Shown: piece by piece, positions 1 through 64,000 of the stretch | How the letters are laid out: each line of letters opens with the position of its first letter | Position numbering within the stretch: position 1 is the stretch's first letter | From: Candidatus Thalassarchaeum sp. | GTDB taxonomy: Archaea > Thermoplasmatota > Poseidoniia > Poseidoniales > Thalassarchaeaceae | Assembly (NCBI GenBank): GCA_022449345.1 | Contig: JAKURL010000004.1 | Span: 19,981 to 83,980 of the forward strand | DNA length: 64,000 bases | Reading direction: 5' to 3' | Position numbers and translations under genes: made by a program | The notes under the pieces: generated by a model | Database searches by the model: none | What the model was told of the DNA's origin: nothing | What the model saw: only the letters and a program-made list of their open reading frames with translations

Positions 1-87
1 AACCAGTTGAAAGAAAAATTCGATGAATTCGAAAAAGTATTCATCGGAGATACTTACGCATTTCAACAAGAATGGCCTTTTCCATGA
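1..87 (+). CDS. 3' end of a CDS that begins upstream of the window (partial); frame 1 stays open from position 1 to a TGA at 85-87
   Basis: Frame 1 translates as NQLKEKFDEFEKVFIGDTYAFQQEWPFP then stop. The product is unknown. Confidence 0.3.
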   Translation, partial: NQLKEKFDEFEKVFIGDTYAFQQEWPFP

Positions 88-94
88 AATTAAT

Positions 95-1573
95 CTATGG
101 GGTGACTCTGTTTCGGTCGCGAGGGAATAATACTACTTCTCGGACATTGCCTGCGCCGGTCAGAATCATCAGCAAGCGGGCTACACCTAGTCCCCATCCT
201 GCGTGCGGCGGAGCACCGTAGCGGAATCCATCTGTGTAGAAGGTAAAGTCGGCTGGTTCCAAGCCCATGTTTCTTAGATTCTGTTCCAAGACATCGACAC
301 GATGCTCACGCTGCCCACCAGATGTCATCTCGTCTCGACCGTAATTGAGATCGAATCCACGGCTTAGCTGCCCTCCTGTGGAGCCTGTCTCATCCTCGTC
401 ATGGAAGATGTAGAATGGCTTCATCGACATTGGCCAGCGAGGCAAAAAGTGGAATCCAGGATACTGAGCCGCGATGATATCACAGTGGTGGCTCTCGATA
501 TCTTCACCCCATTCAATTTCTCCACCGCCCTTCTGAACGATTTCAATCGCATCACAGTAAGGGATGCGTGGGAAAGGCAATTCAGGAACTTCCACCGTTA
601 CTGGCTCTTGACCTTGGCTAACTCTGTATTCGTTGACGACATCGATTAGGTGCTGATCGTTGTCTGCGATTTCACTCCAAATGTGATGGATCATTCTTTC
701 CTGCACCCCCATCACATCCTCATCATTCATCCAGGCGCCTTCGATATCGAAGGAGATGAATTCGTTCAGGTGACGGTATGTGTCGTGCTTCTCAGCACGG
801 AAAGCAGGTCCAATTTCGAATACACGTTCAAGTCCGCCAAGAACTGCCAATTGCTTGTACAACTGAGGTGACTGGCTGAGGAAAGCCGGCGTATCGAAGT
901 ACATCATTGGGAATAGGTTGGTACCACCTTCGCTTGCGCTTGCGATGATTTTTGGCGAATTGATTTCTTGGAAACCCTCGCTGATAAGATAGTCACGCCC
1001 GTACTGCAAAACTCGGCTTCGGAGTTGGAACATGGCATTCACGTGGGTGCGTCGAACATCCAGATGTCTGTTATCTAATCTAATGTCCAATCCTACATTC
1101 ACATCATCTATGATACCAACTGGTAGTGGAGTTTCAGCCGAAGATAGTATGTTTGCACCCGTGACATTAATCTCGTATTCCGGTGGTGGAGTAGGTTCTC
1201 CTTCAGCAACCTTCGGAGGTCGCTTTTGTGCAACATTTCCAGTCACTTGTAGAGTTGACTCTCGCGAGGCAGATTGGACTGCAATAAACGTATCATCGTC
1301 CATATTATCCTTCTTCAGGAAGGCTTGGATGTGGCCGGTCCCGTCACGCAGCATGATGAATGCGATTGCACCTCGGCCACGAACCGTTTCCGCATATCCA
1401 GCAACGGAGACTTGCTCTCCAATCAATTCCGCTCCATTACTCACAATCTGTCCAATTGTGTGGGTGCGGAATGCGGTGGGGTGCCACTCGCTACTGTCGC
1501 GCATGGCTTTGCGTCCGGTCTTCAATTTATGAATCGAATCGAAAGTTTGCTTGATGGCGGGTAATACTACCAT
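95..1573 (-). CDS. aspS: Class IIb aminoacyl-tRNA synthetase, most likely aspartyl-tRNA synthetase (archaeal/eukaryotic type). AsnRS is not fully excluded.
   Basis: 492 aa. It has an N-terminal OB anticodon-binding fold, the class II motifs (FRAE, GLGVARL), and a C-terminal [10 protein letters not shown] tail typical of AspRS/AsnRS. Confidence 0.8.
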
Positions 1574-1599
1574 AGCACCTCAAGACACTTTAGAGCCGA

Positions 1600-2427
1600 T
1601 TATTCCTCTTCATACTCAGCTATTTTTGCTGCGATTAGCAAGAATGCTGTGTGCCCCATCGGCTGATTTCCCGGCCGTACGCCGCCTTTGGCGGCTTTCG
1701 ACCAACGTCTTTCTACCATTTCACCGGCAAATTCTACAATAAGGCCTGCATCTTCGACCGCGTTCCAAGAATTTTCTAGTTGTGCGGTAGTTGGACAATA
1801 ACAGGCAATTCGACCCCCTATCTTGAGAGTTTGAGAAATATCGGAAACTACGATCCAAGGCTCTGCGATATCGATTATTGCCGCGTCGAGTTCTCCACAA
1901 ATTCCAGCGACTTCTGAAGCGGCATCTTGCAAATCCATCTCCAGCAGTTTCCAGTTAGGAAATTCAGTTGCGAACTCAGCCATTCTCTGCATATTTCCGC
2001 TCCCAACTGTAGCGTGCTCAGGTCGTTTTTCAACCGAAATTAAGCATCCCTTCGATCCCATGACATTGGCTAGGTGCATCGCAAGTCCAGCTGAGCCATG
2101 ACCGCCTTCCAGTACGCGGCTTCCGACACCAATTCCCATCCAAGAAATCAAAAATCCAGAGTCCTTGATTCCAATTGTTTGCGCCCTTCTGTCCATATTG
2201 CGTCGGGCTTCTGGAAGGGCAGCATCTACTATTGTCAGAGATTTCTGTCCAACCTTGATTCGATCACCTATAGAAAATCCATCTAACAACTCACTAGCAT
2301 CAAATCTACCGAGCCCCTTGATTTTGATTTCACCTGAGGTATTATTGACAAGATATGCCCGCCCATCATCTTCTCTTAGAGCTACCCAGTTCGGGAATTT
2401 AGCAGACCCTTCAGCGGTTGACATCAC
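1600..2427 (-). CDS. trmI: tRNA (adenine-N1)-methyltransferase, TrmI/Gcd14 family
   Basis: 275 aa. The N-terminal beta-domain (REDDGRAYLVNNTSGEIKIKGLGRFDASELLDG) is followed by a SAM-binding Rossmann motif (VLEGGHGSAGLAMHLA), as in Gcd14/TrmI. Confidence 0.75.
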   Translation of the reverse strand: MMSTAEGSAKFPNWVALREDDGRAYLVNNTSGEIKIKGLGRFDASELLDGFSIGDRIKVGQKSLTIVDAALPEARRNMDRRAQTIGIKDSGFLISWMGIGVGSRVLEGGHGSAGLAMHLANVMGSKGCLISVEKRPEHATVGSGNMQRMAEFATEFPNWKLLEMDLQDAASEVAGICGELDAAIIDIAEPWIVVSDISQTLKIGGRIACYCPTTAQLENSWNAVEDAGLIVEFAGEMVERRWSKAAKGGVRPGNQPMGHTAFLLIAAKIAEYEEE

Positions 2428-2535
2428 TAACTCTTGTAAGGGTCATTTAATTCAATACCTTCGATTCTTCATTCCGCAAATCCTTCTAAATTCGACCCTT
2501 AAGGGTCGTTGTTGTTATGGAATCAATATTGAGGT

Positions 2536-5500
2536 ATGTATAAAGGAATAGGATTCAGCCCCAAAATCATGGTTCTAGCCTTGCGCGTGAAAAAACTATC
2601 CTCGGTCTCAATGACATTTCTTGTTTTGACAATGTCCGCTATAGGATATTTCGCAATAGAGGAACAGAGTGCAGAGAGAGAAGAATTGCATGCAAAAGAT
2701 ATGCCGAGATTTGCGACTAGTCCGGGCCATTCAGTATTCGGTGAATATGTAGGAGCACATTGGTGTGGCCCTTGCATGGGAAGTGCCTCACCCTCCTTGG
2801 TTAATCTGAAGAATAGCAATTCTGAGGATTTCACCTACGTATCTTTCTTCGAGGGTGCTTCTACAGGATGGCCATCTGATGGGCCTGTTAACAGACAGAA
2901 CCACATTATGGCAAATTCGGGGGGATATCCAACATTTGCTTTCTCTGACGAAACCTCAGGTTCGTGCTACAAGGTTGGTTCCGCGGGAACAAATTACTAC
3001 GATGCCGACTTTAGCACTGGAGGTTGTATGCACGCCGATGCGAGTGATTTCAGCATGGAGATGGGCGTCTCCTTGGATTCCGCTGGCGATACAGTAACTA
3101 CCTCCTTAGAAATCACCTACCTAGGTGCTAACGACATTACCGTGTATGTTTACGGAGCGATTACTGAGAAATTAGGTGCAGAGGCATATGACGATGGAAG
3201 CAGACCTCACCACGTATGGCGAGAGTGGCTTCTATCGGATGAAAATGAGTTCACCGAGGTTACCTTGACTCCAAATCAGGCCGAGACCTTGACTTGGGAT
3301 AAACCACTAAACACAGTTCGTGCTGGTGGTGGAAACACACAATGGGAAAACTTCTGGCCAATATTCGCCCTGATGGATGGAGATTATTCAACATACAACG
3401 AGGTTTACGCCGCAATAGACCTAGACATGGGTCCATTGATCGACATAGGAATCGTTGATTTCGAAGCTCGTAATGCGAACGGAAACACTGGATTCGTTGC
3501 TGGAGACATTCTGGACCTAGAGGTCAATATTGCCAACAATGGAGCGGAAGAATACAATGACGGTGGTGGCATCGATATCTACCACCTTAGCGGTGGACAG
3601 GAAATACTCCTTGGTGGAATTTCAATCAACCAACTTTCAGTAGGTGGAACTCAGTCCTACTCTACAACGTTTGACACTAGCGATATCACTCTGGCTCCAT
3701 CAGGAACCTCTTCTTTTAGAGCGCGAATCTCAGGAATGGTCGGCGACCGTGTTCCAACCAATGATTACCAAGATGATCTTGCTCTACATGACATGCCTCC
3801 AGTTCCCAACCGCCCAGTTGCAGTTGCAGAATCTAGTGTAGAACGTGGAACTGCAATTCAGTTTGAGTCCACTGCTCTACCGAATGACCTTGTTGATGAC
3901 ATGTCAACCATGAGCGCAGAGTTGCAATACAGCATTCATGGGACTGGCTCTTGGGACGATACTTGGATTACCTCCATCGACATGGTAGGAAGTGGTGGAA
4001 ATTCCCGATACATTCACACAATTACACCACCGATGACATCTCAGTCAGGATTCTATGATATTCGAATTCAATGGACCGATGCAGGCGGACAAAAGTCAGA
4101 TTGGGAAGTCACTGAAAATGCCTTTGAGTTACGAAATGCTATGCCTCGAATTCTTCAAGCAGGGGATGAGGGTTACGGCGGAGTACCAACCGTCAAGGTT
4201 GACACCGTTGAAGCTGTGTCAATCGTTGGACTGGTAAGCGATGCAGAAACTCCACACTCTGAACTAATTATTGATTCAAATGCATACCAGTTCATTTCTT
4301 TTGACCCAGAGACTCTGGAAATCAGTGTTCAATTCGACGAGATTTTCTACGACAGTCATGGTAACTCGGTCTCACAGGGTATTTTCATTACCGTAGGGGA
4401 TGGAGAAGATTTCAGTTCTGGAACTTTGATGTTCAATGTAATTGAAAATGGTCAACCCCGCTGGAGCGGTGTACCAACTCAGGCTTTCGATGAGGGAGGT
4501 TCTGCCAGTCTAATTCTCACTGAATTCCTTTCGGACACAGATGACAATGGTAATCCCGTACCTGCGAACACATTGTCGCTGTCTATTGTCAGTATCAGTG
4601 ATGAGTCCTTGATGACAGCCGAAATTTATAGTCAAACCCTCAACGTCGCTGCAGTCGACGACGACAGTTATGGCATGGCTGAAATTGTAATTCGGGCATC
4701 CGACGGAGTCAAGGAATCCGACACTGTAATCACATTCCACATTAACAACATAAACGACGCACCTGTTATTGATTTGGGTGAATACATTAACCCAATTATT
4801 CAGACTGGTGACCGTCTAAACATCAATGTGATAGATTTGGTTACTGACGTCGATGATCCAGCAGATGAGATTTGGATTACAGTCACTACTTTCGTTCCTG
4901 GAGCTGTACAGTACAACCCGATCTCAGGTCTAGCCACAATGAGTTGGGATGAGGCTGGTGAAGAGATGGTGACAGTTACTGCAGAAGATCGCCATGGGGC
5001 TTCAAGCGCTGCAATTATGACCGTTAATGTGGTAGATGACCTTCCACTTCTATGGGTGGATGCAACAGGTTATGGAGACCTAGTAGTGAATATGGATACC
5101 ACTGAGTATGATTCAAATCCAAGCGTTACAATTGCCAACGCCGGTTCCCTTGAACTTTCGGAAATCGAGGTTCGATGGAGTGTTTGTAACAGCATTACAG
5201 GAATCTGTAACGACTTTGGAATCTCTCACAACTTTGGACCATTCATCGTTCTAGCCAACAGTGGAGAGGGCCTCAAAGTAGGGGATTACGTCACCCTCTC
5301 GGTCAATGCTTTGGACTCGAATGGATTTGATCGCTCAACTCAAGAACAGTTCAAGGCTTACGCGACTGAGCCTGTTGATGTAATATTGGAAGAATCTGAG
5401 GATGAAGGAAACCAAGGCAAGAGTTCCCTCTCAGTAATGACGACTGGACTTATGGCAATCGGAATCATGCTCTCACTTGCTCTCGTATTGGGGCTAGCAA

Positions 5501-5721
5501 TTGTATTGCAGAGGCAACGCCGAGATGGCGTGGGTGCGGAAGTTTACGATGATTACGATTATTCTGGCTACGAAGAGCCTGAGCCGAGTCCATTATCAGT
5601 ACCTCCACCACCACCTGGAATGGCTCCTCCATTGCCACCAGAAGGGCTACCTGCTGGTTGGACTTTGGAACAATGGAATTACTATGGTGAAGAGTATCTT
5701 CGACGCCGAGAGCAGTCATAA
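2536..5721 (+). CDS. Giant surface protein with an N-terminal signal/TM, a thioredoxin-like WCGPC segment, multiple cadherin-like/Ig-like beta domains, a C-terminal TM anchor and a Pro-rich cytoplasmic tail
   Basis: 1061 aa. The hydrophobic N-terminus is FLVLTMSAIGYFAI. The motif VGAHWCGPCMG resembles the thioredoxin active site. A D/N/T-rich repeated beta-domain body contains VIDLGE/DDPADE cadherin-like acidic motifs. The C-terminal TM is LMAIGIMLSLALVLGLAIVL, followed by PPPPPGMAPPLPPEG. The true start is possibly the Met at 2611. Confidence 0.7.
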   Translation: MYKGIGFSPKIMVLALRVKKLSSVSMTFLVLTMSAIGYFAIEEQSAEREELHAKDMPRFATSPGHSVFGEYVGAHWCGPCMGSASPSLVNLKNSNSEDFTYVSFFEGASTGWPSDGPVNRQNHIMANSGGYPTFAFSDETSGSCYKVGSAGTNYYDADFSTGGCMHADASDFSMEMGVSLDSAGDTVTTSLEITYLGANDITVYVYGAITEKLGAEAYDDGSRPHHVWREWLLSDENEFTEVTLTPNQAETLTWDKPLNTVRAGGGNTQWENFWPIFALMDGDYSTYNEVYAAIDLDMGPLIDIGIVDFEARNANGNTGFVAGDILDLEVNIANNGAEEYNDGGGIDIYHLSGGQEILLGGISINQLSVGGTQSYSTTFDTSDITLAPSGTSSFRARISGMVGDRVPTNDYQDDLALHDMPPVPNRPVAVAESSVERGTAIQFESTALPNDLVDDMSTMSAELQYSIHGTGSWDDTWITSIDMVGSGGNSRYIHTITPPMTSQSGFYDIRIQWTDAGGQKSDWEVTENAFELRNAMPRILQAGDEGYGGVPTVKVDTVEAVSIVGLVSDAETPHSELIIDSNAYQFISFDPETLEISVQFDEIFYDSHGNSVSQGIFITVGDGEDFSSGTLMFNVIENGQPRWSGVPTQAFDEGGSASLILTEFLSDTDDNGNPVPANTLSLSIVSISDESLMTAEIYSQTLNVAAVDDDSYGMAEIVIRASDGVKESDTVITFHINNINDAPVIDLGEYINPIIQTGDRLNINVIDLVTDVDDPADEIWITVTTFVPGAVQYNPISGLATMSWDEAGEEMVTVTAEDRHGASSAAIMTVNVVDDLPLLWVDATGYGDLVVNMDTTEYDSNPSVTIANAGSLELSEIEVRWSVCNSITGICNDFGISHNFGPFIVLANSGEGLKVGDYVTLSVNALDSNGFDRSTQEQFKAYATEPVDVILEESEDEGNQGKSSLSVMTTGLMAIGIMLSLALVLGLAIVLQRQRRDGVGAEVYDDYDYSGYEEPEPSPLSVPPPPPGMAPPLPPEGLPAGWTLEQWNYYGEEYLRRREQS

Positions 5722-5792
5722 TCGGACTGAATTACCCATAACGCACCTTCAAGAAGGTGCTCTAGTCAGGCAGAACCCCGAGGGGATGCACG

Positions 5793-7823
5793 ATGAGCGA
5801 TGAGGAGGCTCCTATTGACCCACTTGAGTCGTGGGAAGACGGTGCTGCTTTCGGCGTCGCCGATGACAAAGATCCAGTGTGCAAAACACCGGTTGAGGAA
5901 TGGGCAGAAGAACTTGACATAGTGTCAACAGAAGAAGTTCCAATTCCGGACAAACTTGTTGATCAGGTGATTGGCCAAGAGGCCGCATCAATCATCGTTC
6001 GCAAGGCTGCAGAGCAACGCCGACACATGATCATGGTTGGTGAGCCAGGAACGGGAAAATCAATGCTGGCTCGTTCGATGACCGAGTTCTTACCAAAGGA
6101 ACAATTGGAGGATATTCTTGTCTATCGAAATCATGAGGATGAGAATGAACCTCGAATCAGAACTGTTCCTGCCGGACGAGGTTCAAGCATTATCTCGGAA
6201 CGCCGTGCACAAATCAAACAACAGCGAGAGAGAACCAATCGAACATTACTATTCATCGCTCTAGTTGTTGGAGCAGCCTTGTTGCTTGCTACAATCTCTT
6301 CAGGTGAGATGTTGACATTCATCTTCGGCTCGTTCTTACTAGTCTTCGGATATTTCTTCCTTCGAACTCGACTAAATGCAGGCGAAGAGGGCAATATCCC
6401 GAAATTGTTAGTCAAACATGAAAGAAATGAAGAGGTGCCCTTTATCGATGCCACAGGCACACTCGCTGGAGCTCTACTAGGAGATGTGCGACACGACCCA
6501 TTCCAGTCCGGTGCTGACCTTGCCACTCCTGCTCACGAAAGGGTCGAACCGGGTGCAGTTCACCGTGCAAACAAGGGTGTTCTGTATATCGATGAGATTC
6601 GCATGTTGAGAATGGAGGAGCAGCAAGCTCTCTTGGTCGCTATGCAGGAGAAGGCCCTATCAATCTCTGGCCGCTCTGAGCGCAGCAGCGGTGCTCTAAC
6701 CAAGTCAGAACCAGTGCCAACCGATTTCATTCTCATTGCGGCAGGTAATCTAGATAGTGTTCAGAATATGCACCCGGCTCTTCGAAGCCGAATTCGTGGC
6801 TATGGTTACGAGGTCTACGTCAATACCGATATGCGCGACACTGAAAGAAATCGCCGTCGCCTAGTAAGATTCGTCGCACAAGAAGTTCGCAACGAGATGC
6901 TGAAGGATAGTGGAAAGTCGATTCCACACTTTGACAAAGCAGCGGTTGGCTTAGTCCTCAAAGAGGCTCAACGCCGAAGCGGTCGCCGTGGAAAACTATC
7001 ACTTAGACTTCGTGAATTGGGTGGTCTGGTCAGAATTGCCGGAGACCTCGCAGCAGAGGAAAAAGCCTCATTGGTCTCAACTGAACATGTTGTACGCGCG
7101 CGAGCGATTGCCAAACCTCTGGAACAACAGGTCGCTGATCGATATCTTGAGCGCCAGTCGGAATATGCAATGCTGGTAAATCGAGGCGAGCGCATTGGTC
7201 GTGTAAACGGTCTAGCCGTTCTCGGTGCTGACACTGGCCTTTCGGATTATTCCGGTGTGGTTCTACCGGTCGAGGCAATGGTCACACCAGCACAGGGTCG
7301 ATCAGGCCAAGTTATCGCTACAGGTGGTCTGTCAGACTTGGCTAAGGAATCGGTTACCAACATCAGTGCTGTTGTCAAGAAATTGACAGGTAAAGACATT
7401 CAGGACTACGACTTACATGTTCAGTTCCCAGGCACTCACAACGTCGATGGTGACAGTGCTTCGATTACCATGGCACTTGCGATTATCAGCGCATTTGAAG
7501 GAGTTCCAATCGATCAGAACCTCGCAATGACTGGTTCACTTACCGTTCGGGGAGAGGTTCTACCAATCGGCGGCGTCTCGGCGAAGATTGAAGCCGCTGT
7601 CAAATCAGGAATCGAGAGAGTGATTATCCCTCGCAGCAACCTGCAAGATGTTCTAATCGACGAGAAATACGAATCGATGGTAGAAGTCCTTCCTGTAGAT
7701 TCTCTCGATGAAGTGCTACAACATGCACTTGTTGGGGCTGAGGAGAAAGTCAGCCTAGTAGAGAGGCTAGCCAACGTCATCGATACTATATCGAGTGGAC
7801 CAGACACTCAGCCTAGTGCATAA
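5793..7823 (+). CDS. lonB: Archaeal membrane-bound ATP-dependent Lon protease (LonB)
   Basis: 676 aa. It has Walker A (GEPGTGKS), a two-helix membrane insert inside the AAA+ module (LLFIALVVGAALLLATISSGEMLTFIFGSFLLVFGYFFL), and a C-terminal Lon Ser-Lys protease domain (GDSASITMALAIISAF, PIGGVSAKIEAAVKSG). Confidence 0.9.
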   Translation: MSDEEAPIDPLESWEDGAAFGVADDKDPVCKTPVEEWAEELDIVSTEEVPIPDKLVDQVIGQEAASIIVRKAAEQRRHMIMVGEPGTGKSMLARSMTEFLPKEQLEDILVYRNHEDENEPRIRTVPAGRGSSIISERRAQIKQQRERTNRTLLFIALVVGAALLLATISSGEMLTFIFGSFLLVFGYFFLRTRLNAGEEGNIPKLLVKHERNEEVPFIDATGTLAGALLGDVRHDPFQSGADLATPAHERVEPGAVHRANKGVLYIDEIRMLRMEEQQALLVAMQEKALSISGRSERSSGALTKSEPVPTDFILIAAGNLDSVQNMHPALRSRIRGYGYEVYVNTDMRDTERNRRRLVRFVAQEVRNEMLKDSGKSIPHFDKAAVGLVLKEAQRRSGRRGKLSLRLRELGGLVRIAGDLAAEEKASLVSTEHVVRARAIAKPLEQQVADRYLERQSEYAMLVNRGERIGRVNGLAVLGADTGLSDYSGVVLPVEAMVTPAQGRSGQVIATGGLSDLAKESVTNISAVVKKLTGKDIQDYDLHVQFPGTHNVDGDSASITMALAIISAFEGVPIDQNLAMTGSLTVRGEVLPIGGVSAKIEAAVKSGIERVIIPRSNLQDVLIDEKYESMVEVLPVDSLDEVLQHALVGAEEKVSLVERLANVIDTISSGPDTQPSA

Positions 7824-7896
7824 TCACACGATTTTTCGCTAATTGTAGGGACGCCTAATTCAAGTTCCGTCTACACGCCGTTAGGCAGGGGATTGG

Positions 7897-8742
7897 ATGG
7901 CCGCACCTGCAATAGTAGTTCATGGAGGCGCCGGAGCTGGACCTGAAAGATTGCCCAACCTGGAATCGGCCATAGAAGCCGCACGTAGTGCCTTTGAGTC
8001 AGACGGAGATGCGATTCAAGCCGCCGTAGAGGCCTGCGTTGTACTAGAGGATGATCCTGTATTCAATGCGGGAACAGGTAGTGTCATGAGGAATGATGGT
8101 TCGGTACTAACCGATGCCTCGCTACAGGTATCTGATGGTAGAATGGGATTTGTCGCTGTAATGGAAAATACACCGAATCCCATTCGAATTTGTGTTGACC
8201 TCCTCGATGAGGAAATCAACGGCCTTGCCGGAGCAGGTGCTCGAGCATGGGCCGACAAACGCGGCCATCTCAATGCAGAGGTAGTCGGAAGGCCACCAAA
8301 AGGCAACAAAGGAGACGTAGGTAGGTTGGGAGGTGCTATGCCGGAGGCAGACACCGACACAGTAGGTGCGATTGCGAGGGATGCCTCTGGATTAATTGCC
8401 GCAGCAACCAGTACAGGAGGCACTTCCTACAGACCTGCAGGTCGCGTTGGTGATGTACCCTTGCCCGGATGTGGCTTTTGGGTTGAAGAGGGTCTCGGGG
8501 TTGCAGCTACCGGAGTTGGTGAAGCGATAACCACCGCACTACTTTCCTATCGTGTACATCAACAAATTCAGAGTTGGGAAGAGATTACCCCTCAGGCTCT
8601 TGAATCGGGAATGCATTGGGGAATTAGAGAATTAATCAAGCCGGAAACTGCAGTTGGAATAATCTCTTTGGGATCCAAAGGCGAGGGTTCTGGGGTTGCT
8701 AATACAGATATGCCTTGGGCCACTTGGTGTTTAGAATCTTGA
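7897..8742 (+). CDS. Isoaspartyl peptidase/L-asparaginase (Ntn-hydrolase, plant-type asparaginase family)
   Basis: 281 aa. It starts with GGAG, has the autoproteolytic GT site in DTDTVGAIARD, and has the family's conserved Gly-rich C-terminal half. Confidence 0.8.
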   Translation: MAAPAIVVHGGAGAGPERLPNLESAIEAARSAFESDGDAIQAAVEACVVLEDDPVFNAGTGSVMRNDGSVLTDASLQVSDGRMGFVAVMENTPNPIRICVDLLDEEINGLAGAGARAWADKRGHLNAEVVGRPPKGNKGDVGRLGGAMPEADTDTVGAIARDASGLIAAATSTGGTSYRPAGRVGDVPLPGCGFWVEEGLGVAATGVGEAITTALLSYRVHQQIQSWEEITPQALESGMHWGIRELIKPETAVGIISLGSKGEGSGVANTDMPWATWCLES

Positions 8743-8812
8743 ATTGAATTCTTCATTGACGGGGATGCGCTTAAACAGGGGTCGCTGGTGGGCCTGCCGT
8801 TGGAGGCATCGT

Positions 8813-9088
8813 ATGTCGGACATAGAGCCTCGCGTTCAGCAAATTGCTCAGGTCCTCGGTCAGTTAGAGGACACACAAGTACCTCGTAACATTCGCAACT
8901 CAGCCCGTGATGCCGTACAGAAATGGCTGCTCAACAAAGACAAGGAAATGGACATCCGCTTGGGAATGACAGCAAGTATTCTCGATGAAATCTTCAATGA
9001 TGCGAATTTGCCAATCCATTATGGTCCACTCTGTCTCCAGATTCAGACTGCACTTGAGGCTCTTCTGAATGAGGTTCGGGACTCCTAA
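8813..9088 (+). CDS. UPF0147-family small archaeal protein
   Basis: An approximately 91 aa core (MSDIEPRVQQIAQVLGQLEDTQVPRNIRNSARDAVQKWLL...) matches the archaeal UPF0147 pattern. The ORF as listed begins at 8744, but the conserved core starts at the Met at 8813. Confidence 0.55.
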   Translation: MSDIEPRVQQIAQVLGQLEDTQVPRNIRNSARDAVQKWLLNKDKEMDIRLGMTASILDEIFNDANLPIHYGPLCLQIQTALEALLNEVRDS

Positions 9089-9096
9089 GCCTTGAA

Positions 9097-10245
9097 GTGC
9101 AAAAGGCTCACATCGTAGTTGGGGATCTCTTGTCAGACTGGACCAACCTCTCGTTTGCGAATGTTGCTACAACATCTCCCGCAGCTCACAAGGCCTCGAT
9201 GGATTGGTCTGCTGCACTGGCTAGGGGTGGAGCGGCTGAATTTGATGGTGAGGCTGAGAAAAATGGAATGCTACCTCTCCGCCAAGCCGCCGCTAGATTA
9301 CTCTCATGCGGAGTTGAAGATGTATGTGTGGGATCCAGCGCAACCGAGTTACTTTGTTCCATAGCATGGGCTGTTTGGCCCAATAAAGGTAGCAATATCG
9401 TCTCCACGCGTTCTTCTTTCCCTTCCACGGTTTACCCTTGGTCAAGAGTGGCAGAATCTAGCGGGGCTGAAATCCGACTTGCAAATCACGACTCAAATCT
9501 ATACACAAATCCTGATGATATTCTAGAGTTAATTGACGAGAACACATCGGTTGTCACCCTATCTCATATCGAATTCTCAAATGGACAAAGATACGACCTA
9601 GAGAAATTTGCTAATGCAGCCCATTCGGTCGGTGCAATACTGGTGATTGATGCAACTCAATCAATGGGCATGTTCCCAATCAATGCGCATTCTTGTGGTG
9701 CAGATGTCCTTGTCTCATCCGGGTACAAGTGGCTCAGGGGAACTTACGGCGCCGCTGTTGGATATATTTCACCTTCAATTCGCTTGAATTTGAATCCAGG
9801 TTTGGTTGGATTCCGAAGTCACGCCGACATATGGGATCTTCGAGCGGATAGGATGGATTTTCCACAAGATGCTAGCCGATTCGAATACACTACGATTCAT
9901 TTTGGAGCTGTATTAGGATTGGCGGCTGCTGTTGAGGAAATTTGTGAAATTGGTATCGAGCAGGTTTGGGCACATGACTTGTCCCTAGCAGACGCTGTTG
10001 CAGAGGGAGCGGATCAGTTGGGCCTCAGCGTGGTATCGCCTATGTCGGTAAAGGAAAGGAGTGCAATAGTCAGCCTTAGGATGCCAGTGGGAATTAGCAG
10101 CGAAGAGATTGCTCAAAGGCTGCAAGACGAATACTCAATCCTAGTAACTAGCAGATCGGGTTTCCTCAGAGTATCTCCTCATCTCGACAATACGATTGAC
10201 GAAGTTAATTCGTTAATCTCTGCACTAGAAGAAATACTCTCATAA
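9097..10245 (+). CDS. Class V aminotransferase-fold PLP-dependent enzyme; specificity unknown
   Basis: 382 aa. The PLP-lysine context SSGYKWLRGTYG fits the class V fold, as does the overall length. Confidence 0.65.
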   Translation: MQKAHIVVGDLLSDWTNLSFANVATTSPAAHKASMDWSAALARGGAAEFDGEAEKNGMLPLRQAAARLLSCGVEDVCVGSSATELLCSIAWAVWPNKGSNIVSTRSSFPSTVYPWSRVAESSGAEIRLANHDSNLYTNPDDILELIDENTSVVTLSHIEFSNGQRYDLEKFANAAHSVGAILVIDATQSMGMFPINAHSCGADVLVSSGYKWLRGTYGAAVGYISPSIRLNLNPGLVGFRSHADIWDLRADRMDFPQDASRFEYTTIHFGAVLGLAAAVEEICEIGIEQVWAHDLSLADAVAEGADQLGLSVVSPMSVKERSAIVSLRMPVGISSEEIAQRLQDEYSILVTSRSGFLRVSPHLDNTIDEVNSLISALEEILS

Positions 10246-10848
10246 GTGCGGTTGTATTATTCCGCCGGCAATAATGAACATGATTGCAGCGATTGACAAA
10301 TCGATATATCTCCAAGCCTCCGGCTTGTTGAGCACCTCTGATAGGCTTCTGGCCCCGTAGCCTAGGGAGAAGAAGAAGACAAATGACGCAGTAGCGGCAC
10401 CAATTCCAAAGGCTAATCTCTCATCTCCAACGTATCTGCTAGAAGCACCTCCAATCAGCAACAGAGTATCGACGTAAACATGCGGATTTAGGAAGGTAAA
10501 AGCAGCCGCAGCGGCTATTGTAGGGGCAAGTTCACTTTCCCCCTCTCCTTCTGTGGACATTCCTACAGGATTGATTGCGGATTTTATTCTCAACAATCCG
10601 TAACTTATCAGGAACATCGAAGCTCCGATTGCTATGGTAAATTCGGCTTCCTGAATTCCTGCTAGTATACTTCCTACGCCTAGGACTCCTGCGGTGATTA
10701 GGGCAGCGTCAAATAACGAACAAGCCAAGCACACAGCAAATACATGCGAGCGCATTAGCCCCTGCCTCATTACGAAGACATTCTGTGGTCCTAGAGCCAA
10801 AATTAGTCCGATACTCAGGGCGAAACCCTCCAAAGCGGAGCCGAACAT
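10240..10848 (-). CDS. LysE/RhtB-family amino-acid exporter
   Basis: Six hydrophobic helices; the N-terminal motif ALSIGLILALGPQNVFV is typical of LysE. The listed ORF extends to 10968, but the Met at 10848 gives the normal length of about 200 aa and avoids overlap with L40e. Confidence 0.65.
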   Translation of the reverse strand: MFGSALEGFALSIGLILALGPQNVFVMRQGLMRSHVFAVCLACSLFDAALITAGVLGVGSILAGIQEAEFTIAIGASMFLISYGLLRIKSAINPVGMSTEGEGESELAPTIAAAAAFTFLNPHVYVDTLLLIGGASSRYVGDERLAFGIGAATASFVFFFSLGYGARSLSEVLNKPEAWRYIDLSIAAIMFIIAGGIIQPHL

Positions 10849-10903
10849 AGAAAGTCCTCGCGAATGATATTGAAAACCATTGAGGCTCGAATATCGAGGC
10901 CGC

Positions 10904-11059
10904 TCACGCCTTTCGGCGCTCCATGGCCTTCTTTCGAAGTCCTGTGTATCCGCACTTGCGGCATACACGAACCTTGGTGCCGCGGTGGGTGGCGCTACAC
11001 TTCATGCAGATCCACTTGTTGAGCAGGCGTCTCTCTGCCTCTGGAAAGCGCTGAGCCAT
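10904..11059 (-). CDS. rpl40e: Ribosomal protein L40e
   Basis: [51 protein letters not shown] carries the L40e C4 zinc-binding pattern. The upstream extension in the listed ORF is probably not translated. Confidence 0.75.
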
Positions 11060-11128
11060 ACAGGCGCGCCGACCTGACACCCCTTCATAATCCATTCCCA
11101 ACCAATACAGGCGTCCAATAAGCAGTCA

Positions 11129-12523
11129 TTGGCCGACCAATGGTTTCATACACCCTCCATAGAGCACATTACTACGGTGCCTGCGACGGTCGTGCTCGGA
11201 GTCCAATGGGGCGACGAAGGTAAAGGTAAGGCGATAGACCAGCTCGCCTCTCAATCAACTTGGGCTGTTCGCTTCCAAGGTGGCAACAATGCTGGCCATA
11301 CAATCGTAGTTGGCGATACCACTTTGAAGCTCCATCAGATACCTTCAGGTATCACATCTAGACATTGTAATTTGGCCCTTGGTGATGGTATGGTCATCGA
11401 CCCTTGGGTTCTAGATGAGGAACTTTCTCGTTGGGAGGAACTGACTGGAGAGAGACCGGAAGGGCAGAGACTATTCATCAGTGAGAGAGCCAGCGTGATC
11501 TTGCCTTTCCACAAGTATTACGACAGCGCGGACAAGGTGGTTGGGACAACTGGCAGAGGTATCGGTCCAGCATATCGAGACCGTATCGAGCGTGTTGGAA
11601 TTCGTTTCGCTGATATTGAGGAAGTTCTAGCAGACTCAGGCAGTATTGAGGAGACTGTTGCCAGAATGAATAAGCAACTACAGACAGTAGGTTACGACAA
11701 GCAAATCCAAGTGAATGAACTCAGTTCACAATTACAGTGGATTCTAGATCGCTTTGGTAGCGCAATCAAACCGACTGGGCTGATGGTAGATTTGGCGCTT
11801 AGAAATGGAGAGACTGTTCTTTTGGAAGGTGCTCAAGGTGCACTATTAGATATCGATCAAGGAACTTACCCATTCGTCACCTCAAGTGTAGTTGGCAGAG
11901 CAAATGCAACCCATGGTGCAGGCATTCACCCCGGACATATCACAGAATGTTTTGGAATTACCAAAGCATATTGTACACGCGTAGGAAATGGGCCATTTCC
12001 TAGCGAACTTTCACTTGAGGAGGGACCAGGTAAGCACATGGCCCAGATTGGGCACGAATTTGGAACTACAACAGGTCGTCCTCGTCGCACCGGCTGGCTT
12101 GACATCGTTGCTCTCAAAGATGCACATCGACTTAGTGGCTACACCGGGTTAGTAGTTACCAAGCTGGATGTCCTCGGTGGTTTGGATGAAATCAAAATCT
12201 GTATCGGGTACGAATTGGATGGAAAGCCGATTACACACTTTCCAACCCGTTCCTCTGACGTCGAACGGTGCGTTCCAGTTTACGAGACACACCCAGGTTT
12301 CCCAGCCATGGCGGATGATGACTGGATAGAGATGGCAGAACAGAGTCGTAAGGAAGGTACAGGTTACGATGTTATGCCAGATGCGGTTCGCAATATCATC
12401 GACCGGATTGAGGTACTAAGTGGGATTCCAGTAGTATCGGTTGGCGTAGGTCCGGATAGAAGGGCGTCTATCGCAAAGATAGGAGGTCCCTTTGATATCG
12501 AGTGGGACGAGGCAACCTTCTAA
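11129..12523 (+). CDS. purA: Adenylosuccinate synthetase
   Basis: 464 aa. The P-loop GDEGKGK, GNNAGHT, GTTGRGIGPAY and the C-terminal GVGPDR motifs are all present. Confidence 0.9.
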   Translation: MADQWFHTPSIEHITTVPATVVLGVQWGDEGKGKAIDQLASQSTWAVRFQGGNNAGHTIVVGDTTLKLHQIPSGITSRHCNLALGDGMVIDPWVLDEELSRWEELTGERPEGQRLFISERASVILPFHKYYDSADKVVGTTGRGIGPAYRDRIERVGIRFADIEEVLADSGSIEETVARMNKQLQTVGYDKQIQVNELSSQLQWILDRFGSAIKPTGLMVDLALRNGETVLLEGAQGALLDIDQGTYPFVTSSVVGRANATHGAGIHPGHITECFGITKAYCTRVGNGPFPSELSLEEGPGKHMAQIGHEFGTTTGRPRRTGWLDIVALKDAHRLSGYTGLVVTKLDVLGGLDEIKICIGYELDGKPITHFPTRSSDVERCVPVYETHPGFPAMADDDWIEMAEQSRKEGTGYDVMPDAVRNIIDRIEVLSGIPVVSVGVGPDRRASIAKIGGPFDIEWDEATF

Positions 12524-12547
12524 TCGTGGCTTTGCACGGGGTAAGTC

Positions 12548-12838
12548 ATGGGATTCAAGTCCAAGGCCCGCAAGAAGCGTGCAGCGGCAGACGCGGCCGC
12601 TGGCCGAACTGGTAAGGCCAAGAAAGAGGAATTCGTTGGTCAAGTACGATGTAATATCGCTGGCTGTGAAAATTTCGCAGACAAGAAGATTGGAGGCCGC
12701 CGCTTGGCATTCGATCGGGCTGTAGATGTTTGGGGTGAAGATGGAATCGAGGGTCAATCTCGACGCGTATCAATATGCAAATCACACTACCGTGAATGGA
12801 AGAAAGCGACGAAGGACGACTTTGATGAGTGGTCGTAA
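12548..12838 (+). CDS. Small basic protein with a putative zinc-binding C-X4-C...C-X2-H motif (hypothetical)
   Basis: 96 aa. A Lys/Arg-rich N-terminus is followed by CNIAGC...CKSH. GGGGT precedes the ATG. The ORF ends 17 nt before the rocA ATG. Confidence 0.35.
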   Translation: MGFKSKARKKRAAADAAAGRTGKAKKEEFVGQVRCNIAGCENFADKKIGGRRLAFDRAVDVWGEDGIEGQSRRVSICKSHYREWKKATKDDFDEWS

Positions 12839-12854
12839 TAGCGAGGTTCATCAC

Positions 12855-14474
12855 ATGTCCCAACCAACCAATGAACCGATACTCGGATACGCCCCTGGAA
12901 GCCAAGAGAGGGAAGATCTGCAAGCAGAGATTGACCATCAGATGAGCGAGGTTATCGAGATACCTTGTATCATCAACGGGGAGGCGGTCTACACTGGAAC
13001 CACGACGACACAGGTAATCCCTCACAAGCACGGCCACATCATCGCCAATGTACACTTGGCTGGAAGAGATGAGATGGAAGCAGCCTGCGAGGCTGCAGTA
13101 AATGCTCAGGAGGCGTGGATCGATCTGGGTCTCGAGGGCCGTTGCGCAATTTTTGAGCGCTGCGCAGACTTACTTGCGGGTGAATGGCGCATGCGCGTCA
13201 ATGCATCTACTATGTTGAATCAGTCTAAGACGGCTTTTCAAGCCGAGATAGACGCCGCTTGCGAACTAATCGATTTTTGGCGCTTCAATTGTCATTACGC
13301 GCGTGGATTCCACGATGATTTCCAGCCTCTGGTCTCGCCAGCGGGCGTGCAGAACTCCACTGAGATTCGCCCGCTGGAAGGCTTCGTTCTCTCGATTACC
13401 CCATTCAATTTCTCGAGCATTGCAGCAAATTTACCGAGTGCGCCAGCGATTGTTGGCTGCACCGGCGTTTGGAAGCCCAGCCGCAATTCCTACCATTCAA
13501 ATTACGTTCTCATGCAACTGATGATGGAAGCTGGTTTACCAGCCGGAGTCATCAACTTCTTGCCCGGTTCAGGTGCTGAAATCACCGAGGTAGCGTTAGC
13601 AAACCCCAACTTCGCCGGCCTACATTTCACTGGCTCGACGGCGACCTTCCAAGGACTCTGGCAAGAGATCGGTCTCGCCCTTCCGCGACTCAATTCCTAT
13701 CCGCGAATTGTAGGAGAGACTGGTGGCAAGGACTTCGTCGTCGCCCATCCAGATTGCGATCGCCAAGGGCTCGTCGTCGCTTTGCTGCGTGGCTCTTTCG
13801 AGTATCAAGGCCAGAAGTGCTCAGCCGCCAGCCGAGCTTACATCGCTCGCTCAGTATGGGATGAAATCCGCGACGACCTCGTCTCTGAAATCTCCAAAAT
13901 CAAGATGGGCGATGCTCGCGATTTCACAAATTTCATGACAGCGGTAATCGACAAGCGAGCTTTCGAAAAGATTGCTGGCTATATCGACCGAGCCAAGGGC
14001 CGCAACTGCTGCACAGTCATCTGCGGCGGAGGATACAATGACTCTGTCGGCTACTTCATCGAACCAACAATCATTGAGACGACAAACCCAACGAGTGAGA
14101 GCATGGTCGAGGAAATATTCGGTCCAGTCCTCACAGTCTATGTCTACGAAGATAACGAGTTCGACGAGGTTCTAACCATGTGTGACAAGGCTTCACCATA
14201 CGCACTCACGGGAAGTATATTCTCAAGCAGCGAAGAGAATATCCAGAAGGCCTACAATGCACTCCGATTTACTGCGGGCAATTTCTACATCAACGACAAA
14301 CCAACCGGCGCAGTCGTCGCACAACAGCCATTTGGCGGTGCACGTGCAAGTGGAACAAACGACAAGGCAGGAGGACCACTCAACCTTCTACGTTGGATTT
14401 CACCTCGCTCAGTCAAGCGCACACTGGATGTTCCACAGGATTGGACATACCCATTCATGGGCGCTGATGAGTAG
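12855..14474 (+). CDS. rocA: 1-pyrroline-5-carboxylate (L-glutamate gamma-semialdehyde) dehydrogenase, aldehyde dehydrogenase superfamily
   Basis: About 539 aa from the ATG at 12855, with GAGGT 8 nt upstream. It has the ALDH catalytic Cys region (EYQGQKCSAAS) and the Glu region (VGETGGKDF), and its length is typical of RocA/PutA-C. Confidence 0.8.
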   Translation: MSQPTNEPILGYAPGSQEREDLQAEIDHQMSEVIEIPCIINGEAVYTGTTTTQVIPHKHGHIIANVHLAGRDEMEAACEAAVNAQEAWIDLGLEGRCAIFERCADLLAGEWRMRVNASTMLNQSKTAFQAEIDAACELIDFWRFNCHYARGFHDDFQPLVSPAGVQNSTEIRPLEGFVLSITPFNFSSIAANLPSAPAIVGCTGVWKPSRNSYHSNYVLMQLMMEAGLPAGVINFLPGSGAEITEVALANPNFAGLHFTGSTATFQGLWQEIGLALPRLNSYPRIVGETGGKDFVVAHPDCDRQGLVVALLRGSFEYQGQKCSAASRAYIARSVWDEIRDDLVSEISKIKMGDARDFTNFMTAVIDKRAFEKIAGYIDRAKGRNCCTVICGGGYNDSVGYFIEPTIIETTNPTSESMVEEIFGPVLTVYVYEDNEFDEVLTMCDKASPYALTGSIFSSSEENIQKAYNALRFTAGNFYINDKPTGAVVAQQPFGGARASGTNDKAGGPLNLLRWISPRSVKRTLDVPQDWTYPFMGADE

Positions 14475-14592
14475 GTCCGAAGTTTGATTATCCGATTCCC
14501 TTAGGACAATTCAGGGGAGCTTAGTGCTGAGAGGTCATCGAAAGGTGACGACCCTTTGACCTGATCTGGGTAATTCCAGCGGAGGGAGAGAA

Positions 14593-16086
14593 ATGGATAC
14601 GAACATCGCATATGGATTGATGATTGCAACGCTTGGTTTCTTTGGCTATGTCGGATACCAAGCGGCGACAGAAAAAGAACTCGACACCGACGAATATTTG
14701 TCGGCTAGGGGGTCACAAAGTTGGCTGAGAATTGGACTCAGCCTTTTTGCTTCAGGCATGGGCCTTTGGCTGCTGTTTGGCCCTTCAGAGGTAGGATATT
14801 ACGGAGGATTCTGGGAAGTACTTGGGTACGCTATTTCTGCTTCTACACCTTTCCTATTACTCGCATACTTGGGCCCCAAAATACGCTCAATTCTGCCTGA
14901 TGGCGTGACACTGGCAGATTATGTTCGTATACGATTGGGTAGACCTATGCAAATCTACGTGGGCCTCATTTCTATACTCTACATGTTCACTTTCCTATTC
15001 GCTGAATTTACTGCGATTGGTAGGGCAATGAACATACTTTCAGGTATGGAACCATTGTACCCAATCCTCCTAGTGGCCTTAGTGACTGCTGCATACACCA
15101 GTTATGGAGGCTTACCTGCTTCACTACGAACCGATCGCTGGCAAGGTTGGTTGGCCCTATGGTTACTGATTGCCTTACTTTTGATTGTCTTTGGAGGAGA
15201 TGTCAACACCATGATGGAACAAGCCAAGGCACACACGCCAATTCATGCAGAGGAATGGGGTTGGGAACACGGTAGTATCTCTGATTTGAACAAAGATTCT
15301 TTTGAAGCAGGTGTTGCATTAATTCTTGCTATTACGGCAGCCGAGATGTTCTCTCAAGGGAACTGGCAACGCGCCCATGCGGCTGAAAATGATGAGGCAT
15401 TAGTGAAGGGAGCTTGGTTCGCTGCAGCATTGGTATTCCCTTTGATGTTCATAATGGGGTTCCTCGGAACTGTTGTAGCAGGTCAAGGTGCTGTGGAAGA
15501 TCCTTCAGCGGCTTTCTTCTATTTGATTGAAGACGTGCATGTGTTCATCATAGCACTATTTGTTGTTCTAGGGGTCGCGTTGATTTGTTCAAGTGCCGAT
15601 ACATTGCAAAATGCCATCGTTGCTTCAATCAGTCGCGATTTAGCAGATGGGAAAATGGGTCTGAAAACAGCACGCATTGCCACCTTGGCTCTCCTCCCAT
15701 TGGCGATTTTGCTTTCTCTATGGGGTGTCGAAAATGGATACAGTATCTTTGCGATTTTTCTTTTTGCAGATTTGCTAGCGGCTGCAACCGTTCTACCCGT
15801 TTTACTTTCTCTATGGGGACGTGTTGACTCACGTGCTGCATTAGTGGGTGCTATTTCCGGACTCCTTTCAGTAATCGCCTATGGTGTATATGAGCCGGCA
15901 ACCAGTTATGATGGAATTCAACAATATGTCATGTACATCATCTATCCAACGATGGATCCAGTCAATGGGGGTGCGATATCTCCAGTAGATGGTGGCCTGA
16001 CGAATTTGTGGGTTTTCGTATCTGCACTATTGGGTTCTGGCCTTGTCACTGTGCTGGGTTCATACGCTTTGCATGATGAGCAATAA
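14593..16086 (+). CDS. Sodium:solute symporter family (SSF) transporter; possible proline/amino-acid uptake
   Basis: 497 aa with about 13 TM helices. The N-terminal region (YLSARGSQSWLRIGLSLFASGMG) is SSF-like. Confidence 0.7.
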   Translation: MDTNIAYGLMIATLGFFGYVGYQAATEKELDTDEYLSARGSQSWLRIGLSLFASGMGLWLLFGPSEVGYYGGFWEVLGYAISASTPFLLLAYLGPKIRSILPDGVTLADYVRIRLGRPMQIYVGLISILYMFTFLFAEFTAIGRAMNILSGMEPLYPILLVALVTAAYTSYGGLPASLRTDRWQGWLALWLLIALLLIVFGGDVNTMMEQAKAHTPIHAEEWGWEHGSISDLNKDSFEAGVALILAITAAEMFSQGNWQRAHAAENDEALVKGAWFAAALVFPLMFIMGFLGTVVAGQGAVEDPSAAFFYLIEDVHVFIIALFVVLGVALICSSADTLQNAIVASISRDLADGKMGLKTARIATLALLPLAILLSLWGVENGYSIFAIFLFADLLAAATVLPVLLSLWGRVDSRAALVGAISGLLSVIAYGVYEPATSYDGIQQYVMYIIYPTMDPVNGGAISPVDGGLTNLWVFVSALLGSGLVTVLGSYALHDEQ

Positions 16087-16088
16087 GC

Positions 16089-16232
16089 ATGGCAGAGCCG
16101 AACAACCATCCCACAGACAACACCTGTGAGATTCCAACCAAGGTGTTCATCTCTGGTCTCTGCCCTGAGTGTGGTGCTTAGGTGGAATTGGAATGGTCAA
16201 ACTGTCCTGAATGTTCCACACAGTTAGGTTGA
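16089..16232 (+). other. 47-codon four-Cys zinc-ribbon reading frame (CPEC...CPEC) interrupted by one in-frame TAG at 16179-16181
   Basis: ATG at 16089, then MAEPNNHPTDNTCEIPTKVFISGLCPECGA, a TAG, VELEWSNCPECSTQLG, and a TGA at 16230. The second CxxC knuckle is in the same frame immediately after the stop. Confidence 0.3.
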
Positions 16233-16304
16233 GTATATACTAACCAGTCTTCGGCTAAATTGACAATCGAGCCTTTCAAGGACTAATCTAACACTCGGAC
16301 AATC

Positions 16305-17093
16305 GTGCAGTCAGAGCGCATAACGACTCTGTGGGATAGATTACTCTCCCCTTGGCCGTATGTCTGGGTGCTTCCTTGGAAGTATAGAGAAGCACTCGGG
16401 GGTCATCTATTCCGTGTCCTAGTACTTGTATTCGGATTAGCAGTAGTCGCAGTTCCTTATTTTGGAACAAATATTTGGGCGGCTCAAAATGGAGTAACTG
16501 TTTGGGATCCTGAACTTGCGCTCGATCGTCAAATTCCAGTCATAGGTTGGATGATTGCTCCCTACATGGCGCTCTATCTGTTCTATCCTGCTACTCTGAT
16601 ATGCAATCCAATGGACGATAGACATCGGCTTGAACTGATTTCAGGCATTCAGATGTTATCGATAGCTACTGTCTTCTGTTCTGTGATATTTGTCACACTT
16701 CCCGCAGAAGTGGATATGCGGCATCAACTGGATATGGACGCACTTCGTGGATGGGAAGTTACCCTTTTCGAAACGATGCATTTCATGGACGAACCTTGGA
16801 ATGCTTGGCCCAGTTTGCACATCGCCCATTCGTATTTCCTTGCTAGGGCTATAACTCGATGGATACAAGCCTCATACTCAGACTCGACAGGACGCAAACT
16901 CTTCCTGACTATACTTTGGGTAGAGTTTGTCTTACTATCAATTAGCATACTCACTACCAAGCAACATTACGTTTGGGATCTATTCACGGGTCTGCTAGTA
17001 GGCTTTGCAGGTTGGTACGTAGCCGAGCCAGTTTTGAACAAAGTTAGAGACTTGCCCGAAGGTCAAGTGGAACCATATCCGCGCAATCAATAA
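16305..17093 (+). CDS. PAP2-superfamily membrane phosphatase-like protein
   Basis: 262 aa with about 6 TM segments. PAP2-like motifs are WPSLHIAHS (the PSGH-like motif) and TKQHYVWDL (the SRx5Hx3D-like motif). Confidence 0.45.
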   Translation: MQSERITTLWDRLLSPWPYVWVLPWKYREALGGHLFRVLVLVFGLAVVAVPYFGTNIWAAQNGVTVWDPELALDRQIPVIGWMIAPYMALYLFYPATLICNPMDDRHRLELISGIQMLSIATVFCSVIFVTLPAEVDMRHQLDMDALRGWEVTLFETMHFMDEPWNAWPSLHIAHSYFLARAITRWIQASYSDSTGRKLFLTILWVEFVLLSISILTTKQHYVWDLFTGLLVGFAGWYVAEPVLNKVRDLPEGQVEPYPRNQ

Positions 17094-17104
17094 TCAAAAT
17101 CTGG

Positions 17105-19234
17105 CTACTGGTGAACAATGGGTAAGAATGCATTTGCAGCATCCTCACAAGCATTGGCTACATCGTCTAACCTCTGTAAGACTCTATACATGTGGACCGC
17201 AGCCAAAGGATCATCTTGGCCAGTTCGGAATACGAATCCAGCAGCACTACTTTCCACTAGGTCCGCTTCATGCTCAGCCACGTTAACTTCGTGAACTAGT
17301 CTTCCCAATTCCTTACGACCAGCCTTAGTATATCCGGAGAGTGTCAAATCACGCAAGTGTAGGACTGTATCTTCGTAAATCGCAGCAGTCTTCTGAACAG
17401 CGGTTCCCATTTCCATTACCATTTTTCTTGCTTCTTCATTATCGTATAACGGCCGGAATGAGAGTTGTTCTGCAACATTCTGAGCGTAATCTGCAATGCG
17501 ATCTTGTCTGCCCAGCATGTACAGGAATTCATCAGAATTAATCAGCAATTTCCACTCTCTTGCACTCACCTTTTCTCTTAGAGCGTTCTTTATGTCGTCC
17601 GCAACCAACTCAGCATCTATTGTTGCCTGAATTTCTGCAGATGCATCTTCGCCCTTTGTTGCCTTATCTACAGCAGTCAGCATGTGATCAACAGTCACTT
17701 CTACTGCTTCAGCATGCTTGTGGAACAACTCGAACACAGTAGGTTGTTTTGTTCCATCCCCTCCTACATCAGCTAACGCATCCTCGATTACTATCTCCTC
17801 ATCTCTAGTGATCCACAGGACATATGCTACCATGGCAAATGCGATTGGTAATACGACGATTAGATTGATTGCAGTACTTCCCATAGCGACATACAGGGTA
17901 ACTGCTCCGAATCCAGCAGCAGGAAGGCTAGCCACCCATGAGGCGAAAATCTTACCAAAAACTCTGAAATCTACATTTTTGGCTCCACCTGCTAGGCCAA
18001 CTCCAACCACTGCTCCGACTAATGTGTGGGTTGTAGATACTGGGACCGCAAGGAATGGCATTGAGAATACTAGAATTGTAGTAGCCGCACCAAATTCAGC
18101 GGCGAATCCCCTTGTTGGAGTAATATCAGTAATTTTGTGGCCAATAGTTTCCATAACTCTCCACCCCCATGTTACTACACCTATTGCTATACCAGCAGAA
18201 CCAAGCAATATTAGCCAAAGTGGAACATCTACCTTTCCAGCGAGTTCCCCAGGAGTTGAGGTTAACAATTCGAAGACAGTAGCCATGGGTCCGATAGCAT
18301 TGGATCGATCATTTGCTCCGTGCGCGAATGCTACGTAGGCGGCAGTAATGACTTGTAACCAAACAAATATCCTCTCAACACCGTGGAATCCTTCTCCTTG
18401 GAATTCATAATTCCTGAGGACCCAGTATAGAATTAATGAACCAATAATTCCAATGACTAATGCAACCATAATCGCGTTGAATGGAATCCATGCATTTTCC
18501 GCCATTGGGTTCCAAACACCATTTTCTTTGACCGGTAGCCAATCGTACTTATCCGCGATTATACCTTCTCTTTCAAGTCTAGCAATTAGGCCCTTTAGAG
18601 CCTTGAATTGTAAAGCAATACCAAGTACAAAAAAGGTTGGAAGTGCCATAAGTGGGGCCATCCATCTACTTCTTTCAATAGGATTTGGAGCTTCTAAAAT
18701 CGTTGCACGGACAATATAGAATGTGAAGAAAGCAAGCAAACCACCCATTAACGGACTTGCCACCCAAGACAAAACAACTTCAGTCAACTTTTCCCAATTA
18801 ATCAGAGAAGCATCATATTGCACTTCGAGAACTAGTCCGATTCCTACAATTCCTCCAATTATTGAGTGTGTAGTAGATACGGGCAATCCAAATCTAGTTG
18901 CGATTGTAATCCAAATCGCTGCCGCCATCATAGCAGCAATGAATCCGTACATCAGATCATTAGTGAAAGCCGCATTGAAGTAATCCGCCTCTGTATCAAA
19001 GTAGAGTATTCCTTTCCTTACTGTGTCAGTAACGGCATCTCCGGCAAAGAATGCACCCATGAATTCGAAGACTGCAGCAATAATCACCGCTTGCTTCAGA
19101 GTTAATGCTCTTGAACCAACAGAAGTCCCCATCGCATTCGCTACATCATTAGCACCAATGTTCCAAGCCATGTAGGCACAAACGGCAGTTGCAAGAATCA
19201 GGACGAGCCACATTATCGGTTCCATTGCGTCCAC
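17105..19234 (-). CDS. PiT-family inorganic phosphate transporter fused to a C-terminal PhoU-like/DUF47 regulatory domain
   Basis: 709 aa. It carries two PHO4 repeats with GANDVANAMGTSVGS and HGANDRSNAIGPMA signatures and a roughly 200-aa helical C-terminal domain of PhoU/DUF47 type. Confidence 0.85.
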   Translation of the reverse strand: MDAMEPIMWLVLILATAVCAYMAWNIGANDVANAMGTSVGSRALTLKQAVIIAAVFEFMGAFFAGDAVTDTVRKGILYFDTEADYFNAAFTNDLMYGFIAAMMAAAIWITIATRFGLPVSTTHSIIGGIVGIGLVLEVQYDASLINWEKLTEVVLSWVASPLMGGLLAFFTFYIVRATILEAPNPIERSRWMAPLMALPTFFVLGIALQFKALKGLIARLEREGIIADKYDWLPVKENGVWNPMAENAWIPFNAIMVALVIGIIGSLILYWVLRNYEFQGEGFHGVERIFVWLQVITAAYVAFAHGANDRSNAIGPMATVFELLTSTPGELAGKVDVPLWLILLGSAGIAIGVVTWGWRVMETIGHKITDITPTRGFAAEFGAATTILVFSMPFLAVPVSTTHTLVGAVVGVGLAGGAKNVDFRVFGKIFASWVASLPAAGFGAVTLYVAMGSTAINLIVVLPIAFAMVAYVLWITRDEEIVIEDALADVGGDGTKQPTVFELFHKHAEAVEVTVDHMLTAVDKATKGEDASAEIQATIDAELVADDIKNALREKVSAREWKLLINSDEFLYMLGRQDRIADYAQNVAEQLSFRPLYDNEEARKMVMEMGTAVQKTAAIYEDTVLHLRDLTLSGYTKAGRKELGRLVHEVNVAEHEADLVESSAAGFVFRTGQDDPLAAVHMYRVLQRLDDVANACEDAANAFLPIVHQ

Positions 19235-19302
19235 CGCAACGTCAGGAGTACTTCATAGAGAAGTTGCGTAATCTATATAGTAATAATTAGAATCCCCGAT
19301 TC

Positions 19303-20340
19303 ATGCCCATAGGGCCAGGTGAGCAGGACGTCCGCAGACTGCAACTTACGGGCGGTTCGACATACACCATGAGCCTACCAAAACCATGGGTTCTGTCGAA
19401 CAGCCTATCTGCTAGAGACGGCATCCGTGTGGAATGGAGGCCAACCGGTGAGCTTTCCCTGACTCCTCTGGATGTTCCAGAGGAGGTGAAGACGCTCGTC
19501 GAGCTGAATCTGGATGGAATCCCCGAAGGTGCACTCTACGATCACCTGATGGGGGCGTACCTATCAGGAGCCCAGGAGATTTCGACTCACAGCGAGAACC
19601 AGTTTAACCGAGAAACCCGTAGCGAGATACGTAGATTCCTGCGCTCGACTAGGGGATTCGAGATTGGCGAGCAGTCCGAGAGCAGCGTGAATCTGATCAG
19701 CCTTCTGAATGCGGGAGAACTACCTCTCCACGCAAGCCTGAACAGAATGTATCTACTACTATCCTCCCTAGTTCGTGACACCTTTGAGGTCCTCATCGGA
19801 TCCGATGACGAGTTGATATCCGATTTCGAGGAGCGCGAGAGGGAAGTCGACGGCCTGCATTACCTAATCGAGAGGCAAGTCGGGTCAATGTTGGACTCAC
19901 AGCAAGTTGCTAGGTCGCTTGGATTGGGCAGGAAGCAAGGTGTTGAACACGCCAATCTAGCAAGGTCACTGGAGAGGATGATGGACCACGCACACGAAAT
20001 GGCACGTCTGACATTGGAGACCACTCCTCGGCCACGCCTGAAGTCAGACGAGTACCCTCTCTCTCTACTACCAGTTTGTATGGACGCGCTGAAGTCGCTG
20101 ATGATCAACCTGAGAACGCACGATTCCTATCAGATAGAGGAAGCACGGGACTCATTGAAGGCAGCGCAATTGGCCCTGAAAGAGCACGAAGAGAGGCTCT
20201 GGTCCGGTCGAAGGCAAGCCTCCCGCCTTCTGTTTGAGGACAGAATATCTGAATCGATCCGAAGAATTTGTGCCTATTCTAGGGACTTCGGAGAGATTCT
20301 CCTCAATATAATCGCATATGACTCCATACAGCGCCAATAA
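19303..20340 (+). CDS. phoU: Archaeal phosphate-uptake regulator, with an AbrB/SpoVT-type N-terminal domain and PhoU repeats
   Basis: The N-terminal RRLQLTGGSTYTMSLPKPWV is a swapped-hairpin AbrB-like motif, followed by two PhoU-like helical repeats. Confidence 0.65.
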   Translation: MPIGPGEQDVRRLQLTGGSTYTMSLPKPWVLSNSLSARDGIRVEWRPTGELSLTPLDVPEEVKTLVELNLDGIPEGALYDHLMGAYLSGAQEISTHSENQFNRETRSEIRRFLRSTRGFEIGEQSESSVNLISLLNAGELPLHASLNRMYLLLSSLVRDTFEVLIGSDDELISDFEEREREVDGLHYLIERQVGSMLDSQQVARSLGLGRKQGVEHANLARSLERMMDHAHEMARLTLETTPRPRLKSDEYPLSLLPVCMDALKSLMINLRTHDSYQIEEARDSLKAAQLALKEHEERLWSGRRQASRLLFEDRISESIRRICAYSRDFGEILLNIIAYDSIQRQ

Positions 20341-20343
20341 TCG

Positions 20344-21789
20344 CTAGAGCAGTGCGGCGACTCTTTCGGGCTGGGTCAGGTAGATCAGCAGCCCCAATCC
20401 GGCGAACATCATCATCCAAGCACCAGTTGCTTTGACAATTCCAGTCGACCTACGAAGGAAACCAATCATTGCTTGACGGCCCATTCCTACTAGGCCCGTA
20501 ACTAGAACCATCAACATTGTAACCGACAGTATAAGTCCTCCAAGTCCAGCAACAAATGCCCCTTCTCCAACAACAGTTAACCATGCGACGAATGGGAATA
20601 CTGCTGCTGCTGTACAGTCTACGGAAGCCGCTGAATATCCAATTCCCCAGAGGTACATATTTCTCCGAGGAGTGAAAATCTCGTCAGTCTCTCTTGTCTG
20701 ATATTTGTCCAAAATTCGCTGAACTCCTGCCAATAGGTGGCTGGTCCAGCCTAGTAGCATTAATCCACCCAAGATAAGGAGAAGCCAAGCGATTGCAATC
20801 GCAATTTTGTGAAGAACTCCTGATAGGCTGATTACTTCACTAAGTCCGAAGATAATTATTCCAACTATACCAAAAAAGGTTAGTTGACCTAGAGCAGCAA
20901 ATCCACCTACCTCAAATGAGTTAGGCATCTTTCCACTTAATTTTCCTGATTGGCGTAATTCGTCTTCCCTCATGCCCAGACTCAGATAATAGGTTATGTA
21001 GGAAGGCAATACTGGGAAAGCACAAGGCGAGAAGTAAACCAAAATGCCAAGGAATAAACCAATGATGAAAACGCCCGATACTGAACGATCGGTCTTTTTT
21101 ATTCCAATCCTTAAATCTTCAGCCTCGCCTAAATTTGCTGACTCTATAGCATCATCAAAGGCCTTCCATCCATCTAACGGAGTCCCTGTATTTTCCTTAG
21201 CAACTACAAAGCCTTGGTGATCGATAACTAAGGCTAGCGGGATTGCCTGAGCTGAGTAATACTCTACAATATCTCCTCGACCTCCATCATCCAGCAGAAT
21301 CACATCGTTTCCTCCATTGACTATTGGCCATGGCATGTGGCGGTCGGACTCAGGGTCGCCGAAAGTTGAGTTAATTTGGTCAAATGAATCTACTTGATAC
21401 CAAGTAGCAATTGATACCACAATTATTGGATAAGGGCCTTCGAGATTTTCCCATTCGGCTAGATTTTGGTCGATGTATCCCTGAACGTAATGGCAGTTCG
21501 CACAGTCTATTGACATGAAATCAAGAATTATCACATTACCGCGAAGGCTGCTCAATTGTATTGTGCCATCTTCTGCGGTGTAAAGCTCGTCAATACCATC
21601 GCGATTCATCGATGGGGCAATCCAATCGGGGGCCTCAGTAATCTCATCCGTAGTCCCATAAATCGATGAGGTAAGTCCGAATAAAGAGAGCGAAGAATAA
21701 CCGATTATACAGAACAGAACTACCCCTATTCCGAATGCTTTCCAGGTGTCTGATTCTTTCAAGACACCAAAGTCCAAACTGGTCTGCAT
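20344..21789 (-). CDS. Thiol:disulfide oxidoreductase: a TlpA/ResA-like thioredoxin domain (CANC) fused to a CcdA/DsbD transmembrane electron-transfer domain
   Basis: 481 aa. The thioredoxin-like segment has FMSIDCANCHY. The DsbD/CcdA-type TM domain has the FSPCAFPVLPSY cysteine motif. Confidence 0.7.
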   Translation of the reverse strand: MQTSLDFGVLKESDTWKAFGIGVVLFCIIGYSSLSLFGLTSSIYGTTDEITEAPDWIAPSMNRDGIDELYTAEDGTIQLSSLRGNVIILDFMSIDCANCHYVQGYIDQNLAEWENLEGPYPIIVVSIATWYQVDSFDQINSTFGDPESDRHMPWPIVNGGNDVILLDDGGRGDIVEYYSAQAIPLALVIDHQGFVVAKENTGTPLDGWKAFDDAIESANLGEAEDLRIGIKKTDRSVSGVFIIGLFLGILVYFSPCAFPVLPSYITYYLSLGMREDELRQSGKLSGKMPNSFEVGGFAALGQLTFFGIVGIIIFGLSEVISLSGVLHKIAIAIAWLLLILGGLMLLGWTSHLLAGVQRILDKYQTRETDEIFTPRRNMYLWGIGYSAASVDCTAAAVFPFVAWLTVVGEGAFVAGLGGLILSVTMLMVLVTGLVGMGRQAMIGFLRRSTGIVKATGAWMMMFAGLGLLIYLTQPERVAALL

Positions 21790-21828
21790 GAACCTGACAA
21801 GCGCATTTGGCTTTTGATTCCGCCGTGT

Positions 21829-22542
21829 CTAAGATTTTCTTTCAATCGAATCTAGAAGTGAAGAAGCACCTATTCTGAATCGGGTTGCTCCATCTTCAAT
21901 TATTGTGGAATCTTGCTGATCAACTATACTAGTCAGCCTCTTGACATCTTCCATGTTTCTTATTCCACCGGATAATTTCACTCCGAGTTTTTCTCCGAAT
22001 GCTCGCTCATGCCGCATTAACTCATAAGCGAAAATTGCCGCTGTATCATCGCTGCATCCTCCTCTTTTGCCGGTGCAGGTTTTGATGAAGTCAGCACCTG
22101 AAGCAAGTGCCATGCGAGCCACCGCTCGCATTGGGCGTTCCTGCAATAGTGGAGTCTCTAGGATGACCTTCAGCACACACTCGCCGGAAGCCTCGCGCAT
22201 TGTGACTAGACGCTGTAAATCCTTATCATTCGGGAACTCGTTATCTTGCCTAGGTTCAAGCACGACATCTATCTCATCAACACCCGCTTCAACAGCCGAG
22301 GTGATGGCTTTTCGAATCTCATCAAGGTTTGAACTTCCAATTGGGAATCCGGCTGCGACGACTGCCAATTTAATTCTCTCATCTAATCTTTCCTTGACAA
22401 AACTCGCGTGCTCAGAAAAAACACAGATTGCTCCTACTTCCGAAGAGTTCGCCCGGGAAACAAACTCCTCCAATTCAGCCTCGCTAGCTTCGAAATCCAA
22501 CAGGGTGTAATCGAGGCATTCGATGACGGCTTTGGCATCCAA
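21829..22542 (-). CDS. deoC: Deoxyribose-phosphate aldolase
   Basis: 237 aa TIM barrel; the Schiff-base lysine context is GADFIKTCTGK. Confidence 0.75.
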   Translation of the reverse strand: MDAKAVIECLDYTLLDFEASEAELEEFVSRANSSEVGAICVFSEHASFVKERLDERIKLAVVAAGFPIGSSNLDEIRKAITSAVEAGVDEIDVVLEPRQDNEFPNDKDLQRLVTMREASGECVLKVILETPLLQERPMRAVARMALASGADFIKTCTGKRGGCSDDTAAIFAYELMRHERAFGEKLGVKLSGGIRNMEDVKRLTSIVDQQDSTIIEDGATRFRIGASSLLDSIERKS

Positions 22543-22551
22543 GTAGATTCC

Positions 22552-23700
22552 TCAGGAGTACCGCTCGCTGAAGTCGCGCATAAACTCGACTAATGCCTTG
22601 ACCGACTCAATCGGACATCCATTGTAGAGGCTAGCTCGAATGCCTCCGACCGAGCGGTGGCCCTTCAGGCCGCCTAATCCTGCTGTTTCTGCTTCGGATA
22701 GGAATACACTCTCTAACTCCTCATTCGCGCATCGCCAAGTCACGTTCATGACCGATCTAGATGATTTTTCTGCGTGGGGAATCCACATCTCGTCGCTATC
22801 CAGTTCTTCGTAGATAAGAGATGACTTTGCTCGATTTCTGGCGATTGCACCTTCAAGTCCTCCATTTTCTTCTAGCCATTTGAAAACACAATCTAGAACG
22901 AAGATTCCGAATGTGTTTGGCGTATTGAATAGTGACCCCTTTGAAGCATGAACCGTGTAATCGAGCATTGTTGGTAGCCGACCAGCATCGGAGTTCTCCT
23001 GCGCTCTAGCCAGTGCCCATGGGGAGAGAATAACCAGTGTGACCCCAGAGGGTCCGAGGTTCTTCTGTGCTCCTGCGTAGATGATATCGTGAGCCGAGAC
23101 ATCGATTGGAACTCCCGCTATATCTGAAGATGCATCAACCACTCGAGGCTTACCTCCAGAATCAGGTAAATGGTGGTACTGCGTCCCCATCAAGGTGTTG
23201 TTTGAGGTGTAGTGAAAATAGATTGAGTCCTCAGAAACAGTGTAGTCTGAGTCGCTTGGTACGGAGCGGAAGCCGTTTTCTGAATCGCTCCAAATATTGT
23301 GGGGTATACCAACTCGATTTGCTTCTCCGATAGCCTTCTTTGACCAGCCCCCCGTCTCTAAGAAATCGGCTTGTTCGTCTGGCTTTAGTAGGTTCAAGGC
23401 GGTCATGTAGAATTGCAGTGATGCACCGCCTTGCAGGAATAAAATCGTGTAATCATCAGGAACGGATAGCACTCTGCGTATTCTAGCCATTGCGCTATCC
23501 ACAACCGATTGGAAGGTGGCGCTTCGGTGACTTATCTCGCAGAGGCCAAAGCCGCTGCCGTCGAGATTTGGTAAAGCCTCCTGAACCTCTTGCATTACTG
23601 ATAGAGGAAGCACCGCCGGGCCAGCGCCGAAGTTGTGGATGCGTGACTGTCCCACGCCTTGTGGGCGTGCTTTGCGGTCTTTCAGCACTTCTGCGCTCAA
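22552..23700 (-). CDS. serC: Phosphoserine aminotransferase
   Basis: 382 aa. The N-terminus FGAGPAVLPLSVMQEVQEAL and the PLP-lysine region match SerC. Confidence 0.85.
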   Translation of the reverse strand: MSAEVLKDRKARPQGVGQSRIHNFGAGPAVLPLSVMQEVQEALPNLDGSGFGLCEISHRSATFQSVVDSAMARIRRVLSVPDDYTILFLQGGASLQFYMTALNLLKPDEQADFLETGGWSKKAIGEANRVGIPHNIWSDSENGFRSVPSDSDYTVSEDSIYFHYTSNNTLMGTQYHHLPDSGGKPRVVDASSDIAGVPIDVSAHDIIYAGAQKNLGPSGVTLVILSPWALARAQENSDAGRLPTMLDYTVHASKGSLFNTPNTFGIFVLDCVFKWLEENGGLEGAIARNRAKSSLIYEELDSDEMWIPHAEKSSRSVMNVTWRCANEELESVFLSEAETAGLGGLKGHRSVGGIRASLYNGCPIESVKALVEFMRDFSERYS

Positions 23701-23738
23701 AGGGTTGGATTGAAGCCATATGCTTCAGCCGAAGGGTC

Positions 23739-24341
23739 GTGCTTCGCATAGGCTTGGTCATGCTTCAGGGTGCTCGCCATACACACATGGCAGCACTTCA
23801 TGTGGCGGCTGAGCAATCCGGAATTGAAATCGAAATACACGAATTACGCAAAGCTGTAGACCTAGTGAATGCTCAGCCGCATGCAATTGTTTTCCCTGGA
23901 GGCGAATCTACTACCATGCGGCTTACTGGCAACGACCCTGCTTCCAGTCTACTGCCAGCCTTGTTTGACTGGATTCGTGAAGACAGTGCTCGCCCCGTGC
24001 TTGGGACCTGCGCTGGAGCAATTCTACTGTGTGATCCTCAAGACGGCGGCGACCGCCTCGTCGCCGCCGAAATCGACCGCAATGCCTACGGCCGCCAAGC
24101 CGATTCTTTCCAGAGTGCGCTGGATGCCAAAATCTTGGATCGACAATTCCCAGGTGTTTTCATTCGCGCGCCAAGATTCACCAGCGTCGGTGATTCAGTC
24201 GAGGTTGTTGTAACACATGATTCCGAAGTTGTCGGAGTCAAGCATGGAAATCGACTAGCCCTTACATTCCACCCAGAATTATCTGAAGATTCTGGATTCC
24301 ACGAATGGCTTTTGCAGACTGCGAAAGAGGTGACTGCGTGA
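23739..24341 (+). CDS. pdxT: Pyridoxal 5'-phosphate synthase glutaminase subunit PdxT (class I glutamine amidotransferase)
   Basis: It aligns along its full length with PdxT: RIGLVMLQGA, PGGESTTM, GTCAG (catalytic Cys), RNAYGRQ, GVFIRAP, FHPEL. The probable start is the GTG at 23739; the listed ORF start at 23490 would overlap serC. Confidence 0.85.
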   Translation: MLRIGLVMLQGARHTHMAALHVAAEQSGIEIEIHELRKAVDLVNAQPHAIVFPGGESTTMRLTGNDPASSLLPALFDWIREDSARPVLGTCAGAILLCDPQDGGDRLVAAEIDRNAYGRQADSFQSALDAKILDRQFPGVFIRAPRFTSVGDSVEVVVTHDSEVVGVKHGNRLALTFHPELSEDSGFHEWLLQTAKEVTA

Positions 24342-25480
24342 CATTTTCGGTTCGACTTCCAAACATCCCAGAGCTACCAGAAGCAGCCGTTGCAGACGAT
24401 ACAGAGGGTTGTATCCAATGCCAGATGGGTTCGAAACTTGTCCTTTTCATCACCGGTCACTGCCATTGGATGTGTGATTACTGTCCGCTGTCAGAAAACC
24501 GCCGTGAAATTGACTGGATGTACGCTAACGAACGCCGAGTCGAGATTGGCGATTGGCAGGCTGTAATCGAAGAGGCTCGAGCGATGAATGCAACCGGGGC
24601 TGGAATTACCGGTGGAGATCCGGTCATGGCCCGAGAGAGGGTGCTTGAGGCCTGTAAGATTCTCAAGTCTGAATTCGGTGATGGCTTCCATTTACACATG
24701 TACACAAGCATACCGTTCAAGGAAGAATGGGCCAGTGAATTTGCAGATGCTGGATTGGATGAAATCCGCTTCCACTTCCTCGATTTAGAGACTGAAAAAT
24801 ACGTCGAAACAATGGCGGCTTGCGTCGAATCTGGGATGCTAACCGGTGTTGAGATCCCATGCGAACCCGACAAGGAAGAGATGCTGATGGAATTGCTTGA
24901 GACGATGCGTGAGATGCCCGTTCAATTCTTCAATCTAAATGAGTTGGAGATTACTGTCGGAAATCATGACAATATGGAGGTCCGTGGATTCAACCTTTCA
25001 GATGAAATCACCGCAGGAGCCGCAGGTTCCGCTGAATTAGCAATTCGAATGAGAGACCGAGTAATGGCTGCTTCAATCGGTGCACCAGATCTTGAAGATG
25101 GCATTGTACGCGAACCCTACCCTTACCATCTCAAGTTCTGCACTGCGACATACAAGGATAGCGGACAGTTACGCCGCCGCTTCCTTCGCCGTGGTGAACA
25201 TACTATTTCTCCTCACGAAATCCTAACTGAGGATGGCACTCTTCTCTTCGGGGCTATTGAGTGTGGCGAGGAAGCCTCAATAGATTGGATGGAGGAAATA
25301 AACACCGAAACAGGTCTCCCTCGTAGGTTCATGTTGTATGATAATGAAAACCAGCGAATCGAACTTCCCTTGTCGATGGCTGAGGAATTGGTTGGAGAAA
25401 TCGATGCACCAATTTCTCTAGTGGAAGTGCATCCAACCCACGAGAGATTGGAGATGACCGTGGTTTACCTAAATCGTTGA
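24338..25480 (+). CDS. Radical SAM enzyme, PflA-like/COG2108-like family
   Basis: The CX3CX2C cluster motif is HCHWMCDYCP, followed by a TIM-barrel-like alpha/beta region. The GTG at 24338 overlaps the pdxT stop as GTGA. Alternative starts are 24305 or the ATG at 24425. Confidence 0.7.
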   Translation: MTFSVRLPNIPELPEAAVADDTEGCIQCQMGSKLVLFITGHCHWMCDYCPLSENRREIDWMYANERRVEIGDWQAVIEEARAMNATGAGITGGDPVMARERVLEACKILKSEFGDGFHLHMYTSIPFKEEWASEFADAGLDEIRFHFLDLETEKYVETMAACVESGMLTGVEIPCEPDKEEMLMELLETMREMPVQFFNLNELEITVGNHDNMEVRGFNLSDEITAGAAGSAELAIRMRDRVMAASIGAPDLEDGIVREPYPYHLKFCTATYKDSGQLRRRFLRRGEHTISPHEILTEDGTLLFGAIECGEEASIDWMEEINTETGLPRRFMLYDNENQRIELPLSMAEELVGEIDAPISLVEVHPTHERLEMTVVYLNR

Positions 25481-25511
25481 GTTCATTTACTCTCGAGATA
25501 AGTAGCAGGGT

Positions 25512-27353
25512 ATGCCGGTACGGACGTACAATGCCGAGGCGACTGGGGTCGACCCTTTCCGTCGCCTCTCCGCATCTCAGGTCAATCTCTGGAAGTCCTG
25601 TCCTCGGCAGTGGTATTACGCCTATGAAGTGAGATTGAAAGGTCCTATGCCGCCGCATATTATTCGCGGAAATGCGGCTGAGGAATGCATCTGTAGAGTT
25701 CTCAGGGATTCTCCATCCTTAATCACTCCAGAAGCGCCTGATACTCTCATATCGCCATTGAATGAGGACGGTGCTCCTGATTGGGAAGATGAACAAAAAT
25801 GGATGGCTGCTAGGTTGTCGGCTAGGCCGTCAGAAGATTGGCCGACAAGCCGCGAGGCATTGATGGAGTGGGCAATAGCTCGAGTTGAAGTCCACTTTGA
25901 CCGATGTTGGGATGCAGCAGTGGAGGATTGGCAGGCGACCCAAAACAGAGCCGGTTCACTGGAAGACATCGAGCCAGAAGAATGTCGAGAAATGATACTC
26001 GAAGGGATCAGAATGCACCTAGATGAAGTCGAGAAGTGCTTGGAGGCCAATGGTGGTCCTAATCTTAAATCTTGGAGGGCAGGCGAAGCTCGTGATGAAA
26101 TTCCAGCACCTGATGGTTTCCCACTACATTGGAAAACTCCTCATCCATCAGCACAGAGTCATGGTAAGATGACTTGGTGTGAGGCTTGGGAACTTGCCAG
26201 ACCTTGGTTTGTAGATCCCGATTCAAAGTCATTCAGCCAAACGACTTGCATTCCGGAAGGTTGGTTTCAAGGAGAATACGACTTGGTATATCGCTGGGAT
26301 GGTTCGATCAATATCGTTGACATCAAGGCTAGCATAGGGAAGGGCGACCGCTCATTCAGTTATATGGAACAATTACGCCTCTATGCTTGGCTCTGGTGGA
26401 AATCTCACGCACGTTCAGAGCAAGTTTCTTCTCTGGAGATTTGGTATCTCGGTACCGGCACTGTAAAGTCAATCGATCTTCCACAAATTTCAGAGCTGGA
26501 AGCATACGAATCCGAGCTTGGAGAATTGTATCAACTTCTACGAGCGGGTAATCCTCCAATCGACAAATGCCCGCCAAACCCTGCTCCTCTGAGACATTTT
26601 GACGCCGGAGGCGTTCCAGCCCAGCAGCACATCGATTCAGACCCTCTAGCACGCTGCAAGGGATGTGATTACAGAGGATTCTGTCCCAAAGGTAACCACG
26701 ACCTAGAGCTCACTGAAGAGAGGCGAATAGAACGCCTTGGTCACGCATGGCCAATCACTCCACTAGGTGAAATTGAGCCTAGAGTCGAGGCAATTGGCGA
26801 GGTGATTGGTCTATCTGGTCCAGAATTGCTTCAAGATGGTTCCATCAAGGTCCATTTCAGATTGCAAGATGGATACGACCGTGCTAAGGTACAGCCTGCA
26901 TACAATGGGGGTCCAAAGAGGATCAGCCGGTCGATTACAGAAGGAGTCCGAGTAAAGATCTCAAACGCCTTACCTAGCCTATGGAGGGGTGAATTACAAC
27001 TCAATCTCGATGCAGATTCTGAGGTTTCATTGGCGGAAGAAGATGAAATCGCCCCTGTGGTTGATGTCGAGACGAGAGTAAGCATAGTTGCCCGTGTTTG
27101 GTCGATAGATTCCTTTCCCGACGGGATTGGTAATACTAGATGGGCTGCAACCCTAGTGGATGCGACCGGTTCGGCTCAGATTGTTGCATTCAAGCAATTC
27201 ATTCCATTGAGTGCTGCAGCAGTCAAGCGCGGAGACACAATAGCAATCCTAAACGGTGAGAAAGGAGAATGGGGGGGTCGCCCTCAGGTCAAGTGTGGAC
27301 CGGGTAGCAAAGTTGTGATTGTATCCGATGCAGAGGATTCGCCTGAATTCTAA
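25512..27353 (+). CDS. Cas4/RecB-family PD-(D/E)XK nuclease with a four-Cys iron-sulfur cluster and a C-terminal OB-fold-like region
   Basis: 613 aa. The N-terminal Cys motif SASQVNLWKSCPRQWYY is Cas4/AddB-like. The nuclease motifs are YDLVYRWDGSINIVDIKAS (D..D-x-K) and MEQLRLYAWL (QxxxY). A three-Cys motif sits at CKGCDYRGFCPKG. The last 170 aa look like tandem OB folds (VARVWSIDSFPDG...QIVAFKQ). Confidence 0.7.
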   Translation: MPVRTYNAEATGVDPFRRLSASQVNLWKSCPRQWYYAYEVRLKGPMPPHIIRGNAAEECICRVLRDSPSLITPEAPDTLISPLNEDGAPDWEDEQKWMAARLSARPSEDWPTSREALMEWAIARVEVHFDRCWDAAVEDWQATQNRAGSLEDIEPEECREMILEGIRMHLDEVEKCLEANGGPNLKSWRAGEARDEIPAPDGFPLHWKTPHPSAQSHGKMTWCEAWELARPWFVDPDSKSFSQTTCIPEGWFQGEYDLVYRWDGSINIVDIKASIGKGDRSFSYMEQLRLYAWLWWKSHARSEQVSSLEIWYLGTGTVKSIDLPQISELEAYESELGELYQLLRAGNPPIDKCPPNPAPLRHFDAGGVPAQQHIDSDPLARCKGCDYRGFCPKGNHDLELTEERRIERLGHAWPITPLGEIEPRVEAIGEVIGLSGPELLQDGSIKVHFRLQDGYDRAKVQPAYNGGPKRISRSITEGVRVKISNALPSLWRGELQLNLDADSEVSLAEEDEIAPVVDVETRVSIVARVWSIDSFPDGIGNTRWAATLVDATGSAQIVAFKQFIPLSAAAVKRGDTIAILNGEKGEWGGRPQVKCGPGSKVVIVSDAEDSPEF

Positions 27354-27362
27354 CTTATTTAG

Positions 27363-27448
27363 TGGCGCCGAGAGAGGGATTTGAACCCCCGCGTCCAAGG
27401 GACAGTGGATTTCGAATCCACCGCAATACCGGGCTATGCGATCTCGGC
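27363..27448 (-). tRNA. tRNA-Ser (anticodon CGA), long variable arm, CCA encoded
   Basis: The reverse complement GCCGAGA...GGUGGAUUCGAAAUCCAC...GUCCCUUGGAC...GGGGGUUCAAAUCCCUC UCUCGGC G CCA folds as a cloverleaf with a 7-nt anticodon loop UUCGAAA. Confidence 0.85.
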
Positions 27449-27503
27449 AGCAAGCCGACCACCTGCGATTTGGTCATAAGTCTGACTCGCTCCCCTTGGG
27501 TTG

Positions 27504-27707
27504 ATGCGAATCACGGTTATTCACGACGATGACGAGCCTAGTATTGTTGAGAGTGATGAACCGATTAGCATCACTGAGGTGTTGGATAGACTAAACATCG
27601 CTAGTTCAACAGTCCTTGCTGTTCTAGGCGAAACCATTGTCCCTCATTCATCTACAATTACCGATGATATCGAGATCGAGTTAATCGTCGTCTCAAGCGG
27701 CGGTTAG
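27504..27707 (+). CDS. ThiS/MoaD-like beta-grasp sulfur-carrier/SAMP-like protein ending in Gly-Gly
   Basis: 67 aa, MRITVIHDDDE...GETIVPHSSTITDDIEIELIVVSSGG. The ...IVP...D.IE...GG pattern is the ThiS signature. Confidence 0.55.
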   Translation: MRITVIHDDDEPSIVESDEPISITEVLDRLNIASSTVLAVLGETIVPHSSTITDDIEIELIVVSSGG

Positions 27708-28430
27708 GTCTCCACGAAGGAAAACCCCGGGTTCGTGGGTCACAGGTTCCTCGCCTTTTCGTAATACTGCGGCTTTGTTACCAATTAGTTCAAAATTATC
27801 CTCTGTGCATCTGAGAAAGGATCCCTCATACAATCCAATGACTGGTGTGTTGTTGGTTTCATGGAATTCGCTAACCCTCCTTGCTCGGGTTTCTCCAAAG
27901 TGCTGTTGGAATTCTCCATCTTCGGTTTCGCGATACCAAATCCCTCCAGGATAATAATGAGGATTAATCTGGAATGGCACTATGCCAAAGGTCTCGAATG
28001 AAGGCACCATTGTAATGGCCATATCATTGGTTGTCTGCATACTAGGGCAAGCGACATTGGCTCCTGCACTAACTCCAGCGTATGGTACACCTCTTTGCAG
28101 GACAGCTTCCCTAATTGGTTCGATTAGACCCCTATCGTGCAGAGCACGGACAAGTAACCATGTATTGCCGCCGCCAACGTAGATTCCATCCATTGCTTCG
28201 ATGGCGGCTAACGGGTCTTGGCACTCGTGTAAGCCCACGAGTTCGTATCCTGCCTGTCCAGCAAATTCCTGCATCCTTTTGGTATAACCATCATAATCAT
28301 GAGAGGCGAATGGAACGAATATGACCCTCTCACATTCCAAGAAATTCTCTGTCATCAACTCCTGATAAAGCGTCCTGCGCTCATCGATTCCAATGCCGCC
28401 GCTTCCTAGCAGTACACGCATTTTGCTCAC
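27693..28430 (-). CDS. Peptidase E-like (S51) alpha-aspartyl dipeptidase
   Basis: The S51 nucleophile region is GVSAGANVACP, preceded by VGGGNTWLL. Confidence 0.65.
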   Translation of the reverse strand: MSKMRVLLGSGGIGIDERRTLYQELMTENFLECERVIFVPFASHDYDGYTKRMQEFAGQAGYELVGLHECQDPLAAIEAMDGIYVGGGNTWLLVRALHDRGLIEPIREAVLQRGVPYAGVSAGANVACPSMQTTNDMAITMVPSFETFGIVPFQINPHYYPGGIWYRETEDGEFQQHFGETRARRVSEFHETNNTPVIGLYEGSFLRCTEDNFELIGNKAAVLRKGEEPVTHEPGVFLRGDLTAA

Positions 28431-28448
28431 CTATCTTTGGATTATTCA

Positions 28449-29201
28449 TCAGACATAGAAATCATCAGCTTCGGCAGACATTCCTAGATGGTCTTCGATT
28501 GAACCGCTCACATCGATGCTCGAGAGCAATTTCCTAGCGGTTTCCTCTGTGGTGTCTAAGTCGAGGTCGAGGGGTAAACCTAGTGCCTCCTCAATCCAAC
28601 GAGCGAGGCGATCTGCCGCTCTAACATCTGCAGAAGCACCGACGGTGTCAGCCACCAAGGCCACAGCGGGAACTCCGTGAATAGGTGAGAGAGATACTAG
28701 AAGTCCCGCAACGCCAATCATACCTGCTTCTGGTTGTGATTTGCTAACCTCGATGTCATTTGCTTTGAGATTACTTCTTACCTTTGCATTAGCGCAAATT
28801 ACATGGATTGCATTTTCTTCAACTTCGGTAGCTAATCCTGCTAATACCAGAAATTGTGGAGTAGAGGTTGCCATTCCTAGAATCGTCTCTGCAACCTCGT
28901 GCTGCCCTGCTGCTGTCATAGGTTGTAGGTCTCCTCCAACAGTTACTACATACCTACCATCAGGCAACATTACCCGATGCACCAACATCGATGGCGGAAC
29001 GAGCAAGCCGTCTTTGTCTAGGGTAGAATGAGGTGGCATATCCGGGTGCAAAATTCTAGCGACAAGAGTTGAGGGGTGCTTTTCGACAAGGCCATCGACA
29101 ACCAATTTACCGACATTACCGACTCCCGGAACTGCTTCTAGTAGGGCCACGTGCTCAGGCAGTGAATCTCCAATCAACCAATGTACACCTGCGCGACTCA
29201 C
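28449..29201 (-). CDS. PAC2-family (COG1938) archaeal protein, proteasome-assembly-chaperone-like
   Basis: 250 aa. The N-terminus is LPEHVALLEAVPGVGNVGKLVVDGL. It sits in the conserved position downstream of nop10. Confidence 0.6.
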   Translation of the reverse strand: MSRAGVHWLIGDSLPEHVALLEAVPGVGNVGKLVVDGLVEKHPSTLVARILHPDMPPHSTLDKDGLLVPPSMLVHRVMLPDGRYVVTVGGDLQPMTAAGQHEVAETILGMATSTPQFLVLAGLATEVEENAIHVICANAKVRSNLKANDIEVSKSQPEAGMIGVAGLLVSLSPIHGVPAVALVADTVGASADVRAADRLARWIEEALGLPLDLDLDTTEETARKLLSSIDVSGSIEDHLGMSAEADDFYV

Positions 29202-29410
29202 TCGTCCTCCTCCTTACGAGGAGTCGGCAATGCTTCGATCCACTCATCACTTCCAGCATCCTCTCGCTGTCGACGGCGTGCTCCTTGAGCATCCTGTGGC
29301 GAGAATTTCAGGGGCACGGCGGAAGTCATCTTTCCGCCGCACTCCTTGCATTCCTCAGCAAGTCCATACTCGCCACAAACGGTACACCGCTGCAATCTCG
29401 TCCGAGCCAT
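29198..29410 (-). CDS. nop10: H/ACA ribonucleoprotein subunit Nop10
   Basis: RLQRCTVCGEYGLAEECKECGGKMTSAVPLKFSPQD is the Nop10 zinc ribbon plus linker. Its stop overlaps the PAC2 start. Confidence 0.8.
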   Translation of the reverse strand: MARTRLQRCTVCGEYGLAEECKECGGKMTSAVPLKFSPQDAQGARRRQREDAGSDEWIEALPTPRKEEDE

Positions 29411-29475
29411 CCCGATTCCTCAGAAGTCTAGCCCCTTTCAGAGGTCTTTGAAGATGTAGCATACAAATAGCGACT

Positions 29476-30264
29476 TTACATACGTTCGATATCGATTGAG
29501 CCTTCTACCGAAGTGATGGATTCTGTGGCGGCTTGCTGAGCCTCTTCCCACATTCTCTCTGCTGTCTCGTAATCTGGTGCCCTGATGTCAATCCTATACT
29601 CTGGCGCACCGTCATAATGGCAGGTCAGGGTCGCGTCTTCCTCTCCCTCAGCAACCGCCTCTGCAGACAGTAATGCATCCCTAATGGCGTACACTCCTTC
29701 TGCACCCCAAACCTCTATGTTGAACTGTCCACGAATTTCTACAAATGGAGGGATAATGTTCTCCACTGCCAATTCGACAACAGTGGTCATCCAATCTCCG
29801 GTGAAGCCATTGTCAGATAGTGCAGTTTCTGAAATTGCACACTCTTCCAAAGCTCCGTACAAGGTTCCAAAGATTTCAGTCATTTCGTCAGAAATCTCCG
29901 CTTTTTTCACCTCATCCCATCCTGTTCTTTCGGCAACAACCCCCATTATCTGGTTAGCGCGTTGCTCGTTTTTCCAAGTCTGAATAGTGTCTCTGCGGCG
30001 TTCTTCTGAGACACTTTTGATAGAAAGGTCAACACGCTCACGATCTTTCTTGATACCGATTACCTTTGCAACAACTCGTTGGCCAACTCGAAGATGGTTT
30101 CTGATATTCTTAACCCAGCCGGAAGCGACTTCGCCAACGAAGACAAATCCTTCCCGTGAGCCATATCCATCTAGCCGAAGATAGGCTCCATTTTCTCGAA
30201 CGTTGCTTACGGTGCAAATGAGTAGTTCGCCTTCTTCAGGCCAAAGTTCTTCATCATAACTCAT
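29476..30264 (-). CDS. eif2a: Translation initiation factor 2 alpha subunit (aIF2-alpha)
   Basis: 262 aa. An S1 domain (GELLICTVSNVRENGAYLRLDGY...VGEVASGW) is followed by the helical and alpha/beta domains. Confidence 0.9.
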   Translation of the reverse strand: MSYDEELWPEEGELLICTVSNVRENGAYLRLDGYGSREGFVFVGEVASGWVKNIRNHLRVGQRVVAKVIGIKKDRERVDLSIKSVSEERRRDTIQTWKNEQRANQIMGVVAERTGWDEVKKAEISDEMTEIFGTLYGALEECAISETALSDNGFTGDWMTTVVELAVENIIPPFVEIRGQFNIEVWGAEGVYAIRDALLSAEAVAEGEEDATLTCHYDGAPEYRIDIRAPDYETAERMWEEAQQAATESITSVEGSIDIERM

Positions 30265-30280
30265 TATTACACAGTCCCCT

Positions 30281-30454
30281 TCACTCGAGGACGTCTACGA
30301 TTGTGCTTCCAACAAGCTCGGCTTTACCACCTGCTGGGCGGGCCAAAGTGGAACCGCAAATTGAGCAGGAAATCTGGGTTGACGCCCTTTCGAAAATGAT
30401 AGCTTCGTGTCCGCAGTCACGGCAGTTTACTCGTAGAAATTTTGCATCTCCCAT
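30281..30454 (-). CDS. rps27e: Ribosomal protein S27e
   Basis: MGDAKFLRVNCRDCGHEAIIFERASTQISCSICGSTLARPAGGKAEL is the S27e C4 zinc finger. The listed ORF has an N-terminal extension that is probably not translated. Confidence 0.85.
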   Translation of the reverse strand: MGDAKFLRVNCRDCGHEAIIFERASTQISCSICGSTLARPAGGKAELVGSTIVDVLE

Positions 30455-30458
30455 GAAA

Positions 30459-30740
30459 TCACCTCTCAACGAGCTCGAACTTCCTTGCACGCTGCGAGGC
30501 CGGCTGGTGAGCCTTTCCGGTCTCCGAGCAACGGTAGAGTAGGTTGACGCGCTTGGTGGGCTTCTCACCGGATGGCTTTGGACGAGGGAAACCTCGGTAT
30601 CCAGATGTAACCTTACGGAATCTTCGCTGACCCCACTTTAGTTCAGAAGCGCGTCGCTTCTTGACACGCTCGACGGTGTGCTCAGTGTGCTTACCAGCCG
30701 ATGGGCTGTAGCGCATTATCTTACGTGGCATCTTTACCAT
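30459..30740 (-). CDS. rpl44e: Ribosomal protein L44e
   Basis: MVKMPRKIMRYSPSAGKHTEHTVERVKK...YRCSETGKAHQ matches L44e. Confidence 0.85.
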   Translation of the reverse strand: MVKMPRKIMRYSPSAGKHTEHTVERVKKRRASELKWGQRRFRKVTSGYRGFPRPKPSGEKPTKRVNLLYRCSETGKAHQPASQRARKFELVER

Positions 30741-30790
30741 GACAGAGCACCTCAACGTCTTACGACGACGCGCCCACCTATGACCCATAT

Positions 30791-31495
30791 TTGATTGTGT
30801 CGAGAGAGAGGGAGCCCCCTTTAGGGGCTAAGTATCTCATTTTCGGCAAATATTTAGGTAGTCAATTCAAAGAATATCCTAGTCTGCCACAGGTCATGGT
30901 CTTTTGGCTGAATCAGGCCCTCCTGAGTTTCACCCTATTGGTTGCTGCATTCTCGACGTGGAGAATGGGTCCATCATTCAAACGAAGCAAATTCGCTCCA
31001 CCCATTGCAGTACTAGGTCTTGCAGGGTTGATTTTCTTGCCAGAACAACCACTATATTTTGAGGCGGATTACTATAGATGCGAAATCATTTCTTTTTGCA
31101 ATGATGATGGAAGAGAATCTTATCTCAGAGTTGTAACTTGGTCTCTCATTTCTATTTCTACTGCCTTCATTGGTTGTCACGCTATAATCAGAGGTTCTCG
31201 AATATATTCAGAACATAACTTACCACTCCTGACGTTCGGATGGATAATTCTCGGAATTTCTTGGTGGTCAATCGCCCAGAGTCCTTGGTTCGTTGAGGCT
31301 TATACTCGCCTCGATGTGCTTGCATGGATGGTTGCCTACCTGTTTGGTATCGCAGTTACCGTTTACCTTTTCTTCCACATAATCCGAATTACCGAGAGGT
31401 TAAGCCCAAAGGATCCGCCAATTGAACCTCTAGACGAGAAAGAAAGGCGTTTGGTTACTGAAATGATTAGAAGAAATTTAGGGGGTGGGGATTGA
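30791..31495 (+). CDS. Integral membrane protein of unknown function, in a lower-GC segment
   Basis: 234 aa with about 6 hydrophobic helices and AT-rich codon usage relative to its neighbours. Confidence 0.5.
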   Translation: MIVSREREPPLGAKYLIFGKYLGSQFKEYPSLPQVMVFWLNQALLSFTLLVAAFSTWRMGPSFKRSKFAPPIAVLGLAGLIFLPEQPLYFEADYYRCEIISFCNDDGRESYLRVVTWSLISISTAFIGCHAIIRGSRIYSEHNLPLLTFGWIILGISWWSIAQSPWFVEAYTRLDVLAWMVAYLFGIAVTVYLFFHIIRITERLSPKDPPIEPLDEKERRLVTEMIRRNLGGGD

Positions 31496-31867
31496 ATGGT
31501 GAAGTTCGATTTTACAATTGGTGGAATTGGTTCATTTGGAGTCATGATTCTGATCGCCATGATGTTCATCTGCTACTGTTTTGCAATCCATCTAATCGTA
31601 ACTTGGAATCCTCATCATCGCCCAGCAATTCCACTTACAGCATCCTTGATTCTAAGCATAGGTCCAATGTTTGCCTTATCTATGGAAGGCGATGGGACTA
31701 GTTCCATTGGGGAGATGCTAGAAATTGCTTTCTTGATTACTTCATTAGGTGCTGGGATAATTGTACTTTGGATGCCAGTAATTCTCGCTTTAGTCAGTAT
31801 GCAGATGCTTAGGGTGTCGAGAATGCGTCCATCAGATGACCCTCTAATAGAGATGTTAGAAAATTGA
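31496..31867 (+). CDS. Small integral membrane protein of unknown function, coupled to the upstream gene (TGAATG)
   Basis: 123 aa with 3-4 TM helices. Its start codon abuts the previous gene's stop. Confidence 0.5.
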   Translation: MVKFDFTIGGIGSFGVMILIAMMFICYCFAIHLIVTWNPHHRPAIPLTASLILSIGPMFALSMEGDGTSSIGEMLEIAFLITSLGAGIIVLWMPVILALVSMQMLRVSRMRPSDDPLIEMLEN

Positions 31868-31973
31868 CTTGGCTTTCATCTAGACTCATTTCGCTTGAGA
31901 AGACTTTGCAAACCTGTGGGTAACGCTCATAACACGCCCGTCGGTCGCCGCGTTGTCCTCACAGGTGGTAATC

Positions 31974-32162
31974 ATGTCCAAGGGAACTCCGAGCATGGGC
32001 AAGAAGCAGAAGTCCACGCACATTCGCTGCCGTCGTTGTGGTCGACATTCCTACCACAAGCAAAAGCGCAGTTGCTCTTCCTGTGGCTACGGAGAGAGTG
32101 CTCGCCTTCGCAAATTCCGCTGGAGTAAGCGAAACCGAACTATGGCCGAGCACAAGAAGTGA
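31974..32162 (+). CDS. rpl37e: Ribosomal protein L37e
   Basis: [39 protein letters not shown] matches L37e. Confidence 0.85.
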
Positions 32163-32218
32163 AGACTTCTATCCGGAAATGGCTAAGTCCCTACTGAATT
32201 AGGGAGAGACGATTCCCG

Positions 32219-33709
32219 ATGTGTGGCATCATTGGTATCGTCGGGCATCCGGACAGTCAGGTCGGTAAGACACTGTACGATGGACTGCTGGTTTTGCAAC
32301 ATCGTGGACAAGATGCTGCGGGAATCGTGACCAGTGATTCGAGCAACATATCCCATCGAAGAGCAAATGGTCTGGTACGCGATGTTTTCCGCCTTCGACA
32401 CATCCAGTCATTACAAGGCTCGATGGGTCTCGGACACGTTCGATATCCAACCGCGGGTTCTTCATCTGCCGCTGAGGCTCAGCCATTCTACACCAATTCA
32501 CCGTTTGGGGTAAGCCTCGCTCACAACGGCAATTTGACCAACCCAACTGAAATCATAGATACTCTTCTCGAAAGAGATCATCGCAGAATCAATACCAGTT
32601 CTGATTCCGAGGCTTTACTGAACCTAATTGCTGCTGAGATTCAACGTTCTATAAATGGCCGCCGAGGCGGACTCGACGCGCTCAGCGATGAAGATGTATT
32701 CCGCGCGGTCAAAGCGATTAACGAGACCGTCGAGGGTTCCTATTCAGTTGTCGCAATGATTACGGGTTGGGGAGTGATTGCTTTCCGAGACCCTCATGGT
32801 ATTAGGCCGCTCAGTATTGGAACGTGTGAGATTGACGGATTCACTGAAACTTTGATCGCTTCAGAATCCGTCGCGATGAAGGCACTTGGTTTTCAAATCG
32901 AGAGAGACGTTGCCCCAGGCGAGGCGATAGTAGTCCGAATGGATGGCACCAGAACCTCAAGAATTTGTGCAGATATCCCAAGCCACACACCCTGCATTTT
33001 CGAATTCGTTTACTTTGCCCGCCCTGATTCGCGTTTAGATGGTATTTCAGTTCATGGTGCAAGGTTGGCGATGGGCGCGAAATTGGCGGAACGAATTGCC
33101 AAAGAATTCCCAGATCATGAAATCGACTGTGTAATCCCTGTTCCCGATAGTGGAAGGATAGCTGCTCTAGAATTAGCGATGGAATTGGATATTGCTTACA
33201 GGGAAGGATTCGTCAAGAATCGATATATTGGTCGAACTTTCATTATGCCCGGGCAAGATCTCAGAAAGGATTCAGTTCGTAAGAAACTAAACACGATTAA
33301 GCATGAATTTGATGGTAGAAATGTCCTTATTGTAGACGATAGCATAGTCAGAGGAAATACTTCCCGAAGAATTGTTGAGATGGCTAGAGAAGCCGGGGCG
33401 AAGAAGGTCTATTTTGCTTCGGCAGCACCTCCCGTAGTTCATCCAAATGTGTACGGAATTGATATGCCTGCCAAACACGAGTATGTGGCTCATAATCGCA
33501 CAACAGAGGAAGTTTGTCAAACTATTGGAGCTGATTGGTTAATCTACCAAAAACTCGAAGATTTAGTTGAATGTTGCTTAGGTGCTGGTAGTACTAGCCT
33601 TGCAAACTTCGACTGCTCCTGCTTCGATGGGCGATATGTTGCTGGTAGGATTGACCAAGCCTACCTAGAATCGCTTGAAGCGAAAAGACAGGATTCCGCT
33701 AAAGCCTGA
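32219..33709 (+). CDS. purF: Amidophosphoribosyltransferase
   Basis: The N-terminal nucleophile is MCGIIGIVGH; a PRTase domain follows (VLIVDDSIVRGNTS), and C-terminal cysteines are present. Confidence 0.9.
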   Translation: MCGIIGIVGHPDSQVGKTLYDGLLVLQHRGQDAAGIVTSDSSNISHRRANGLVRDVFRLRHIQSLQGSMGLGHVRYPTAGSSSAAEAQPFYTNSPFGVSLAHNGNLTNPTEIIDTLLERDHRRINTSSDSEALLNLIAAEIQRSINGRRGGLDALSDEDVFRAVKAINETVEGSYSVVAMITGWGVIAFRDPHGIRPLSIGTCEIDGFTETLIASESVAMKALGFQIERDVAPGEAIVVRMDGTRTSRICADIPSHTPCIFEFVYFARPDSRLDGISVHGARLAMGAKLAERIAKEFPDHEIDCVIPVPDSGRIAALELAMELDIAYREGFVKNRYIGRTFIMPGQDLRKDSVRKKLNTIKHEFDGRNVLIVDDSIVRGNTSRRIVEMAREAGAKKVYFASAAPPVVHPNVYGIDMPAKHEYVAHNRTTEEVCQTIGADWLIYQKLEDLVECCLGAGSTSLANFDCSCFDGRYVAGRIDQAYLESLEAKRQDSAKA

Positions 33710-33767
33710 ATCTAATTGAGGCGAAAAGTCCCGTCCATCGACGCGACAGTGTGAAAACTGCGTACTC

Positions 33768-35288
33768 TTGGTTGTCAACGTGCAAGGCAAGCGTTTGCCG
33801 ACAATCGAGGGCTTTGCCCGAATTGAAATGACGGAGGATGTAATCTCTTCTTGCAGACTTTCTGAATCTCGCTTTGTATTGGGAACGATATCCGGTAATC
33901 TGCTAATTTACGAGGCGGATACCCCTCTAGGAAGAGCTGAATTGGAATCTGCAATCATATCTGTAATCGCCTCAGGTGAGAATGTAATTGCGGCATCATC
34001 GACTGGACAGATTCAGGCATTTCACGGTCAGCCGTTGTGGGTTACCGAGTTTGAGTCCGGTATTGAGAATCTGGCACCCCTAGGTGATGCAATCTGTTTA
34101 TGCGATGCCTCTGGAATGCTTGTAGTAATCAGTCCAGAAGGTGAGACTCTCAGTAGTCAATCGCATGGCGATATCACTCAACTGACTGGCTCAGATGATG
34201 GCTCGAGCATTGCAATTGCGATGACTGACGGGACTCTGCGGATTTGTAGTAAATCTGGAGAAATATTGCAAGAGTCGAGTGCAGATAGCGACGATGTAGA
34301 AACTATCTCGCAGATTTGCTTTCGTCCAGGTGGCGTTCTTCTGGTTTGTCGTGATTCCTTAGGGATGACACTTGACGATCGACCTGAAAACCGTCTAGAG
34401 TGTTGGCATAGTGTTCGCGGGCTGCTTCACACGAACGAATTACCAGCCTCTGCAAGCAGTATTCTTGCCACCGACACCGGTTCAATTGTCGGATGTCAAA
34501 ATGGCGCCTTGTTGAGGTTCAATATCGGTGAAGAGGTGGAGGAATTGGCTACTGTTGATAATTCAATTTCATCAATTATCGAATGGGGCGATGATGTGAT
34601 TATTGGAACTTGGTTCCACACTCTGAGGATCTCTTCCGATGGTTCGATTATTTGGTCTCATGAACATGAGGGCCTAGTTAGCCAGATACTGCCAATAAGT
34701 CCAGATCTAATCGCAGTAATCGGGCGTTCTCCATCGGGTAAAAGCCCTGCATCGGTTGTATTGCTTGACCCCGACTCAGAACCAATCGTTCCAGAGGTTG
34801 AGTCGTTCGATTATGAATTCAGTCAATCTGATTCAAGTGAATTCGCTGGCGGATTGAGTGATGAGGAAATCGCGCAAGCCGGAGCACCACCAGAAGTTTC
34901 AATTGAAACTGAGGAACTGATGGATGCTTTGGGCGAGGAATTGGAATTTGTCAGTGAAGAGGAAGTAGTCTCGGAGGCCGATTTATTGCAAGACCTATCC
35001 GCATCTGCAAGAGCGATTAATCTGCCCCCAATTGCAGATGCGGGTGAAGATATAACCATCTCGGCCGATGAAGATGGTACCGCAACTATTCTTCTCGATG
35101 GTTCAAGGTCCTATGACCCAGATGGAAAGATTGAGAATTATGCTTGGCAGGATTTCAGGGGCAATGTAATTGGCGACTCAGCTCAAGTCAGAGTTCGACT
35201 TCAATTAGGCACCCACCCATTCGAATTGACCGTAGTCGACGATAAGGGAGCAGCGACCAAAGCGATGGTGACGGTTAGGATTCAGTAG
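33768..35288 (+). CDS. PQQ-like/WD40-like beta-propeller protein with an acidic linker and a C-terminal PKD domain
   Basis: 506 aa. It has repeated propeller blades, a roughly 60-aa D/E-rich linker, and a C-terminal PKD-like segment (...DGSRSYDPDGKIENYAWQ...). Confidence 0.6.
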   Translation: MVVNVQGKRLPTIEGFARIEMTEDVISSCRLSESRFVLGTISGNLLIYEADTPLGRAELESAIISVIASGENVIAASSTGQIQAFHGQPLWVTEFESGIENLAPLGDAICLCDASGMLVVISPEGETLSSQSHGDITQLTGSDDGSSIAIAMTDGTLRICSKSGEILQESSADSDDVETISQICFRPGGVLLVCRDSLGMTLDDRPENRLECWHSVRGLLHTNELPASASSILATDTGSIVGCQNGALLRFNIGEEVEELATVDNSISSIIEWGDDVIIGTWFHTLRISSDGSIIWSHEHEGLVSQILPISPDLIAVIGRSPSGKSPASVVLLDPDSEPIVPEVESFDYEFSQSDSSEFAGGLSDEEIAQAGAPPEVSIETEELMDALGEELEFVSEEEVVSEADLLQDLSASARAINLPPIADAGEDITISADEDGTATILLDGSRSYDPDGKIENYAWQDFRGNVIGDSAQVRVRLQLGTHPFELTVVDDKGAATKAMVTVRIQ

Positions 35289-35293
35289 TCCAT

Positions 35294-36208
35294 TCAAAGT
35301 GCTGCTAAGGCTGATTTTAGGGCAGGAACTGCTTCTTCCCAAGTGGCTACAATTCCGTAATCAGCAACTCCGAAGATTGGTGCATCTGGGTCCTTATTTA
35401 TCGCTACAATGTACTTCGAGGAACGCATTCCTGCAAGATGTTGGATAGCACCAGAGATTCCTACTGCAATGTATAGTGAAGGGGTTACTGTCTTTCCTGT
35501 TTGACCAACCTGCATACTGTGAGGCATACCCCACTCATCAACCACTGCTCTACTAGCGCCGACCGCAGCCCCTATGAGGTCTGCAACTTCTTCGAGGTGA
35601 GAGAAATTCTCCTTCTCTCCTATACCTCGACCACCAGATATAATGATGTCCGCTTCGGAGACATCGAGCCTTTCGCTAGCCTTAGAAATAGCTTCCTTGA
35701 CAGCGACCGAGACATCAGCGCTCTGGTCGACCACGTTTACCGCGGCGCTACCACCAGAACCCACCGCCTCGAAGGCGTTTGTGCGCAGGGTGATTACACA
35801 ATCACCAGATACTGTCGAAGTCTCGACTGCCTTTCCTGAATAAATCGGACGAGTGATGGTAATTCCTCCTTCTAAACCGGTCACATCCTGAACAATCGGG
35901 ATACCGCGCTTAGCCGCTACTCTAGATGCGACCTCACGACCATTAGGGGTCGCACCCGCAATAACCACTCCAGAGCATTGTGAGGCGATTGCGCTAGCCC
36001 AAGCACCACCGTCGAATGTCGAGAAGCAATCGCCTACGATAGAGACAACCTTTGCCACTCCATCGATAGAAGCGGCTTCATCAGCAGCGATACCGCCTGG
36101 AACGACTACTGTTGGAGATGCGCCGAGTGAACTCGCCGCACCGACTAATTGTGCTGTGATTGGGTGAAGAGAATCTCCTGAGGTATCTGCTATTACTGTA
36201 CATTCCAT
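35294..36208 (-). CDS. etfA: Electron transfer flavoprotein alpha subunit
   Basis: 304 aa with a C-terminal FAD-binding region ([15 protein letters not shown]). Confidence 0.85.
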
Positions 36209-36220
36209 ACTAATTCCCCC

Positions 36221-36982
36221 TTAAATCACGTTTGCCTCATCTCGTAGTTTACCAACTACGGTAGATACCGATTCGGCTCCCTCGAATTTCTGACCAGGTG
36301 GCTTTTCCGCCGGTGGAGAGTGTGAATCTATATTTACACTAGATGCACCAATATCAACACCCAAATAAGCGACGGACCAAGTCTCGATGGGCTTCTTCTT
36401 TGCCATCATAATTCCTCTGACATTTGGCCTGCGCATTTCAGTCAAACCTTTGTCAAAAGCGAATACACAAGGAGCACTTACTCCGACCTTTTCGTGGCCA
36501 GAGGAACTAGGACGAGTGGCGGTATAGCCAGCGCCGTCGGCCGCGACCTCAGAGACGAGGGTGACGCAGGAGGCTCCGATTAGCTCTGCAACACCGGGCC
36601 CAGTCGAGCCAGCGTTGGTGTCCGCAGCCTGCTTACCGCAGAATATCACAGAAGCGCCAGATTTCTCGACGGCTGCTGCTAGTAACTTCTGGATCTGAAT
36701 CGAATCGAGGTCGTTGACGTTCTCCGCAGAGATATGAACCAAAGTGTCGGCACCAACCGCTGCCGCATCACGCAATAACTTCTCACAGCGAGCAGGTCCA
36801 GCAGTAATTGCAACAAGTTCTCCGCCCGCTACTTCCTTCAATTGCAGGGCGGCTTCTAGTGCGTACTCATCGTAGGGGCTGAAAGACCACTTTGACACTG
36901 CACTTTCGTCGACACGTCCACCATTAACCGAGATTTTTGCAGTTGTGTCAGGAACTTGCTTAAGAAGTACTGCGATTGTCAT
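36221..36982 (-). CDS. etfB: Electron transfer flavoprotein beta subunit
   Basis: MTIAVLLKQVPDTT is the EtfB N-terminal signature. The listed ORF carries an 11-aa upstream extension. Confidence 0.85.
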   Translation of the reverse strand: MTIAVLLKQVPDTTAKISVNGGRVDESAVSKWSFSPYDEYALEAALQLKEVAGGELVAITAGPARCEKLLRDAAAVGADTLVHISAENVNDLDSIQIQKLLAAAVEKSGASVIFCGKQAADTNAGSTGPGVAELIGASCVTLVSEVAADGAGYTATRPSSSGHEKVGVSAPCVFAFDKGLTEMRRPNVRGIMMAKKKPIETWSVAYLGVDIGASSVNIDSHSPPAEKPPGQKFEGAESVSTVVGKLRDEANVI

Positions 36983-37065
36983 ACGATTACCTCTTGACGA
37001 CTCTTCGACCGGCACTCCATCTATGAAGATTAGCAGTCCTCAATACAGGTGTTTCTCATCCTCGA

Positions 37066-38238
37066 TTAGAGCTCTCTGGTGAAAGCCTGTATCCCAGTTA
37101 TGTGGCGTCCGAGAATCAAATTATGAATGTCATGAGTACCCTCGTATGTCTTTACCGACTCGAGATTCGCCATATGGCGCATGATACAATATTCGTCGAG
37201 AATACCGTTTGCTCCATGGATATCTCTAGCCTCTCTTGCAATTTCTAGAGCGATATCAACATTGTTCATCTTGGCCAGCGAGATTTGCTCTGGAATCCAC
37301 GTCCCTGCATCCTTCTTCTGACCCAGATGATAAGCCAATAATTGTGCCTTGGTTATCTCCCTAAGCATCCAAGATAATTTGTTTTGTACCAATTGGTAGC
37401 TTGCGATTGGGTGAGTAAATTGAATTCGACTCAGAGAGTAATCCCTGGCTGAATCGAAGCAGGCTTGAGCAGCACCGACCGCTCCCCAAGAGATGCCATA
37501 TCGAGCATTGTTGAGGCAGGAGAATGGACCCCTTAGACCCTCTACGTTAGGCAGAAGTCGGTCCTTCGGAATCTTACAGTCTTGGAAGACTAATTCACTG
37601 GTCACACTAGCCTTTAGTGAGTGCTTCCCTTTCATTTCAGGAGCGCTGAATCCAGGGTCATCCTTCTCAACGATGAATCCGCGAATAACTCCATCCAGTT
37701 TCGCCCAAACAATCGCGACTTGTGCGATTGTACCATTTGTAATCCACATTTTTGCTCCGTTGAGCAGGTAGTGGCCCCCCATATCTTCTGCCTTGGTGAT
37801 CATGTCTCCGGGGTTTGAACCGTAATCTGGTTCTGTAAGTCCGAAGCATCCAATCCATTCTCCACTTGCCATCTTTGGCAAGTAATGCTGCTTTTGCTCC
37901 TCACTACCGAAGTCCCAAATCGGGTACATCGCAAGACTGCCTTGAACGCTAGCAAATGAGCGCAATCCGCTGTCGCCCCTCTCCAATTCTCGGCAGATGA
38001 CACCGTAAGCAGTGTAGGATAGGCCTGAGCAACCGTAGCCCTCTAAGGGAGCTCCTAAAACACCCATCTCACCTAGGGCTACACGCCACTCGTCAGGAAA
38101 TACTCCATCACGGCAGGCGTATTCGATTTTTGGAATGACATCTTCATCAACAAAGTCGCGAACCATGTCGCGAACCATGCGTTCCTCTTCGGTTAGCAGG
38201 GAATCCACATCGTAGAAGTCGAGGGCTTCGTATGGCAT
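37066..38238 (-). CDS. gcdH: Glutaryl-CoA dehydrogenase-like acyl-CoA dehydrogenase
   Basis: 390 aa with the GCDH-like N-terminus DFYDVDSLLTEEER, the ACAD middle domain and the C-terminal motif ILGRHITGIQAF. Confidence 0.8.
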   Translation of the reverse strand: MPYEALDFYDVDSLLTEEERMVRDMVRDFVDEDVIPKIEYACRDGVFPDEWRVALGEMGVLGAPLEGYGCSGLSYTAYGVICRELERGDSGLRSFASVQGSLAMYPIWDFGSEEQKQHYLPKMASGEWIGCFGLTEPDYGSNPGDMITKAEDMGGHYLLNGAKMWITNGTIAQVAIVWAKLDGVIRGFIVEKDDPGFSAPEMKGKHSLKASVTSELVFQDCKIPKDRLLPNVEGLRGPFSCLNNARYGISWGAVGAAQACFDSARDYSLSRIQFTHPIASYQLVQNKLSWMLREITKAQLLAYHLGQKKDAGTWIPEQISLAKMNNVDIALEIAREARDIHGANGILDEYCIMRHMANLESVKTYEGTHDIHNLILGRHITGIQAFTREL

Positions 38239-38340
38239 GTGTTTCAGCCTCTTCGCGAAGCCAACCCCACATGAAGGTTGCCTGCATCCGGAACTCGCGC
38301 CGTAGGCGCGGTGCCCTTGAGCATAGTTCAGTGATAAATC

Positions 38341-39555
38341 TCAGCGACGTTTTCTTCGCTGTTTTGCCTTGCGTCGAGCAAGATCCTTCTTTTCGTCTTC
38401 ATTTCCTATTCGCTCAATCGTCCAGTCCTGCATCTTTGTCGATGCAGAATACACTAGGCTCAGAACTACTAGCCCAGTAGCGGCTGGAATTGCGATTACA
38501 ATCCACAGGCTGAGAATACCCGTCGATCCCGATGAAGGTGGCGAATATTGATTCAGATAGCCACGGCTAGTGACTATCCAACCGGTATCAGTTCCAGTGG
38601 CCCAAGTTCCTACGATTCGGTCGCTGGAAACATTGAGGTCATCAATATCTGAGTGCTCAAGCCAAGGGAAAGAGGAATTGAGGCTGACATCGTGCTCTAT
38701 TAGGCTCGTAGGAGTAGTGGCAATAAGTGTGCGATCGCCTTGCTGCGCCTCTATACCTACGAAGTAAACATCTAAATCCGGAAGTCTGCTAATACTCGGA
38801 ATTGAAGCGGATAAATCCTCTGGATTCAACTCAATATGGGCAATCACCTGATTGTCAGCAACTGCGACACAGTAGGGAGTTTCTCCACTCGGGCATTCCA
38901 CTCCTGTCCAAGGATATCCTGTTCCTCCAACCCAAGTGAAAGTGTGGTCTCTTTGGATAATTCCAATCCCCTCAACCGCTGCTGCAACGACGCACATCAT
39001 GATAGTGTCATGACAATCCATAGCCATAATCGAACTTGTCCCAGAAGCCGAAAGAGAATGTAACTCAGCACCACCATCCGCGGTAACTCTCAATCGCCAA
39101 ATCTGCCCTTCTTCGGTGCCGACATAAGCCCAAGAGCCAGCGGTATTCCAAGCCACAGAAGTCATCTTCGCATAGCCGAGGTCCACATCGGATGCTGCCA
39201 TTTCTAGCGATTGATCCTGCTTAGCGTAACGAAGTACAACTCCATGTTCACCGACAATTAGCGCTGTTTGCCCAGCAGGGTGGAAGTCCGCATCAAGCAA
39301 TTCTTGAGATCCACTCCATGCCATCTCAACCTGTTGGGTAGGGTCCTTTGCATCCAAGACTCGGACATATCCGTCTTGACCGTAGACAACTGCGGTGTTT
39401 CCCTCTGAATCTACTTCAACTCCATTCAATCCGAGGTCTTCATCTGAGAGTGAGATGCCCTTGCCGAGTTCTACCGCAGAGACTGCCAATACGCTATGGG
39501 AGGCCAACATCACTACGATGAGAGATGCGAATAGTCCGCGTGTAACCTCGCCCAT
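38341..39555 (-). CDS. Secreted beta-propeller protein with a C-terminal TM anchor and a short basic cytoplasmic tail
   Basis: It has a signal peptide (LIVVMLASHSVLAVSA), a repetitive beta-rich body, a C-terminal TM (LWIVIAIPAATGLVVLSLVY), and the tail ARRKAKQRRKRR. Confidence 0.6.
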   Translation of the reverse strand: MGEVTRGLFASLIVVMLASHSVLAVSAVELGKGISLSDEDLGLNGVEVDSEGNTAVVYGQDGYVRVLDAKDPTQQVEMAWSGSQELLDADFHPAGQTALIVGEHGVVLRYAKQDQSLEMAASDVDLGYAKMTSVAWNTAGSWAYVGTEEGQIWRLRVTADGGAELHSLSASGTSSIMAMDCHDTIMMCVVAAAVEGIGIIQRDHTFTWVGGTGYPWTGVECPSGETPYCVAVADNQVIAHIELNPEDLSASIPSISRLPDLDVYFVGIEAQQGDRTLIATTPTSLIEHDVSLNSSFPWLEHSDIDDLNVSSDRIVGTWATGTDTGWIVTSRGYLNQYSPPSSGSTGILSLWIVIAIPAATGLVVLSLVYSASTKMQDWTIERIGNEDEKKDLARRKAKQRRKRR

Positions 39556-39587
39556 GCCACTCGCACTGTGGAACTCGGTTTAGGCAT

Positions 39588-40175
39588 GTGGGATGGCTTA
39601 GAAGAGTAGTGTCTTCTGTGGCAGGATTGAAGAATGGTTCAGCATCGCGAGTGCTCATGGAGAGATTCGAGGTCAAGCGCGGACTAATCAAACAGGTAAC
39701 AGCAGAAGGAGGTCTTGCTGCATTAGCGAACAGACATTTTGAGGTTGTTGAGGCAAATGGAGACAACTCCTTTACCGGCTCCCACGACATCATGACTTCA
39801 ATCTCCGGACACTATTCGGACAAAGGCGCTCTAATCGTAAATGTGACTAATGTACCACCTAATTTCGATGATGCCGACGCAATGGCTCGCGCGCAAGATA
39901 CCCGAAGGCGCTGGACTACCTTCCTCGACCAATCAACCGGCTACAATTCAAAAAAGCGCGGAGACAAGGCAAAAGAATGGGCAAAGAAGGCCTCTAAGGC
40001 CAAATCAGCGGTTTCTGCTGCCCGTCACTTCATGGGTATGACCCACAATCTTTCTGACGAGGTGCGAGTTCAAGCTGAGGACCTAATCGCAGAAATCGAG
40101 GCCGCACTAGAGGACAAGGATAACACTCGCGCGGCCGGAAGAGGCGAGAAACTCAACAAACTGCTAGACGCCTGA
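39588..40175 (+). CDS. Hypothetical protein
   Basis: 195-aa ORF immediately upstream of tyrS and abutting it; no recognisable motif. Confidence 0.4.
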   Translation: MGWLRRVVSSVAGLKNGSASRVLMERFEVKRGLIKQVTAEGGLAALANRHFEVVEANGDNSFTGSHDIMTSISGHYSDKGALIVNVTNVPPNFDDADAMARAQDTRRRWTTFLDQSTGYNSKKRGDKAKEWAKKASKAKSAVSAARHFMGMTHNLSDEVRVQAEDLIAEIEAALEDKDNTRAAGRGEKLNKLLDA

Positions 40176-41306
40176 GTGATTCCGATGACAGCCGACGATA
40201 CGCCAAATGATCTCGCCCCAGAGGTCCGAGCATCCATCGATAGAATGTTTGCAAATGTCGAGGAAGTAGTCGGTATAGATCACCTCGCTGGAGTTCTTTC
40301 AGGCTCCAATAGCCATGGTGGCGACAACATAGTTCGGGCATACATTGGCTTAGAACCAAGTGGGAAAGCCCACCTTGGATGGGTTATTTTGGCCGAAACT
40401 ATTCGAAACATGCTCTCAGAGGGTGTCAATGTGCTAATTCTGCTTGCAGATTGGCATGCATGGGTTAACGATAAGTTCGGCCGAGACATGGAGAAAATTT
40501 CCGTCGCCGGTGAATATATGTCTGAGGTATTCCGAGTTCTACTCGATTTCCCAGAGGAAGGCGACGACTCTAGTCAATTACGATTTATGAGTGCGAGTGA
40601 AGTGATGGATTCTGGCGCTTATTGGGAACGCGTTCTACGATGCTCGAAAGGTATGAGCCTCAACCGAGCCCGTCGAACTTTCAGCATCATGGGACGAACT
40701 GAAGATTCCTCCGATGATGATTTAGCCGCCTTCTTCTATCCTCCAATGCAGGCGGCTGATATCTTCGAATTGGATATTGATATCGCCTTTGGTGGCATGG
40801 ATCAGCGTAAGGCGCACATGTACATGCGCGAGGTTGCAGATAGAAATGGCTGGACAAAGGCGACTTGTATCCACACGCCTATGCTTTCTGGGCTGAAGGG
40901 TCAGACTGGTGGAAGAATGGATTCATTCGATCATAAGATGTCAAAATCAGATTCTGGCAATGCTATCTTTGTTCACGACACGCCTAAGCAGATTGAGAGT
41001 AAGTTCCGCAAGGCATTCCTCGAAGTTGGTAACCCGGTATCTCCTGTATTCGAAATCGCAGCACATATCGTAATGCCCCACAACGGAGAATTGCGTGTGA
41101 AGCCAAAACCCGAATTTGGCGAACCAAGCACTTGGACAGATATGGAATCATTTGTCGCAGCAGTAGGTAGTGGCGAGATTCATCCATTCGATGCTAAAAT
41201 GGCGGTTGCTAGGGGCCTTACTGAGGTACTTTCCCCAGTTGTAGAGCATTTTGAGCGAAACAGCGGACTCCTAGATGCTGTAAATCAGATGACCGGCTCG
41301 CAGTAA
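40176..41306 (+). CDS. tyrS: Tyrosyl-tRNA synthetase (archaeal/eukaryotic type)
   Basis: The class I motifs are LEPSGKAHLGW (HIGH-like) and KMSKS. There is strong similarity to archaeal TyrRS through RARRTFSIMGR and AFGGMDQRKAHMYMRE. Confidence 0.8.
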   Translation: MIPMTADDTPNDLAPEVRASIDRMFANVEEVVGIDHLAGVLSGSNSHGGDNIVRAYIGLEPSGKAHLGWVILAETIRNMLSEGVNVLILLADWHAWVNDKFGRDMEKISVAGEYMSEVFRVLLDFPEEGDDSSQLRFMSASEVMDSGAYWERVLRCSKGMSLNRARRTFSIMGRTEDSSDDDLAAFFYPPMQAADIFELDIDIAFGGMDQRKAHMYMREVADRNGWTKATCIHTPMLSGLKGQTGGRMDSFDHKMSKSDSGNAIFVHDTPKQIESKFRKAFLEVGNPVSPVFEIAAHIVMPHNGELRVKPKPEFGEPSTWTDMESFVAAVGSGEIHPFDAKMAVARGLTEVLSPVVEHFERNSGLLDAVNQMTGSQ

Positions 41307-41395
41307 TGCGATTACAGTTCAGCACATTAGCCTGAATCGACGCCACAGGTATCATAACCCTCCCCTCACGGCGGGCGAGCGAAGGAGAAGAGACC

Positions 41396-42946
41396 ATGGC
41401 AGGCGTTGGAATCGATGACATCGCAATTCACTTTCCGAAGCTTTACTTTGACATGAAGGACTTCGCTGAGTTCCGCGGTGCTGATTTTGGCAAACTAAAC
41501 AAAGGTCTGGGACTAACTGCAATGGCTATCCCTGACGCTCACGAAGATACTGCCACAATGGGTGCAAATGCCTGTGCTCGACTAATCGACAGAAATGAGT
41601 TAGCCCCAAGAAAAATTGGACGAATTTACCTTGGCACAGAGTCCGCTCTTGACGGTGCAAAGCCAACTGCCACTTACATCATGGATATGCTAGAACAGCG
41701 CTACGATGACACCTACGGCAAGGATTGCTTCCGCAATTGTGACGTCGTCGACCTAACCTTCGCTTGTATTGGGGCCGTAGATGCAATGCACAACACATTG
41801 GATTGGGTTGCGCGAGGTGGAGTAGAACAGGATCGAATCGGTATTGTCGTATTCGCTGATAATGCCAAGTACGATCTCGGCTCATCCGGTGAATACACAC
41901 AGGGCGCAGGTGGAGGAGCCATTCTGATTCGCCACAACCCGCGCTTAATCGAAATCCCCGACAACTGGGGAGTCTCAACAATGCCGGTTCATGACTTCTT
42001 CAAGCCTCGAAGAGAGATTGAGATGAAGACAGTCGTCGAGAATGTCTTGGACCTTGCAGAAGAAGCAGGTGAACCGAAGAAGGAAGGATTGGTCGAAAAA
42101 ATTCTAGCAATCCTGCCTAAGTCTTCGAAGAAAGACGATATCATGTTTGAATCACACACATTGAAGATTCACAAAGACACACCGGTTTTCGACGGCGCTT
42201 TCTCAAACCGCTGTTATTCAGAATCAGTCAAGACCGCATTCATCGATTTCCGTCAGAAGGCAATCAACTCAGGACGATATGACCCAGAGAACGATGAGAT
42301 TCTCACTGAACAGTGGAATCGAATCATTGTCCACCTACCATACGCTTTCCAAGGCAAGAGAATGTTCCCTGACGTTTTCCGCCACGACAGGCGTCATTTA
42401 CCAATGTGGGAGAATATAGTCTCCGAGATTGGTCCAGAACCTTTCCCAGAAGACTTCCAGGACTCGCCAGAGGGCCTTGAAGAATTTGAGAGAGCCAACG
42501 ACTCTTATCGCCGCTTAATTTCCAAGACAGATGAGTTCAAGGAATTCATTGACCGTAGAATTGAGAAGACGCAAAGAGCGTCCAGCCTAATCGGCAATCA
42601 GTACACCGGTTCCATCTTCCTAGCTCTGATGTCAACCATGGAATCAGATTACCTCGATGGAACGGAGATGGAAGGTAAGCAGGTCGGCCTTTGTGGATAT
42701 GGATCTGGAGCTAAAGCCAAGGTTTTCGAAGGAATAGTTCAGCCGGAGTGGAAGGAAATTGCAAGCCGCTTCTCGCTATTCGCGAGACTGTCTTCTAGAA
42801 CTCCACTAGACAAGGACGTTTACGAAAGGTTGCACCGCGGTTCACAGAAGGATTCTGTGGTTATTCCAGCAAAGGAATTCGCGTTGGTAGGAATTGGCCG
42901 AGAAGGCAATCTTGAGGGGCAGAGAGAATACAGTTGGGTAGAGTAG
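41396..42946 (+). CDS. Hydroxymethylglutaryl-CoA synthase (long eukaryote/bacteria-like form)
   Basis: 516 aa. It aligns with HMGCS through GLGLTAM, YLGTESALDGAK, the catalytic Cys in TFACIGAVDA, GIVVFADNAKY and PVHDFFKP. Confidence 0.75.
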   Translation: MAGVGIDDIAIHFPKLYFDMKDFAEFRGADFGKLNKGLGLTAMAIPDAHEDTATMGANACARLIDRNELAPRKIGRIYLGTESALDGAKPTATYIMDMLEQRYDDTYGKDCFRNCDVVDLTFACIGAVDAMHNTLDWVARGGVEQDRIGIVVFADNAKYDLGSSGEYTQGAGGGAILIRHNPRLIEIPDNWGVSTMPVHDFFKPRREIEMKTVVENVLDLAEEAGEPKKEGLVEKILAILPKSSKKDDIMFESHTLKIHKDTPVFDGAFSNRCYSESVKTAFIDFRQKAINSGRYDPENDEILTEQWNRIIVHLPYAFQGKRMFPDVFRHDRRHLPMWENIVSEIGPEPFPEDFQDSPEGLEEFERANDSYRRLISKTDEFKEFIDRRIEKTQRASSLIGNQYTGSIFLALMSTMESDYLDGTEMEGKQVGLCGYGSGAKAKVFEGIVQPEWKEIASRFSLFARLSSRTPLDKDVYERLHRGSQKDSVVIPAKEFALVGIGREGNLEGQREYSWVE

Positions 42947-42948
42947 AC

Positions 42949-44196
42949 CTATCCTAATATTCCGGATAATTCATCGACGAACCTATCGATCTCTTCGGCA
43001 GTATTGTAGTGCAGTATTCCTACTCTGAGCGCACCTTCTGGTTCAAGCCCTAGTGCCTCGGATAATTCCAATGCGTAGAAATTCCCTGCCCAAGCAAAAA
43101 TACCCTGCTCAGCTAGAGCCGCCCCGATTTTCTCAGCGGTCATCGAAGGATGAGTGAAGGAGACCGTCGGGGCTCTATGCTGTTTCATCGAAGGGTCAGT
43201 TATGCCCCAAATCTTCAATCCATCTATTGTTTGTAGTCCTTCAATCATTTTCCAGCACAATTCTCTCTCGTATTCCTCAATTGCAGAAAACGCAACACTG
43301 AGAGCCTCTCTTCGACTCATTCCCTCACCAGAAAGCATTCTTCCTAGCCAAGCCAAATGCTCGATAGCGGCTAGAGTTCCAGCCATCGATTCATGACCTT
43401 GTGTTCCGGTCATCCATCTGAATGGAACCTCCTCTGAAGATACTCGTAATTTAGCCACGGGGAGCTCACCCAATCTGTCAAATCGACCCCAAAGAATACC
43501 TTGGTGGGTTCCGAAGAACTTGTACGAAGAGCAAGCGAGGTAATCACAGCCCATTGCGCCCACATCGATTAGTCCGTGAGGTGCATAATGCACCGCGTCC
43601 ACGAATACCTCGGCATCTATCGAATGGGCCTTGGAACAAATCCCCTTGACATCGTTAATTGTGCCAGAGAAATTAGATGCAGCACCAATTGCAACCATCA
43701 CCGTATTCTCGTTGATGCTTTCCTCGATGGTCTCAACACGGAGGGTGCAATCTGCAGGGTCGATGTCGATCCACCTCACTGTTGCGCCAGACCACTGCGC
43801 TGCTAGCACCCAAGGTCGAACATTTGCATCGTGGTCAGATCGGGTAACCACGACTTCGTCATTGGGCCCCCAGGTTCGACTGAGAGCGCTAGCAAGTTGA
43901 ATTGTCAGACTGGTCATATTCTGACCGAATACAATTTCCCGATGGTCATCGCAACCGATCAAATCTGCACATGCCCGCATGGTTTCCTCAATTAGTTCAT
44001 CAGTTTCTTTCGAGGTTGCGAATGACATACCAACGTTGGCGTTCTGATGCAAGAGATAATGCTTCACCGCGTCCCCAACGGATTCGGGAGATTGACTTCC
44101 CCCGGGGCCATCGAAAAAAATCGCTTGTTGGCCATTTATCTGACGATTTAGACCAGGGAATCGAGAACGAATCTGCTCTATCGGGTAATCCGACAT
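42949..44196 (-). CDS. Class V aminotransferase-fold PLP enzyme (cysteine-desulfurase-like but lacking the SufS catalytic Cys motif)
   Basis: 415 aa. The N-terminus is IRSRFPGL and the PLP-lysine context is SSYKFFG. No HHCA-type active-site Cys is present. Confidence 0.65.
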   Translation of the reverse strand: MSDYPIEQIRSRFPGLNRQINGQQAIFFDGPGGSQSPESVGDAVKHYLLHQNANVGMSFATSKETDELIEETMRACADLIGCDDHREIVFGQNMTSLTIQLASALSRTWGPNDEVVVTRSDHDANVRPWVLAAQWSGATVRWIDIDPADCTLRVETIEESINENTVMVAIGAASNFSGTINDVKGICSKAHSIDAEVFVDAVHYAPHGLIDVGAMGCDYLACSSYKFFGTHQGILWGRFDRLGELPVAKLRVSSEEVPFRWMTGTQGHESMAGTLAAIEHLAWLGRMLSGEGMSRREALSVAFSAIEEYERELCWKMIEGLQTIDGLKIWGITDPSMKQHRAPTVSFTHPSMTAEKIGAALAEQGIFAWAGNFYALELSEALGLEPEGALRVGILHYNTAEEIDRFVDELSGILG

Positions 44197-44200
44197 ACCA

Positions 44201-45376
44201 TCACTCCGGAGCGATGGAGCGGTTGATTACGATTCTCTGAACCTCTTGAGTTCCTTCGTAAATCTGAGTGATTTTTGCGTCGCGGAAGAATCGCTCAACT
44301 GGGAAATCTGTAGTGTAACCATATCCACCAAGAACTTGTACAGCACGTTCAGATACCCACATCGCTGTATCACCGGCGAATAATTTCGCCATACTAGCCT
44401 CCATCGAGTGTCTAGGCCCACCTCCCTCATAGTGCCGTTGTTTGGCCCAAGCTGCCTTGTAGACCATGTGTCTGGCCGCTTCGGTCTGGGTTGCCATATC
44501 GGCTAGGTAGTTCCCAATACTCTGGTGATGAGCAATGGGCTTACCAAATGCAACGCGCTGGTGAGCATAATTTAGCGCCGACTCATAGGCACCTTGAGCA
44601 ATTCCTAGTGCCTGAGCAGCAATACCAATTCGTGAGTTATCTAGAGCGTTCATGGCGATAGGGAATCCTTTGCCAGGTTCTTTCAGTACATTCTCTATAG
44701 GAATCTTACAGTCCTCTAGTAAGAGTGCACAGGTATCTGAGGAACGGATTCCCAATTTGTCCTCTTTCTTTCCAACGCTAAATCCTTCCATACTTGAATC
44801 TACGATGAATGCAGTAGTTCCACCATGCTTTTTAACACCATAATCGGGATGGTCAACATCCTTTGCGAAAAGCACGTATATATCAGCAGTGATTCCATTT
44901 GTGACCCACATCTTCTCTCCATTGAGAATGTAATGAGTTCCATCATCGCTGAGCTTGGCTCTGCAACCAAGCGCTGCTGCATCAGTTCCTGCACCCGCTT
45001 CTGAGAGTGAGTAAGCGCCAATTTCTCCCGCAGCCAAGCGGGTTAGGTAGCGCTGTTTCTGGTCTTCATTACCATGCAGCGCAATGGTCATCGAACAGAG
45101 TCCAACGTGGACACAGAACATTACCGAGAACGATGGGTCTACCCTTGCTAGTTCCTCAACGATAATTGCTTCAGAGATATCATCGATTGGATTTCCACTA
45201 TATTCTTCAGGAATTGTAATTCCTTGTAATCCATATTCACAGAAGGCTTTCCACTCTTCCAGTGGGGGCTTTTGGTCTCGATCTCGCTCTAAACAAGTTG
45301 GTGCTAGAACCTCTTCTGCAAAGTCACGAACCATCTCTCGAATCATGCTCTGTTCTTCCGTTTCGGCAAAGTCCAT
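44201..45376 (-). CDS. Acyl-CoA dehydrogenase (short/branched-chain type)
   Basis: 391 aa with the ACAD N-terminal, middle and C-terminal domains, and YEGTQEVQRIVI at the C-terminus. Confidence 0.85.
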   Translation of the reverse strand: MDFAETEEQSMIREMVRDFAEEVLAPTCLERDRDQKPPLEEWKAFCEYGLQGITIPEEYSGNPIDDISEAIIVEELARVDPSFSVMFCVHVGLCSMTIALHGNEDQKQRYLTRLAAGEIGAYSLSEAGAGTDAAALGCRAKLSDDGTHYILNGEKMWVTNGITADIYVLFAKDVDHPDYGVKKHGGTTAFIVDSSMEGFSVGKKEDKLGIRSSDTCALLLEDCKIPIENVLKEPGKGFPIAMNALDNSRIGIAAQALGIAQGAYESALNYAHQRVAFGKPIAHHQSIGNYLADMATQTEAARHMVYKAAWAKQRHYEGGGPRHSMEASMAKLFAGDTAMWVSERAVQVLGGYGYTTDFPVERFFRDAKITQIYEGTQEVQRIVINRSIAPE

Positions 45377-45465
45377 CTCGATTCCTCATATCACCGAGAA
45401 AGCCCCCGTTGTTAATACATCGTAAGTAGCGATAACTCGCTTATATCTAGAACGAATAATTCAAA

Positions 45466-46005
45466 TTGGAGTCCATTAGCGGAGCCTCGGAGATAATGAT
45501 GTCGGAGTCGGACTACTTCGAGTTTGGAGTCGCCCACGATCGCCGTTACACCCTTGAACACCTTTGGCTTCAATTGCTAGATGAAAAGGATGGAACCGTA
45601 AAGGTAGGAATGTCAGAATTCCTGCGCGCAGAGTACGGAGACGTAGTCCGTGTTATTTTGCCTCATCCACAAGACACGAGTGAGTTCGTTCTCGACGACG
45701 AAGGCACGGCTGGAATCCGTGATGATGGTGAGGAAGAAGGCGGAACAGAACCCGTCTCAACAGGAGATGAAATTGGTATCGGCGAATTACTAATCACTCT
45801 CCGTACGGTATCTGATAGAGTTCTGATCAATTCTCCATTCCCTTGCAAGGTGCTTGAACTCAATGGAGAAGTCGAAGATAATGCAGACCTTGCAAACGAT
45901 GACGCCTATGGTGATGGTTGGTTCCTAATCGTCAAGCCACACGAGTTTGATGAGAATCAATTCCTCGACGCAACTGAGTACATTGAATACCTAAATGAGT
46001 TGTGA
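45466..46005 (+). CDS. Glycine-cleavage H-protein-like domain protein with an acidic insert; the lipoyl-lysine position is occupied by Arg
   Basis: It aligns to GcvH through LEHLWLQ...DGTVKVGMSEF and DAYGDGWFLIVKP. The position equivalent to the lipoylated Lys in ESVKA reads TLRTV. Confidence 0.5.
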   Translation: MESISGASEIMMSESDYFEFGVAHDRRYTLEHLWLQLLDEKDGTVKVGMSEFLRAEYGDVVRVILPHPQDTSEFVLDDEGTAGIRDDGEEEGGTEPVSTGDEIGIGELLITLRTVSDRVLINSPFPCKVLELNGEVEDNADLANDDAYGDGWFLIVKPHEFDENQFLDATEYIEYLNEL

Positions 46006-47244
46006 TTATGGCCAGGCCAGAGCAGGCCACGTATCGGGTTCTCCTGACTGCCAATCGATGGTTTCGATCAGGGAAAGAACTTCATCGGCGCTACCTAGAT
46101 TGTCTTCGATTTGTCTCCTGTGAAGCCACCCCTTTAGTCGCCCAAGTCTAACTCCTGCTTCCAAGCCTGTGATTTGCATCAAATCTTCTCCACCAACCAA
46201 TGGCTTGTTGCCTGCAATCAATGGTTCAACTTCAGAAGCGGCTTGGGCAAAATCCTCTCCTAATTTACCGAAGTATGCCACAACTTCCTGCTTCATCGAG
46301 TCCGATAAGGCCGAGTTAAATCTTCTAAACGACTCAACCTCATGATTTAGGTCAGCGATTTGCAATTCGTGCAAAAAGGATATTGTGGAAGTCTCATCAT
46401 TAGAAAGTCTAAGAATATTCTTCAGATGGCCGGCAAGTTTTGTCCCTGAGCGATTATCATTTCTGCACAAAATAGCAAGATCGACTGCAGGGATTCCCGA
46501 AAACCGCTCAAATCCAGAGGCTCCTCCAAAAATGGTTTCGGGAATCACCTGAATTAGTATATTGGAATTTGCCATTAACTCAATCACTTCTGTGCGGCCG
46601 GTTCCTTGCATTATTCTCGATAACTCAGCCCACTTCCGCTCAGATGATACCTTGCTAAGCATATGCAAATTATCTCCAATCGCCGCTTGTAATTCCGAAT
46701 CTAGGCTTCTAGATCCTAATTTACCTGCGTCGAGGAATCGGAAAGCCCTCATGATTCTCAAGCCATCCTCAGAGATTCTCTCGTGGGCATTTCCGACCGC
46801 ACGGACTACTCCGGCCACAAGGTCCTCCATTCCACCAAATTCATCGATTAAGTCGCCACTTCTAGGGTCTAGGGCCATGGCGTTGATTGTGAAGTCCCGT
46901 CGAGCCAAATCTTCTATGATATCATCGCCAAATTCGACCTCGTCTGGTCGCCGACCATCTCCATAGGATCCATCAGTGCGCAGAGTAGTGTCTTCCCAAG
47001 ATTTTTCACTTTCCTCATCGAGCACCAGAATCGTTCCAAACGCCGCCCCTACGGGGATTGTCTTGTCAAATAATTCCGTTACAACTTCAGGGCGAAGATT
47101 TGTTGCAATATCCATTTCACCGGGCTCAAGGCTTTGCAGTGAATCTCTAACCCAACCACCAACAACCCAAGCATCACCTTGATCGCATAGCCTGTCTAGT
47201 ACTCGCCTATCGGAGGCTGTGAGTCGGCTCAGTAGGTCGCCCAT
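46006..47244 (-). CDS. cca: Class II (bacterial-type) tRNA nucleotidyltransferase/poly(A) polymerase-family enzyme, putative CCA-adding
   Basis: The N-terminal head domain has VVGGWVRDSL (the GGxVRD signature) and ...DIATN. A neck/body region follows. Confidence 0.65.
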   Translation of the reverse strand: MGDLLSRLTASDRRVLDRLCDQGDAWVVGGWVRDSLQSLEPGEMDIATNLRPEVVTELFDKTIPVGAAFGTILVLDEESEKSWEDTTLRTDGSYGDGRRPDEVEFGDDIIEDLARRDFTINAMALDPRSGDLIDEFGGMEDLVAGVVRAVGNAHERISEDGLRIMRAFRFLDAGKLGSRSLDSELQAAIGDNLHMLSKVSSERKWAELSRIMQGTGRTEVIELMANSNILIQVIPETIFGGASGFERFSGIPAVDLAILCRNDNRSGTKLAGHLKNILRLSNDETSTISFLHELQIADLNHEVESFRRFNSALSDSMKQEVVAYFGKLGEDFAQAASEVEPLIAGNKPLVGGEDLMQITGLEAGVRLGRLKGWLHRRQIEDNLGSADEVLSLIETIDWQSGEPDTWPALAWP

Positions 47245-47318
47245 GACACTCCTCCTCGTAGTTCAAACATCAATCCGTCGGGCATTATGCCTATCTGTGA
47301 GGTCCCTTTTCGGGGGTC

Positions 47319-47732
47319 ATGGAGGTCGAGTTGGTGCCACTGGAGATCCTTCGCCCTCATGAGCAAATAATCGATAATAAGGTGGACCAATTAGAGCGTG
47401 TGACCCATCGCTGGAACGCGTACACAAAGCCACTTCTTCTAGATTTAGCGACCGGAACCATCCTTGATGGACACCATCGATACCGCGTTGCACAGAGGAT
47501 TGGTTTACTCTGTGTTCCATGTGTTCTAATCGATTATCTTGAAGACGACACGATAGAACTTGACCTTTGGCCTAATTCCGGTCGTGAAACAATTTCTAAG
47601 CAGGATGTTATCGATGCCGCTCTATCTGGAGAATTGATGCTGCCGAAGACCAGTAGGCATCGTCTTTCTGATCATCTTCCACCAATCGCTGTACCTCTTT
47701 CTAGATTGAGGCAACCAGCGGTTGATAATTGA
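47319..47732 (+). CDS. Stand-alone ParB/sulfiredoxin-fold (ParB-like nuclease domain) protein
   Basis: 137 aa. The ParB N-domain pattern is LEILRPHEQ...LLLDLATGTILDGHHRYRVAQRIG. Confidence 0.55.
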   Translation: MEVELVPLEILRPHEQIIDNKVDQLERVTHRWNAYTKPLLLDLATGTILDGHHRYRVAQRIGLLCVPCVLIDYLEDDTIELDLWPNSGRETISKQDVIDAALSGELMLPKTSRHRLSDHLPPIAVPLSRLRQPAVDN

Positions 47733-47739
47733 GTCGAAA

Positions 47740-48735
47740 TTATTGTTCAGCTAGGAGATTATTCGCTGAAGAAGCGATAAGCACGTCATTGGAGTCGGCC
47801 AGCTCCTTCACAATGGATAGTGTAGATTCAGGAATAGGCCGCCCAATTAGGTCCTCAATTAGTTGCGAACGCATCTCGGCTGAGCGCGAATCATCATCCA
47901 ACAAATCATTTCGAAGATTCGCGCCAGATTCACTTCTTTCACCACGAAGTAATCGAATCAACAGCATCTCCGAAGCATTCGAGTTTAATTTCTCAGGTAA
48001 TCCTTCAAATGATGCCCAGTTTGCATCCCTTAGGCTTCGCGCGAATCGGTTAACGAAAGCGGTATCTGAATCGCCAATCCATTCTTCGATCTTGTTTGGA
48101 GACGACTCTAGGAGAATGCTGGCGATTCGAGCCTTAACTTCCCCTTTTGACTCTGAAACCAATTCATTTAACCGATATTCGACGTCATCATCTAACGCAG
48201 AAGAATTTGCCTGAATGATTCCAAGCGCCGACGCCCTCACGGACTCGGATTCGTCTGAAAGAAGTTGCAAAATCACTCGTGAATCTACGTTTTCCAATCT
48301 AGAAACTTGTTCCGCGGCGGCCCTGCGAACGGCCCTATCCTCGACGATTAACGCCTCTGGGATTGAAGCTTCATCGACCAACATTCTAGCCTTCCAAGCG
48401 GCCAATCTGATGTTCGCCTCATCGTCGGTGCAAAGTTGGGATAGGATTGCCAGCCCCGCTCCTCCTGCCCTTACCGCAATCCTCGCGGCCAACGATCTTC
48501 GAGAATTCTCGGCTGATTGAGATAGTTTTTCGATAAGGGCAAGATCTTTGCTGGCAGCCCATTTTTCAATCGCCTCGAGAGCCTTTTCTCTGAACCAAGG
48601 ATCGGGGTCATCCAGCAGTTTTTCGAATCCATCCAAAGCATCTGGATCGTCCATCTCGAATAGATGCCTGACAGCTCTACGACGCTGTCGCACATCGCTA
48701 TGGTTTAACTTGGCCAATGCAGGCCTGACGCTCAT
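47740..48735 (-). CDS. HEAT/PBS-lyase-type repeat protein
   Basis: 331 aa of tandem units of about 30 aa (DPDPWFREKALEAIEKW, VRRAAAEQV, NIRLAAWKA). Confidence 0.55.
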   Translation of the reverse strand: MSVRPALAKLNHSDVRQRRRAVRHLFEMDDPDALDGFEKLLDDPDPWFREKALEAIEKWAASKDLALIEKLSQSAENSRRSLAARIAVRAGGAGLAILSQLCTDDEANIRLAAWKARMLVDEASIPEALIVEDRAVRRAAAEQVSRLENVDSRVILQLLSDESESVRASALGIIQANSSALDDDVEYRLNELVSESKGEVKARIASILLESSPNKIEEWIGDSDTAFVNRFARSLRDANWASFEGLPEKLNSNASEMLLIRLLRGERSESGANLRNDLLDDDSRSAEMRSQLIEDLIGRPIPESTLSIVKELADSNDVLIASSANNLLAEQ

Positions 48736-48806
48736 GTTGCTGTCGAATCAAAAGGTTGGCATGAACGCTACGCAATTGCAACCCCAATAGGTTCAGCCGA
48801 TTTGAT

Positions 48807-49802
48807 TCAAGGAATTAGGTCTTCATGCCCACCGGCCATCGGTGGTTCATCATCATCCCAATCAGCTGGAGAGTCTATGTCGATGGCTAGCAGTTGCCCG
48901 AATAGGGGCCACATAGGTTGTAACCACTCCATCTCCGCCATGAGTAATTCAAACACAGGATGCTCGACTAATTCATCCTCAGTAGCATCCTCATCTAGAG
49001 GTGGAATGTCGGAAGGCATACCTCTCAGTGATTCTACCAATTCTTCGATTCGTTGAACTGTCTCATCATCGATTTCAACAAGTTCTACAATTATGTTCAG
49101 AGCGTCCTCAATATGGTCAGCTAGTGCTTGAGGGTCTAATGGGTCTCGTTCAGCCTCTGCAAGGTCCATCGGTCCGAATACAACATTTCCAAGTTCTGTA
49201 TCCATCCAATCATTACCTTGTCGTTCTCGCTTCAGTAGAGTTTGTTGAATCGGACCTCCAAATGGCCCGAGAACAAATCCTCCTTCCTCCACCATACCTG
49301 CAACGGTCAAAGGTATCTCTCGCACAGCGCCCGTAATCAAGACCCTGTCAACACCTCTGGTAATCTCATCGTTATCTTCGAGGGCGCGAACCGGTAGTAC
49401 TCGAATTAGACCCTTATAGTCGTGGAATTCTATTCTCTCCTCGGTATGGTCCAGCACCGCTGGATGAGGTTCTACAACCGTTACCATGCCGTTTTCACCA
49501 ACGATATCGTCTATTAGCGCAGAAAGGTAACCCCCCTTTGCTCCAATCAACAAAACATGCTGCCCAGAACGAAGCTCAAGGTGATGTAGAAGTGTAGCGA
49601 TCATGTGGGGGGCGGAGATTGTTTTCGCAGCATCATGGTCGGTAATTAGGAAGGGCACAGGCCGATCTTGCCAAAATGCGTCTAATTCGAAGTCTGTGAA
49701 TGATCCAATGAAGACAATCTGCATCGACTCAGCCACTTCATCTTTCAGAGGAATGCCACTTTTTCGCAGCCTATCCATCAGGTCCTGTACAGGGTTCATC
49801 AC
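48807..49802 (-). CDS. pcm: Protein-L-isoaspartate O-methyltransferase with a roughly 120-aa acidic C-terminal extension
   Basis: The PIMT N-terminal pattern and SAM motif (VLLIGAKGGYLSALI) are present. The extension is rich in D/E. Confidence 0.8.
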   Translation of the reverse strand: MMNPVQDLMDRLRKSGIPLKDEVAESMQIVFIGSFTDFELDAFWQDRPVPFLITDHDAAKTISAPHMIATLLHHLELRSGQHVLLIGAKGGYLSALIDDIVGENGMVTVVEPHPAVLDHTEERIEFHDYKGLIRVLPVRALEDNDEITRGVDRVLITGAVREIPLTVAGMVEEGGFVLGPFGGPIQQTLLKRERQGNDWMDTELGNVVFGPMDLAEAERDPLDPQALADHIEDALNIIVELVEIDDETVQRIEELVESLRGMPSDIPPLDEDATEDELVEHPVFELLMAEMEWLQPMWPLFGQLLAIDIDSPADWDDDEPPMAGGHEDLIP

Positions 49803-49866
49803 TCCACCTTAACACAGGTTATTCCACCACCAATCATTTGAACACATTGCGTCTGCGTTCTCACTC

Positions 49867-49942
49867 AGGGCCCGTGGTCTAGGGGTTATGACGTCGCTCT
49901 TACAAAGCGAAGATCACCGGTTCAATTCCGGTCGGGCCCACC
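49867..49942 (+). tRNA. tRNA-Val (anticodon UAC), CCA encoded
   Basis: 76 nt, GGGCCCG...UCGCU CUUACAA AGCGA...ACCGG UUCAAUU CCGGU CGGGCCC A CCA; the cloverleaf folds cleanly. Confidence 0.85.
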
Positions 49943-50000
49943 AAAAATATCCTTTTTTCGCCTGTGAAAGAGTCAAGAAGGGCGAGCCGAACGAGCAATC

Positions 50001-50687
50001 GTGGTCGAAGAGACTGCAGCGCTCGCCTCGAGGTTGAGCCGAAGACTCCGGAAGAGGGGGTGGAGCATAGCCACCGCAGAGTCCTGTACCGGCGGATTGC
50101 TTGCCTCAACCTTCACAGATATCTCCGGAGCAACCAATTGGTTCAATCAAGGATGGGTAGTCTACAACAATGAAGCAAAGATGCGCGAACTTGGTGTGGA
50201 AAAGACCGCTTTTGACCAAGGTGAAGCCGGTGCGGTGTCTCACCAAGTCGCGCTACAGATGGCTAGGGGCGCCAGATATCGTTCCGATGCCGAGGTATCG
50301 ATTGCCATCACCGGCATCGCTGGGCCCGGCGGAGCTACAGCCAACAAAGAGGTTGGGTTAGTTCACGTTGCAGTAACCGCCGGGGACCAATTCATTGTTC
50401 GTCGAAGGGACTTTGGTGAGAACGATCGACTGGATAACAAGAAATCATTCGTTTCCTTCGCGCTCCGACTTGCTCTCGAACTTCTAGATAGAGTCGTCGA
50501 AGATGAAGATCGCCTCGCCGCCGTAGAGAACCGTGTGGAAGGCGACGAAGAGCAGCAACCCGAATCAATGGACCCAACATCCGAACAATGGCAAGGTAAT
50601 CTGTCATGGGCGGATTGGGAAACAGAAACCGTTGAAGATGAGATTCAGAAGGTAGATTTAGCCTCCCTGACAGATTGGGATGAGTGA
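50001..50687 (+). CDS. CinA C-terminal domain protein (nicotinamide-nucleotide amidohydrolase PncC-like) with an acidic tail
   Basis: SIATAESCTGGLLAS and the remaining CinA-C fold motifs are present. The last 70 aa are D/E-rich. Confidence 0.75.
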   Translation: MVEETAALASRLSRRLRKRGWSIATAESCTGGLLASTFTDISGATNWFNQGWVVYNNEAKMRELGVEKTAFDQGEAGAVSHQVALQMARGARYRSDAEVSIAITGIAGPGGATANKEVGLVHVAVTAGDQFIVRRRDFGENDRLDNKKSFVSFALRLALELLDRVVEDEDRLAAVENRVEGDEEQQPESMDPTSEQWQGNLSWADWETETVEDEIQKVDLASLTDWDE

Positions 50688-50760
50688 GTAAATCAGAATT
50701 CGGCTCTATGAGCCGTATCAGGCGATATCATCATGAGCGGTCCGGTGCGACCTTCGGTGG

Positions 50761-52395
50761 ATGGCCGTTGAGTCTTGGGCTGAAAAGAGTCGAATCCTCG
50801 CTGCCGCGGGGCTCATCGTAATGGGTAGAGATGCCCAAACGAAGATAGAGAAATTAGCAAATCTCTCACCCTTGATTGAAGCAGCAACTGCTAGCAGCAC
50901 TCGAGTATTGACAAGTCAAAGCATAGATGAGTTACTAACAATCGTGCCAACCGAGGAAACCATAACCGAAACCGATTCGCCAGTACAAACCAGTTCCCAA
51001 ACATTGCAAGCCACATTAGCAAGACCGGAAACTGGCGAAGTGATTGGAAGAACAATCGCTCCAATCACCAATAAAGAACCATCGCCTGCACCAAGGCCAC
51101 ACGGATTGGACCACTATCGTATGCAGGATTTTCCGATGCAAGCCGCCGATGTAGATGCTGAGATTGAGATTCACTTCGATATCACGGGTTTCTCTAGGAC
51201 TGAGGGTAAAATGACCGATATCCAATCTTTTTTCGCCGACCGATTGAAGCAAATTCGCAACTTACTCATCACCGGTGGGGCTCTCCCTCGTCGCCCAGTT
51301 AGCATAGCCGAGGCTTGGCGTAATCGACAGAGGCATACATCGAAAGATTACGAGATTACGCTGGTTGGCCTAGCCTCAGAATCTCGCAGGACTCGTTCAG
51401 GAAACTTAAGTTTCGTGCTAGAAGATGAAACTCAGAATATCCGATGTTCGCTTCGTCCACCATCTGAGGCGAGTCCGCTTCATCCTGCTTTAGACGGACT
51501 GATGAACGACGATGTTGTTGGGATTAGCGGACATTTCCTCCTCGGCGAGAGAAACCCTCTATTCATGGCTAGCAATATCCATCTCCCACCAATGAGACAA
51601 CACTCGAAGGCAACTGCAGGCGAGGACCGTGCCGTCTCAGCCGCCTTCCTATCAGACGTTCATGTTGGCTCCAAGACATTCTTGGGCCCTCAATGGGAGA
51701 AGATGATTAAATGGTTCAATACAGATCCGTTGGCTCGTACTGTGAAATATTTCGTTCTTAGCGGAGATGGAGTCGACGGTGTAGGGATATATCCTGGTCA
51801 GGAAAGACATCTAGCCATTACAGATCTATTTGCACAATATGGAGAACTAGCACGCCTCTTGGAAGGACTTCCGGATTGGGTCGATGTAGTCATTTTACCC
51901 GGTAATCACGACGCTGTACGTCCTGCTGAACCTCAACCTGCATTAGATCCAGAAGTGCAACAGGATTACTCAGATGCAGTCTTCGTTGGCAACCCATGTG
52001 AATTCAGCCTTCATGGAGTTCGAATCCTATCCTATCACGGCAAGAGTATCGATGATTTTGTTGCTGGGCTTCGATCAGTAACCTACTCCACACCCGAGAT
52101 GGCGATGCGGGCTATGTTGGAGAGAAGGCATCTAGCACCATCTTGGGGCGGTAAGACTCCTTTATCGCCAGAACCGGAGGATAGGATGGTGATTCGTCAA
52201 ATTCCGGATATTTTTGTCACTGGACACGTTCATGGCCACTATGTTGGGAATCACAAAGGCACAACAATCGTTCATTCCTCAACATGGCAGGACCAAACCG
52301 ATTATCAGAGAATGCTCGGTTTCCAACCGAAGCCATGCATTCTGACTGTGATAAATTTGCATACTCACGAATCGGCGAGCATACCCTTTGCTTGA
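50761..52395 (+). CDS. polB: DNA polymerase II (PolD) small subunit DP1
   Basis: 544 aa. An N-terminal region and an OB fold are followed by a calcineurin-like phosphoesterase with the motifs FLSDVHVGS, SGDGVDG, GNHD and GHVH. Confidence 0.8.
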   Translation: MAVESWAEKSRILAAAGLIVMGRDAQTKIEKLANLSPLIEAATASSTRVLTSQSIDELLTIVPTEETITETDSPVQTSSQTLQATLARPETGEVIGRTIAPITNKEPSPAPRPHGLDHYRMQDFPMQAADVDAEIEIHFDITGFSRTEGKMTDIQSFFADRLKQIRNLLITGGALPRRPVSIAEAWRNRQRHTSKDYEITLVGLASESRRTRSGNLSFVLEDETQNIRCSLRPPSEASPLHPALDGLMNDDVVGISGHFLLGERNPLFMASNIHLPPMRQHSKATAGEDRAVSAAFLSDVHVGSKTFLGPQWEKMIKWFNTDPLARTVKYFVLSGDGVDGVGIYPGQERHLAITDLFAQYGELARLLEGLPDWVDVVILPGNHDAVRPAEPQPALDPEVQQDYSDAVFVGNPCEFSLHGVRILSYHGKSIDDFVAGLRSVTYSTPEMAMRAMLERRHLAPSWGGKTPLSPEPEDRMVIRQIPDIFVTGHVHGHYVGNHKGTTIVHSSTWQDQTDYQRMLGFQPKPCILTVINLHTHESASIPFA

Positions 52396-52412
52396 GTTGG
52401 TTGCAGGCTTAT

Positions 52413-53087
52413 TCATTCTGGAAATGGCTCACCGAATAGGGGCTGCCAAATTTTCCTCAGGTCTCTTCCTTCGACAATTGGAACTCCTGCTTTGACAAAA
52501 TCCTCAGCCCCTCTATTTGAGGCTGGATTGAAACCAATGAATCGTGACCCTGGAATCATCATCGAAAGGTCGGGGCCAGAGTCGCCAACGGAGACGATGT
52601 AGGCGGGGTCAATCGAGTTAATTTTCGCCAATTTTTCGACCATTGCACCCTTGTTATGAGAGTCAACCATTGTTTGCTTTGAACCCACCAACCAGCCTCC
52701 CTCATTCCATTCGAATCCATTCGCTGCCCAATCATCTACTTTCAGCATATTTGCAATTGAGCCGACCATTAGGTCGACGCCTGAAGATACGATTGCAACT
52801 AAAATGCCACGTTTTTGTAACACCTCGACGACTTCTCTGGCACCTGTCATTAGTTTGATTCCTGAATAACATCTCATGATATCATCACGATGAATTTCCG
52901 GTTGTACTTCTCGCCACATTCGGATATCATCCGAGACAAATTCAGCATCTGTAATTTCCTTGCGAAGGAACTTGGCAAGCATTTCGGAGTTCTCAGTTCC
53001 AAAATGGTCGTGTATATTCTGCCACGAAGAGTCGTTGTCGGCTAGTACCCCATCGCAATCGAAGGCCACCGCTTTGACGTCGTGCAT
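52413..53087 (-). CDS. HAD-superfamily phosphatase (phosphoserine-phosphatase-like)
   Basis: HAD motif I is AFDCDGVLAD; motif III/IV is SVGDSGPD. Confidence 0.65.
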   Translation of the reverse strand: MHDVKAVAFDCDGVLADNDSSWQNIHDHFGTENSEMLAKFLRKEITDAEFVSDDIRMWREVQPEIHRDDIMRCYSGIKLMTGAREVVEVLQKRGILVAIVSSGVDLMVGSIANMLKVDDWAANGFEWNEGGWLVGSKQTMVDSHNKGAMVEKLAKINSIDPAYIVSVGDSGPDLSMMIPGSRFIGFNPASNRGAEDFVKAGVPIVEGRDLRKIWQPLFGEPFPE

Positions 53088-53170
53088 GTTTGTGGTTGGG
53101 CAAAGTTAGGTGTTTAGATTCTGCGCGGCGATGGGTTGGTTATATTGCGACCTTATCTTTGGATGAGGAT

Positions 53171-53428
53171 ATGGGAGAAGGCGACTTAGCCATAAAGGTC
53201 AAAATGCTATTTTTTGGCCCGCTTGCAGAAGCGATGGGCGAGCGGGAAATTGAGGTCGCAATGCTTCAAGGATCCACAGCAAGGCAACTTATCGACCGGT
53301 TTCGGCTAACTCCAATGTTAGACTCGGGCTTGAGAGTCGCAATCGATGGTGTGGTCGGGGCAAATTTGGATGCGAGCCTCTCTGATGCTTCTGAAATCGT
53401 ATTTCTGCCGCCGGTTTCTGGTGGATGA
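53171..53428 (+). CDS. MoaD/ThiS-like beta-grasp small protein ending in Gly-Gly (SAMP-like)
   Basis: MGEGDLAIKVKMLFFGPLAEAMG...EIVFLPPVSGG is the MoaD pattern with the C-terminal GG. The start is chosen at the internal Met, which gives about 85 aa. Confidence 0.55.
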   Translation: MGEGDLAIKVKMLFFGPLAEAMGEREIEVAMLQGSTARQLIDRFRLTPMLDSGLRVAIDGVVGANLDASLSDASEIVFLPPVSGG

Positions 53429-53502
53429 GGCAAAACCATCTCTATTGTGCCTACTTTGCCGAAGCCTTTGATAGAGGATAGCCGCACCTAAAGACGAGCA
53501 AC

Positions 53503-53712
53503 ATGGCATTAGGGTCAACTGAACTGATTATCATCGCGATATTGGCAATCTTCCTATTCGGCGCAAGGAGAATTCCAGAACTTGCTCGAAACATGGGTAG
53601 AGCCAAGGGTGAATTCCAAGCCGGTATCACTGAAGTAACCTCTCCCTCTACTGCTGAGGTAGACATGGACCGAGCCGGAGTTAGTGAAGAAGCAACTGGC
53701 GAAAGTGAGTAA
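53503..53712 (+). CDS. tatA: Sec-independent translocase component TatA/E
   Basis: The TM helix plus amphipathic helix motif is ELIIIAILAIFLFGARRIPELARNMGRAKGEF. Confidence 0.75.
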   Translation: MALGSTELIIIAILAIFLFGARRIPELARNMGRAKGEFQAGITEVTSPSTAEVDMDRAGVSEEATGESE

Positions 53713-53721
53713 TCACCCTCT

Positions 53722-54219
53722 TCATTTCCTTCGCTTCAATCGTAATGTTGAGCCACAGTCGTGACAGTTTCCGTATTCGTTGGGTTCAGCATTGGTGGAT
53801 TCTGAGGCCGCAACCTCAATTCCACAGCCAGAACATATCAGAACCCATGACCAAACCTCTCTGATCCCTACTTCGCTAACCGTTTGCCAAGGAATTTCCA
53901 GTGTAGTAGCGATGTTTTGCATGCGGTAATCATCAGTAACCAATATTGCCGACCTTTCCAATGCGAGTGAGATCAATGACAGGTCGGTTTCTGAAATTCC
54001 GCTAATGTCGCCGCTATCTTTGGCGGTAATGGCCACTTTATCCATCGATTCTTGACTTGGCTGACAATTTACTAGCCCTAGACTATCCAAGATAGCGGCC
54101 CTGTCTGGTGAAATGCGTTGTAATTCTTCCTCTTGATGCTGAACTATCATCCCGCCAGATAACTCCGAGATTGGCCAAGCAATCAGGGCAGCGGTATCGA
54201 GTACACGCGCCTCAGCCAT
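53722..54219 (-). CDS. nob1: Nob1-like PIN-domain endonuclease with a C-terminal zinc ribbon
   Basis: PIN is indicated by VLDTAALI and LVTDDYRMQN. The zinc ribbon is CSGCG...CHDCGS. The start is chosen at the Met 23 codons inside the listed ORF. Confidence 0.5.
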   Translation of the reverse strand: MAEARVLDTAALIAWPISELSGGMIVQHQEEELQRISPDRAAILDSLGLVNCQPSQESMDKVAITAKDSGDISGISETDLSLISLALERSAILVTDDYRMQNIATTLEIPWQTVSEVGIREVWSWVLICSGCGIEVAASESTNAEPNEYGNCHDCGSTLRLKRRK

Positions 54220-54321
54220 AGTATGGGCTAGGCGAACCAACCTATCAGGGGTGGGGTAGAGTGGTTGCCTAGCGACATTGGGCGGCAACCTTCATCCCAA
54301 ATCGGTTGGAGGCCGCGCCTG

Positions 54322-54918
54322 ATGGACATCGTACCCCAAGACGTCGTCGACTCGGCAATTGAGTGGGCAGATGGTCTTGGATACCTTGGTCTTGCATTAC
54401 TATCGGCTACCGAAGCTGCACTCCAACCTGTCCCTCCGGACCCTTTGGTTTGGGATATGATTCTAGATTCGGATAGTGGTTTTGTGGTGGCAGCAGTGGT
54501 TCTAGTCGCAACTTTTTCCAGCGTTCTTGGAGCACTTGTCGGATATGCAATAGGAATGTACGCAGGAGGTTGGCTACTCGAGAGATTTGTTTCTGAGTCA
54601 ACTATTGCAAGGCTGAATGTACTTGTTGAAAGGTATGGTTCAGCTGGCATATTTATCGCTGCAGTATCCCCAATTCCATACAAGGCTCTAGCTTGGATCG
54701 CAGGTGCAGGTAGGATGGATTTGCGACTATTCGTTGCCGCAGGGCTTTTTGGCCGAGGTCTGCGCTTTGGGATTCCAGGTGCTCTTCTTGGATTGTATGG
54801 AGACACAATGTTGGATTCGTTGAATTGGATAACATTCAGTTTTGCGTCAATTCTAGGTCTTGTAATCGTAGTTCCTGCAGTCCGCTGGTGGAAAGGTCTG
54901 CTAGATGAGGAAGAATGA
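54322..54918 (+). CDS. DedA/YqaA-like membrane protein
   Basis: About 4 TM helices; the G-x-F-x-RF-like and PYKALAWIAGAG motifs are present. Confidence 0.45.
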   Translation: MDIVPQDVVDSAIEWADGLGYLGLALLSATEAALQPVPPDPLVWDMILDSDSGFVVAAVVLVATFSSVLGALVGYAIGMYAGGWLLERFVSESTIARLNVLVERYGSAGIFIAAVSPIPYKALAWIAGAGRMDLRLFVAAGLFGRGLRFGIPGALLGLYGDTMLDSLNWITFSFASILGLVIVVPAVRWWKGLLDEEE

Positions 54919-54986
54919 GACATTCTATTCTTGACAAACACTACACCCCACGCGTCTTATACCACACACGAAGCTCTGACTTTGTT

Positions 54987-56018
54987 ATGGGAGGGGATAC
55001 TGTGTGGTCTGCCCCCGCTTTTAGAGCCTCGATTGTAGCGGGCCTTTTCTTAGTCCTACTTTGTTCATTCTCTACTCCAGCAATTGCTGACACGGCCACC
55101 ACGACCTCAGAGGCCACATGGGTAAGGGGCGAAGATGGAATGTGGATGCTAGAATCTTCGGAAACTGGTGGTCTAATCGTAGCTAACCCAATCCCCGGAG
55201 TGACCCTTCATCCAATCGCTGATGCCAAAGTGTTGTTGACTTATACGATGAATCAGGAAGGCATTTGGTCGATTCAAAGCGAAACTATCGTCGAATACCT
55301 CAATCCAGGTAACCAAGACCCAGAAACAACTGGTTCAGACAGCGATTCCTCTAGCACGGAGAAAACTATTCTTGTTCCAACAAATCTTCTCTCTCCCCTA
55401 ATCGCGTTGATTGGTTCATTGTTCCTATTAGTAGGGTTAGTAGCCGGCGCAGACGAGCCCACAAGAGCCAGAGTCGTCGAGTCCTTGGGAAGATTCTCCG
55501 ATCTATCGGTTACTGAGGGTCCCGGAACCCTAGCAGGAAACTATCAGCGTGGAAGAATCATCGGATTCCTAACCGCGCATCCAGGGTGTCATCTTTCAGG
55601 GATGATTCGGGCGCTTGAACTCGGTAACCATCAGGCTGTACATCACCTGAGGACTTTAGAACAAGAGAACAAGGTCTGGTGTCGTCGTGATGGACGCCTA
55701 CTTCGATACTACACCAGCGAAGTAAATCGAGAGGCTGAATTGTCAGGTTTGCCTCGGCCAGTCGATGTCAAACAAATCTCCGACGTTGCATTGATGATCC
55801 TACGCACAATTGCCGAACAGACACCTGATTCACCATCCCCAACTCAAAGAGAATTAGCAAGCGAGTTGAAGACCAGCCAGCAACTGATTAGCCATCATCT
55901 CCTCAGGCTGGAAAATCAAGGTCTGATAAGTCGAGAAAGACGAGGATTGCGAACCCGCAGAATTCTCACTAGCGAAGGCGAGAAAGTTTGGGCTGGTTTA
56001 CAATCTCCTTCTCTATGA
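54987..56018 (+). CDS. Membrane-anchored protein with an extracytoplasmic N-domain and two cytoplasmic winged-helix DNA-binding domains
   Basis: It has a signal/TM segment (IVAGLFLVLLCSF), an exported region of about 120 aa, a second TM (LLSPLIALIGSLFLLVGLVAG), then two HTH/wing units (GCHLSGMIRALE...VHHLRTLE and QRELASELKTSQQLISHHLLRLENQGLI). The listed ORF starts at 54915. Confidence 0.55.
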   Translation: MGGDTVWSAPAFRASIVAGLFLVLLCSFSTPAIADTATTTSEATWVRGEDGMWMLESSETGGLIVANPIPGVTLHPIADAKVLLTYTMNQEGIWSIQSETIVEYLNPGNQDPETTGSDSDSSSTEKTILVPTNLLSPLIALIGSLFLLVGLVAGADEPTRARVVESLGRFSDLSVTEGPGTLAGNYQRGRIIGFLTAHPGCHLSGMIRALELGNHQAVHHLRTLEQENKVWCRRDGRLLRYYTSEVNREAELSGLPRPVDVKQISDVALMILRTIAEQTPDSPSPTQRELASELKTSQQLISHHLLRLENQGLISRERRGLRTRRILTSEGEKVWAGLQSPSL

Positions 56019-56098
56019 TTGGAGAATTTGAGAATTAATTCCATTCTTGACAAATCCTACAACCCACATCCCTCTAATAGCGTACGTGAGACGGTAGG

Positions 56099-59080
56099 AT
56101 GATGATTCGAACAATGAACGCCTCAAACCGCCGCCGAACTCAGGTTGGACTTTTTCTCGTAATACTTATGCTATCCTCTGGGTGTATTGGAGCAGTAGAT
56201 GATATTGCTGAGGTAGACAATGAGCCAATTCCTGTAACGGCTTCAATCGATTTAGAAGGTTCACCTACCACAACTACAGATTATGTTACAGCAGTAATTG
56301 AAGTCACGGAGGGCGAGGGGCCATTCATTGTCTCTTGGACTCTAAATGGAAATCTTGTACAATCCAGTTCTAGCCTAAGGTACGACGCTGGATTCATGAC
56401 CGTTGGAACGCATCAACTAGATGCAAGAATCATCGATTCCAACGGTGGTGAAGTCGAGGCCGCAATCATCTTCACAATCGTCGAGGCAAACAGAGCACCA
56501 CACATCGACCTCACTCTTCCAAAGAATGGTATCGCTGGCCTACCAATCGCATGGGAGGTTAATGCTGAGGATCCCGATGGTGATGAGATTACCATCACAG
56601 TAGACTTTGCTGATGGCACTTCTACAAGGAGTCAATCTGGAAACCATATTTGGGCTCATCCAGGTCAATACATAGTTGTAGCAACTGCTGAGGATAGCGA
56701 TGGATTTGTTGCTTCTGTTCAAGAGGCAATACATATCGATAGAGCTGATGCTCCGCAATTATCTGTTGAGACAAATCCAAGTGGAGAGGGGAGAATTGCT
56801 CTGTACTTGAATACAGGAATAACCTTGGAAACAGATACCCACGATGAATTGGGTCCTGTAATTGTTAGAATCGACTATGGTGATGGCTACGTGATTGAAC
56901 CAGCCGATTCGGAAGAAGAGTATCTCTACTCCGAAGAAGGAGTCTACACGATTACCGTAACAGCCTTCGGACCAACAGGAGTCACCGCTCAGCGACTTAT
57001 CCATGTAGAGGTAGTATCGGTTTCCGATGATCTTGAGGCTGCTCAAATGCAAGAGGAGTTGGAAGGTGAAGCCGAACAACAGTTGGGGGAAGAGGTTGAG
57101 CAGGAACTCGACTCCGACGGCGACGGCACCGTGGATGATGTTACCAATGCTCAATCAGACGAAGAGTATGATTGGCGTTCCGACTTTGACCCCGACGGTG
57201 ATGGCTACTACGACGATGACCAAGAAGTGGACGACTGGGTCACAACTGACGAAGAGTCGGTACGAGACGATGTTGGTGATGAAGAGGAAACCGATTCCAT
57301 GCCAAATAGCCCTTTGATGTTAGAGAGCAACGTTAGAGAAGAGGGAGAAGAGCCGTCTGAGGACGAATTAGCACCTATACCTTCGGAATATGAGGCGAGG
57401 GCCGAGATAGTCGACCCTGTCTTCGATGAAGCATGGGGTGAAGTAGAAGATGCCTCGATGGAAGAAATGACCTATTCCCGTTCTATTTCCCAAGTAACTG
57501 CTACATGGTGGAATGACAGCTTCTGGGAGGATTGGGACAACGATGGTACTCCAGAGGTCCTCTGCCACAGAACCGTAGGGGTATACTGGTTCGACTCAGA
57601 CGGCATTCCAGGGCCAGAGCGCATTATCCTAGTTCGCAATATACAATGCTCACACGACCGCGACGGCGACGGACAGGACGACGTTTTCTATACTCAATTT
57701 AGGGGGATGGATCTAGTCGACCAAAACTCAGATGGTATTCCTGAGCGACACGATGTCCTGACGCGAACCGTTTGGACTTGGGACAATGGTAGTTACGAGG
57801 ATGTTAACATACACCTATTCGTACATGCTCGGACCGATGCGGACCAAGATGGAAATCTCGAGCGAAGAATCATTCTAGATCGAGACCGAAGGATGGTAGA
57901 CCAAGGTATCGGCTTGGTATTGACCGCGTACTATTCTCACTCTCGATACATACACCGAATTGATGCTAACGACGATGGCACACCCGAGCGCTGGTTGGCC
58001 ATAGACCACACCTCATGGGTTTGGGACCCTACAGAGGATGGCAACGCAGACCGACATCGTGACAATTTACGAGCTGTTGTAAAACGAGATACGAACTCAG
58101 ACGGAAATATCGATGTATCCCGCGCACTGCAACAGACCACCGCCGAGTTCGACAATGACTCGAACGGTGTAGTTGAACTTCAATGGACTTGGAGAGCCGG
58201 GGTGCATAAGGTCGACACAGATCACGATGGAGATTTAGACTACACAGCCCGTATGCGTGGCTGGCATCAGCACTGGGATTGGGGACTGATGGAGTACCAT
58301 ATCCATAGATTCTCGCTGACTCGGATGGTCGACGATGATGCAGACGGAATTTTGGAGTGGAAACATAAAACCATACACATGTCGAACGCTACAGATTGGG
58401 ACTTTGACCAACATCTAGAGCAGCGCGAATCGTATACAGCGACCCTAGTTTGGTGGGATGCAAACGAGGATGGATATGAGGAACATGTGTTCCGGAGAGT
58501 TAAGGAGACTTCGTATTTCGACCAACATGCTAACGGTTGGAACAACCAGAACGAGGAGATTCGTTCAATGGAGGTATGGCGAAACTCGTTGAGTCAACCC
58601 CGAGTAATTCGTGTAATGGTCGCTGAGTTGACTTCTTGGGACAACAACTCTGACGGCAATCCAGACACCTACTCATATCTGGCTAGGACTTGGCAGGCTA
58701 CTGACACCGACTTTGATGGATTCCTCGACCGAAGAGTGTTCCACCGCCATTACATGACAGCGAAGGATGATAATGCAGACGGAAATGTCAACTACGCCTT
58801 GAACTCAAACATCTGGCACGCGAGAAACTTATCGCTATCGTCGACCGGAACCATAGATACTCTACAGGAGGCATACCTCTCGCACAGGGTGTTCGAGTGG
58901 AACATCAACCAGCAGGGACATGCATATCACACCAATAGCACTTGGGTAGGAGTCCATGTCGATTATGTCGCCGGAACCTCTCAGGCCATCACCGTGACGG
59001 TCATTACAATTGATTCTGACCAAGATGGTAACCCTGAGTCACAGACCATCACCAGTGGGGGAAGCAACAACCCTCCGTGA
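56099..59080 (+). CDS. Approximately 993-aa surface lipoprotein: lipobox, tandem PKD/Ig-like domains, a long acidic linker, and at least 11 DxDxDG calcium-binding-like repeats
   Basis: The lipobox-like sequence LSSGC follows a basic n-region. PKD-like units contain DPDGDEITITVDFADGT. The linker of about 140 aa is D/E-rich. The repeats DRDGDGQDD, DADQDGNLE, DANDDGTPE, DTNSDGNID, DTDHDGDLD, DDDADGILE, DANEDGYEE, DNNSDGNPD, DTDFDGFLD, DDNADGNVN and DSDQDGNPE recur every 35-45 aa. Confidence 0.7.
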   Translation: MMIRTMNASNRRRTQVGLFLVILMLSSGCIGAVDDIAEVDNEPIPVTASIDLEGSPTTTTDYVTAVIEVTEGEGPFIVSWTLNGNLVQSSSSLRYDAGFMTVGTHQLDARIIDSNGGEVEAAIIFTIVEANRAPHIDLTLPKNGIAGLPIAWEVNAEDPDGDEITITVDFADGTSTRSQSGNHIWAHPGQYIVVATAEDSDGFVASVQEAIHIDRADAPQLSVETNPSGEGRIALYLNTGITLETDTHDELGPVIVRIDYGDGYVIEPADSEEEYLYSEEGVYTITVTAFGPTGVTAQRLIHVEVVSVSDDLEAAQMQEELEGEAEQQLGEEVEQELDSDGDGTVDDVTNAQSDEEYDWRSDFDPDGDGYYDDDQEVDDWVTTDEESVRDDVGDEEETDSMPNSPLMLESNVREEGEEPSEDELAPIPSEYEARAEIVDPVFDEAWGEVEDASMEEMTYSRSISQVTATWWNDSFWEDWDNDGTPEVLCHRTVGVYWFDSDGIPGPERIILVRNIQCSHDRDGDGQDDVFYTQFRGMDLVDQNSDGIPERHDVLTRTVWTWDNGSYEDVNIHLFVHARTDADQDGNLERRIILDRDRRMVDQGIGLVLTAYYSHSRYIHRIDANDDGTPERWLAIDHTSWVWDPTEDGNADRHRDNLRAVVKRDTNSDGNIDVSRALQQTTAEFDNDSNGVVELQWTWRAGVHKVDTDHDGDLDYTARMRGWHQHWDWGLMEYHIHRFSLTRMVDDDADGILEWKHKTIHMSNATDWDFDQHLEQRESYTATLVWWDANEDGYEEHVFRRVKETSYFDQHANGWNNQNEEIRSMEVWRNSLSQPRVIRVMVAELTSWDNNSDGNPDTYSYLARTWQATDTDFDGFLDRRVFHRHYMTAKDDNADGNVNYALNSNIWHARNLSLSSTGTIDTLQEAYLSHRVFEWNINQQGHAYHTNSTWVGVHVDYVAGTSQAITVTVITIDSDQDGNPESQTITSGGSNNPP

Positions 59081-59120
59081 CGAATTGTTATGTGTAGGTC
59101 GTGGCTCGGGCAGCCATACG

Positions 59121-59198
59121 CTCCTGTGGTGTAGTACGGTCCATCATTCCGGGTTTTCATCCCGGCGACCCGGGTTCAAATCCCGGCAGGAGCACCAA
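59121..59198 (+). tRNA. tRNA-Glu (anticodon UUC), CCA encoded
   Basis: GCUCCUG...CCGGG UUUUCAU CCCGG...GGGUUCAAAUCCC GGCAGGAGC A CCA; 78 nt. Confidence 0.85.
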
Positions 59199-59222
59199 TA
59201 AGTTGCTCTGAATAGCCGGTGA

Positions 59223-59720
59223 TTATCGAGCAAGGCTCTCGACCATCGCATCAATTGTCTCTGGATTTGCTTCCTTGTTTCGACCAGATGTCAATGCCCT
59301 GCCCATAACATCTGCTCCAATGAATGAGAACATATGCCTCATTGCCATGATTACGTGAGCACCACCGCCGCCACTGTGAGTTGCTAGGCCCACCGGTTTA
59401 CCGGTACACATCTTTCTGAAGTTCTGCCAGTCGCGGGAAAGCCAAGCGATGGCGTTGTTGAGGGTGGGAGGCATCGAACCATTGTACTCAGGAGCAACTA
59501 CAATCCATGCATCTGCATTGATCATCTGTTGCGTAAGGTCAGAAACATCCACTGCTTGTTCGGGATCGGAAGAACGTGCTACTGTGAACATCGGCAAGTC
59601 CATTGCAGCTAAGTCTACAACATCTGCATGGTGTCCCTTGTCTCTTGCGACCCCTGCAAATCTCTCAGTCAATTCGAGGTTGGTTCCAGAGGTCGCGGTA
59701 ATCATCAGGAATTTCGCCAT
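59223..59720 (-). CDS. Flavodoxin-like fold NAD(P)H-dependent FMN reductase family protein
   Basis: The N-terminus KFLMITATSGTN and the overall 165-aa alpha/beta pattern match. Confidence 0.65.
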   Translation of the reverse strand: MAKFLMITATSGTNLELTERFAGVARDKGHHADVVDLAAMDLPMFTVARSSDPEQAVDVSDLTQQMINADAWIVVAPEYNGSMPPTLNNAIAWLSRDWQNFRKMCTGKPVGLATHSGGGGAHVIMAMRHMFSFIGADVMGRALTSGRNKEANPETIDAMVESLAR

Positions 59721-59769
59721 GGCAGGCCGAGGGGCTATCCATACTTCAACCGAATGAATGCAATTAGTC

Positions 59770-60219
59770 TCAATCTACTTCTACAATTGAGATAGAAATC
59801 CCTCTTTTTGCGGCTAAATCGATTACTATCCTTGTCCATTTACTGGTTGGTGAAGGCATGGCTAAAATATGCGACGCACCATTCAGTATCTTTTCAGTCA
59901 GCGTATTGGGGGCCTCAATCCTACCTCGGTCTACAAGACTTCGCGTGGAATCACCCCATTCCTCTGTAAAGACAGCAATCGGAATGGAATTATTGTCAGC
60001 CCAACGCTCGGCCATATAGTCAACACCGCTAGCACCACCTACGATGATCATGTCTGGATAGCCATTCTCATCTATCCAAGATTCCACCGCCTCCTCGAAA
60101 ATCATGAAGTCGTAGAACCTACTTGAGCCGACTATTGCCAGATTGATAATTTCGCCATCGAAGTTGAGATCTTGACTACCCAGCCGCTCCACTGTGTCCT
60201 GCCCAGACGCCCCTACCAT
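59770..60219 (-). CDS. SLOG-superfamily (DprA/LOG/YspA-like, DUF2493-like) Rossmann protein
   Basis: The motifs are IINLAIVGSSRF and DMIIVGGASGVDYMAERWA (a GGAxGxD-type motif). Confidence 0.45.
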   Translation of the reverse strand: MVGASGQDTVERLGSQDLNFDGEIINLAIVGSSRFYDFMIFEEAVESWIDENGYPDMIIVGGASGVDYMAERWADNNSIPIAVFTEEWGDSTRSLVDRGRIEAPNTLTEKILNGASHILAMPSPTSKWTRIVIDLAAKRGISISIVEVD

Positions 60220-60387
60220 AGCGGCCGGATGAGGGTATTAGACAATAAATGTCCGTAGGAAAGTTACGATTTCAGTTATTTTTCGCTTTTTTCTCCCTCA
60301 TCAGACGACTGACTTGTTATTTCGTTTGTCCGTTTGTTTCAATCCTCTGGGCGCTATTTGATATCGGACCGTCCTTTCGAAATCACT

Positions 60388-60395
60388 GAGGAGGG
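60388..60395 (+). promoter_or_regulatory. Shine-Dalgarno-like GAGGAGGG 3 nt upstream of the sufS ATG
   Basis: It is complementary to the 16S 3' end (anti-SD). It is seen directly in the sequence. Confidence 0.5.
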
Positions 60396-60398
60396 ACT

Positions 60399-61625
60399 AT
60401 GGCTCTAGACATCGAGGCGATTCGCGCGAATTTCCCCATTCTAGACAGAGTCCTTCCAAACGGCAAGAAATTAGTCTATTTCGATAATGCCGCAACTTCA
60501 CAAAAACCTCAGGTCGTAATCGATGCTATGACGAGATATTACGAGGAATACAACTCCAATGCACATCGTGCTAACCATACATTAGCGGATGAAGCAACAA
60601 CAGCTCTGGAGGATGCCCGCAGCAAAATCTCTCGATACTTTGGAACCAGTCCTGAAAACATGATTTACACCAGTGGAGCAACTGAAGCAATCAACTTGGT
60701 CGCCTATGGTTGGGCTCGCTACAACCTCGAACGAGATGATGTGGTCGTAATTACTGAAATGGAGCACCACGCTGATATTGTACCTTGGCAGGAATTGAAC
60801 AAGGAGAAGGGTGTAGAAGTCCGATATGTACCCATAAATTCGCGAACATTCACCCTCGATATGGATGCCTTTGAAGTTGCACTCGAGGGTGCAAAACTGG
60901 TTTGTGTGGTTCACACAAGCAATGTTCTGGGAATTCGCAATCCTGTTGAAGAAATCATCGCGAAGTCACATGCTGTAGGCGCTCGTGTGCTTCTTGACTG
61001 CGCTCAAGGAGCGCCGCATGAGAGGCTCTTCTTCGATAACATGGGTGCTGATTTCGTTGCCATTTCTGCTCATAAAATGGCTGGCCCAACCGGCATAGGT
61101 TGTATTCTGGTAAAGTCCGATGCAATGACAGAAATGGGGCCATTCATGACAGGAGGCTCAATGATTAGACGAGTTTCAACAGAAGGCACTACTTTCCAAG
61201 AAGGCCATGCAATGTTTGAAACCGGAACGCCTCGAATTGCAGAAGCCATCGGATGGGGTGCTGCGGTAGAGTGGCTAAGCCAATTCGATATGCGGGAAGT
61301 TCATGCACATATCCATGATGTCGCTTCTTGGACAGCGGACCAAATGCTTGAGATTCCAGGAATTCGAATCTTTGGAGATCCAAACCATCCCGATTCGAGC
61401 GGGGCGGTATCTTTCCTGCACGATTCAATTCAATCTCAAGACCTAGCAATTCTACTAGATGAAGGTGGATTTGCAGTTAGAACAGGCCACCACTGTGCTC
61501 AACCCCTAATGGACGCACTCGGCGTACCTTCGACAAATCGTGCTTCATTCTGGATTTACAACACTCTCGATGAGGCGCAGGCTTTCGTTGAGCACCTGAG
61601 ATACGTCTGCGAGCGATTCGCTTGA
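60399..61625 (+). CDS. sufS: Cysteine desulfurase SufS (group II)
   Basis: The motifs are VYFDNAATSQKP, the PLP lysine context SAHKMAGPTG, and the catalytic Cys loop RTGHHCAQP. Confidence 0.9.
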   Translation: MALDIEAIRANFPILDRVLPNGKKLVYFDNAATSQKPQVVIDAMTRYYEEYNSNAHRANHTLADEATTALEDARSKISRYFGTSPENMIYTSGATEAINLVAYGWARYNLERDDVVVITEMEHHADIVPWQELNKEKGVEVRYVPINSRTFTLDMDAFEVALEGAKLVCVVHTSNVLGIRNPVEEIIAKSHAVGARVLLDCAQGAPHERLFFDNMGADFVAISAHKMAGPTGIGCILVKSDAMTEMGPFMTGGSMIRRVSTEGTTFQEGHAMFETGTPRIAEAIGWGAAVEWLSQFDMREVHAHIHDVASWTADQMLEIPGIRIFGDPNHPDSSGAVSFLHDSIQSQDLAILLDEGGFAVRTGHHCAQPLMDALGVPSTNRASFWIYNTLDEAQAFVEHLRYVCERFA

Positions 61626-61677
61626 GGTCGGCGAATTCGCTCGTCATATTGAATAGAACCAATCGCGAGGGTGGTTC

Positions 61678-62103
61678 ATGGCGCAGAGACGATGGCCCGA
61701 GCATCTCGGCCCAGTTGTCGAGGAGTTTGAGGGCTGCTTCGATTCCATGGAGCGCTACGAGTTGCTGTTCGAGTACGCAAAGAAGCATCCAAGTCCACTA
61801 CCTCCAGAAGAATGGAATGACGCAAACCAAGTCCACGGCTGCCAATCGAGAGCTCATGTCGAATGTATCCGAGATGAATCTGGAAAATTCCTCATGCGTG
61901 GCGGTGCTGATGCTCAGATTGTTCAAGGCTTGATGTCAGTAACCGCGATGGCAGTGAATGGTATGAATCCAGAGGAGGTTTCCACGATGTCTCCCGATTA
62001 CGCCGATGCCATGGGAATTCGTAATTCTTTGACCCCAAGTCGAGCAAACGGGTTTTTGAATATGTTTGAGCGAGTCCGCTCTGAAGCCGAGAGGATGGTG
62101 TGA
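61678..62103 (+). CDS. sufE: Sulfur acceptor protein SufE
   Basis: The motif is NQVHGCQSRAHV, with the conserved GCQS catalytic Cys; 141 aa. Confidence 0.7.
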   Translation: MAQRRWPEHLGPVVEEFEGCFDSMERYELLFEYAKKHPSPLPPEEWNDANQVHGCQSRAHVECIRDESGKFLMRGGADAQIVQGLMSVTAMAVNGMNPEEVSTMSPDYADAMGIRNSLTPSRANGFLNMFERVRSEAERMV

Positions 62104-62408
62104 TCATGGTCGACGAGACAGCGATTCGTGAGTCTCTCGTCGATGTTGAAGACCCTGAGATGAAGATTTCAGTAATTGATTTAGGATTAATTTACAATGT
62201 CAGAATCGATGGCCAGCACGCTGAAATCGATATGACACTGACAAGTCCTGGATGTCCAGTTGCACCTGAATTGATGGCTGCAGTGCATCGTGCAGCGCTA
62301 ACTACAGAAGGAATAGACAGCGTTCATGTCAACCTAACCTTCTCTCCGCCTTGGGATCCGAAAATACACGCCACCGAAGATGGAAAGTTTGAGCTCGGTG
62401 TTTTCTGA
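62100..62408 (+). CDS. sufT: DUF59/MIP18-family Fe-S assembly protein (SufT-like)
   Basis: The signature is TLTSPGCPVAPE. The GTG start overlaps the sufE stop (GTGA). Confidence 0.7.
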   Translation: MIMVDETAIRESLVDVEDPEMKISVIDLGLIYNVRIDGQHAEIDMTLTSPGCPVAPELMAAVHRAALTTEGIDSVHVNLTFSPPWDPKIHATEDGKFELGVF

Positions 62409-62411
62409 TTC

Positions 62412-63287
62412 TCAACCCAATCGCATTTCTGCGGCTCTAACCGTGTTGCTAATCAACATTGAGATGGTCATCGGGCCTACTCCACCCGGAACTGGAGTCA
62501 TGTAACCGGCGACCTCCGATACGGAAGGGTCAACGTCTCCAGCAAGCCGACTTCCACTCTTTCGCGATTCGTCTACAATCCTATTGATTCCAACATCGAT
62601 TACCGTTGCACCCGACTTTATCCAATCAGCCTGAACGGTAGCCGGTCTTCCAATCGCTGCAACCACTAGATCAGCGCTGCGACAAATATCCGCGATGTCT
62701 TCGGTACGAGAATGGGCGATTGTTACCGTGGCATCGATCCCTTTCTGTGCCAGCAGGAGAGCTAGCGGCATTCCCACAATGCGCGAGCGGCCGATGATCA
62801 CGGCCTTCTTGCCTAGCAGGTCAATTTCGGCGTCTTTGATTATTTCCATAACGCCTGCAGGCGTGCAGGGAAGCAATCCATCTACCTGCCCCATCACCAA
62901 TCTTCCAAGATTGGTCGGATGAAAGCCATCGACATCCTTTGCTGGGTCGATAGCCTCTGTTATGGCTAACTCGTCAGTGCCAGCGGGAGTGGGGCTCTGG
63001 ATGAGTATTCCGTGGACTGAATCGTTTGCGTTCAGATCTGCCACAACCCGCATCAAATCTTCTTGAGATACATCGTTTGGGAGGTCGATACGCGTACTCT
63101 TGATTCCACATCTCTCACATGCGAGTTGTTTGTTTCTAACATATACATGACTTGCGGGGTTATCTCCAGCTAGTACCACAGCGAGGTGCGGCTCGACACC
63201 AGAATCCTTCAGTGCAGAAATCCGTTCAGGCAGCCGAGCCTCGATACGAAACGCAAGTGCCTTCCCATCTAGTATGACCGCGCTCAC
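62412..63287 (-). CDS. folD: Bifunctional methylenetetrahydrofolate dehydrogenase/methenyl-THF cyclohydrolase
   Basis: The motifs are ILDGKALA, PGGVGPMT and the NAD(P)-binding GRSRIVGMP. Confidence 0.85.
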   Translation of the reverse strand: MSAVILDGKALAFRIEARLPERISALKDSGVEPHLAVVLAGDNPASHVYVRNKQLACERCGIKSTRIDLPNDVSQEDLMRVVADLNANDSVHGILIQSPTPAGTDELAITEAIDPAKDVDGFHPTNLGRLVMGQVDGLLPCTPAGVMEIIKDAEIDLLGKKAVIIGRSRIVGMPLALLLAQKGIDATVTIAHSRTEDIADICRSADLVVAAIGRPATVQADWIKSGATVIDVGINRIVDESRKSGSRLAGDVDPSVSEVAGYMTPVPGGVGPMTISMLISNTVRAAEMRLG

Positions 63288-63362
63288 GAAGCAAGCCCCA
63301 AGAGCGTCGGCCTTGACCTTTTTCTGAGTGGCGGCCCGCTAAGGCCGGACCAATGGTAAATT

Positions 63363-63440
63363 TTGGAGCCCCAGGAGGGATTCGAACCCCCGGCCGTCTG
63401 ATTACAAATCAGATGCTCTACCAGTCTGAGCTACTGAGGC
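63363..63440 (-). tRNA. tRNA-Thr (anticodon UGU), CCA encoded
   Basis: The reverse complement is GCCUCAG UA GCUCAGACUGGUAGAGC A UCUGA UUUGUAA UCAGA CGGCC GGGGGUUCGAAUCCCUC CUGGGGC U CCA. Confidence 0.85.
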
Positions 63441-63536
63441 AGTACCCCCCGCTGACTGCGCTCGATTCTTGAACCCTGCACCTAGAAGGCTAGCCGAAAT
63501 AGGGCCAAGTTGAATGGCTATTAACCACTCCGAATA

Positions 63537-63953
63537 TTGTTGACAACCGTGCCGAACTCAACATCCCACAGGAAATTGAACATGGTAATTGCCGCTTGGT
63601 CTTGCTTACTTCTTGGGGCAGGGATAGTTTTCGGTACAGCAGGAGATACCTTTGCCATCGCAATAGGCGCTCCTTTGTCTATTGCAGGTGCGATGTTGCT
63701 ACTATTCGGATTGGGTATGCCAGGGGGAGCATCAGTTGACCCAGAGGAATTAGCTGCATGGGCTCCAGACGCTGTGAAAATGCCCGATGCAGGACGGGCA
63801 ATGTATCGTGTCGATACTTCACTAGATCCTCCGATTAAGACCTCGATACTTTGTGGCAGATGTGGCCACTTAGAGTGGATTCAAGGAAGGAAACCAAGAG
63901 CCTATGATTGCATAGAATGCAATACCACCCTCTGGGTAGCAGAAGAGGAATGA
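63537..63953 (+). CDS. Small membrane protein with a C-terminal CxxC...CxxC zinc ribbon (hypothetical)
   Basis: Two TM helices are followed by CGRCGHLEW...CIECNTTLW. Confidence 0.4.
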   Translation: MLTTVPNSTSHRKLNMVIAAWSCLLLGAGIVFGTAGDTFAIAIGAPLSIAGAMLLLFGLGMPGGASVDPEELAAWAPDAVKMPDAGRAMYRVDTSLDPPIKTSILCGRCGHLEWIQGRKPRAYDCIECNTTLWVAEEE

Positions 63954-64000
63954 GTGGGAATTTTCTAAGCAAGCATCAAAGCGAAGCGGCATCAGCGATA

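Follow-up and report, generated by a model that had tools for sequence, protein, structure and literature searches.

A conserved small zinc-ribbon gene of Marine Group II archaea is interrupted in Candidatus Thalassarchaeum sp. by a single in-frame amber codon, which is probably a nonsense mutation fixed in the species that has made the gene an early pseudogene or a null/truncated allele. An Asp/Glu codon just after the first cysteine knuckle would have changed to TAG, translation would stop at residue 30, short of the second CxxC knuckle, so that no 4-Cys zinc site could form. Termination at the TAG would be efficient and the truncated peptide presumably non-functional. The features of the locus, numbered along the window (the whole stretch of 64,000 nucleotides that was analyzed), are as follows.

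14503-14604, + strand: TPP riboswitch aptamer at the head of the operon, extending over the symporter start codon (Rfam RF00059; score 57.8 bits, gathering threshold 54.3).
14593-16086, + strand: gene for an SSF-family sodium:solute symporter of 497 aa, ThiV-like by context (PF00474, 1.9e-22).
16084-16091, + strand: stop-start junction TAAGCATG between the symporter gene and the zinc-ribbon ORF, with equivalent junctions in relatives.
16089-16178, + strand: N-terminal 30 codons of the zinc-ribbon ORF, encoding the conserved N-terminal region, predicted to be disordered, and the first knuckle, CPEC.
16179-16181, + strand: in-frame TAG, an Asp/Glu codon in relatives and TAG in 25 of 25 contigs of the species.
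16182-16232, + strand: C-terminal 16 codons of the ORF, encoding the conserved Trp, the second CPEC and the C-terminal LG, then TGA.
16223, + strand: population SNP, G to T (CAG Gln to CAT His), non-synonymous, located after the TAG and fixed in the second sub-lineage.
16305-17093, + strand: gene for a PAP2-family membrane phosphatase.

The segment 16089-16232 of the + strand translates as MAEPNNHPTDNTCEIPTKVFISGLCPECGA-TAG-VELEWSNCPECSTQLG-TGA, with the in-frame TAG at 16179-16181 and the terminal TGA at 16230-16232. One CPEC knuckle lies on each side of the TAG in the same frame (spacing CPEC-x10-CPEC), as had been described from the sequence alone and is confirmed by translation. Read through, the 141-nt gene would encode a peptide of 47 aa, in which the residues across the TAG would be ...VFISGLCPECGA-X-VELEWSNCPECSTQLG. 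The sequence-only reading placed the ATG 3 nt after the symporter stop, which is essentially the right position, although the actual gap between the TAA at 16084-16086 and the ATG at 16089 is 2 nt. Besides the TAG, the ORF contains no frameshift and keeps all four knuckle cysteines, the Trp, the C-terminal LG and the start junction. A second copy of the gene was not found within the 64-kb window.

Judged by alignment, this frame is a real gene, and its match to homologues goes far beyond chance. Related Marine Group II archaea (Ca. Thalassarchaeum/MGIIb) carry an intact zinc-ribbon ORF of 47-66 aa at the orthologous position. A tblastn search with the read-through peptide recovered full-length intact ORFs directly after the symporter gene in 10 species-representative genomes; three further genomes gave shorter matches, which belong to a longer variant. 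Another 26 intact loci came from a metagenome scan and three more (L144-L146) from look-ups anchored on PAP2. More than 35 intact copies lie between symporter and PAP2 genes. The window frame aligns end to end, with both its halves, to intact orthologous ORFs, the nearest being that of locus L056 (31 of 45 residues identical). Against this copy, 35, 38 and 14 of 45 codons are identical at positions 1, 2 and 3, respectively, and 11, 12 and 4 of 16 in the part after the TAG; this pattern indicates that the window copy has long evolved as coding sequence. The proposal of a single zinc-ribbon gene split by the TAG is thus borne out: relatives do have a conserved ORF at this position, and homologues co-conserve both halves as one protein.

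The family was reached through synteny and then tblastn, and later by profile. A word-index protein search with the 47-aa read-through peptide returned 0 matches, and the family profile found 13 protein clusters (E down to 5e-25) among 5.8 billion proteins, all labelled "hypothetical protein" bar one that is clearly mis-named. The members share the core motif ...FIPGLCPxCGA[DE]VxI[ED]WKxCxxCxxxLG, within the consensus MxxxxEPTNLPADNTCQIPVKVFIPGLCPxCGADVKIEWKKCxSCSFxLG. The median dN/dS among intact pairs is 0.14 (0.13 before and 0.15 after the TAG position), a value indicating that the intact copies are under purifying selection. The earlier question of whether orthologous loci have a sense codon in place of the TAG is answered by their alignment: all 24 other unique type-1 DNA versions encode Asp or Glu there (GAT in 16, GAG in five, GAA in three). 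In longer or more distant variants the residue is Asp or Glu, with Ser in a single case, and the stop is exclusive to this species among the homologues examined. The TAG of the window is one transversion away from GAG.

The longer variant, of 56-66 aa (L059:5453-5650, L065:5429-5626, L085:5453-5653 and L126:2480-2653), replaces the conserved Trp by Met (VKIEMKNCPEC) and carries a C-terminal YK extension. Three of its four copies (L059, L065 and L085) include an extra N-terminal segment that contains Cys, and L126 looks chimeric between both family types.

Gene callers have largely passed over the family. The gap between symporter and PAP2 is without a called gene in every contig of the window's species, and the identical symporter and PAP2 proteins at NCBI carry consecutive accessions (MCH2441173 and MCH2441174) with no annotation between them. 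At L144:2135-2419 (- strand) the caller reports a 94-aa antisense ORF, probably spurious, and misses the real 47-aa zinc-ribbon ORF. Elsewhere in the window, intact small ORFs also occupy gaps between large ORFs, at 30281-30715 (-) and 53078-53491 (+). One of these is presumably a 4-Cys ribbon (...CRDCGHEAIIFERASTQISCSICGS...) resembling ribosomal protein S27e; another, which ends in GG, is taken to be ubiquitin-like.

All 11 members scanned match DZR (PF12773) and Zn_ribbon_3 (PF13248) over the two-knuckle core, with a best E of 4e-6; the window copy reaches a best Pfam score of 24.2 bits, below the gathering cut-off of 27.3. In the AlphaFold model of an intact homologue (P0120) the N-terminal 20 residues are disordered (pLDDT 46), and the ordered C-terminal 27 residues hold both knuckles (pLDDT 76-78). 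This core superposes on the C-terminal ribbon of RadD, on NZF/RanBP2 fingers and on ribosomal L40e, at 0.7-1.1 Å over 22-24 residues. The best Foldseek matches are generic zinc ribbons, all with E >0.3 and thus without significance. Pfam matches of the family are limited to such generic zinc ribbons, DZR, Zn_ribbon_3 and Zn_Ribbon_1 (PF13240) being the closest; the N-terminal block of the family, EPxNLPADNTCxIPVKVFIPG, has no counterpart in these domains.

The closest archaeal parallels are the C(P)XCG micro-proteins, such as HVO_0758 and HVO_2753 of Haloferax volcanii and Brz of Halobacterium, whose gene lies upstream of bop and represents a micro-protein gene adjoining its target (PMC11241148, PMC10716476, PMC6562870, PMC2253796). 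Like these proteins, the members of the family are shorter than 70 aa, have two Cys knuckles of which the first is the canonical CPxCG, and are often unannotated. However, the second knuckle of the family is a CxxC without Gly, the phylum differs (Poseidoniales), the genomic context is fixed behind a riboswitch-controlled transporter, and there is no detectable specific sequence relationship.

Marine Group II archaea (Ca. Poseidoniales) are the source of the orthologous loci, most of which belong to Thalassarchaeaceae/MGIIb. A TPP riboswitch precedes the symporter gene in 10 of the 13 related Poseidoniales loci tested, PAP2 follows the zinc-ribbon ORF in every locus whose downstream region was examined, and a convergent PHO4/PhoU phosphate transporter gene lies beyond PAP2. 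In most lineages the zinc-ribbon gene is the end of the TPP-riboswitch operon. Its start takes one of three forms, overlapping the symporter stop (GTGA or ATGA), following it by 0-5 nt, or lying in the symporter frame, and these junctions suggest that the gene is translationally coupled to the ThiV-like transporter. The third form occurs in L064, L074, L050, L059, L065, L085, L144 and L146 (at ~5450-5470 in the GTDB loci), in which one stop codon, one codon and the ATG make up the separation (e.g., TCC TGA TTG ATG); a single readthrough event there would fuse the ribbon to the C-terminus of the transporter.

In SAR11, ThiV is an SSF symporter with a TPP riboswitch and functions as an HMP importer (PMC11452348). 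The archaeal gene shares with it the SSF family, the position right after a TPP riboswitch and the occurrence in an abundant lineage of marine plankton. It differs in being archaeal, in having a predicted substrate and in its coupling to a downstream zinc-ribbon ORF, none having been reported for ThiV. By analogy, the combination of riboswitch and symporter suggests ThiV-like uptake of a thiamine precursor in Marine Group II. The zinc-ribbon family itself most likely provides a small zinc-dependent accessory or regulatory protein for the transporter or for the neighboring PAP2/phosphate genes, an assignment that again rests on analogy.

In two loci (L075:7401-8093 and L040:7355-7522) the zinc-ribbon ORF lies just upstream of PAP2 and 2 kb from the symporter gene, from which it is parted by an inserted Band-7/SPFH cassette; in L075 its start codon adjoins the stop of a 189-aa ORF of unassigned function. 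Survival of the small gene at this distance suggests that it may be independent of the symporter. At 16275-16283 of the window lies a conserved non-coding motif, TTCAAGG(A/G)(C/G), which is located ~21-25 nt upstream of the PAP2 start codon, and aligns in L056, L058, L064, L074, L050, L101, L144, L146, L059 and L085. It is kept in lineages with saturated synonymous sites and possibly serves as the promoter or a regulatory sequence of a PAP2 mRNA that lacks a leader.

The TAG is present in 25 of 25 distinct contigs, obtained from 25 metagenome assemblies made with different assemblers. These contigs, to which the 31 fetched loci reduce, share 98.8-99.98% identity with the window and fall into two sub-lineages, the second being marked by the SNP at 16223, 42 nt downstream of the TAG. 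This non-synonymous SNP is the only variation of the ORF within the species, too little diversity for a selection test after the TAG. In the species as sampled, the TAG allele has reached fixation.

Relatives with an ORF identity between 66% and 100% are absent from the collections, as covered by PAP2 homologues, cluster members and the metagenome scan: identity falls from 99% to 81% for PAP2 and from 100% to 66% for the zinc-ribbon ORF. No window-like allele with a sense Asp/Glu codon occurs in the scanned metagenome collection; the scan patterns demanded Asp/Glu at the TAG position, so that TAG alleles were not retrievable in this way. Owing to this gap in the relatives, the age of the TAG is bracketed rather than dated: it predates the diversity within the species and arose after the L056-like lineage had split off. 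The word "recent" suits the nonsense mutation only when set against the family's divergence; in the sampled population the allele has already gone to fixation.

Of all members of the family, the window copy has diverged furthest. It departs from the others at 3 of 19 columns that are otherwise invariant (every other lineage departs at 0-1), through Ala to Thr, Pro to Ser in FIPGLCP, and Lys to Ser after the Trp (WK). The share of amino-acid differences that falls after the TAG is 0.46 for the window and 0.47 for intact pairs, and dS is saturated between the window copy and every homologue. Since the post-TAG segment is no more diverged than expected, either a nonsense mutation that is young on the time-scale of the family or a tail that is still under selection would fit.

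Loss of the gene is apparently not confined to this species. In many related loci the symporter gene leads straight to PAP2, with no zinc-ribbon ORF and no room for one, and comparison of the loci indicates that the gene is dispensable elsewhere, patchily distributed and repeatedly lost. Frameshifted copies (L127:563-712, ...ADVKSNGRIVPVVVSN; P0129; P0131) are found in the L058/L111-like clade and appear to be independent decay events. Zinc ribbons located ~1.7 kb downstream of the symporter gene (L021, L025 and others) were considered as the small gene and rejected, as they form the C-terminal domain of a 401-aa protein; the L075 counterpart of this protein matches Band-7/SPFH.

The history of the transporter offers a plausible reason for the loss of constraint. 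The genes that flank the pair are closest to those of genomes carrying the small zinc-ribbon gene (MGIIb-O1-like), an affinity that the zinc-ribbon ORF shares: ALDH is 87-97% identical to L074 at the nucleotide level, PHO4 is 95-96% identical in amino acids to L033, L056, L074 and L078, and PAP2 is 80% identical in amino acids to L056. The segment 14520-16020, comprising the riboswitch and the body of the symporter gene, shows 71-85% nucleotide identity to L022 vs. 34-74% to L074. Tree, C-terminal alignment and sliding nucleotide identity place the symporter body with the L021-L025 clade (89-91% amino-acid identity), none of whose other members has a small gene downstream. The last ~7 codons of the symporter gene (YALHDEQ and the stop) are of the O1 type that is found beside zinc-ribbon genes, the C-terminus reading GSYALHDEQ in the window vs. 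GSYALPDEQ in L033, each followed by the stop. This mosaic suggests that the symporter allele was replaced by recombination, with a 3' junction near 16020-16065. Riboswitch and symporter body would thus have been swapped for the allele of a clade that lacks a downstream zinc-ribbon gene, and the swap may have relaxed selection on the small gene, an argument that is circumstantial. Possibly the family is co-adapted to one clade of ThiV-like transporters as their partner and drops out upon exchange of the transporter.

Among the options that had been listed for the TAG, the nonsense mutation is the best supported. The alternative that fares next best holds that readthrough of the stop is functional or leaky: a near-cognate tRNA would read the UAG, giving a reduced amount of full-length protein, and the stop would act as a dosage attenuator of the TPP-regulated operon. 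This is unlikely, even though the ORF is otherwise intact with a coding signature that persists after the TAG, the allele is fixed across the 25 contigs of two sub-lineages, and the stop-start coupling to the symporter gene is preserved. Such intactness is expected of any young nonsense allele in a gene of 141 nt, and the substitutions at invariant columns on both sides of the TAG suggest relaxed constraint over the whole ORF. The stop, moreover, is confined to this species, every other homologue examined having a sense codon. Folding of the RNA from the TAG on (16170-16300, 131 nt) gives -28.5 kcal/mol, shuffled sequences averaging -28.7 (z = 0.07), and hence no stimulatory structure. Stop-codon readthrough in archaea is established only for Sec and Pyl (PMC8211752). 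More doubtful still is a physiologically meaningful rate of UAG readthrough that needs neither Sec nor Pyl machinery and yields an attenuated supply of the full zinc-ribbon protein; if true, it would be natural stop-codon readthrough of a kind, outside Sec and Pyl, that has no described precedent among archaea.

A split or truncated functional form is very improbable. The N-terminal 30-aa peptide, which contains the most conserved block of the family (NxPxxNxC...KVFIxGLCPxCGA), would have to function alone, or re-initiation at the GTG at 16182, directly after the TAG, would have to supply a 16-aa half that pairs with it in zinc binding. However, what this GTG encodes is just the family's invariant Val, for which relatives use GTA, GTT, GTG or GTC, and no homologue is split. 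Because only the two-knuckle core formed by the C-terminal 27 residues is ordered in the model, a one-knuckle peptide would be left without a fold.

Amber recoding, by which UAG would encode pyrrolysine or another amino acid genome-wide or at this site, has hardly any probability left. The phylum Thermoplasmatota does include Pyl users, the Methanomassiliicoccales, but Poseidoniales are absent from the survey of archaeal Pyl systems (PMC9630628). As in the pyrrolysine recoding of methanogenic archaea, an in-frame UAG sits inside an otherwise intact archaeal ORF; unlike in methanogens, the homologous position holds an ordinary Asp/Glu, TAG is a common stop, and the host lineage is an aerobic heterotroph that is not known to use Pyl. 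The 46 large ORFs of the window end in TGA (22), TAA (16) or TAG (8, 17%), the neighboring ALDH and PHO4 genes both ending in TAG, and the in-frame extensions past the TAGs of large ORFs are short and unconserved. No other recognizable TAG-split gene was found in the window, its four tRNAs (Ser-CGA, Val-TAC, Glu-TTC and Thr-TGT) include no tRNA(CUA), and the 28 window ORFs scanned contain no pyl-like domain. The earlier judgment that pyrrolysine is unlikely therefore stands, and amber recoding and programmed readthrough, which it had listed as options, find no positive support at a TAG that is an ordinary stop, is restricted to the species and has no structure downstream. A DeoC-family ORF at 21829-22542 (-) also ends in a TAG, in frame with the next ORF (20344-21789) 13 codons away; this pair was rejected as a TAG-linked gene and is probably a coincidence, the DeoC domain being complete and the 481-aa neighbor having no Pfam match. 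A sequencing or assembly error in one record, the remaining option, is excluded and the TAG is real, given the identical codon in 25 contigs from 25 assemblies, including the sub-lineage with its own SNP.

With the fixed nonsense allele as the preferred reading, the gene should not be counted as evidence for amber readthrough in Marine Group II archaea. The analysis brought out a conserved family of small zinc-ribbon proteins, largely overlooked by gene callers and tied by stop-start coupling to a TPP-riboswitch-controlled symporter, probably for a thiamine precursor, in a group that ranks among the most abundant archaea of the ocean. The locus also represents a clear example of the replacement of a transporter allele within otherwise conserved surroundings, which may explain the decay of the small gene. 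If the family proves to be an accessory or regulator of the transporter, it would have a bearing on the vitamin B1 economy of the surface ocean.

Follow-up and report, generated by a model that had tools for sequence, protein, structure and literature searches.

A predicted pdxT-radical SAM bicistron conserved across Poseidoniales, beside a probably separate Fe-S nuclease gene

Results

Gene content of the locus

The analysed stretch of DNA (the window, 64,000 nucleotides) derives from an archaeon of the family Thalassarchaeaceae (Marine Group IIb, Poseidoniales). Three consecutive genes on its plus strand encode the glutaminase subunit of pyridoxal phosphate (PLP) synthase (pdxT, 23739-24341, 200 aa, GTG start), a radical SAM (rSAM) protein of the PF04055 + DUF8061 (PF26257) family (24338-25480, 380 aa, GTG start) and a Dna2/AddB/Cas4-type Fe-S PD-(D/E)XK nuclease (25512-27353, 613 aa, ATG start). 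A tRNA-Ser(CGA) gene on the minus strand (27363-27448; ARAGORN; Rfam RF00005, 54 bits) converges with the nuclease gene. On the other side, serC (22552-23700, minus strand) diverges from pdxT; its coordinates are those of the longest ORF, and gene calls in relatives give a protein about 15 aa shorter. SerC, a 3-phosphoserine/phosphohydroxythreonine transaminase and PLP-dependent class-V aminotransferase, scored 431 bits with NF003764 (cut-off 253) and matched PF00266. The block around the three genes was a stable housekeeping synteny containing serC, deoC, S51 peptidase, PAC2, Nop10, eIF2-alpha and ribosomal protein genes, and was not an island. The gene positions in the original prediction, made from the sequence of the window, were all confirmed; the tRNA-Ser gene was on the opposite strand as described, and its spacing from the nuclease stop was 9 nt, not 10.

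PdxT has the features of an ordinary PLP synthase glutaminase

PdxT had been called an excellent full-length match, and the family models agreed: it scored 139.8 bits with TIGR03800, above the equivalog cut-off of 105.55 and with residues 3-192 of 200 covered, and 126.4 bits with PF01174 (SNO; cut-off 27). Identity to B. subtilis PdxT was 38% end to end, the reference sequence being approximate. The class-I amidotransferase triad was kept, with Cys in GTCAG and His and Glu in FHPEL aligning with C79, H170 and E172 of that reference, as were the GGESTT and RN-x-GRQ motifs. Judged by its sequence, PdxT is canonical, resembling in equivalog score, alignment, triad and motifs the known PdxS/PdxT systems (Pdx1/Pdx2; B. 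subtilis YaaD/YaaE and archaeal pairs). The locus differs from those PLP synthase loci in that pdxT has no adjacent pdxS and is instead translationally coupled to the rSAM gene.

The lack of an adjacent pdxS was borne out in the 64-kb window by a motif scan and by tblastn with an approximate B. subtilis PdxS query. No pdxS was found within about 8 kb on each side of the locus, contig permitting, in 80 related genomes, nor nearby across 89 Poseidoniales loci. Near-universal adjacency of the two genes in archaea presumably has a counter-example in M. jannaschii, whose pdxS and pdxT we take to be unlinked (MJ0677 and MJ1661). Linked genes are not required because the contact between the subunits is transient, as indicated by native M. 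acetivorans PdxS dodecamers without bound PdxT (PMC11708016), and a passage of PMC5069720 reports pdxS as highly expressed in MG-II/Thalassoarchaea contigs. PdxT is most likely an ordinary PLP synthase glutaminase that would hydrolyse glutamine and pass the ammonia to PdxS, a partner that we infer to be encoded elsewhere in the genome.

The rSAM protein belongs to an uncharacterised archaeal family

The rSAM protein carries HCHWMCDYCP, as originally read, which conforms to CX3CX2C, and scored 39 bits with PF04055. Its homologues are mostly 380 aa long with PF26257 and PF04055; the PF26257 (DUF8061) assignment was taken from the precomputed Pfam annotation of a 98%-identical protein (P0001) and of all listed homologues. 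In a full-length alignment with 55 diverse members, the window protein kept all 26 invariant columns, the invariant residues including C25, C28, C42, C46, C49 and C268. The rSAM core, the C-terminal DUF8061 that follows it and the retained invariant residues place it in this archaeal family, which is probably COG2108. The family is widespread, archaeal and uncharacterised; its name in IMG is 'pyruvate formate-lyase activating enzyme-like uncharacterized protein'.

No named family was matched in NCBIfam. The description as PflA-like did not hold (TIGR02493, 18.8 bits; cut-off 231.75), and QueE, another family against which the protein was to be compared, was rejected as no QueE family model matched. 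No RaSEA-named model, which we take to be TIGR01210/COG1244, was among the NCBIfam matches, and no arcS-like neighbour was present in the fetched Pfam gene tables. The score with the MoaA model was about 23 against a cut-off of 325, similarities of the KamA/EpmB type and to LAM were weak and no better than other rSAM matches, and the likeness to viperin was that of a generic rSAM core (12% identity), only slightly ahead of NifB, LAM and PFL-AE. Compared with MoaA, PFL-AE, viperin, NifB, QueE and TYW1, the protein was 9-18% identical and near no family cut-off. Its N-terminal CxxC, the invariant C268, K273, Q277 and R281, and the C-terminal DUF8061 had no counterpart in the matched structures.

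In an AF2 model (pLDDT 92.7), the rSAM core would be followed by a C-terminal beta-alpha-beta-beta-alpha-beta domain, corresponding to DUF8061. The CX3CX2C cluster is predicted to cleave SAM, and C25, C28 and C268 are the probable three Cys ligands of a second Fe-S site.

pdxT and the rSAM gene form a conserved, overlapping pair

The pdxT stop codon TGA (24339-24341) overlaps the rSAM GTG (24338-24340) in GTGA, exactly as had been noticed. A Shine-Dalgarno (SD)-like GAGGTGA was read on the plus strand at 24327-24333, within the pdxT 3' end and 4 nt before the rSAM GTG. Conservation of the gene order in relatives was examined, and in every evaluable species representative of the two Poseidoniales families (75/75) pdxT directly preceded the rSAM gene, six apparent misses in the pair count being overlapping genes. 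A 4-nt start/stop overlap was present in 42 of 76 distinct pdxT-rSAM junctions, and SD-like 5-mers in 46 of the 76, a 15-fold enrichment over the 4% of random 14-mers from the same loci. The downstream flank varied by lineage, consisting of the nuclease gene, GrpE, tRNA-Val or a binding protein gene. The other reading offered originally, that pdxT is simply translationally coupled to its neighbour, is borne out for the rSAM gene, and more strongly than the window by itself could show, the pair being present in all 75 representatives. These data suggest a translationally coupled bicistronic operon, fixed throughout the order Poseidoniales, the transcription unit itself being predicted from the gene arrangement; this order-wide bicistron is the sole new point of the analysis. 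One apparent PdxT-rSAM fusion (P0274) was set aside as an assembly artefact: neither the His/Glu of PdxT nor the N-terminal part of the rSAM protein is present in it, and its scaffold is fragmented, with other genes broken as well.

A class-V aminotransferase gene was located at most 400 nt upstream of pdxT in 67 of 68 evaluable Poseidoniales loci (29 of the SerC type and 38 of another type), on the same strand as pdxT in 4 loci. This position gives a hint of a PLP or amino-group theme, to which the rSAM protein could belong.

Outside Poseidoniales, neither pdxT nor a class-V aminotransferase gene was near the same rSAM family in any of 87 loci. In one large clade there, the rSAM gene is flanked by OMP decarboxylase and, on the other side, by the RNA polymerase operon, whose NusA/L30e/RpoA'' end is convergent. 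These neighbours were rejected as a clue to function, being mere synteny, and so were isoprenoid/lipid genes (GHMP kinase, AcnX, UbiD, UbiX, UbiA, PcrB), which adjoin the rSAM gene in just 6/87 loci, too few to be informative.

Promoter-like elements precede pdxT and the nuclease gene

Alignment of upstream sequences by eye pointed to GGTTGGATTGAAGCCATATG (23703-23722, plus strand; -36 to -17 from the GTG) as the place where the promoter of the pdxT-rSAM unit may lie. The element upstream of pdxT in the clade of the window is a variant of GGTTCATTT, which many relatives carry at -30; of 75 distinct sequences upstream of pdxT, 25 had the strict motif at -33 to -28, and other clades had variants at the same position. 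A second promoter-like (TATA/BRE-like) element, GTTCATTTAC (25481-25490, plus strand), is located 31 to 22 nt before the nuclease ATG, at a conserved position: of 30 distinct sequences upstream of the nuclease gene, 28 had the hexamer RTT[ACG]A[TG] starting at -30 to -32, and it did not move where the rSAM-nuclease gap was 539-614 nt. SD-like motifs preceded the nuclease gene in just 3 of those 30 sequences. Before internal genes the promoter-like motif at -33 to -28 was rare (rSAM 2/30, DeoC 1/16, PAC2 0/9). GTT[CGA]AT.. was rejected as a general promoter consensus, as 19 of its 87 occurrences in the window lay before ORF starts and most were inside genes; what the comparison of genomes supports is positional conservation of the pdxT and nuclease elements only, and no genome-wide consensus is claimed.

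The pdxT-rSAM unit may accordingly be drawn with a promoter-like element about 30 nt before pdxT and an rSAM gene that has no such element of its own and is preceded by an SD-like motif and mostly a 4-nt overlap. The nuclease gene probably has its own promoter, from which a leaderless or short-leader mRNA would be transcribed, and read-through from the rSAM gene may also occur.

The nuclease gene is confined to one sub-clade

The 613-aa Fe-S nuclease is encoded on the same strand as the rSAM gene, with its ATG (25512) 31 nt after the rSAM stop as described originally. A Dna2/AddB/Cas4-type domain (residues ~1-400) with a long helical insertion (residues ~100-230) precedes two RPA-like OB folds (~405-605). 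The PD-(D/E)XK motifs and the four Fe-S cysteines of Cas4 were present, and D257, D270, K272, Q287, Y291, C30, C382, C385 and C391 were invariant in 22 homologues. The family appears restricted, the best 120 of 489 database proteins all having at least 54% identity. Dna2, AddB/AdnAB and Cas4/ACE1 differ from the window nuclease, which has no helicase domain and carries the helical insertion and the two C-terminal OB folds. PADLOC returned weak Cas4/DruK nuclease-superfamily matches only (best Cas4, 25 bits over 70 residues). Its length with two OB folds, this 25-bit best match and the absence of a CRISPR-like array from the window led us to reject a CRISPR Cas4; the Pfam gene tables fetched for relatives listed no cas gene. 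The protein would process single-stranded DNA ends or flaps, with ssDNA held on the two OB folds and threaded through the Fe-S nuclease core.

Of 64 evaluable species representatives from Poseidoniales, 23 had the nuclease gene after the rSAM gene. These 23 all belonged to one Thalassarchaeaceae sub-clade, and the arrangement occurred only where the rSAM protein was at least 66% identical to that of the window; the nuclease gene was missing from the locus in all Poseidoniaceae. The rSAM-nuclease gap ranged from 8 to 614 nt. Synteny of the trio in relatives thus held for its first two genes and failed for the third, and the idea of one apparent operon running through the nuclease gene was not sustained, the gene having its own conserved promoter-like element and not being conserved with the pair. 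PADLOC gave no match for pdxT or the rSAM gene, and no CRISPR-like tandem array was detected in the window by a tandem-repeat scan.

Discussion

We consider it likely that the region consists of juxtaposed independent housekeeping units, with pdxT and the rSAM gene coupled and the nuclease gene separate, and is not a three-gene system. The rSAM protein would then carry out its own radical chemistry on a small molecule or RNA, sharing expression but no reaction with PdxT.

The original prediction of a glutaminase-rSAM-nuclease module that modifies or repairs nucleic acids or defends against viruses drew on the common strand and short gaps, which are found in the window and one Thalassarchaeaceae sub-clade, and could cite the weak Cas4 HMM matches of the nuclease. 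It is largely refuted by the phyletic pattern (nuclease adjacent in 23/64 loci, none in Poseidoniaceae), and the variable gap of 8-614 nt, the nuclease's own promoter-like element (28/30) and the scarcity of SD-like motifs before it (3/30) argue in the same direction. PADLOC, whose models include prokaryotic viperins, was negative for the rSAM gene and pdxT; the viperin likeness is that of the generic rSAM core at 12% identity, no CRISPR-like tandem array lies in the window and the neighbourhood is one of stable housekeeping synteny. We therefore regard such a module as highly improbable. Had it held, it would have represented a novel type of system; comparison dissolves it into ordinary parts.

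A tight overlapping pair that is kept order-wide while its flank changes is a signal often marking a functional link, and 'expression only' may underestimate the relationship. PdxT and the rSAM protein could be functional partners in Poseidoniales, either with PdxT ammonia feeding the rSAM enzyme or with the latter as a PLP-requiring or PLP-pathway enzyme, so that aminotransferase, pdxT and rSAM form a PLP/amino-group-transfer module. The pair kept in 75/75 with 4-nt overlaps in both families, the class-V aminotransferase adjoining in 67/68 (two subfamilies in the same position, on the same strand in 4), the lack of an assigned function for the rSAM family and its KamA/EpmB-type and LAM similarities, weak and no better than other rSAM matches, speak for such a partnership. 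We nevertheless judge it unlikely: the 87 non-Poseidoniales loci of the rSAM family are never near pdxT or a class-V aminotransferase gene, PdxT scores as an ordinary equivalog, and glutaminase activation of B. subtilis PdxT needs PdxS. The sole apparent fusion is fragmentary, missing the His/Glu of its PdxT part and the N-terminus of its rSAM part, and pdxS is among the genes that PMC5069720, in one passage, reports from MG-II. In archaeosine synthesis, the archaeal rSAM enzyme RaSEA, which the original prediction named for comparison, works in complex with a partner enzyme (ArcS) in a nitrogen-transfer pathway (PMC11298593); under such an analogy, with no arcS nearby, the partner of the rSAM protein would be PdxT. 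The more specific proposal, that Poseidoniales PdxT gained a second client, docking on the DUF8061 rSAM protein and feeding it ammonia, or that the rSAM protein acts in a PLP-linked step with the class-V aminotransferase, is quite improbable. If true, a second client of PdxT would give the first glutamine-amidotransferase/radical-SAM pair and the first functional handle on this uncharacterised archaeal rSAM family. Neutral inherited synteny with an incidental overlap, which would fit a link confined to one order and the conservation of other housekeeping gene orders nearby within Thalassarchaeaceae, is likewise doubtful. The pair and its upstream aminotransferase (75/75 and 67/68) persist while the downstream flank and distant neighbours have changed between the families and among Thalassarchaeaceae sub-clades, and the 15-fold SD-like enrichment at the junction argues that coupling is maintained.

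The bicistron and its flanking class-V aminotransferase gene are the sole consistent genomic association found here for the PF04055 + DUF8061 family. The element about 30 nt upstream of genes that come first in their unit may help to define Poseidoniales promoters. Neither these observations nor the Dna2/Cas4-like nuclease with RPA-like OB folds, which is specific to a Thalassarchaeaceae sub-clade, overturn current understanding. All 8 loci checked that carry the nuclease gene had the tRNA-Ser gene just downstream of it; seven had it on the opposite strand and one (L011) on the same strand. The tRNA-Ser gene was absent from all 6 nuclease-less loci checked.

Gene organization and start codons at the pdxT locus

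The closest database proteins to those encoded in the window were from Candidatus Thalassarchaeaceae (Marine Group IIb, order Poseidoniales), and the window is archaeal. On the forward strand, pdxT (23739-24341) begins with GTG, giving MLRIGLVMLQGA, and its TGA is overlapped as GTGA by the GTG of a radical SAM (rSAM) gene (24338-25480). The gene for a 613-aa nuclease (25512-27353, forward strand) begins 31 nt past the rSAM stop, and tRNA-Ser(CGA) (27363-27448) lies on the opposite strand, 9 nt beyond the nuclease stop. The anatomy described in the original prediction was thus borne out, from the GTGA overlap to the 31-nt gap and the opposite-strand tRNA. Upstream of pdxT, serC (22552-23700, reverse strand; NF003764, 431 bits) is divergently oriented. 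An in-frame ATG at 24305 is a second possible rSAM start and leads to a 391-aa protein. The GTG at 24338 was preferred since rSAM homologues are 380 aa long in nearly every case, relatives start at the equivalent codon in the form ATGA, and a Shine-Dalgarno (SD)-like GAGGTGA (24327-24333, forward strand) precedes the GTG.

The pdxT-rSAM pair is conserved across Poseidoniales

A scan with the family alignment, using one genome per GTDB species, yielded 80 loci, all from Poseidoniales and with both Thalassarchaeaceae and Poseidoniaceae represented. Gene order was read by mapping the proteins of the window onto these loci; six apparent misses of pdxT were overlapping genes and were counted as pdxT present. 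The rSAM gene was directly preceded by pdxT in all loci with sufficient upstream sequence (75/75). A 4-nt start/stop overlap was found at 42 of 76 distinct pdxT-rSAM junctions, nearly all remaining gaps being ≤ 48 nt, and SD-like 5-mers were present at 46 of the 76; the rate in random 14-mers drawn from these loci was 4%. The tight junction was broken at a single evaluable locus, in a member of Poseidoniaceae (L088, 6542-8013), where about 1.4 kb separates the two genes.

A class-V aminotransferase gene was located ≤ 400 nt upstream of pdxT in 67 of 68 loci (reverse-strand examples at L076 5961-7145 and L040 6067-7290), being of the SerC type in 29 and of a different subfamily in 38. The two subfamilies look like an in-place displacement of one by another. 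In four loci (L036, L037, L041, and L050), serC was on the same strand as the pdxT-rSAM pair.

One homologue, P0274 (L177 3001-3816), appeared to be a PdxT-rSAM fusion with SNO and Radical_SAM domains in 271 aa. A true fusion was rejected, as the protein is without the PdxT His and Glu and without the rSAM N-terminus; since neighbouring genes on this scaffold are also split, misassembly or a deletion is the most likely cause.

The nuclease gene is restricted to a subset of loci and carries a promoter-like element

The original prediction placed pdxT, rSAM, and the nuclease in one apparent operon and suggested that they could form a module. The nuclease gene, in contrast to pdxT, does not accompany rSAM throughout: sufficient downstream sequence was available for 64 loci, and the nuclease followed rSAM in only 23 of them, at a gap ranging from 8 to 614 nt. 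The rSAM proteins were 66-90% identical to that of the window in nuclease-bearing loci and 49-66% identical in loci without the nuclease, where the gene after rSAM encoded GrpE, tRNA-Val, or a periplasmic binding protein. The tRNA-Ser(CGA) gene was found just past the nuclease in all eight nuclease-bearing loci checked and in none of six loci without it. An SD-like 4-mer was present at the nuclease start in 3 of 30 cases.

A hexamer, RTT[ACG]A[TG], starting at −30 to −32 was identified in 28 of 30 distinct sequences upstream of the nuclease gene; in the window, the promoter-like element is GTTCATTTAC (25481-25490, forward strand). The hexamer keeps its distance even at gaps of 539-614 nt. Two Thalassarchaeaceae genomes carry insertions of about 540-615 nt between rSAM and the nuclease gene (L012 9137-9698 and L025 5492-6140), and there the motif stays with the nuclease. 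Many genomes likewise carry an element of the GGTTCATTT type at −30 relative to pdxT; the clade of the window and Poseidoniaceae have variants of it, and the candidate pdxT element of the window lies at 23703-23722. At −33 to −28 of other genes the element was rare (rSAM, 2/30; deoC, 1/16; PAC2, 0/9), and within the window the GGTTCATTT-like motif was not a general consensus. From this conservation, we read it as a candidate promoter (TATA/BRE-like) of leaderless or short-leader genes that come first in their units across Poseidoniales. The nuclease gene would then form a unit separate from pdxT-rSAM.

The three genes are therefore not one system: the nuclease follows in a minority of loci, at a variable distance, and with its own promoter-like element. 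The best-supported arrangement, as judged from comparative sequence, would be an order-wide pdxT-rSAM bicistron beside a tRNA and a nuclease gene that is specific to a sub-clade and transcribed on its own. The alternative in the original prediction, that pdxT is simply translationally coupled to unrelated neighbours, fits the 4-nt overlaps and SD-like motifs of pdxT-rSAM. We regard the rSAM protein as a housekeeping enzyme. What stays novel is that pdxT is coupled so tightly and consistently to an uncharacterised rSAM gene, with a PLP-dependent aminotransferase alongside; this coupling leaves a slim chance of a real functional partnership, which we consider very unlikely.

The nuclease contains PF12705 (PD-(D/E)XK) and a weak OB-fold match at the C-terminus. 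Residues C30, D257, D270-x-K272, Q287, Y291, C382, C385, and C391 were kept in 22 homologues and correspond to the PD-(D/E)XK and Q-x3-Y motifs and the four cysteines shared with the Cas4/AddB/Dna2 Fe-S nucleases. PADLOC returned only weak Cas4/DruK matches, and no CRISPR-like tandem array was found in the window. We infer that the nuclease acts in replication or repair, processing ssDNA ends or flaps.

PdxT is canonical and pdxS is not nearby

PdxT scored 139.8 bits against TIGR03800 (cut-off, 105.55) and 126 bits against PF01174, confirming the predicted full-length match, and a B. subtilis PdxT sequence aligned over the full length with 38% identity, the Cys, His, and Glu of the catalytic triad being in register, indicating that PdxT is canonical. 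As predicted, no pdxS is adjacent: the gene was not found anywhere in the 64-kb window, nor within about 8 kb on either side, where the contig allows, in the 80 related genomes.

An unlinked pdxT is not anomalous in itself, in view of two published observations, and pdxS (MJ0677) and pdxT (MJ1661) are also unlinked in M. jannaschii. A Red Sea metatranscriptome study reports high expression of pdxS on MG-II/Thalassoarchaea contigs (PMC5069720), and in M. acetivorans native PdxS forms dodecamers without PdxT, from which the authors concluded that the interaction is transient (PMC11708016). We regard PdxT as an ordinary PLP-synthase glutaminase with PdxS, whose presence is taken from the literature, encoded elsewhere.

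The rSAM protein belongs to an uncharacterised family

Against a local Pfam copy, the rSAM protein matched only the generic PF04055, to which precomputed annotation adds PF26257 (DUF8061). It fell far below every named NCBIfam cut-off (archaeal MoaA, 23 of 325 bits; PqqE, 26 of 381), and the predicted PflA likeness was not upheld (PFLA, 18.8 of 231.75); neither QueE nor RaSEA models appeared among its NCBIfam matches. A family search of all 50%-identity representatives returned 1092 clusters at E ≤ 1e−3 and 247 at E ≤ 1e−30. In the profile search, members came from Thermoplasmata, Methanomassiliicoccales, and other Euryarchaeota and bore only the name "radical SAM protein" or the IMG label [quoted passage not shown].

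Among 56 diverse members, the SAM-cluster cysteines C42, C46, and C49, the N-terminal C25-x2-C28, and C268, K273, Q277, and R281 were invariant, and the motifs GITGGDP, H120-x-Y122, GLDEIRFH, and NLNELE were common to all. Beyond the SAM cluster, the invariant cysteines C25, C28, and C268 point to a putative second, three-Cys Fe-S site. The AF2 model (pLDDT 92.7) shows a partial-barrel core and a C-terminal beta-alpha-beta-beta-alpha-beta domain, and MoaA was the only PDB profile-search match (E about 1e−4).

Outside Poseidoniales, 87 rSAM loci (seven single look-ups and 80 metagenome loci) had neither pdxT nor a class-V aminotransferase near rSAM (0/87 each); the pdxT link is specific to Poseidoniales. 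The commonest neighbours were OMP decarboxylase and convergent NusA/L30e/RpoA'', owing to the synteny of one clade. One of the 87 (L153) had a PLP-synthase gene nearby, a pdxS (8173-8748) 70% identical to B. subtilis PdxS, about 3 kb downstream of rSAM at the contig end; this is probably chance. Mevalonate/isoprenoid or lipid genes adjoin rSAM in six loci (L094-L096, L100, L102, and L104). A distant member, P0385 (529 aa), has a NUDIX domain fused to the N-terminal side of the DUF8061 rSAM; this domain scores best with the YfcD and IPP-isomerase-type NUDIX models, below the cut-off of each. The fusion and the mevalonate/lipid neighbours give a faint hint of a nucleotide- or isoprenoid-diphosphate substrate.

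Other features in the window

A 68-aa ORF ending in Gly-Gly (27501-27707, forward strand) overlaps at its 3′ end the end of an opposite-strand S51 peptidase gene. It scored 19.7 bits against PF02597 (ThiS family; cut-off, 22.5) and had no NCBIfam match; ORFs of 66-67 aa were called at the equivalent position in relatives (for example, L001 13740-13943 and L007 12730-12930). It may encode a ThiS/MoaD/SAMP-type ubiquitin-like protein.

A TPP riboswitch (RF00059; 14503-14604, forward strand; 57.8 bits, gathering score 54.3), a thiamine riboswitch in an archaeon, lies directly 5′ of, and slightly overlaps, a 497-aa ORF (14593-16086) whose product looks membrane-bound. On the reverse strand, a 412-aa protein (46006-47244) combines a PolyA_pol head domain (PF01743, 113 bits) with tRNA nucleotidyltransferase domains, a set typical of the bacterial/eukaryotic-type (class II) CCA-adding enzyme, which would be unexpected in an archaeon.

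What the first reader, a model, noticed from the sequence alone, without database searches (positions are those of the whole stretch)
25512..27353. A Cas4/RecB-type iron-sulfur nuclease fused to OB-fold-like C-terminal domains
The protein has the Cas4/AddB hallmarks. It has an N-terminal Cys in the motif SCPRQWYY, the nuclease motifs D..IVDIK and QLRLY, and three more Cys in CKGCDYRGFCPKG, which together would ligate a [4Fe-4S] cluster. The nuclease core carries a long E/D-rich insertion. The last 170 aa read like one or two OB folds, comparable to RPA or anticodon-binding OB domains. No CRISPR array or other cas gene is present in the 64 kb, so this is a solo Cas4-like enzyme with an unusual nucleic-acid-binding extension. 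It may be a DNA end-processing factor.
Basis: partly seen in the sequence, partly recalled or inferred. Interest (0 to 1): 0.65.

Follow-up and report, generated by a model that had tools for sequence, protein, structure and literature searches.

The report
Iron-sulfur nuclease fused to RPA-like domains
This is a real, conserved gene of marine Group II archaea that joins a Cas4/Dna2-type DNA-cutting domain to two single-stranded-DNA-binding domains and a bacterial-SSB-like tail; nobody appears to have studied the family, but it is built from known parts.

Summary
ORF 25512..27353 (+) encodes a 613-aa protein with four parts:
- a PD-(D/E)XK nuclease of the Cas4/RecB/AddB/Dna2 class (Pfam PF12705, E = 4e-17), with every catalytic residue and a C...CX2CX5C cysteine set conserved;
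- a folded helical insertion of about 180 aa;
- two C-terminal OB folds that resemble archaeal RPA/SSB;
- an acidic tail ending in Phe.

It is not a CRISPR Cas4. It scores below the Cas4 model cut-off, and the window holds no cas gene or repeat array. It is not Dna2 either, because it has no helicase domain.

The family is confined to Poseidoniia (marine Group II archaea and relatives). Databases call it only "PD-(D/E)XK nuclease family protein" or "hypothetical". It sits in a syntenic housekeeping block next to PAC2, Nop10, aIF2-alpha, S27e and L44e.

New here: the family has two paralogues, A and B. In 10 of 11 other lineages they are adjacent, in the order ABCE1, A, B. The window's clade has only B at this locus, and its B always carries an SSB-tip-like tail, [ED][DE][VL]PxF.

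Most likely function (inferred): a housekeeping nuclease that needs a free single-stranded DNA end, with its own RPA-like module. I rate it a new variant of a known kind, of moderate interest.

The parts
25512..27353 (+). Complete gene, 613 aa plus stop: 'B-type' nuclease-OB-OB protein
   Evidence: ORF. N-terminus MPV is conserved across the family. 489 homologues.
25563..25706 (+). N-terminal helices, residues 18-65, with the RLSASQ motif, the first cluster cysteine C30 (SCPRQW) and conserved G53/E57
   Evidence: C30 is present in 149/151 B-type members. Helices at 21-29, 31-39 and 49-65. Weak Cas4 N-terminal matches.
25707..26246 (+). Family-specific helical insertion, residues 66-245, acidic, between the first Cys and the catalytic core
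   Evidence: pLDDT mostly 90-98, long helices at 114-142 and 155-178. 37 D/E against 17 K/R. Solved relatives of only about 265 aa (e.g. ACE1) align to the 402-aa domain at TM 0.35 normalised to the query. That the insertion itself has no counterpart in them is inferred from this size difference.
26247..26546 (+). PD-(D/E)XK catalytic core, residues 246-345: GEYD (E255, D257), IVDIK (D270, K272), QLRLY (Q287, Y291)
   Evidence: Pfam PF12705, E = 4e-17. Residues invariant in 317/317 members. Foldseek hits to ACE1, Dna2, AdnAB, Cas4, AddB, MGME1 and Exo5.
26655..26684 (+). C382-x2-C385-x5-C391, which with C30 forms the presumed [4Fe-4S] ligand set
   Evidence: Invariant in B-type. In A-type, 17/161 members lost all four Cys together. 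Metal binding itself was not tested.
26724..27041 (+). OB fold 1, residues 405-510, with the invariant W491-R-G motif
   Evidence: Beta-strand pattern. Residues 472-513 align to Sulfolobus SSB 60-101, with W491 opposite SSB F79. NCBIfam SSB models at 5.6e-5. Tandem-OB Foldseek hits.
27072..27326 (+). OB fold 2, residues 521-605, with canonical b1-b3/helix/b4-b5 order
   Evidence: Pfam PF01336, 1.4e-4, residues 523-595. NCBIfam PRK07218 RPA at 5.9e-7. Family profile against P. abyssi RPA at 1.8e-7. DSSP.
27327..27350 (+). Acidic C-terminal tail SDAEDSPEF, residues 605-613; clade consensus [SA][ED][DE][VL]PxF-COOH
   Evidence: In 123/123 members of the window's clade the last residue is F or Y, and position -5 is D/E in 122/123. 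The tail is absent from all 161 A-type members and from the B-type proteins read in six loci that keep A. The L091/P0121 and L096 clades, which also keep A, carry a related ...LPxWK/...TDWHL ending.

Best explanation
The gene encodes a housekeeping DNA nuclease specific to Poseidoniia. A PD-(D/E)XK domain of the Cas4/AddB/Dna2/Exo5 type, stabilised by an iron-sulfur cluster, is fused in one chain to a tandem RPA/SSB-like OB-fold module.

Proposed mechanism:
1. The two OB folds bind single-stranded DNA, such as a 5' flap, a resected or unwound end, or a gap. This holds or feeds the strand into the nuclease active site.
2. The fused OB module therefore does in cis what RPA does in trans for Dna2 and Exo5: it targets the nuclease to ssDNA and sets its polarity.
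3. The acidic tail ending in Phe behaves like the C-terminal tip of bacterial SSB or phage T7 gp2.5. It either occupies the protein's own OB cleft when no DNA is bound, or it recruits partner proteins.
4. In most Poseidoniia the enzyme is probably a heterodimer of two paralogues (A and B) encoded side by side. In the window's clade, B acts without an adjacent A, probably alone or as a homo-oligomer.

Shown here: the domain architecture, the conserved catalytic and Cys residues, the folds, the phyletic distribution, the synteny and the paralogue pairing.

Inferred only: Fe-S binding, ssDNA specificity, polarity, oligomeric state, the role of the tail, and the cellular pathway (replication-flap or break-end processing).
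For: Nuclease identity:
- PF12705 at 4e-17.
- The N-terminal model has pLDDT 89 and pTM 0.90. Its best solved matches are all end-processing DNases of one class: ACE1 (Cas4 family) 7e-4, Dna2 3e-3, then AdnAB, Cas4-Cas1, AddB, MGME1 and Exo5.
- It also matches phage RecB/COG2887/Cas4-like exonucleases at 2e-6.
- The family profile hits the Dna2 nuclease at 7.8e-3.

An active enzyme:
- E255, D257, D270, K272, Q287 and Y291 are invariant in 317/317 members of both paralogues.

The Cys set acts as one unit:
- C30/C382/C385/C391 are invariant in B-type and were lost all together in 17 A-type members.

ssDNA-binding module:
- Tandem-OB structural hits at about 1e-9, P. abyssi RPA at 1.8e-7 and Sulfolobus SSB at 3e-3.
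- W491 is invariant in the 37-sequence A1 alignment and lies in a WRG motif shared with the A-type paralogue; it aligns with SSB F79.

Housekeeping status:
- 375 GTDB species genomes carry a relative.
- The position next to the SAMP-like gene, PAC2, Nop10, aIF2-alpha, S27e and L44e is conserved across the class.
- There is no viral copy and no defence or cas neighbours.

Pairing:
- A directly precedes B with a 16-188 nt gap in the five loci measured. This order holds in 10 distinct lineages.

Tail:
-.
Against: No biochemical evidence exists. No characterised orthologue was found, and the literature searches returned nothing on this fusion.

Similarity to every solved nuclease is weak: E of 1e-3 or worse, and TM 0.35-0.5.

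Genomic context gives no direct link to replication or repair genes. The conserved neighbours are translation or proteasome related (ABCE1, LSIN cluster, PAC2). MutS/MutL lie nearby only in some Poseidoniaceae loci.

The relative placement of the nuclease and OB domains is uncertain; the full-length model has pTM 0.60. No helicase partner was identified. The resemblance of the tail to SSB tips rests on my own knowledge, not on a test.
Confidence: 0.6

Rival explanations
1. It is a bona fide Cas4 that works in CRISPR spacer acquisition, encoded away from its cas locus.
For: The Cys pattern C...CX2CX5C and the catalytic motifs match Cas4. There are weak Cas4 hits: PADLOC Cas4 at 4.4e-6 over the core only, and PDB Cas4 chains at E 0.2-1.
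Against: TIGR00372 scores 14.4 bits against a cut-off of 65, and PF01930 is not hit. The window has no cas gene and no repeat array. The protein is three times the size of Cas4 and has extra domains. The gene sits at a fixed housekeeping position in hundreds of genomes.
Confidence: 0.02
2. It is an antiviral or anti-plasmid defence nuclease, comparable to Argonaute-associated ACE1 or Druantia DruK, that degrades invading DNA.
For: The best solved structural match is ACE1. There are weak DruK hits at 4e-5. Phage and defence systems are rich in PF12705 nucleases.
Against: There is no pAgo, Druantia or other defence gene nearby. It is a near-universal, syntenic core gene across a whole archaeal class rather than a patchy island gene. 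Composition is uniform around it.
Confidence: 0.1
3. It acts on RNA, for example in rRNA/tRNA processing or mRNA decay, as suggested by its neighbours.
For: The conserved flanks are ABCE1/RLI upstream in most lineages, and the SAMP-like gene, PAC2, Nop10, aIF2-alpha, S27e and L44e downstream. A tRNA-Ser gene lies 10 nt after the stop. The Pfam OB model hit (PF01336) also covers tRNA-synthetase anticodon-binding domains.
Against: All structural relatives of the nuclease domain are DNases. The OB folds match RPA/SSB best. In archaea the LSIN cluster is itself known to sit next to DNA replication genes (PMC2643942), so this neighbourhood does not argue specifically for RNA.
Confidence: 0.1
4. It is mainly a non-catalytic ssDNA-binding protein (an RPA substitute) whose nuclease-like domain is only structural.
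For: It has two RPA-like OB folds plus an SSB-like acidic tail. No canonical RPA gene lies in the 64-kb window.
Against: All catalytic residues are invariant in 317 sequences of both paralogues down to about 24% identity. That is not expected for a dead domain. The window is only a small part of the genome, so RPA may lie elsewhere.
Confidence: 0.05

Closest known systems
Dna2 nuclease domain working with RPA (eukaryotes; structure 5EAN/5EAX)
   Same: Both have a PD-(D/E)XK nuclease core with a four-Cys Fe-S motif. The family profile hits Dna2 residues 303-426 and Foldseek gives 3e-3. Functionally, Dna2 is a nuclease that needs a free ssDNA end and works together with OB-fold ssDNA binding; that part is established knowledge about Dna2/RPA (e.g. 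PMC8586334, listed).
   Different: This protein has no SF1B helicase domain. Its OB folds are fused in the same chain instead of being supplied by RPA. It has a family-specific helical insertion of about 180 aa. Identity is only about 14%. It is not an orthologue.
Cas4 family, including Argonaute-associated ACE1 (9IAB) and SSO0001 (4IC1)
   Same: The C...CX2CX5C cysteine pattern, the D/ExK and QxxxY motifs, and the fold are shared.
   Different: It scores below the Cas4 model cut-off. There is no CRISPR/cas or pAgo context. It is 613 aa against about 200-270 aa. It carries two OB folds and a tail.
AddB / AdnA-AdnB nuclease domains of bacterial end-resection machines
   Same: The PF12705 nuclease fold is shared. 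Two related nuclease-bearing subunits encoded side by side (A and B) recall the two-nuclease AddAB/AdnAB design.
   Different: There are no helicase or ATPase modules in either paralogue. A heterodimer is only inferred from gene adjacency.
Archaeal RPA / crenarchaeal SSB OB folds (P. abyssi RPA 8AA9; S. solfataricus SSB 1O7I)
   Same: Sequence-level similarity of the OB folds. An aromatic residue sits at the position of an SSB stacking residue. Like Sulfolobus and bacterial SSBs, it has an acidic C-terminal tail (my knowledge).
   Different: Scores are far below the RPA/SSB equivalog cut-offs, 28.8 against 447 bits. No zinc-ribbon, winged-helix or ARCD domain was reported by the Pfam or NCBIfam scans. 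The OB folds are attached to a nuclease.
Exo5 and MGME1 (ssDNA-end nucleases of eukaryotes and mitochondria)
   Same: Same nuclease class, recovered by Foldseek.
   Different: The matches are weak (E 0.2-0.6), and those proteins have no OB folds.

Membership tests
Pfam PF12705 PDDEXK_1 (Cas4/RecB/AddB-type PD-(D/E)XK nucleases) | Profile score above the curated gathering threshold | tested here: met
   63.4 bits against a cut-off of 22, E = 4e-17.
Pfam PF12705 PDDEXK_1 (Cas4/RecB/AddB-type PD-(D/E)XK nucleases) | Catalytic D...(D/E)xK plus QxxxY motifs conserved | tested here: met
   E255, D257, D270, K272, Q287 and Y291 are invariant in 317/317 full-length members.
Pfam PF12705 PDDEXK_1 (Cas4/RecB/AddB-type PD-(D/E)XK nucleases) | Fold matches solved members | tested here: met
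   Foldseek hits to ACE1, Dna2, AdnAB, Cas4, AddB and Exo5, and to phage RecB-family exonucleases at 2e-6.
Fe-S cluster nucleases (Cas4/AddB/Dna2/Exo5 subgroup) | Four Cys in the pattern C...CX2CX5C flanking the core | tested here: met
   C30, C382, C385 and C391 are present in 149/151 B-type members. Seventeen A-type members lost all four together.
Fe-S cluster nucleases (Cas4/AddB/Dna2/Exo5 subgroup) | Actual binding of a [4Fe-4S] cluster | not testable with these tools
   Needs UV-vis or EPR on purified protein.
Cas4 sensu stricto (TIGR00372 / PF01930, CRISPR adaptation) | Score above the Cas4 model cut-off | tested here: not met
   TIGR00372 scores 14.4 bits against a cut-off of 65. PF01930 is absent from the Pfam hits.
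Cas4 sensu stricto (TIGR00372 / PF01930, CRISPR adaptation) | Association with cas1/cas2 and a CRISPR array | tested here: not met
   No cas domain in about 49 window ORFs. No array. None in the related loci read.
Dna2 | SF1B helicase domain C-terminal to the nuclease | tested here: not met
   No helicase or P-loop family hit. The C-terminus is two OB folds.
Dna2 | Nuclease-domain homology | tested here: inconclusive
   Profile E = 7.8e-3. Foldseek E = 3e-3, 14% identity.
NucS/EndoMS | Any sequence or fold match | tested here: not met
   No NucS family or structure among the hits.
RPA/SSB-type OB folds | Five-stranded OB barrel, in tandem | tested here: met
   DSSP pattern. Tandem-OB proteins are the top Foldseek hits at about 1e-9.
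RPA/SSB-type OB folds | Sequence relationship to archaeal RPA/SSB | tested here: met
   The family profile hits P. abyssi RPA at 1.8e-7 and Sulfolobus SSB at 3e-3.
RPA/SSB-type OB folds | Orthology to a named RPA/SSB (NCBIfam equivalog cut-off) | tested here: not met
   PRK07218 scores 28.8 against 447 bits. PRK06461 scores 23.2 against 235 bits.
RPA/SSB-type OB folds | ssDNA binding | not testable with these tools
   Needs EMSA or fluorescence anisotropy.
SSB-type C-terminal tip (bacterial SSB DDDIPF, T7 gp2.5) | Acidic residues followed by a hydrophobic residue, Pro and a C-terminal aromatic residue | tested here: met
   123/123 members of the window's clade end in F or Y. Position -5 is D/E in 122/123. 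Pro is at -3 or -2 in most. The comparison motif itself is recalled from memory.
SSB-type C-terminal tip (bacterial SSB DDDIPF, T7 gp2.5) | The tail mediates partner binding or auto-inhibition | not testable with these tools
   Needs pull-downs or tail-deletion biochemistry.

The most novel reading that the evidence does not exclude
The A/B nuclease-OB-OB proteins are a previously unrecognised ssDNA-end-processing machine of Poseidoniia that works without a helicase. In this reading a dimer carries two Fe-S nucleases and four RPA-like OB folds, the same number of DNA-binding OB folds as an RPA trimer. It would carry out the flap or break-end resection that Dna2-RPA, HerA-NurA or AddAB perform elsewhere. 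In the window's clade a single subunit would have taken over and would use an SSB-like C-terminal tip to dock onto replication or repair partners.
Probability: 0.25. Interest if true: 0.75.

Novelty: new variant of a known kind. Interest (0 to 1): 0.55.

Why it matters
Marine Group II archaea are uncultured and are among the most abundant planktonic archaea. Their DNA-maintenance machinery is known only from annotation.

This gene is a core, class-specific protein. It physically fuses two activities that must be brought together in trans in eukaryotes: a Dna2/Exo5-type Fe-S nuclease and RPA. That makes it a compact natural model for how ssDNA-binding OB folds direct an end-dependent nuclease.

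Three findings give concrete hypotheses that recombinant protein could test:
- the A/B paralogue pair, which may form a heterodimer;
- the loss of all four Cys together in some members;
- the convergent SSB-like tail.

If the protein turns out to be the main resection or flap nuclease of this lineage, it would fill a gap in archaeal repair pathways. Otherwise it is a well-defined new architecture within a known superfamily.

Tried and rejected
- The full-length model against the PDB returned only OB-fold proteins. To classify the nuclease I had to model residues 1-402 separately.
- The diverse alignment A2 was too divergent for the search for related loci, so I used A1 instead.
- A second homologue search with A2 gave almost the same list as the first.
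- The scan of viral contigs found no relative.
- Searching the window with the family profile found no second copy. No ABCE1 or A-type gene lies in the window or in the 80 closest loci.
- Six literature searches and two targeted readings found no description of a nuclease-RPA/OB fusion in Poseidoniia.
- I considered a functional link to the upstream radical SAM gene. It is adjacent in 77/80 loci, but I did not adopt the idea. The whole block is syntenic within that clade, and in other lineages ABCE1 and the A paralogue occupy that position instead.
- I considered replication linkage through the LSIN cluster. I kept it only as weak context, because PCNA, PriS and GINS are not adjacent here.
The A-type groups whose context I read all belong to other lineages.
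Full report
**Observation**

The window has an ORF at 25512..27353 on the + strand, 613 aa with an ATG start.
- SCPRQWYY (C30);
- GEYD...INIVDIK (E255, D257, D270, K272);
- QLRLY (Q287, Y291);
- CKGCDYRGFC (C382, C385, C391).

Pfam gives PDDEXK_1 (PF12705) at 63.4 bits against a gathering score of 22, E = 4e-17. It also gives a sub-threshold OB-fold hit, PF01336, at residues 523-595. NCBIfam gives weak archaeal RPA/SSB hits for residues 472-514 and 547-608. The Cas4 equivalog TIGR00372 scores only 14.4 bits against a cut-off of 65. The gene is not a chance ORF: 489 homologues were found, nearly all 611-616 aa.

**Organism and setting**

Named homologues come only from Candidatus Thalassarchaeaceae, Poseidoniaceae, Poseidoniales, Poseidoniia or Thermoplasmatota MAGs. 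A scan of one genome per GTDB species found 375 relatives. The 80 best were essentially all Poseidoniales, with one contig apparently mis-binned as Micrococcales.

The window is ordinary archaeal chromosome:
- aspartyl/lysyl-type tRNA synthetase, LonB, adenylosuccinate synthetase;
- the PolD small subunit, tRNA genes;
- the PAC2, Nop10, aIF2-alpha, S27e, L44e cluster.

Composition is flat across the window. No cas domain and no CRISPR-like repeat array is present.

An exhaustive HMMER search of 1.84 billion representative proteins found only 172 clusters at E <= 1e-3. All of them are family members or fragments. The family is therefore narrow and clearly separated from ordinary Cas4, AddB and RecB sequences.

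**Anatomy**

- A full-length AlphaFold model has mean pLDDT 77.6 and pTM 0.60. It shows an alpha/beta N-terminal domain followed by two beta-barrels, at residues 425-507 and 522-605.
- With that model, the best Foldseek matches in the PDB are tandem-OB proteins (HIN-200 domains, Teb1 AB, POT1, TEBP-alpha) at E about 1e-9.
- A profile of 25 diverse family members hits Pyrococcus abyssi RPA (1.8e-7), Sulfolobus SSB (3e-3), the Dna2 nuclease domain (7.8e-3) and Cas4 structures (0.2-1).
- Because the OB folds dominated the structural search, I modelled residues 1-402 separately with a mixed A/B alignment. That model has pLDDT 89.1 and pTM 0.90.
- Its best solved matches are the Argonaute-associated Cas4-family enzyme ACE1 (7e-4) and Dna2 (3e-3), followed by AdnA/AdnB, Cas4-Cas1, AddB, MGME1 and Exo5.
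- Among viral models it matches RecB-family/COG2887/Cas4-like phage exonucleases at 2e-6.
- The 'E/D-rich insertion', residues 66-245, is a confidently folded helical subdomain. It holds 37 acidic against 17 basic residues.

**Conservation**

I aligned 317 full-length members. E255, D257, D270, K272, Q287 and Y291 are invariant in all of them. The four cysteines are present in 149 of 151 B-type sequences. In the other paralogue, 17 of 161 sequences lack all four at once. That is the pattern expected if the four residues act together as one metal site.

In OB1 the motif W491-R-G is conserved in both paralogues. In the HMMER alignment to Sulfolobus SSB, W491 falls opposite F79. I recall F79 as a base-stacking residue; this was not verified here.

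**Two paralogues**

The family splits into two types:
- B, the window type: WFQGEYD, RPWFVDPD.
- A: WAAGELD, RPWVKDPR. It is about 24-29% identical to B.

I read the gene neighbourhood in eleven distinct lineages outside the window's clade:
- In ten of them A lies directly upstream of B on the same strand. The order is ABCE1/RLI, A, B, a 66-aa ThiS/SAMP2-like gene, then PAC2, Nop10, aIF2-alpha, S27e and L44e on the opposite strand. This holds for L082, L084, L085, L087, L089, L091, L093 (with a DsbB gene inserted), L096, L099 and L101.
- The A-B gap was measured in five of these loci and is 16-188 nt.
- One locus, L081, has A only.

In the 80 GTDB loci closest to the window, B is 54-87% identical to the window protein:
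- B is preceded by PdxT and a radical SAM gene in 77 of 80 loci.
- B is followed by the SAMP-like gene in 71 of 80 loci.
- No A lies within 6 kb.
- The 64-kb window holds no second copy.

Flanking proteins confirm that the A-B loci lie outside the window's clade. PAC2 is 32-55% identical to the window's PAC2 in those loci, against 59-89% within the clade. Whether the window's clade keeps an A copy elsewhere in the genome remains open.

**The tail**

All 123 B proteins of the window's clade end in an aromatic residue (F in 120, Y in 3). D/E is at position -5 in 122 of 123. A hydrophobic residue is at -4 and Pro is at -3 or -2. The consensus is [SA][ED][DE][VL]PxF.

The tail is absent from all 161 A-type proteins. 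It is also absent from the B proteins read in six loci that keep A: L082, L084, L085, L087 and L089, and L099. Two clades that keep A carry a related ending...LPxWK in the L091/P0121 clade and ...TDWHL in L096.

The motif closely resembles the C-terminal tip of bacterial SSB (DDDIPF) and the acidic, Phe-terminated tail of T7 gp2.5. This comparison is from my own knowledge. It is a lead, not a test.

**Interpretation**

The best-supported reading is a housekeeping nuclease that needs a free ssDNA end, of the Cas4/AddB/Dna2/Exo5 class, carrying its own RPA/SSB-like module. Every solved relative of the nuclease domain is a DNase that processes ssDNA ends or flaps. Dna2 and Exo5 are known to be directed by RPA in trans. 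Here the OB folds are fused in cis.

The side-by-side A and B genes both have intact active sites. This suggests a two-nuclease heterodimer in most Poseidoniia, loosely analogous to AddAB or AdnAB but without motors. In the window's clade, B presumably works without A.

These mechanistic steps are inferences. Only the architecture, conservation, folds, distribution and synteny are shown.

**Rivals**

- CRISPR Cas4 is essentially excluded: the score is below cut-off, there is no cas/CRISPR context, and size and architecture differ.
- A defence nuclease is unlikely. This is a syntenic core gene present across a class, with no defence neighbours and no viral copies.
- An RNA role is suggested only by translation-related neighbours. 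That same LSIN cluster is known to associate with replication genes in archaea (PMC2643942), and the folds point to DNA.
- A non-catalytic SSB role conflicts with the invariant catalytic residues.

**Novelty**

I found no paper describing this fusion. The Cas4 phylogenomics study does not mention OB-fold fusions, and the RPA evolution study yielded nothing on a nuclease fusion or on Poseidoniia in a term search. Databases label the proteins 'PD-(D/E)XK nuclease family protein' or 'hypothetical'.

All the building blocks are known kinds. The combination, the paralogue pair and the SSB-like tail are new as far as these tools show. I rate it a new variant of a known kind, with interest about 0.55.

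Noticed in passing
window 27363-27448 (-): A tRNA-Ser (anticodon CGA) gene lies on the opposite strand only 10 nt after the stop codon of the nuclease gene, between it and the small SAMP-like ORF.
   Followed up: partly
window 27501-27707 (+): A 68-aa ORF ending in ...VVSSGG looks like a ThiS/MoaD/SAMP2 ubiquitin-like protein. It is found next to the B gene in 71/80 close loci. It is also found in distant Poseidoniia loci, where precomputed Pfam gives weak ThiS/SAMP2 hits (L085, L096). Whether it is functionally linked to the nuclease is unknown.
   Followed up: partly
window 24305-25480 (+): A 391-aa radical SAM protein overlaps the end of PdxT and ends 31 nt before the nuclease start. It is adjacent in 77/80 loci of the window's clade. 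It matches no NCBIfam equivalog; the only hits are weak MoaA/PqqE-like matches. In other lineages ABCE1 and the A paralogue occupy this position instead.
   Followed up: partly
window 28449-30788 (-): An intact archaeal cluster of PAC2 (COG2047), Nop10, aIF2-alpha, S27e and L44e. This is the 'LSIN' cluster of Berthon et al. 2008, which usually sits next to PCNA, PriS and GINS. Here the gene beyond L44e is instead a 234-aa ORF (30791-31495) with no family hit; its translation looks hydrophobic.
   Followed up: partly
related loci (A-type proteins such as P0175, P0356-P0362, and L082 4135-5955): A subgroup of 17 of 161 A-type paralogues has lost all four cluster cysteines at once while keeping every catalytic residue. 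It would be a natural cluster-free variant for comparison.
   Followed up: partly
related loci (A-type proteins, e.g. P0164, L084 6001-7761): In the family alignment, 93 of 161 A-type members show only three of the four cluster cysteines; the position of C391 is a gap or another residue. P0164, for example, has ...CHWCSLALDGD with no third Cys downstream. This may be a real change of ligand set or an alignment artefact in a variable loop.
   Followed up: no
L100 2379-4236: In one metagenomic contig the B gene is called as two pieces, 515 and 112 aa. This is either a frameshifted pseudogene or an assembly error.
   Followed up: no
L025 (NZLD01000096.1): A contig carrying a typical Poseidoniales copy of this locus is filed under a 'Micrococcales bacterium' MAG. 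It is probably a binning contaminant.
   Followed up: no
P0201, P0205, P0218, P0247 (L095 270-1604): A few shorter proteins (400-480 aa), rich in Ala, Arg and Gly and from unnamed metagenomic sources, align to the nuclease domain plus a single OB-like domain. They may be an outlying branch of the architecture outside Poseidoniia. In L095 the neighbour is a methyltransferase.
   Followed up: partly
L084, L089, L101 upstream regions: In Poseidoniaceae-type loci, bacterial-type MutS (and MutL in L101) lie about 3-4 kb upstream of the ABCE1, A, B block on the opposite strand.
   Followed up: no
window 2536-5721 (+), 56099-59080 (+), 33768-35288 (+): Three large proteins (1061, 993 and 506 aa), two of them with PKD domains and one with a weak Ig-like domain hit. 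Several sizeable ORFs have no significant family hit: 20344-21789 and 38341-39555.
   Followed up: no
window 50761-52395 (+): The PolD small subunit (DP1; DNA_pol_E_B plus Metallophos domains) is the only clear replication gene in the window. It lies 23 kb from the nuclease gene.
   Followed up: no

Follow-up and report, generated by a model that had tools for sequence, protein, structure and literature searches.

A predicted membrane regulator and a lipobox protein with putative calcium-loop repeats share an upstream box in Thalassarchaeaceae

The window is a 64,000-nucleotide stretch of DNA from a Poseidoniales archaeon (Marine Group IIb, MGIIb; Thalassarchaeaceae), and the interval described here holds two open reading frames (ORFs), both on the forward strand (Table 1). 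The upstream gene (gene A) is predicted to encode a transmembrane transcription regulator and the downstream gene (gene B) an exported lipobox protein that ends in a long array of putative calcium-binding loops. Each gene is preceded by a copy of the same short box.

Table 1. Features of the two-gene interval, in positions of the window.
Feature	Position	Strand	Basis
Gene A upstream box, core TGACAAACACTACACCCCA at 54932-50	54927..54951	+	Motif scan; conservation in 29 distinct loci
Gene A TATA-like element TTATA, 25 nt before ATG 54987	54957..54961	+	Read from sequence
Gene A, predicted transmembrane transcription regulator, 343 aa	54987..56018	+	ORF; >190 homologues
A signal peptide or signal anchor, N-terminal, to conserved A-x-A↓D site	54987..55088	+	Hydropathy
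A exported domain, ~100 aa, fast-evolving	55089..55385	+	Identity between loci
A transmembrane helix LLSPLIALIGSLFLLVGLVAGA, then invariant DEPTR	55386..55451	+	Hydropathy; invariant columns D180-R184
A first wHTH, HVO_0163 N-terminal type	55545..55727	+	PF24266, E=5.5e-12
A second wHTH, MarR/ArsR type	55776..55943	+	PF12802, PF01022, NF033788
Gene B upstream box, core TGACAAATCCTACAACCCA at 56048-66	56043..56067	+	Motif scan; conservation in 29 distinct loci
Gene B TATA-like element TAATA, 19 nt before ATG 56099	56075..56079	+	Read from sequence
Gene B, 993-aa surface protein with lipobox (992 aa with ATG 56102 as start)	56099..59080	+	ORF
B signal peptide and lipobox ML-S-S-G-C; Cys29 codon 56183-56185	56099..56185	+	Hydropathy; conservation
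B three PKD/Ig-like beta-sandwich domains, aa 45-306	56231..57016	+	PKD_4 E=1e-15; AF2
B acidic linker, aa 307-464 (~160 aa)	57017..57490	+	Composition; pLDDT below 50
B C-terminal putative calcium-loop beta-meander, aa 465-991 (~530 aa)	57491..59071	+	AF2; motif statistics

The mechanical ORF of gene A extends from 54915 to 56018 (367 aa), and some residue numbers refer to this 367-aa frame. The ATG at 54987 that the original prediction had taken as the start is borne out as the real one, since 26 of the 29 distinct orthologous loci have no open in-frame start farther upstream. Hydropathy reveals two hydrophobic segments (aa 30-62 and 151-182 in the 367-aa numbering); the first leads to the A-x-A↓D site, fully conserved at A58 and almost fully at D59 in the alignment, where the protein is probably cleaved. 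Identity between loci is 28-44% for the exported part versus 71-85% for the part carrying the two winged helix-turn-helix (wHTH) domains, a contrast that fits a conserved DNA target combined with a variable sensor. The first wHTH is matched by HTH_HVO_0163_N at aa 211-271 of the 367-aa frame (46 bits, Pfam cutoff 31), and the second by MarR_2 (PF12802) at aa 288-343 (34.4 bits, cutoff 27), by HTH_5/ArsR (PF01022; 28 bits, cutoff 22) and by the NCBIfam model NF033788 (51.8 bits). Hydropathy, domain matches and alignment agree with the one-component membrane-bound architecture proposed for A, with an exported N-terminal domain, one transmembrane helix and two cytoplasmic wHTH domains.

Transmembrane transcription regulators are an already known class, with about four per archaeal genome on average (PMC10269533). 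Gene A joins a transmembrane segment and a DNA-binding domain in one polypeptide, as do ToxR, CadC and TcpP of bacteria and ArnR/ArnR1 of Sulfolobus, the latter being membrane-bound archaeal regulators of surface structures (PMC6396743; PMC10269533); as with these regulators, A presumably acts on promoters while membrane-bound. Its orientation, however, is opposite to that of ToxR and CadC, an outside sensor at the N-terminus being followed by a C-terminal DNA-binding part. It differs further from OmpR-type or ArnR-type regulators, which have a single HTH, in its two tandem non-identical wHTH domains (HVO_0163 and MarR/ArsR), and from ToxR, CadC and ArnR in an exported domain of no known family (none matched in Pfam or NCBIfam).

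Gene B has about 35 clusters of homologues of ~992 aa, nearly fixed in length (989-993 aa) at 42-100% identity; the product is large, but not the giant lipoprotein that had been announced. Its sole hydrophobic segment is N-terminal and is followed by LSSGC, with M24, L25, S27, G28 and C29 invariant in 21 homologues and the cysteine also conserved in remote homologues. The invariant Cys29 upholds the lipobox that had been read here, although position -3 is S or G in MGIIb and departs from the canonical L, which is found in the L[AS]GC of the remote homologues. The signal peptide resembles those of archaeal lipobox lipoproteins such as those of the Haloferax AliA/AliB pathway in ending with [S/A]-G-C and an invariant cysteine, but the Haloferax lipoboxes have L, V or I at position -3. 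Lipobox proteins are reported to be prevalent in archaea (Euryarchaeota), and AliA and AliB are Haloferax enzymes in their lipidation (PMC12462473). Among window ORFs of at least 100 aa, B alone has a lipobox-type N-terminus, and its sequence marks it as an exported protein anchored via this lipobox, the cysteine probably being lipidated. Export is probably by the Sec route, since the twin arginine varies among orthologues, some of which have RHR.

Behind the anchor, the tandem PKD-like domains and the acidic linker of the original prediction were both recovered. AF2 gives the PKD/Ig region a pLDDT of 70-89 and a strand pattern of three beta-sandwich domains, and D and E make up 36% of aa 305-470, where a helix is predicted at 311-337 and two conserved DxDGDG motifs occur at aa 338 and 364. 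A recombination-like breakpoint falls at the 5′ edge of the acidic linker, and the C-terminal region exists as two deeply diverged types that have been exchanged between lineages; gene B appears to be a recombination mosaic.

The C-terminal array comprises about 25 units, each an 11-residue strand and a D-x-[DN]-x-D-G-x-x-[DE] loop. Fourteen loops between aa 478 and 972 have the strict form D-x-[DN]-x-[DN]-G-x-x-[DEN], against 0.03 on average and a maximum of 2 in 5000 shuffles of B; some of the ~25 loop positions are degenerate in the present copy. With loops spaced 21, 39-42, 61 and 82 aa apart and autocorrelation maxima at 21 and 42, the base period comes to 21 aa, so that the loop repeats stand as first described but their period of 35-45 aa does not. 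In homologues that are 26-44% identical, the D, N and G of the loops, which are putative metal ligands, are nearly the only invariant columns, and all relatives with the 21-aa repeat carry an N-terminal signal or anchor. The repeats belong to no Pfam or NCBIfam family, and Pfam at E<=0.1 gave none; this 21-residue repeat, whose loops probably bind Ca2+, seems to be previously uncatalogued. A first AF2 run (full-length B, shallow alignment) gave the array a pLDDT of only 25-67; a deeper alignment raised this to 91.1 (pTM 0.76; all five models at least 88), a value to be read with the caution that AF2 may be overconfident on repeats. The predicted fold is a 26-strand antiparallel beta-meander forming one long sheet, with strands of 11-18 residues and with both strand faces polar (11% R, 7% H, 10% T). 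The model thus gives the repeats an ordered, repetitive structure instead of disorder, but not the beta-propeller that had been envisaged.

The box that precedes both genes (consensus TGACAAAYnCnAYnnCCCAC, 19-25 nt) lies 54-56 nt from the start codon in each case and is followed by a TATA-like element. At gene A every locus has the equivalent CTTATACC or CTTAACCC at an unchanged offset, and at gene B other loci have TCTAATAGC or CTTTAAGGTG, again with the offset kept; both elements may act as TATA boxes. Within the 64 kb the sites upstream of A and B are the only matches, even at three mismatches (expected 0). Among loci that hold both upstream regions (29 distinct box pairs), the box occurs at both genes in all related loci but one (27 species genomes plus metagenome contigs), the exception, L021, having no box within two mismatches upstream of B. 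Box, TATA-like element and distance to the ATG are conserved while the surrounding intergenic sequence is not, and 26 of the 29 loci have no coding sequence in the region of the gene A box. In the window, the gene A box begins 9 nt past the stop codon of a DedA/VTT gene. Genes of the window do not in general show a TATA peak at -27, and many have Shine-Dalgarno-like sequences, so a leaderless geometry is suggested solely by the unvarying distances at A and B. The functional pairing of A and B that the original prediction proposed draws real support from this box, common to both promoters and kept across the 27 species genomes.

Taken together, the evidence somewhat favours the view that A and B are a two-gene module specific to Thalassarchaeaceae, in which A binds the box and regulates its own gene and B, and B is a Ca2+-loop surface module. 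A cleavable signal peptide would export the small, fast-evolving sensor domain of A, leaving both wHTH domains in the cytoplasm. The separate promoters of A and B carry the same bipartite box, TGACAAA-N9-CCCAC, just upstream of the TATA-like element, and this asymmetric site would be bound by the two unlike wHTH domains while A is still embedded in the membrane. An extracellular or envelope signal would then lead A to activate its own gene and B; we infer binding of the box by A, activation rather than repression, and leaderless transcripts. B would be tethered by its lipid-modified N-terminal cysteine, with the three PKD/Ig domains and the acidic linker projecting the distal 530-aa domain outward, where integrin-type D-x-D-x-D-G-x-x-D/E hairpin loops would join the strands at both edges of the sheet. 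Seawater contains about 10 mM Ca. Each loop would most likely bind one Ca2+ in seawater, and the extracellular folding of the domain would be driven and stabilised by calcium. B would probably serve as a binding, adhesive or envelope-building module. Exported, very acidic and with regularly spaced Asp/Gly loops, it resembles bacterial Ca2+-dependent repeat adhesins and RTX beta-roll proteins, which should bind Ca2+ through these loops and fold only outside the cell, as B may do by analogy. Unlike RTX proteins, B has no GGxGxDxUx nonapeptides and no HemolysinCabind match, repeats a 21-aa combination of strand and loop, and is anchored by an N-terminal lipobox rather than by type I secretion and outer-membrane retention.

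A less probable but serious alternative is that B is a structural envelope protein and not an adhesin, its Ca2+-edged sheets standing side by side over the lipid-anchored stalk as an S-layer-like cover or canopy. B is a single-copy orthologue in all MGIIb genomes found, in a housekeeping neighbourhood and at near-fixed length, B-like proteins span both Poseidoniales families, and the polar strand faces would suit protein-protein stacking. Calcium-dependent lattice assembly is known in other S-layers. A dedicated regulator would nevertheless be unusual for a constitutive envelope protein, searches of Pfam, NCBIfam and PDB sequences found no homology of B to known S-layer proteins, and the exchange of C-terminal types is just as compatible with an exposed ligand or receptor surface.

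It is rather unlikely that A and B are neighbours through conserved synteny only, with the box either serving another regulator or surviving from a duplicated promoter, and with A in control of other genes. Synteny extends over the entire neighbourhood (15-20 kb, PolD small subunit to SufS) in all loci across the family, which makes adjacency by itself weak evidence, and another factor could bind the box. B-like proteins of other Poseidoniales (including Poseidoniaceae) occur in other contexts, without A and without the box, which indicates that B needs no A in general. B itself lies downstream of A at all loci with enough sequence; in a scan of GTDB species genomes, relatives of A were confined to this family, and each A locus of sufficient sequence also held B and the box. 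The box marks these two promoters, with only a few 2-mismatch matches elsewhere in ~500 kb (64 kb plus ~440 kb of related loci), and is retained while its flanks diverge. An autoregulated regulator adjoining its own target is a common pattern, which also argues for the regulated module over synteny alone.

There is little to recommend B as mainly a metal-sequestering or buffering protein of the lanmodulin kind. Its best sequence matches among solved structures are lanmodulin and EF-hand loops (E about 3e-5), which share the D-x-D-x-D-G-x-x-D loop and a spacing of ~21-25 aa; there is a weak NCBIfam LanM match, and B carries ~20 or more acidic loops and an acidic linker. The match is limited to the loops, however, which in B are flanked by beta-strands rather than by the helices of a helix-loop-helix and have no conserved acidic residue (the Glu of EF-hands) at position 12. 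Calcium is not limiting in seawater, and the PKD stalk and lipid anchor suggest surface display.

A divergent FG-GAP/VCBS-type Ca2+-binding beta-propeller is very improbable. B shares with integrin-alpha/FG-GAP (VCBS) proteins the nine-residue loop between antiparallel strands, its consensus equals the integrin hairpin loop, and its conserved columns are the putative ligand positions 1, 3, 5 and 9 and Gly6; some profile matches include borderline FG-GAP_3 hits, P0225 reaching 29 bits against a cutoff of 26.9 and P0222 and P0220 scoring below it. B itself has no FG-GAP or FG-GAP_3 match at E<=0.1, and the FG-GAP_3-positive P0222 and P0225 have a period of 31/32 (63) aa. With a loop after each strand at a period of 21 aa instead of ~60-aa four-stranded blades, a single 26-strand meander as the predicted fold, and neither a global match nor a propeller among the top 50 matches of a Foldseek search against the PDB, the repeats are neither FG-GAP blades nor TSP3 repeats nor dockerins, the families whose loop the original prediction had recognised.

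Least credible is a membrane-embedded beta-barrel pore or lipid-binding amphipathic beta-belt: Foldseek ranks outer-membrane barrels of 22-30 strands and the ApoB100 beta-belt highest, and LptD has 26 strands, but TM-scores are 0.14-0.36 (rmsd 15-36 A), no strand face is hydrophobic, and the domain sits on a lipoprotein stalk in an archaeon without a known outer membrane. To our knowledge, no MORN array, phage tail-fibre sheet or ApoB100-type beta-belt has a Ca2+ loop at every turn, and although their TM-scores to the B model are at most 0.41, with no sequence relation, these extended antiparallel hairpin arrays are the nearest structural class in Foldseek.

The interval is filled by two ORFs on the same strand, gene A, a membrane regulator with two winged-helix (wHTH) domains, and gene B, a lipobox surface protein directly downstream, with the same short sequence (the box) ahead of each. 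The original prediction of a regulator paired with a surface protein describes a real feature of this DNA, and one richer than first described. The reading towards which we lean, if only slightly, is that B is a surface protein, anchored by lipid and stabilised by Ca2+, whose promoter is controlled together with that of A, and that A is the likely box-binding activator. In such a scheme A would respond to a signal from outside the cell and activate through the box, and the distal sheet of B would be the working surface. The transmembrane transcription regulator (TTR) class to which A belongs, PKD domains, lipoboxes and the DxDxDG loop are all already known, and no principle is overturned; what is new is the 21-residue repeat fold, which is uncatalogued, and an operator-like box that is conserved and shared by the two genes. 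No literature on the A-B pair in Poseidoniales was found.

Features of genes A and B and their surroundings (window coordinates unless stated otherwise)
Feature	Position	Strand	Protein coordinates	Remarks
PIN-domain gene	53722-54288	-		Divergent; 5′ end overlapped by the DedA/VTT ORF
DedA/VTT ORF	54265-54918	+		TTG start; 217 aa
Gene A, mechanical ORF	54915-56018	+
Extension upstream of the A start	54915-54986	+
Box upstream of A	54927-54951
Gene A	54987-56018	+		343 aa; ATG start
Hydrophobic segments of A			30-62 and 151-182	Numbering of the 367-aa ORF
Invariant Cys/His of A wHTH1	about 55575-55685			H222-P-G-C225-H226, W255-C256
Short tandem repeat ATTGGAGA x2.4	56018-56036			Right after the A stop codon, before the B box
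Box upstream of B	56043-56067
Gene B	56099-59080	+		993 aa
Suggested breakpoint in B	about 57010		near 305
Predicted helix, B linker			311-337
DxDGDG motifs, B acidic linker	57110-57230		338-377
C-terminal domain of B			465-991
Box-like sequence, locus L039	594-640 of L039			Before the remote B-like gene P0164

The box was found on reading the regions upstream of both genes. As a 25-nt pattern, ATTCTTGACAAAYMCTACAMCCCAC, it matches exactly twice in 64 kb when three mismatches are allowed (none expected), and its 19-nt core has only one further match in the window, with two mismatches. The core lies upstream of both A and B in every related locus with enough sequence except L021, in which no box is present upstream of B within two mismatches; a handful of two-mismatch matches occur elsewhere in about 500 kb. 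In a comparison of 29 distinct loci, the flanks are free to vary and the box (ttTGACAAAy.C.Ay..CCCAc) is kept at both genes, along with a TATA-like element 4-7 nt downstream of it and a box-to-ATG distance of 54-56 nt. Counted from the start codons, the box thus spans about -55 to -37 and the TATA-like element sits near -27, a geometry suggestive of transcripts with no leader or a very short one, and of a factor binding directly ahead of the core promoter, where archaeal activators typically bind. A general TATA peak at -27 was not seen among the window genes, many of which carry Shine-Dalgarno-like sequences and many of which appear leadered, and a scan for bacterial-type promoters and terminators stayed at chance level. 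The box is bipartite and non-palindromic, and would therefore suit a single polypeptide with two unlike wHTH domains.

The start of A was originally placed at the ATG at 54987, and comparison bears this out, because 26 of the 29 distinct orthologous loci have no open in-frame start upstream of the equivalent ATG. The ORF, like certain database entries, P0043 (374 aa) among them, runs at least 24 codons further upstream, and the apparent amino acid conservation of this N-terminal extension (LDK..TPRVLY) is that of the non-coding DNA box and TATA-like element. The protein has two hydrophobic segments, the first ending at a conserved A-x-A|D and the second followed by an invariant DEPTR, with a region of about 100 aa between them that matches no Pfam or NCBIfam family. 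Two wHTH domains exceed the Pfam thresholds (HTH_HVO_0163_N and MarR_2/HTH_5). Since DNA-binding domains must be cytoplasmic, the predicted order is an N-terminal signal, an exported domain, a TM helix and cytoplasmic wHTHs; this is the sole layout consistent with two hydrophobic segments and the wHTHs, and agrees with the topology first proposed. Identity across Thalassarchaeaceae is 71-85% in the wHTH half and 28-44% in the exported half, as expected if the DNA target is fixed and the sensor variable. The conserved box at both promoters lends indirect support to the idea that A may bind promoter DNA from the membrane and alter transcription in response to an outside signal.

With at least one predicted TM region and a DNA-binding domain in one protein, A belongs to the TTR class (as defined in PMC10269533), of which archaeal genomes carry about four members on average (PMC10269533). 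Its orientation and DNA-binding domains are nevertheless unlike those of ToxR, CadC and ArnR, the last of which, with ArnR1, is a characterised archaeal TTR of Sulfolobus (PMC6396743). ToxR and CadC have an N-terminal cytoplasmic wHTH of the OmpR/PhoB type (Trans_reg_C), a TM segment and a C-terminal periplasmic sensor, whereas the wHTHs of A are C-terminal and of the MarR/ArsR and HVO_0163 types, its sensor is N-terminal, and it has no Trans_reg_C match in Pfam or NCBIfam. Scores against ArsR-type models are 51.8 bits for NF033788 (cutoff 55) and 28 bits for Pfam HTH_5 (cutoff 22), and a PDB sequence search with A returned weak DtxR wHTH matches only. HVO_0163, after which one of the domains is named, is an ArsR-type regulator mentioned in passing as more abundant under hypochlorite (PMC10294847). 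Invariant Cys and His residues of A lie in and beside wHTH1, roughly where the ArsR metal-binding helix is found, and may provide a cytoplasmic metal or redox input.

Gene B begins with a single hydrophobic segment followed by an invariant M-L-x-S-G-C (...VGLFLVILM-L-S-S-G-C29 in the window), which agrees with the permissive PROSITE-style lipobox rule used to scan the window (an h-region, then [LVI..][ASTVI][GAS]-C with a conserved Cys). All 21 orthologues compared retain Cys29, and in remote homologues the motif reads L[AS]GC; lipidation of Cys29, with signal cleavage ahead of it, is predicted from the sequence. Position -3 is atypical, being S or G instead of L, but the anchor fits the archaeal lipobox proteins, whose recently identified lipidation enzymes AliA and AliB are known only from Haloferax (PMC12462473). 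Tat export was rejected, as the twin arginine is not conserved. In some database proteins (P0013, P0025-P0030 (969 aa) and P0032 (974 aa)) the start of B is called within the h-region or at the Met that directly precedes the lipobox (MLGSGC...); lacking a signal peptide, these entries are liable to be mispredicted as cytoplasmic. PKD domains in B score 58 bits (PKD_4, cutoff 27) and 45 bits (PKD, cutoff 23.5), and AF2 models three PKD beta-sandwich domains (pLDDT 70-89). The linker is 36% D+E and includes a predicted helix and two near-invariant DxDGDG motifs (LDxDGDGTVD and YDWxSDFDPDGDGYYDDD); the linker may bind Ca2+ as well.

The C-terminal domain of B is built on a 21-residue repeat. B has fourteen strict D-x-[DN]-x-[DN]-G-x-x-[DEN] loops, against 0.03 on shuffling. 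Their spacing is 21 aa or a multiple of 21, with autocorrelation maxima at 21 and 42, and the unit, in about 25 copies, consists of an 11-residue strand with an alternating pattern and a 9-10-residue loop. No DNA tandem repeats are visible in B and strand segments share only 6% identity between units, indicating that the array is ancient. When a profile of the domain was run against 1.84 billion cluster representatives, only 56 proteins were found. Some share the whole architecture of B (L[AS]GC lipobox, PKD, acidic linker and full C-terminal domain) at 26-32% identity, including one cluster named Poseidoniaceae (= MGIIa); others, several of them named Thermoplasmatota, have an N-terminal anchor and then long arrays with the identical 21-aa loop spacing. 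Invariant columns in the divergent full-length set are almost only the D, N and G residues of the loops, and loops that have degenerated in the window copy are canonical in remote homologues. In sequence the loops agree with the Ca2+ hairpin loop of the integrin type, and from this motif identity and the invariant ligand positions we infer that they bind Ca2+.

The loop was originally identified with that of FG-GAP blades, TSP3 repeats and dockerins; membership of these families, or of the EF-hand or RTX families, did not hold. B has no match at E<=0.1 to FG-GAP or FG-GAP_3, neither B nor its remote homologues match HemolysinCabind, TSP_3, TSP3_bac or Dockerin_1 in Pfam at that threshold, and the period is 21 aa as against about 60 aa for FG-GAP. 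Clearer FG-GAP_3 matches do occur among the profile hits (P0222 and P0225), but these have a 63-aa period and represent a different family. An EF-hand is a helix-loop-helix with a 12-residue loop and a bidentate Glu/Asp at position 12, whereas the B loops are flanked by predicted strands, position 12 is not conserved and there is no Pfam EF-hand match; a PDB sequence search with B gave loop-level lanmodulin and EF-hand matches only. The repeat, in B as in its remote homologues, has no Pfam or NCBIfam model.

An AF2 run on full-length B with 21 close sequences gave confident PKD domains and a pLDDT of 25-67 in the repeat region, and the repeat domain was resolved only when it was modelled by itself with remote homologues included. 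The C-terminal 539 residues then reached a mean pLDDT of 91.1 and a pTM of 0.76, with all five models at 88 or above, so that the model favours a confident repeated fold over disorder. In it, 26 antiparallel strands, each 11-18 residues long, are connected by the loops into a continuous meander. Foldseek found no global match in the PDB (best TM-score 0.36, the ApoB100 beta-belt); large outer-membrane barrels gave TM-scores of 0.14-0.22 with rmsd above 23 A, and in a viral library tail-fibre and MORN-type sheets reached 0.41 or below. A membrane barrel or lipid belt is disfavoured by these low scores and by the strands, which are rich in R, T, H and W, have no hydrophobic face and are not amphipathic. 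The beta-propeller envisaged originally can be set aside on the predicted 26-strand meander, the lack of propellers among the Foldseek PDB matches and of any FG-GAP match, and the period of 21 aa as against about 60 aa for FG-GAP repeats.

Gene B also appears to be composite in its ancestry. From PolD through the B PKD domains the window is closest to one clade of related loci (L008/L013/L014/L017; PolD 87%, B-PKD 75-77%). For the B linker and C-terminal domain, and for YAcAr, the gene after next, its nearest counterparts are in the distant genus Thalassarchaeum, with which it shares 83-88% identity in the B C-terminal domain and 83-87% in YAcAr but only 73-76% in PolD. The L008 clade carries a second type of C-terminal domain, 41-44% identical to that of the window; between the two types identity is about 42%. 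Among L001-L038 the distribution of the two types does not follow species relationships, which suggests allele exchange, with a breakpoint near aa 305, and that B is a recombination-like mosaic.

Single-copy status, near-fixed length and a Poseidoniales-wide spread favour a structural role for B, and a dedicated regulator and mosaic alleles favour an exposed interaction surface. A bolder and improbable proposal is that the C-terminal domain founds an uncatalogued fold, in which 21-residue units form one antiparallel beta-sheet with a Ca2+ loop stapling every turn, that this sheet would be the main exposed surface (an adhesive coat or lattice) of Poseidoniales and other Thermoplasmatota, and that in MGIIb (= Thalassarchaeaceae) its expression would be set by an envelope-sensing TTR through a bipartite operator. 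If true, no regulator-operator-target circuit would have been predicted for this group before. Poseidoniales are globally abundant, among the most abundant of the surface ocean, and uncultured, and as a consequence their surface and gene regulation are known only from sequence. The locus offers a regulator, a probable operator and a probable target, and B is a conserved, lipid-anchored candidate for particle attachment or envelope structure, whose mosaic alleles make an interaction with viruses or grazers possible. The compact 21-residue Ca-loop repeat, with its confident but unmatched predicted fold, merits definition as a family.

The neighbours in the window include an archaeal DNA polymerase II small subunit (NF003118, E=2e-128), and homologues of A and B carry the names Poseidoniales or Thalassarchaeaceae, the latter placed by NCBI taxonomy in Thermoplasmatota; Poseidoniia; Poseidoniales. 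The window accordingly derives from an archaeon of Marine Group IIb (MGIIb). When GTDB was scanned under protein guidance, with each species represented by one genome, 27 loci were recovered, all from Thalassarchaeaceae except one Enterobacterales-labelled contig. That contig (L022, CAZSAT010000237.1, 'uncultured Enterobacterales bacterium') holds the archaeal A-B pair, both boxes and a B C-terminal domain that is 88% identical, and is evidently a mis-binned MGIIb contig. B follows A in every locus holding enough sequence, but the whole PolD-to-SufS region is syntenic throughout Thalassarchaeaceae, and adjacency by itself therefore proves little. The gene order DedA-A-B is fixed across all MGIIb loci; orthologues of the DedA/VTT ORF are 198-203 aa long, or 245 aa in L001, and its true start is probably later. 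The expected co-occurrence of A and B thus stands for MGIIb and fails beyond it, where the B-like genes of other Poseidoniales lie in unrelated, housekeeping contexts without A. Neither an A-like gene nor a convincing box was found around remote B-like genes or genes for TM-anchored repeat proteins, which points to the surface protein as the older element and to the A-plus-box layer as something added to it in MGIIb only. On one 4.4-kb contig (L039), which has no A-like gene, the remote B-like gene P0164 is preceded by TTGACGATGCGACAATCC and then TATAAC before its ATG; the weak resemblance of TTGACGATGCGACAATCC to the MGIIb box could be due to chance or could be an ancestral promoter feature.
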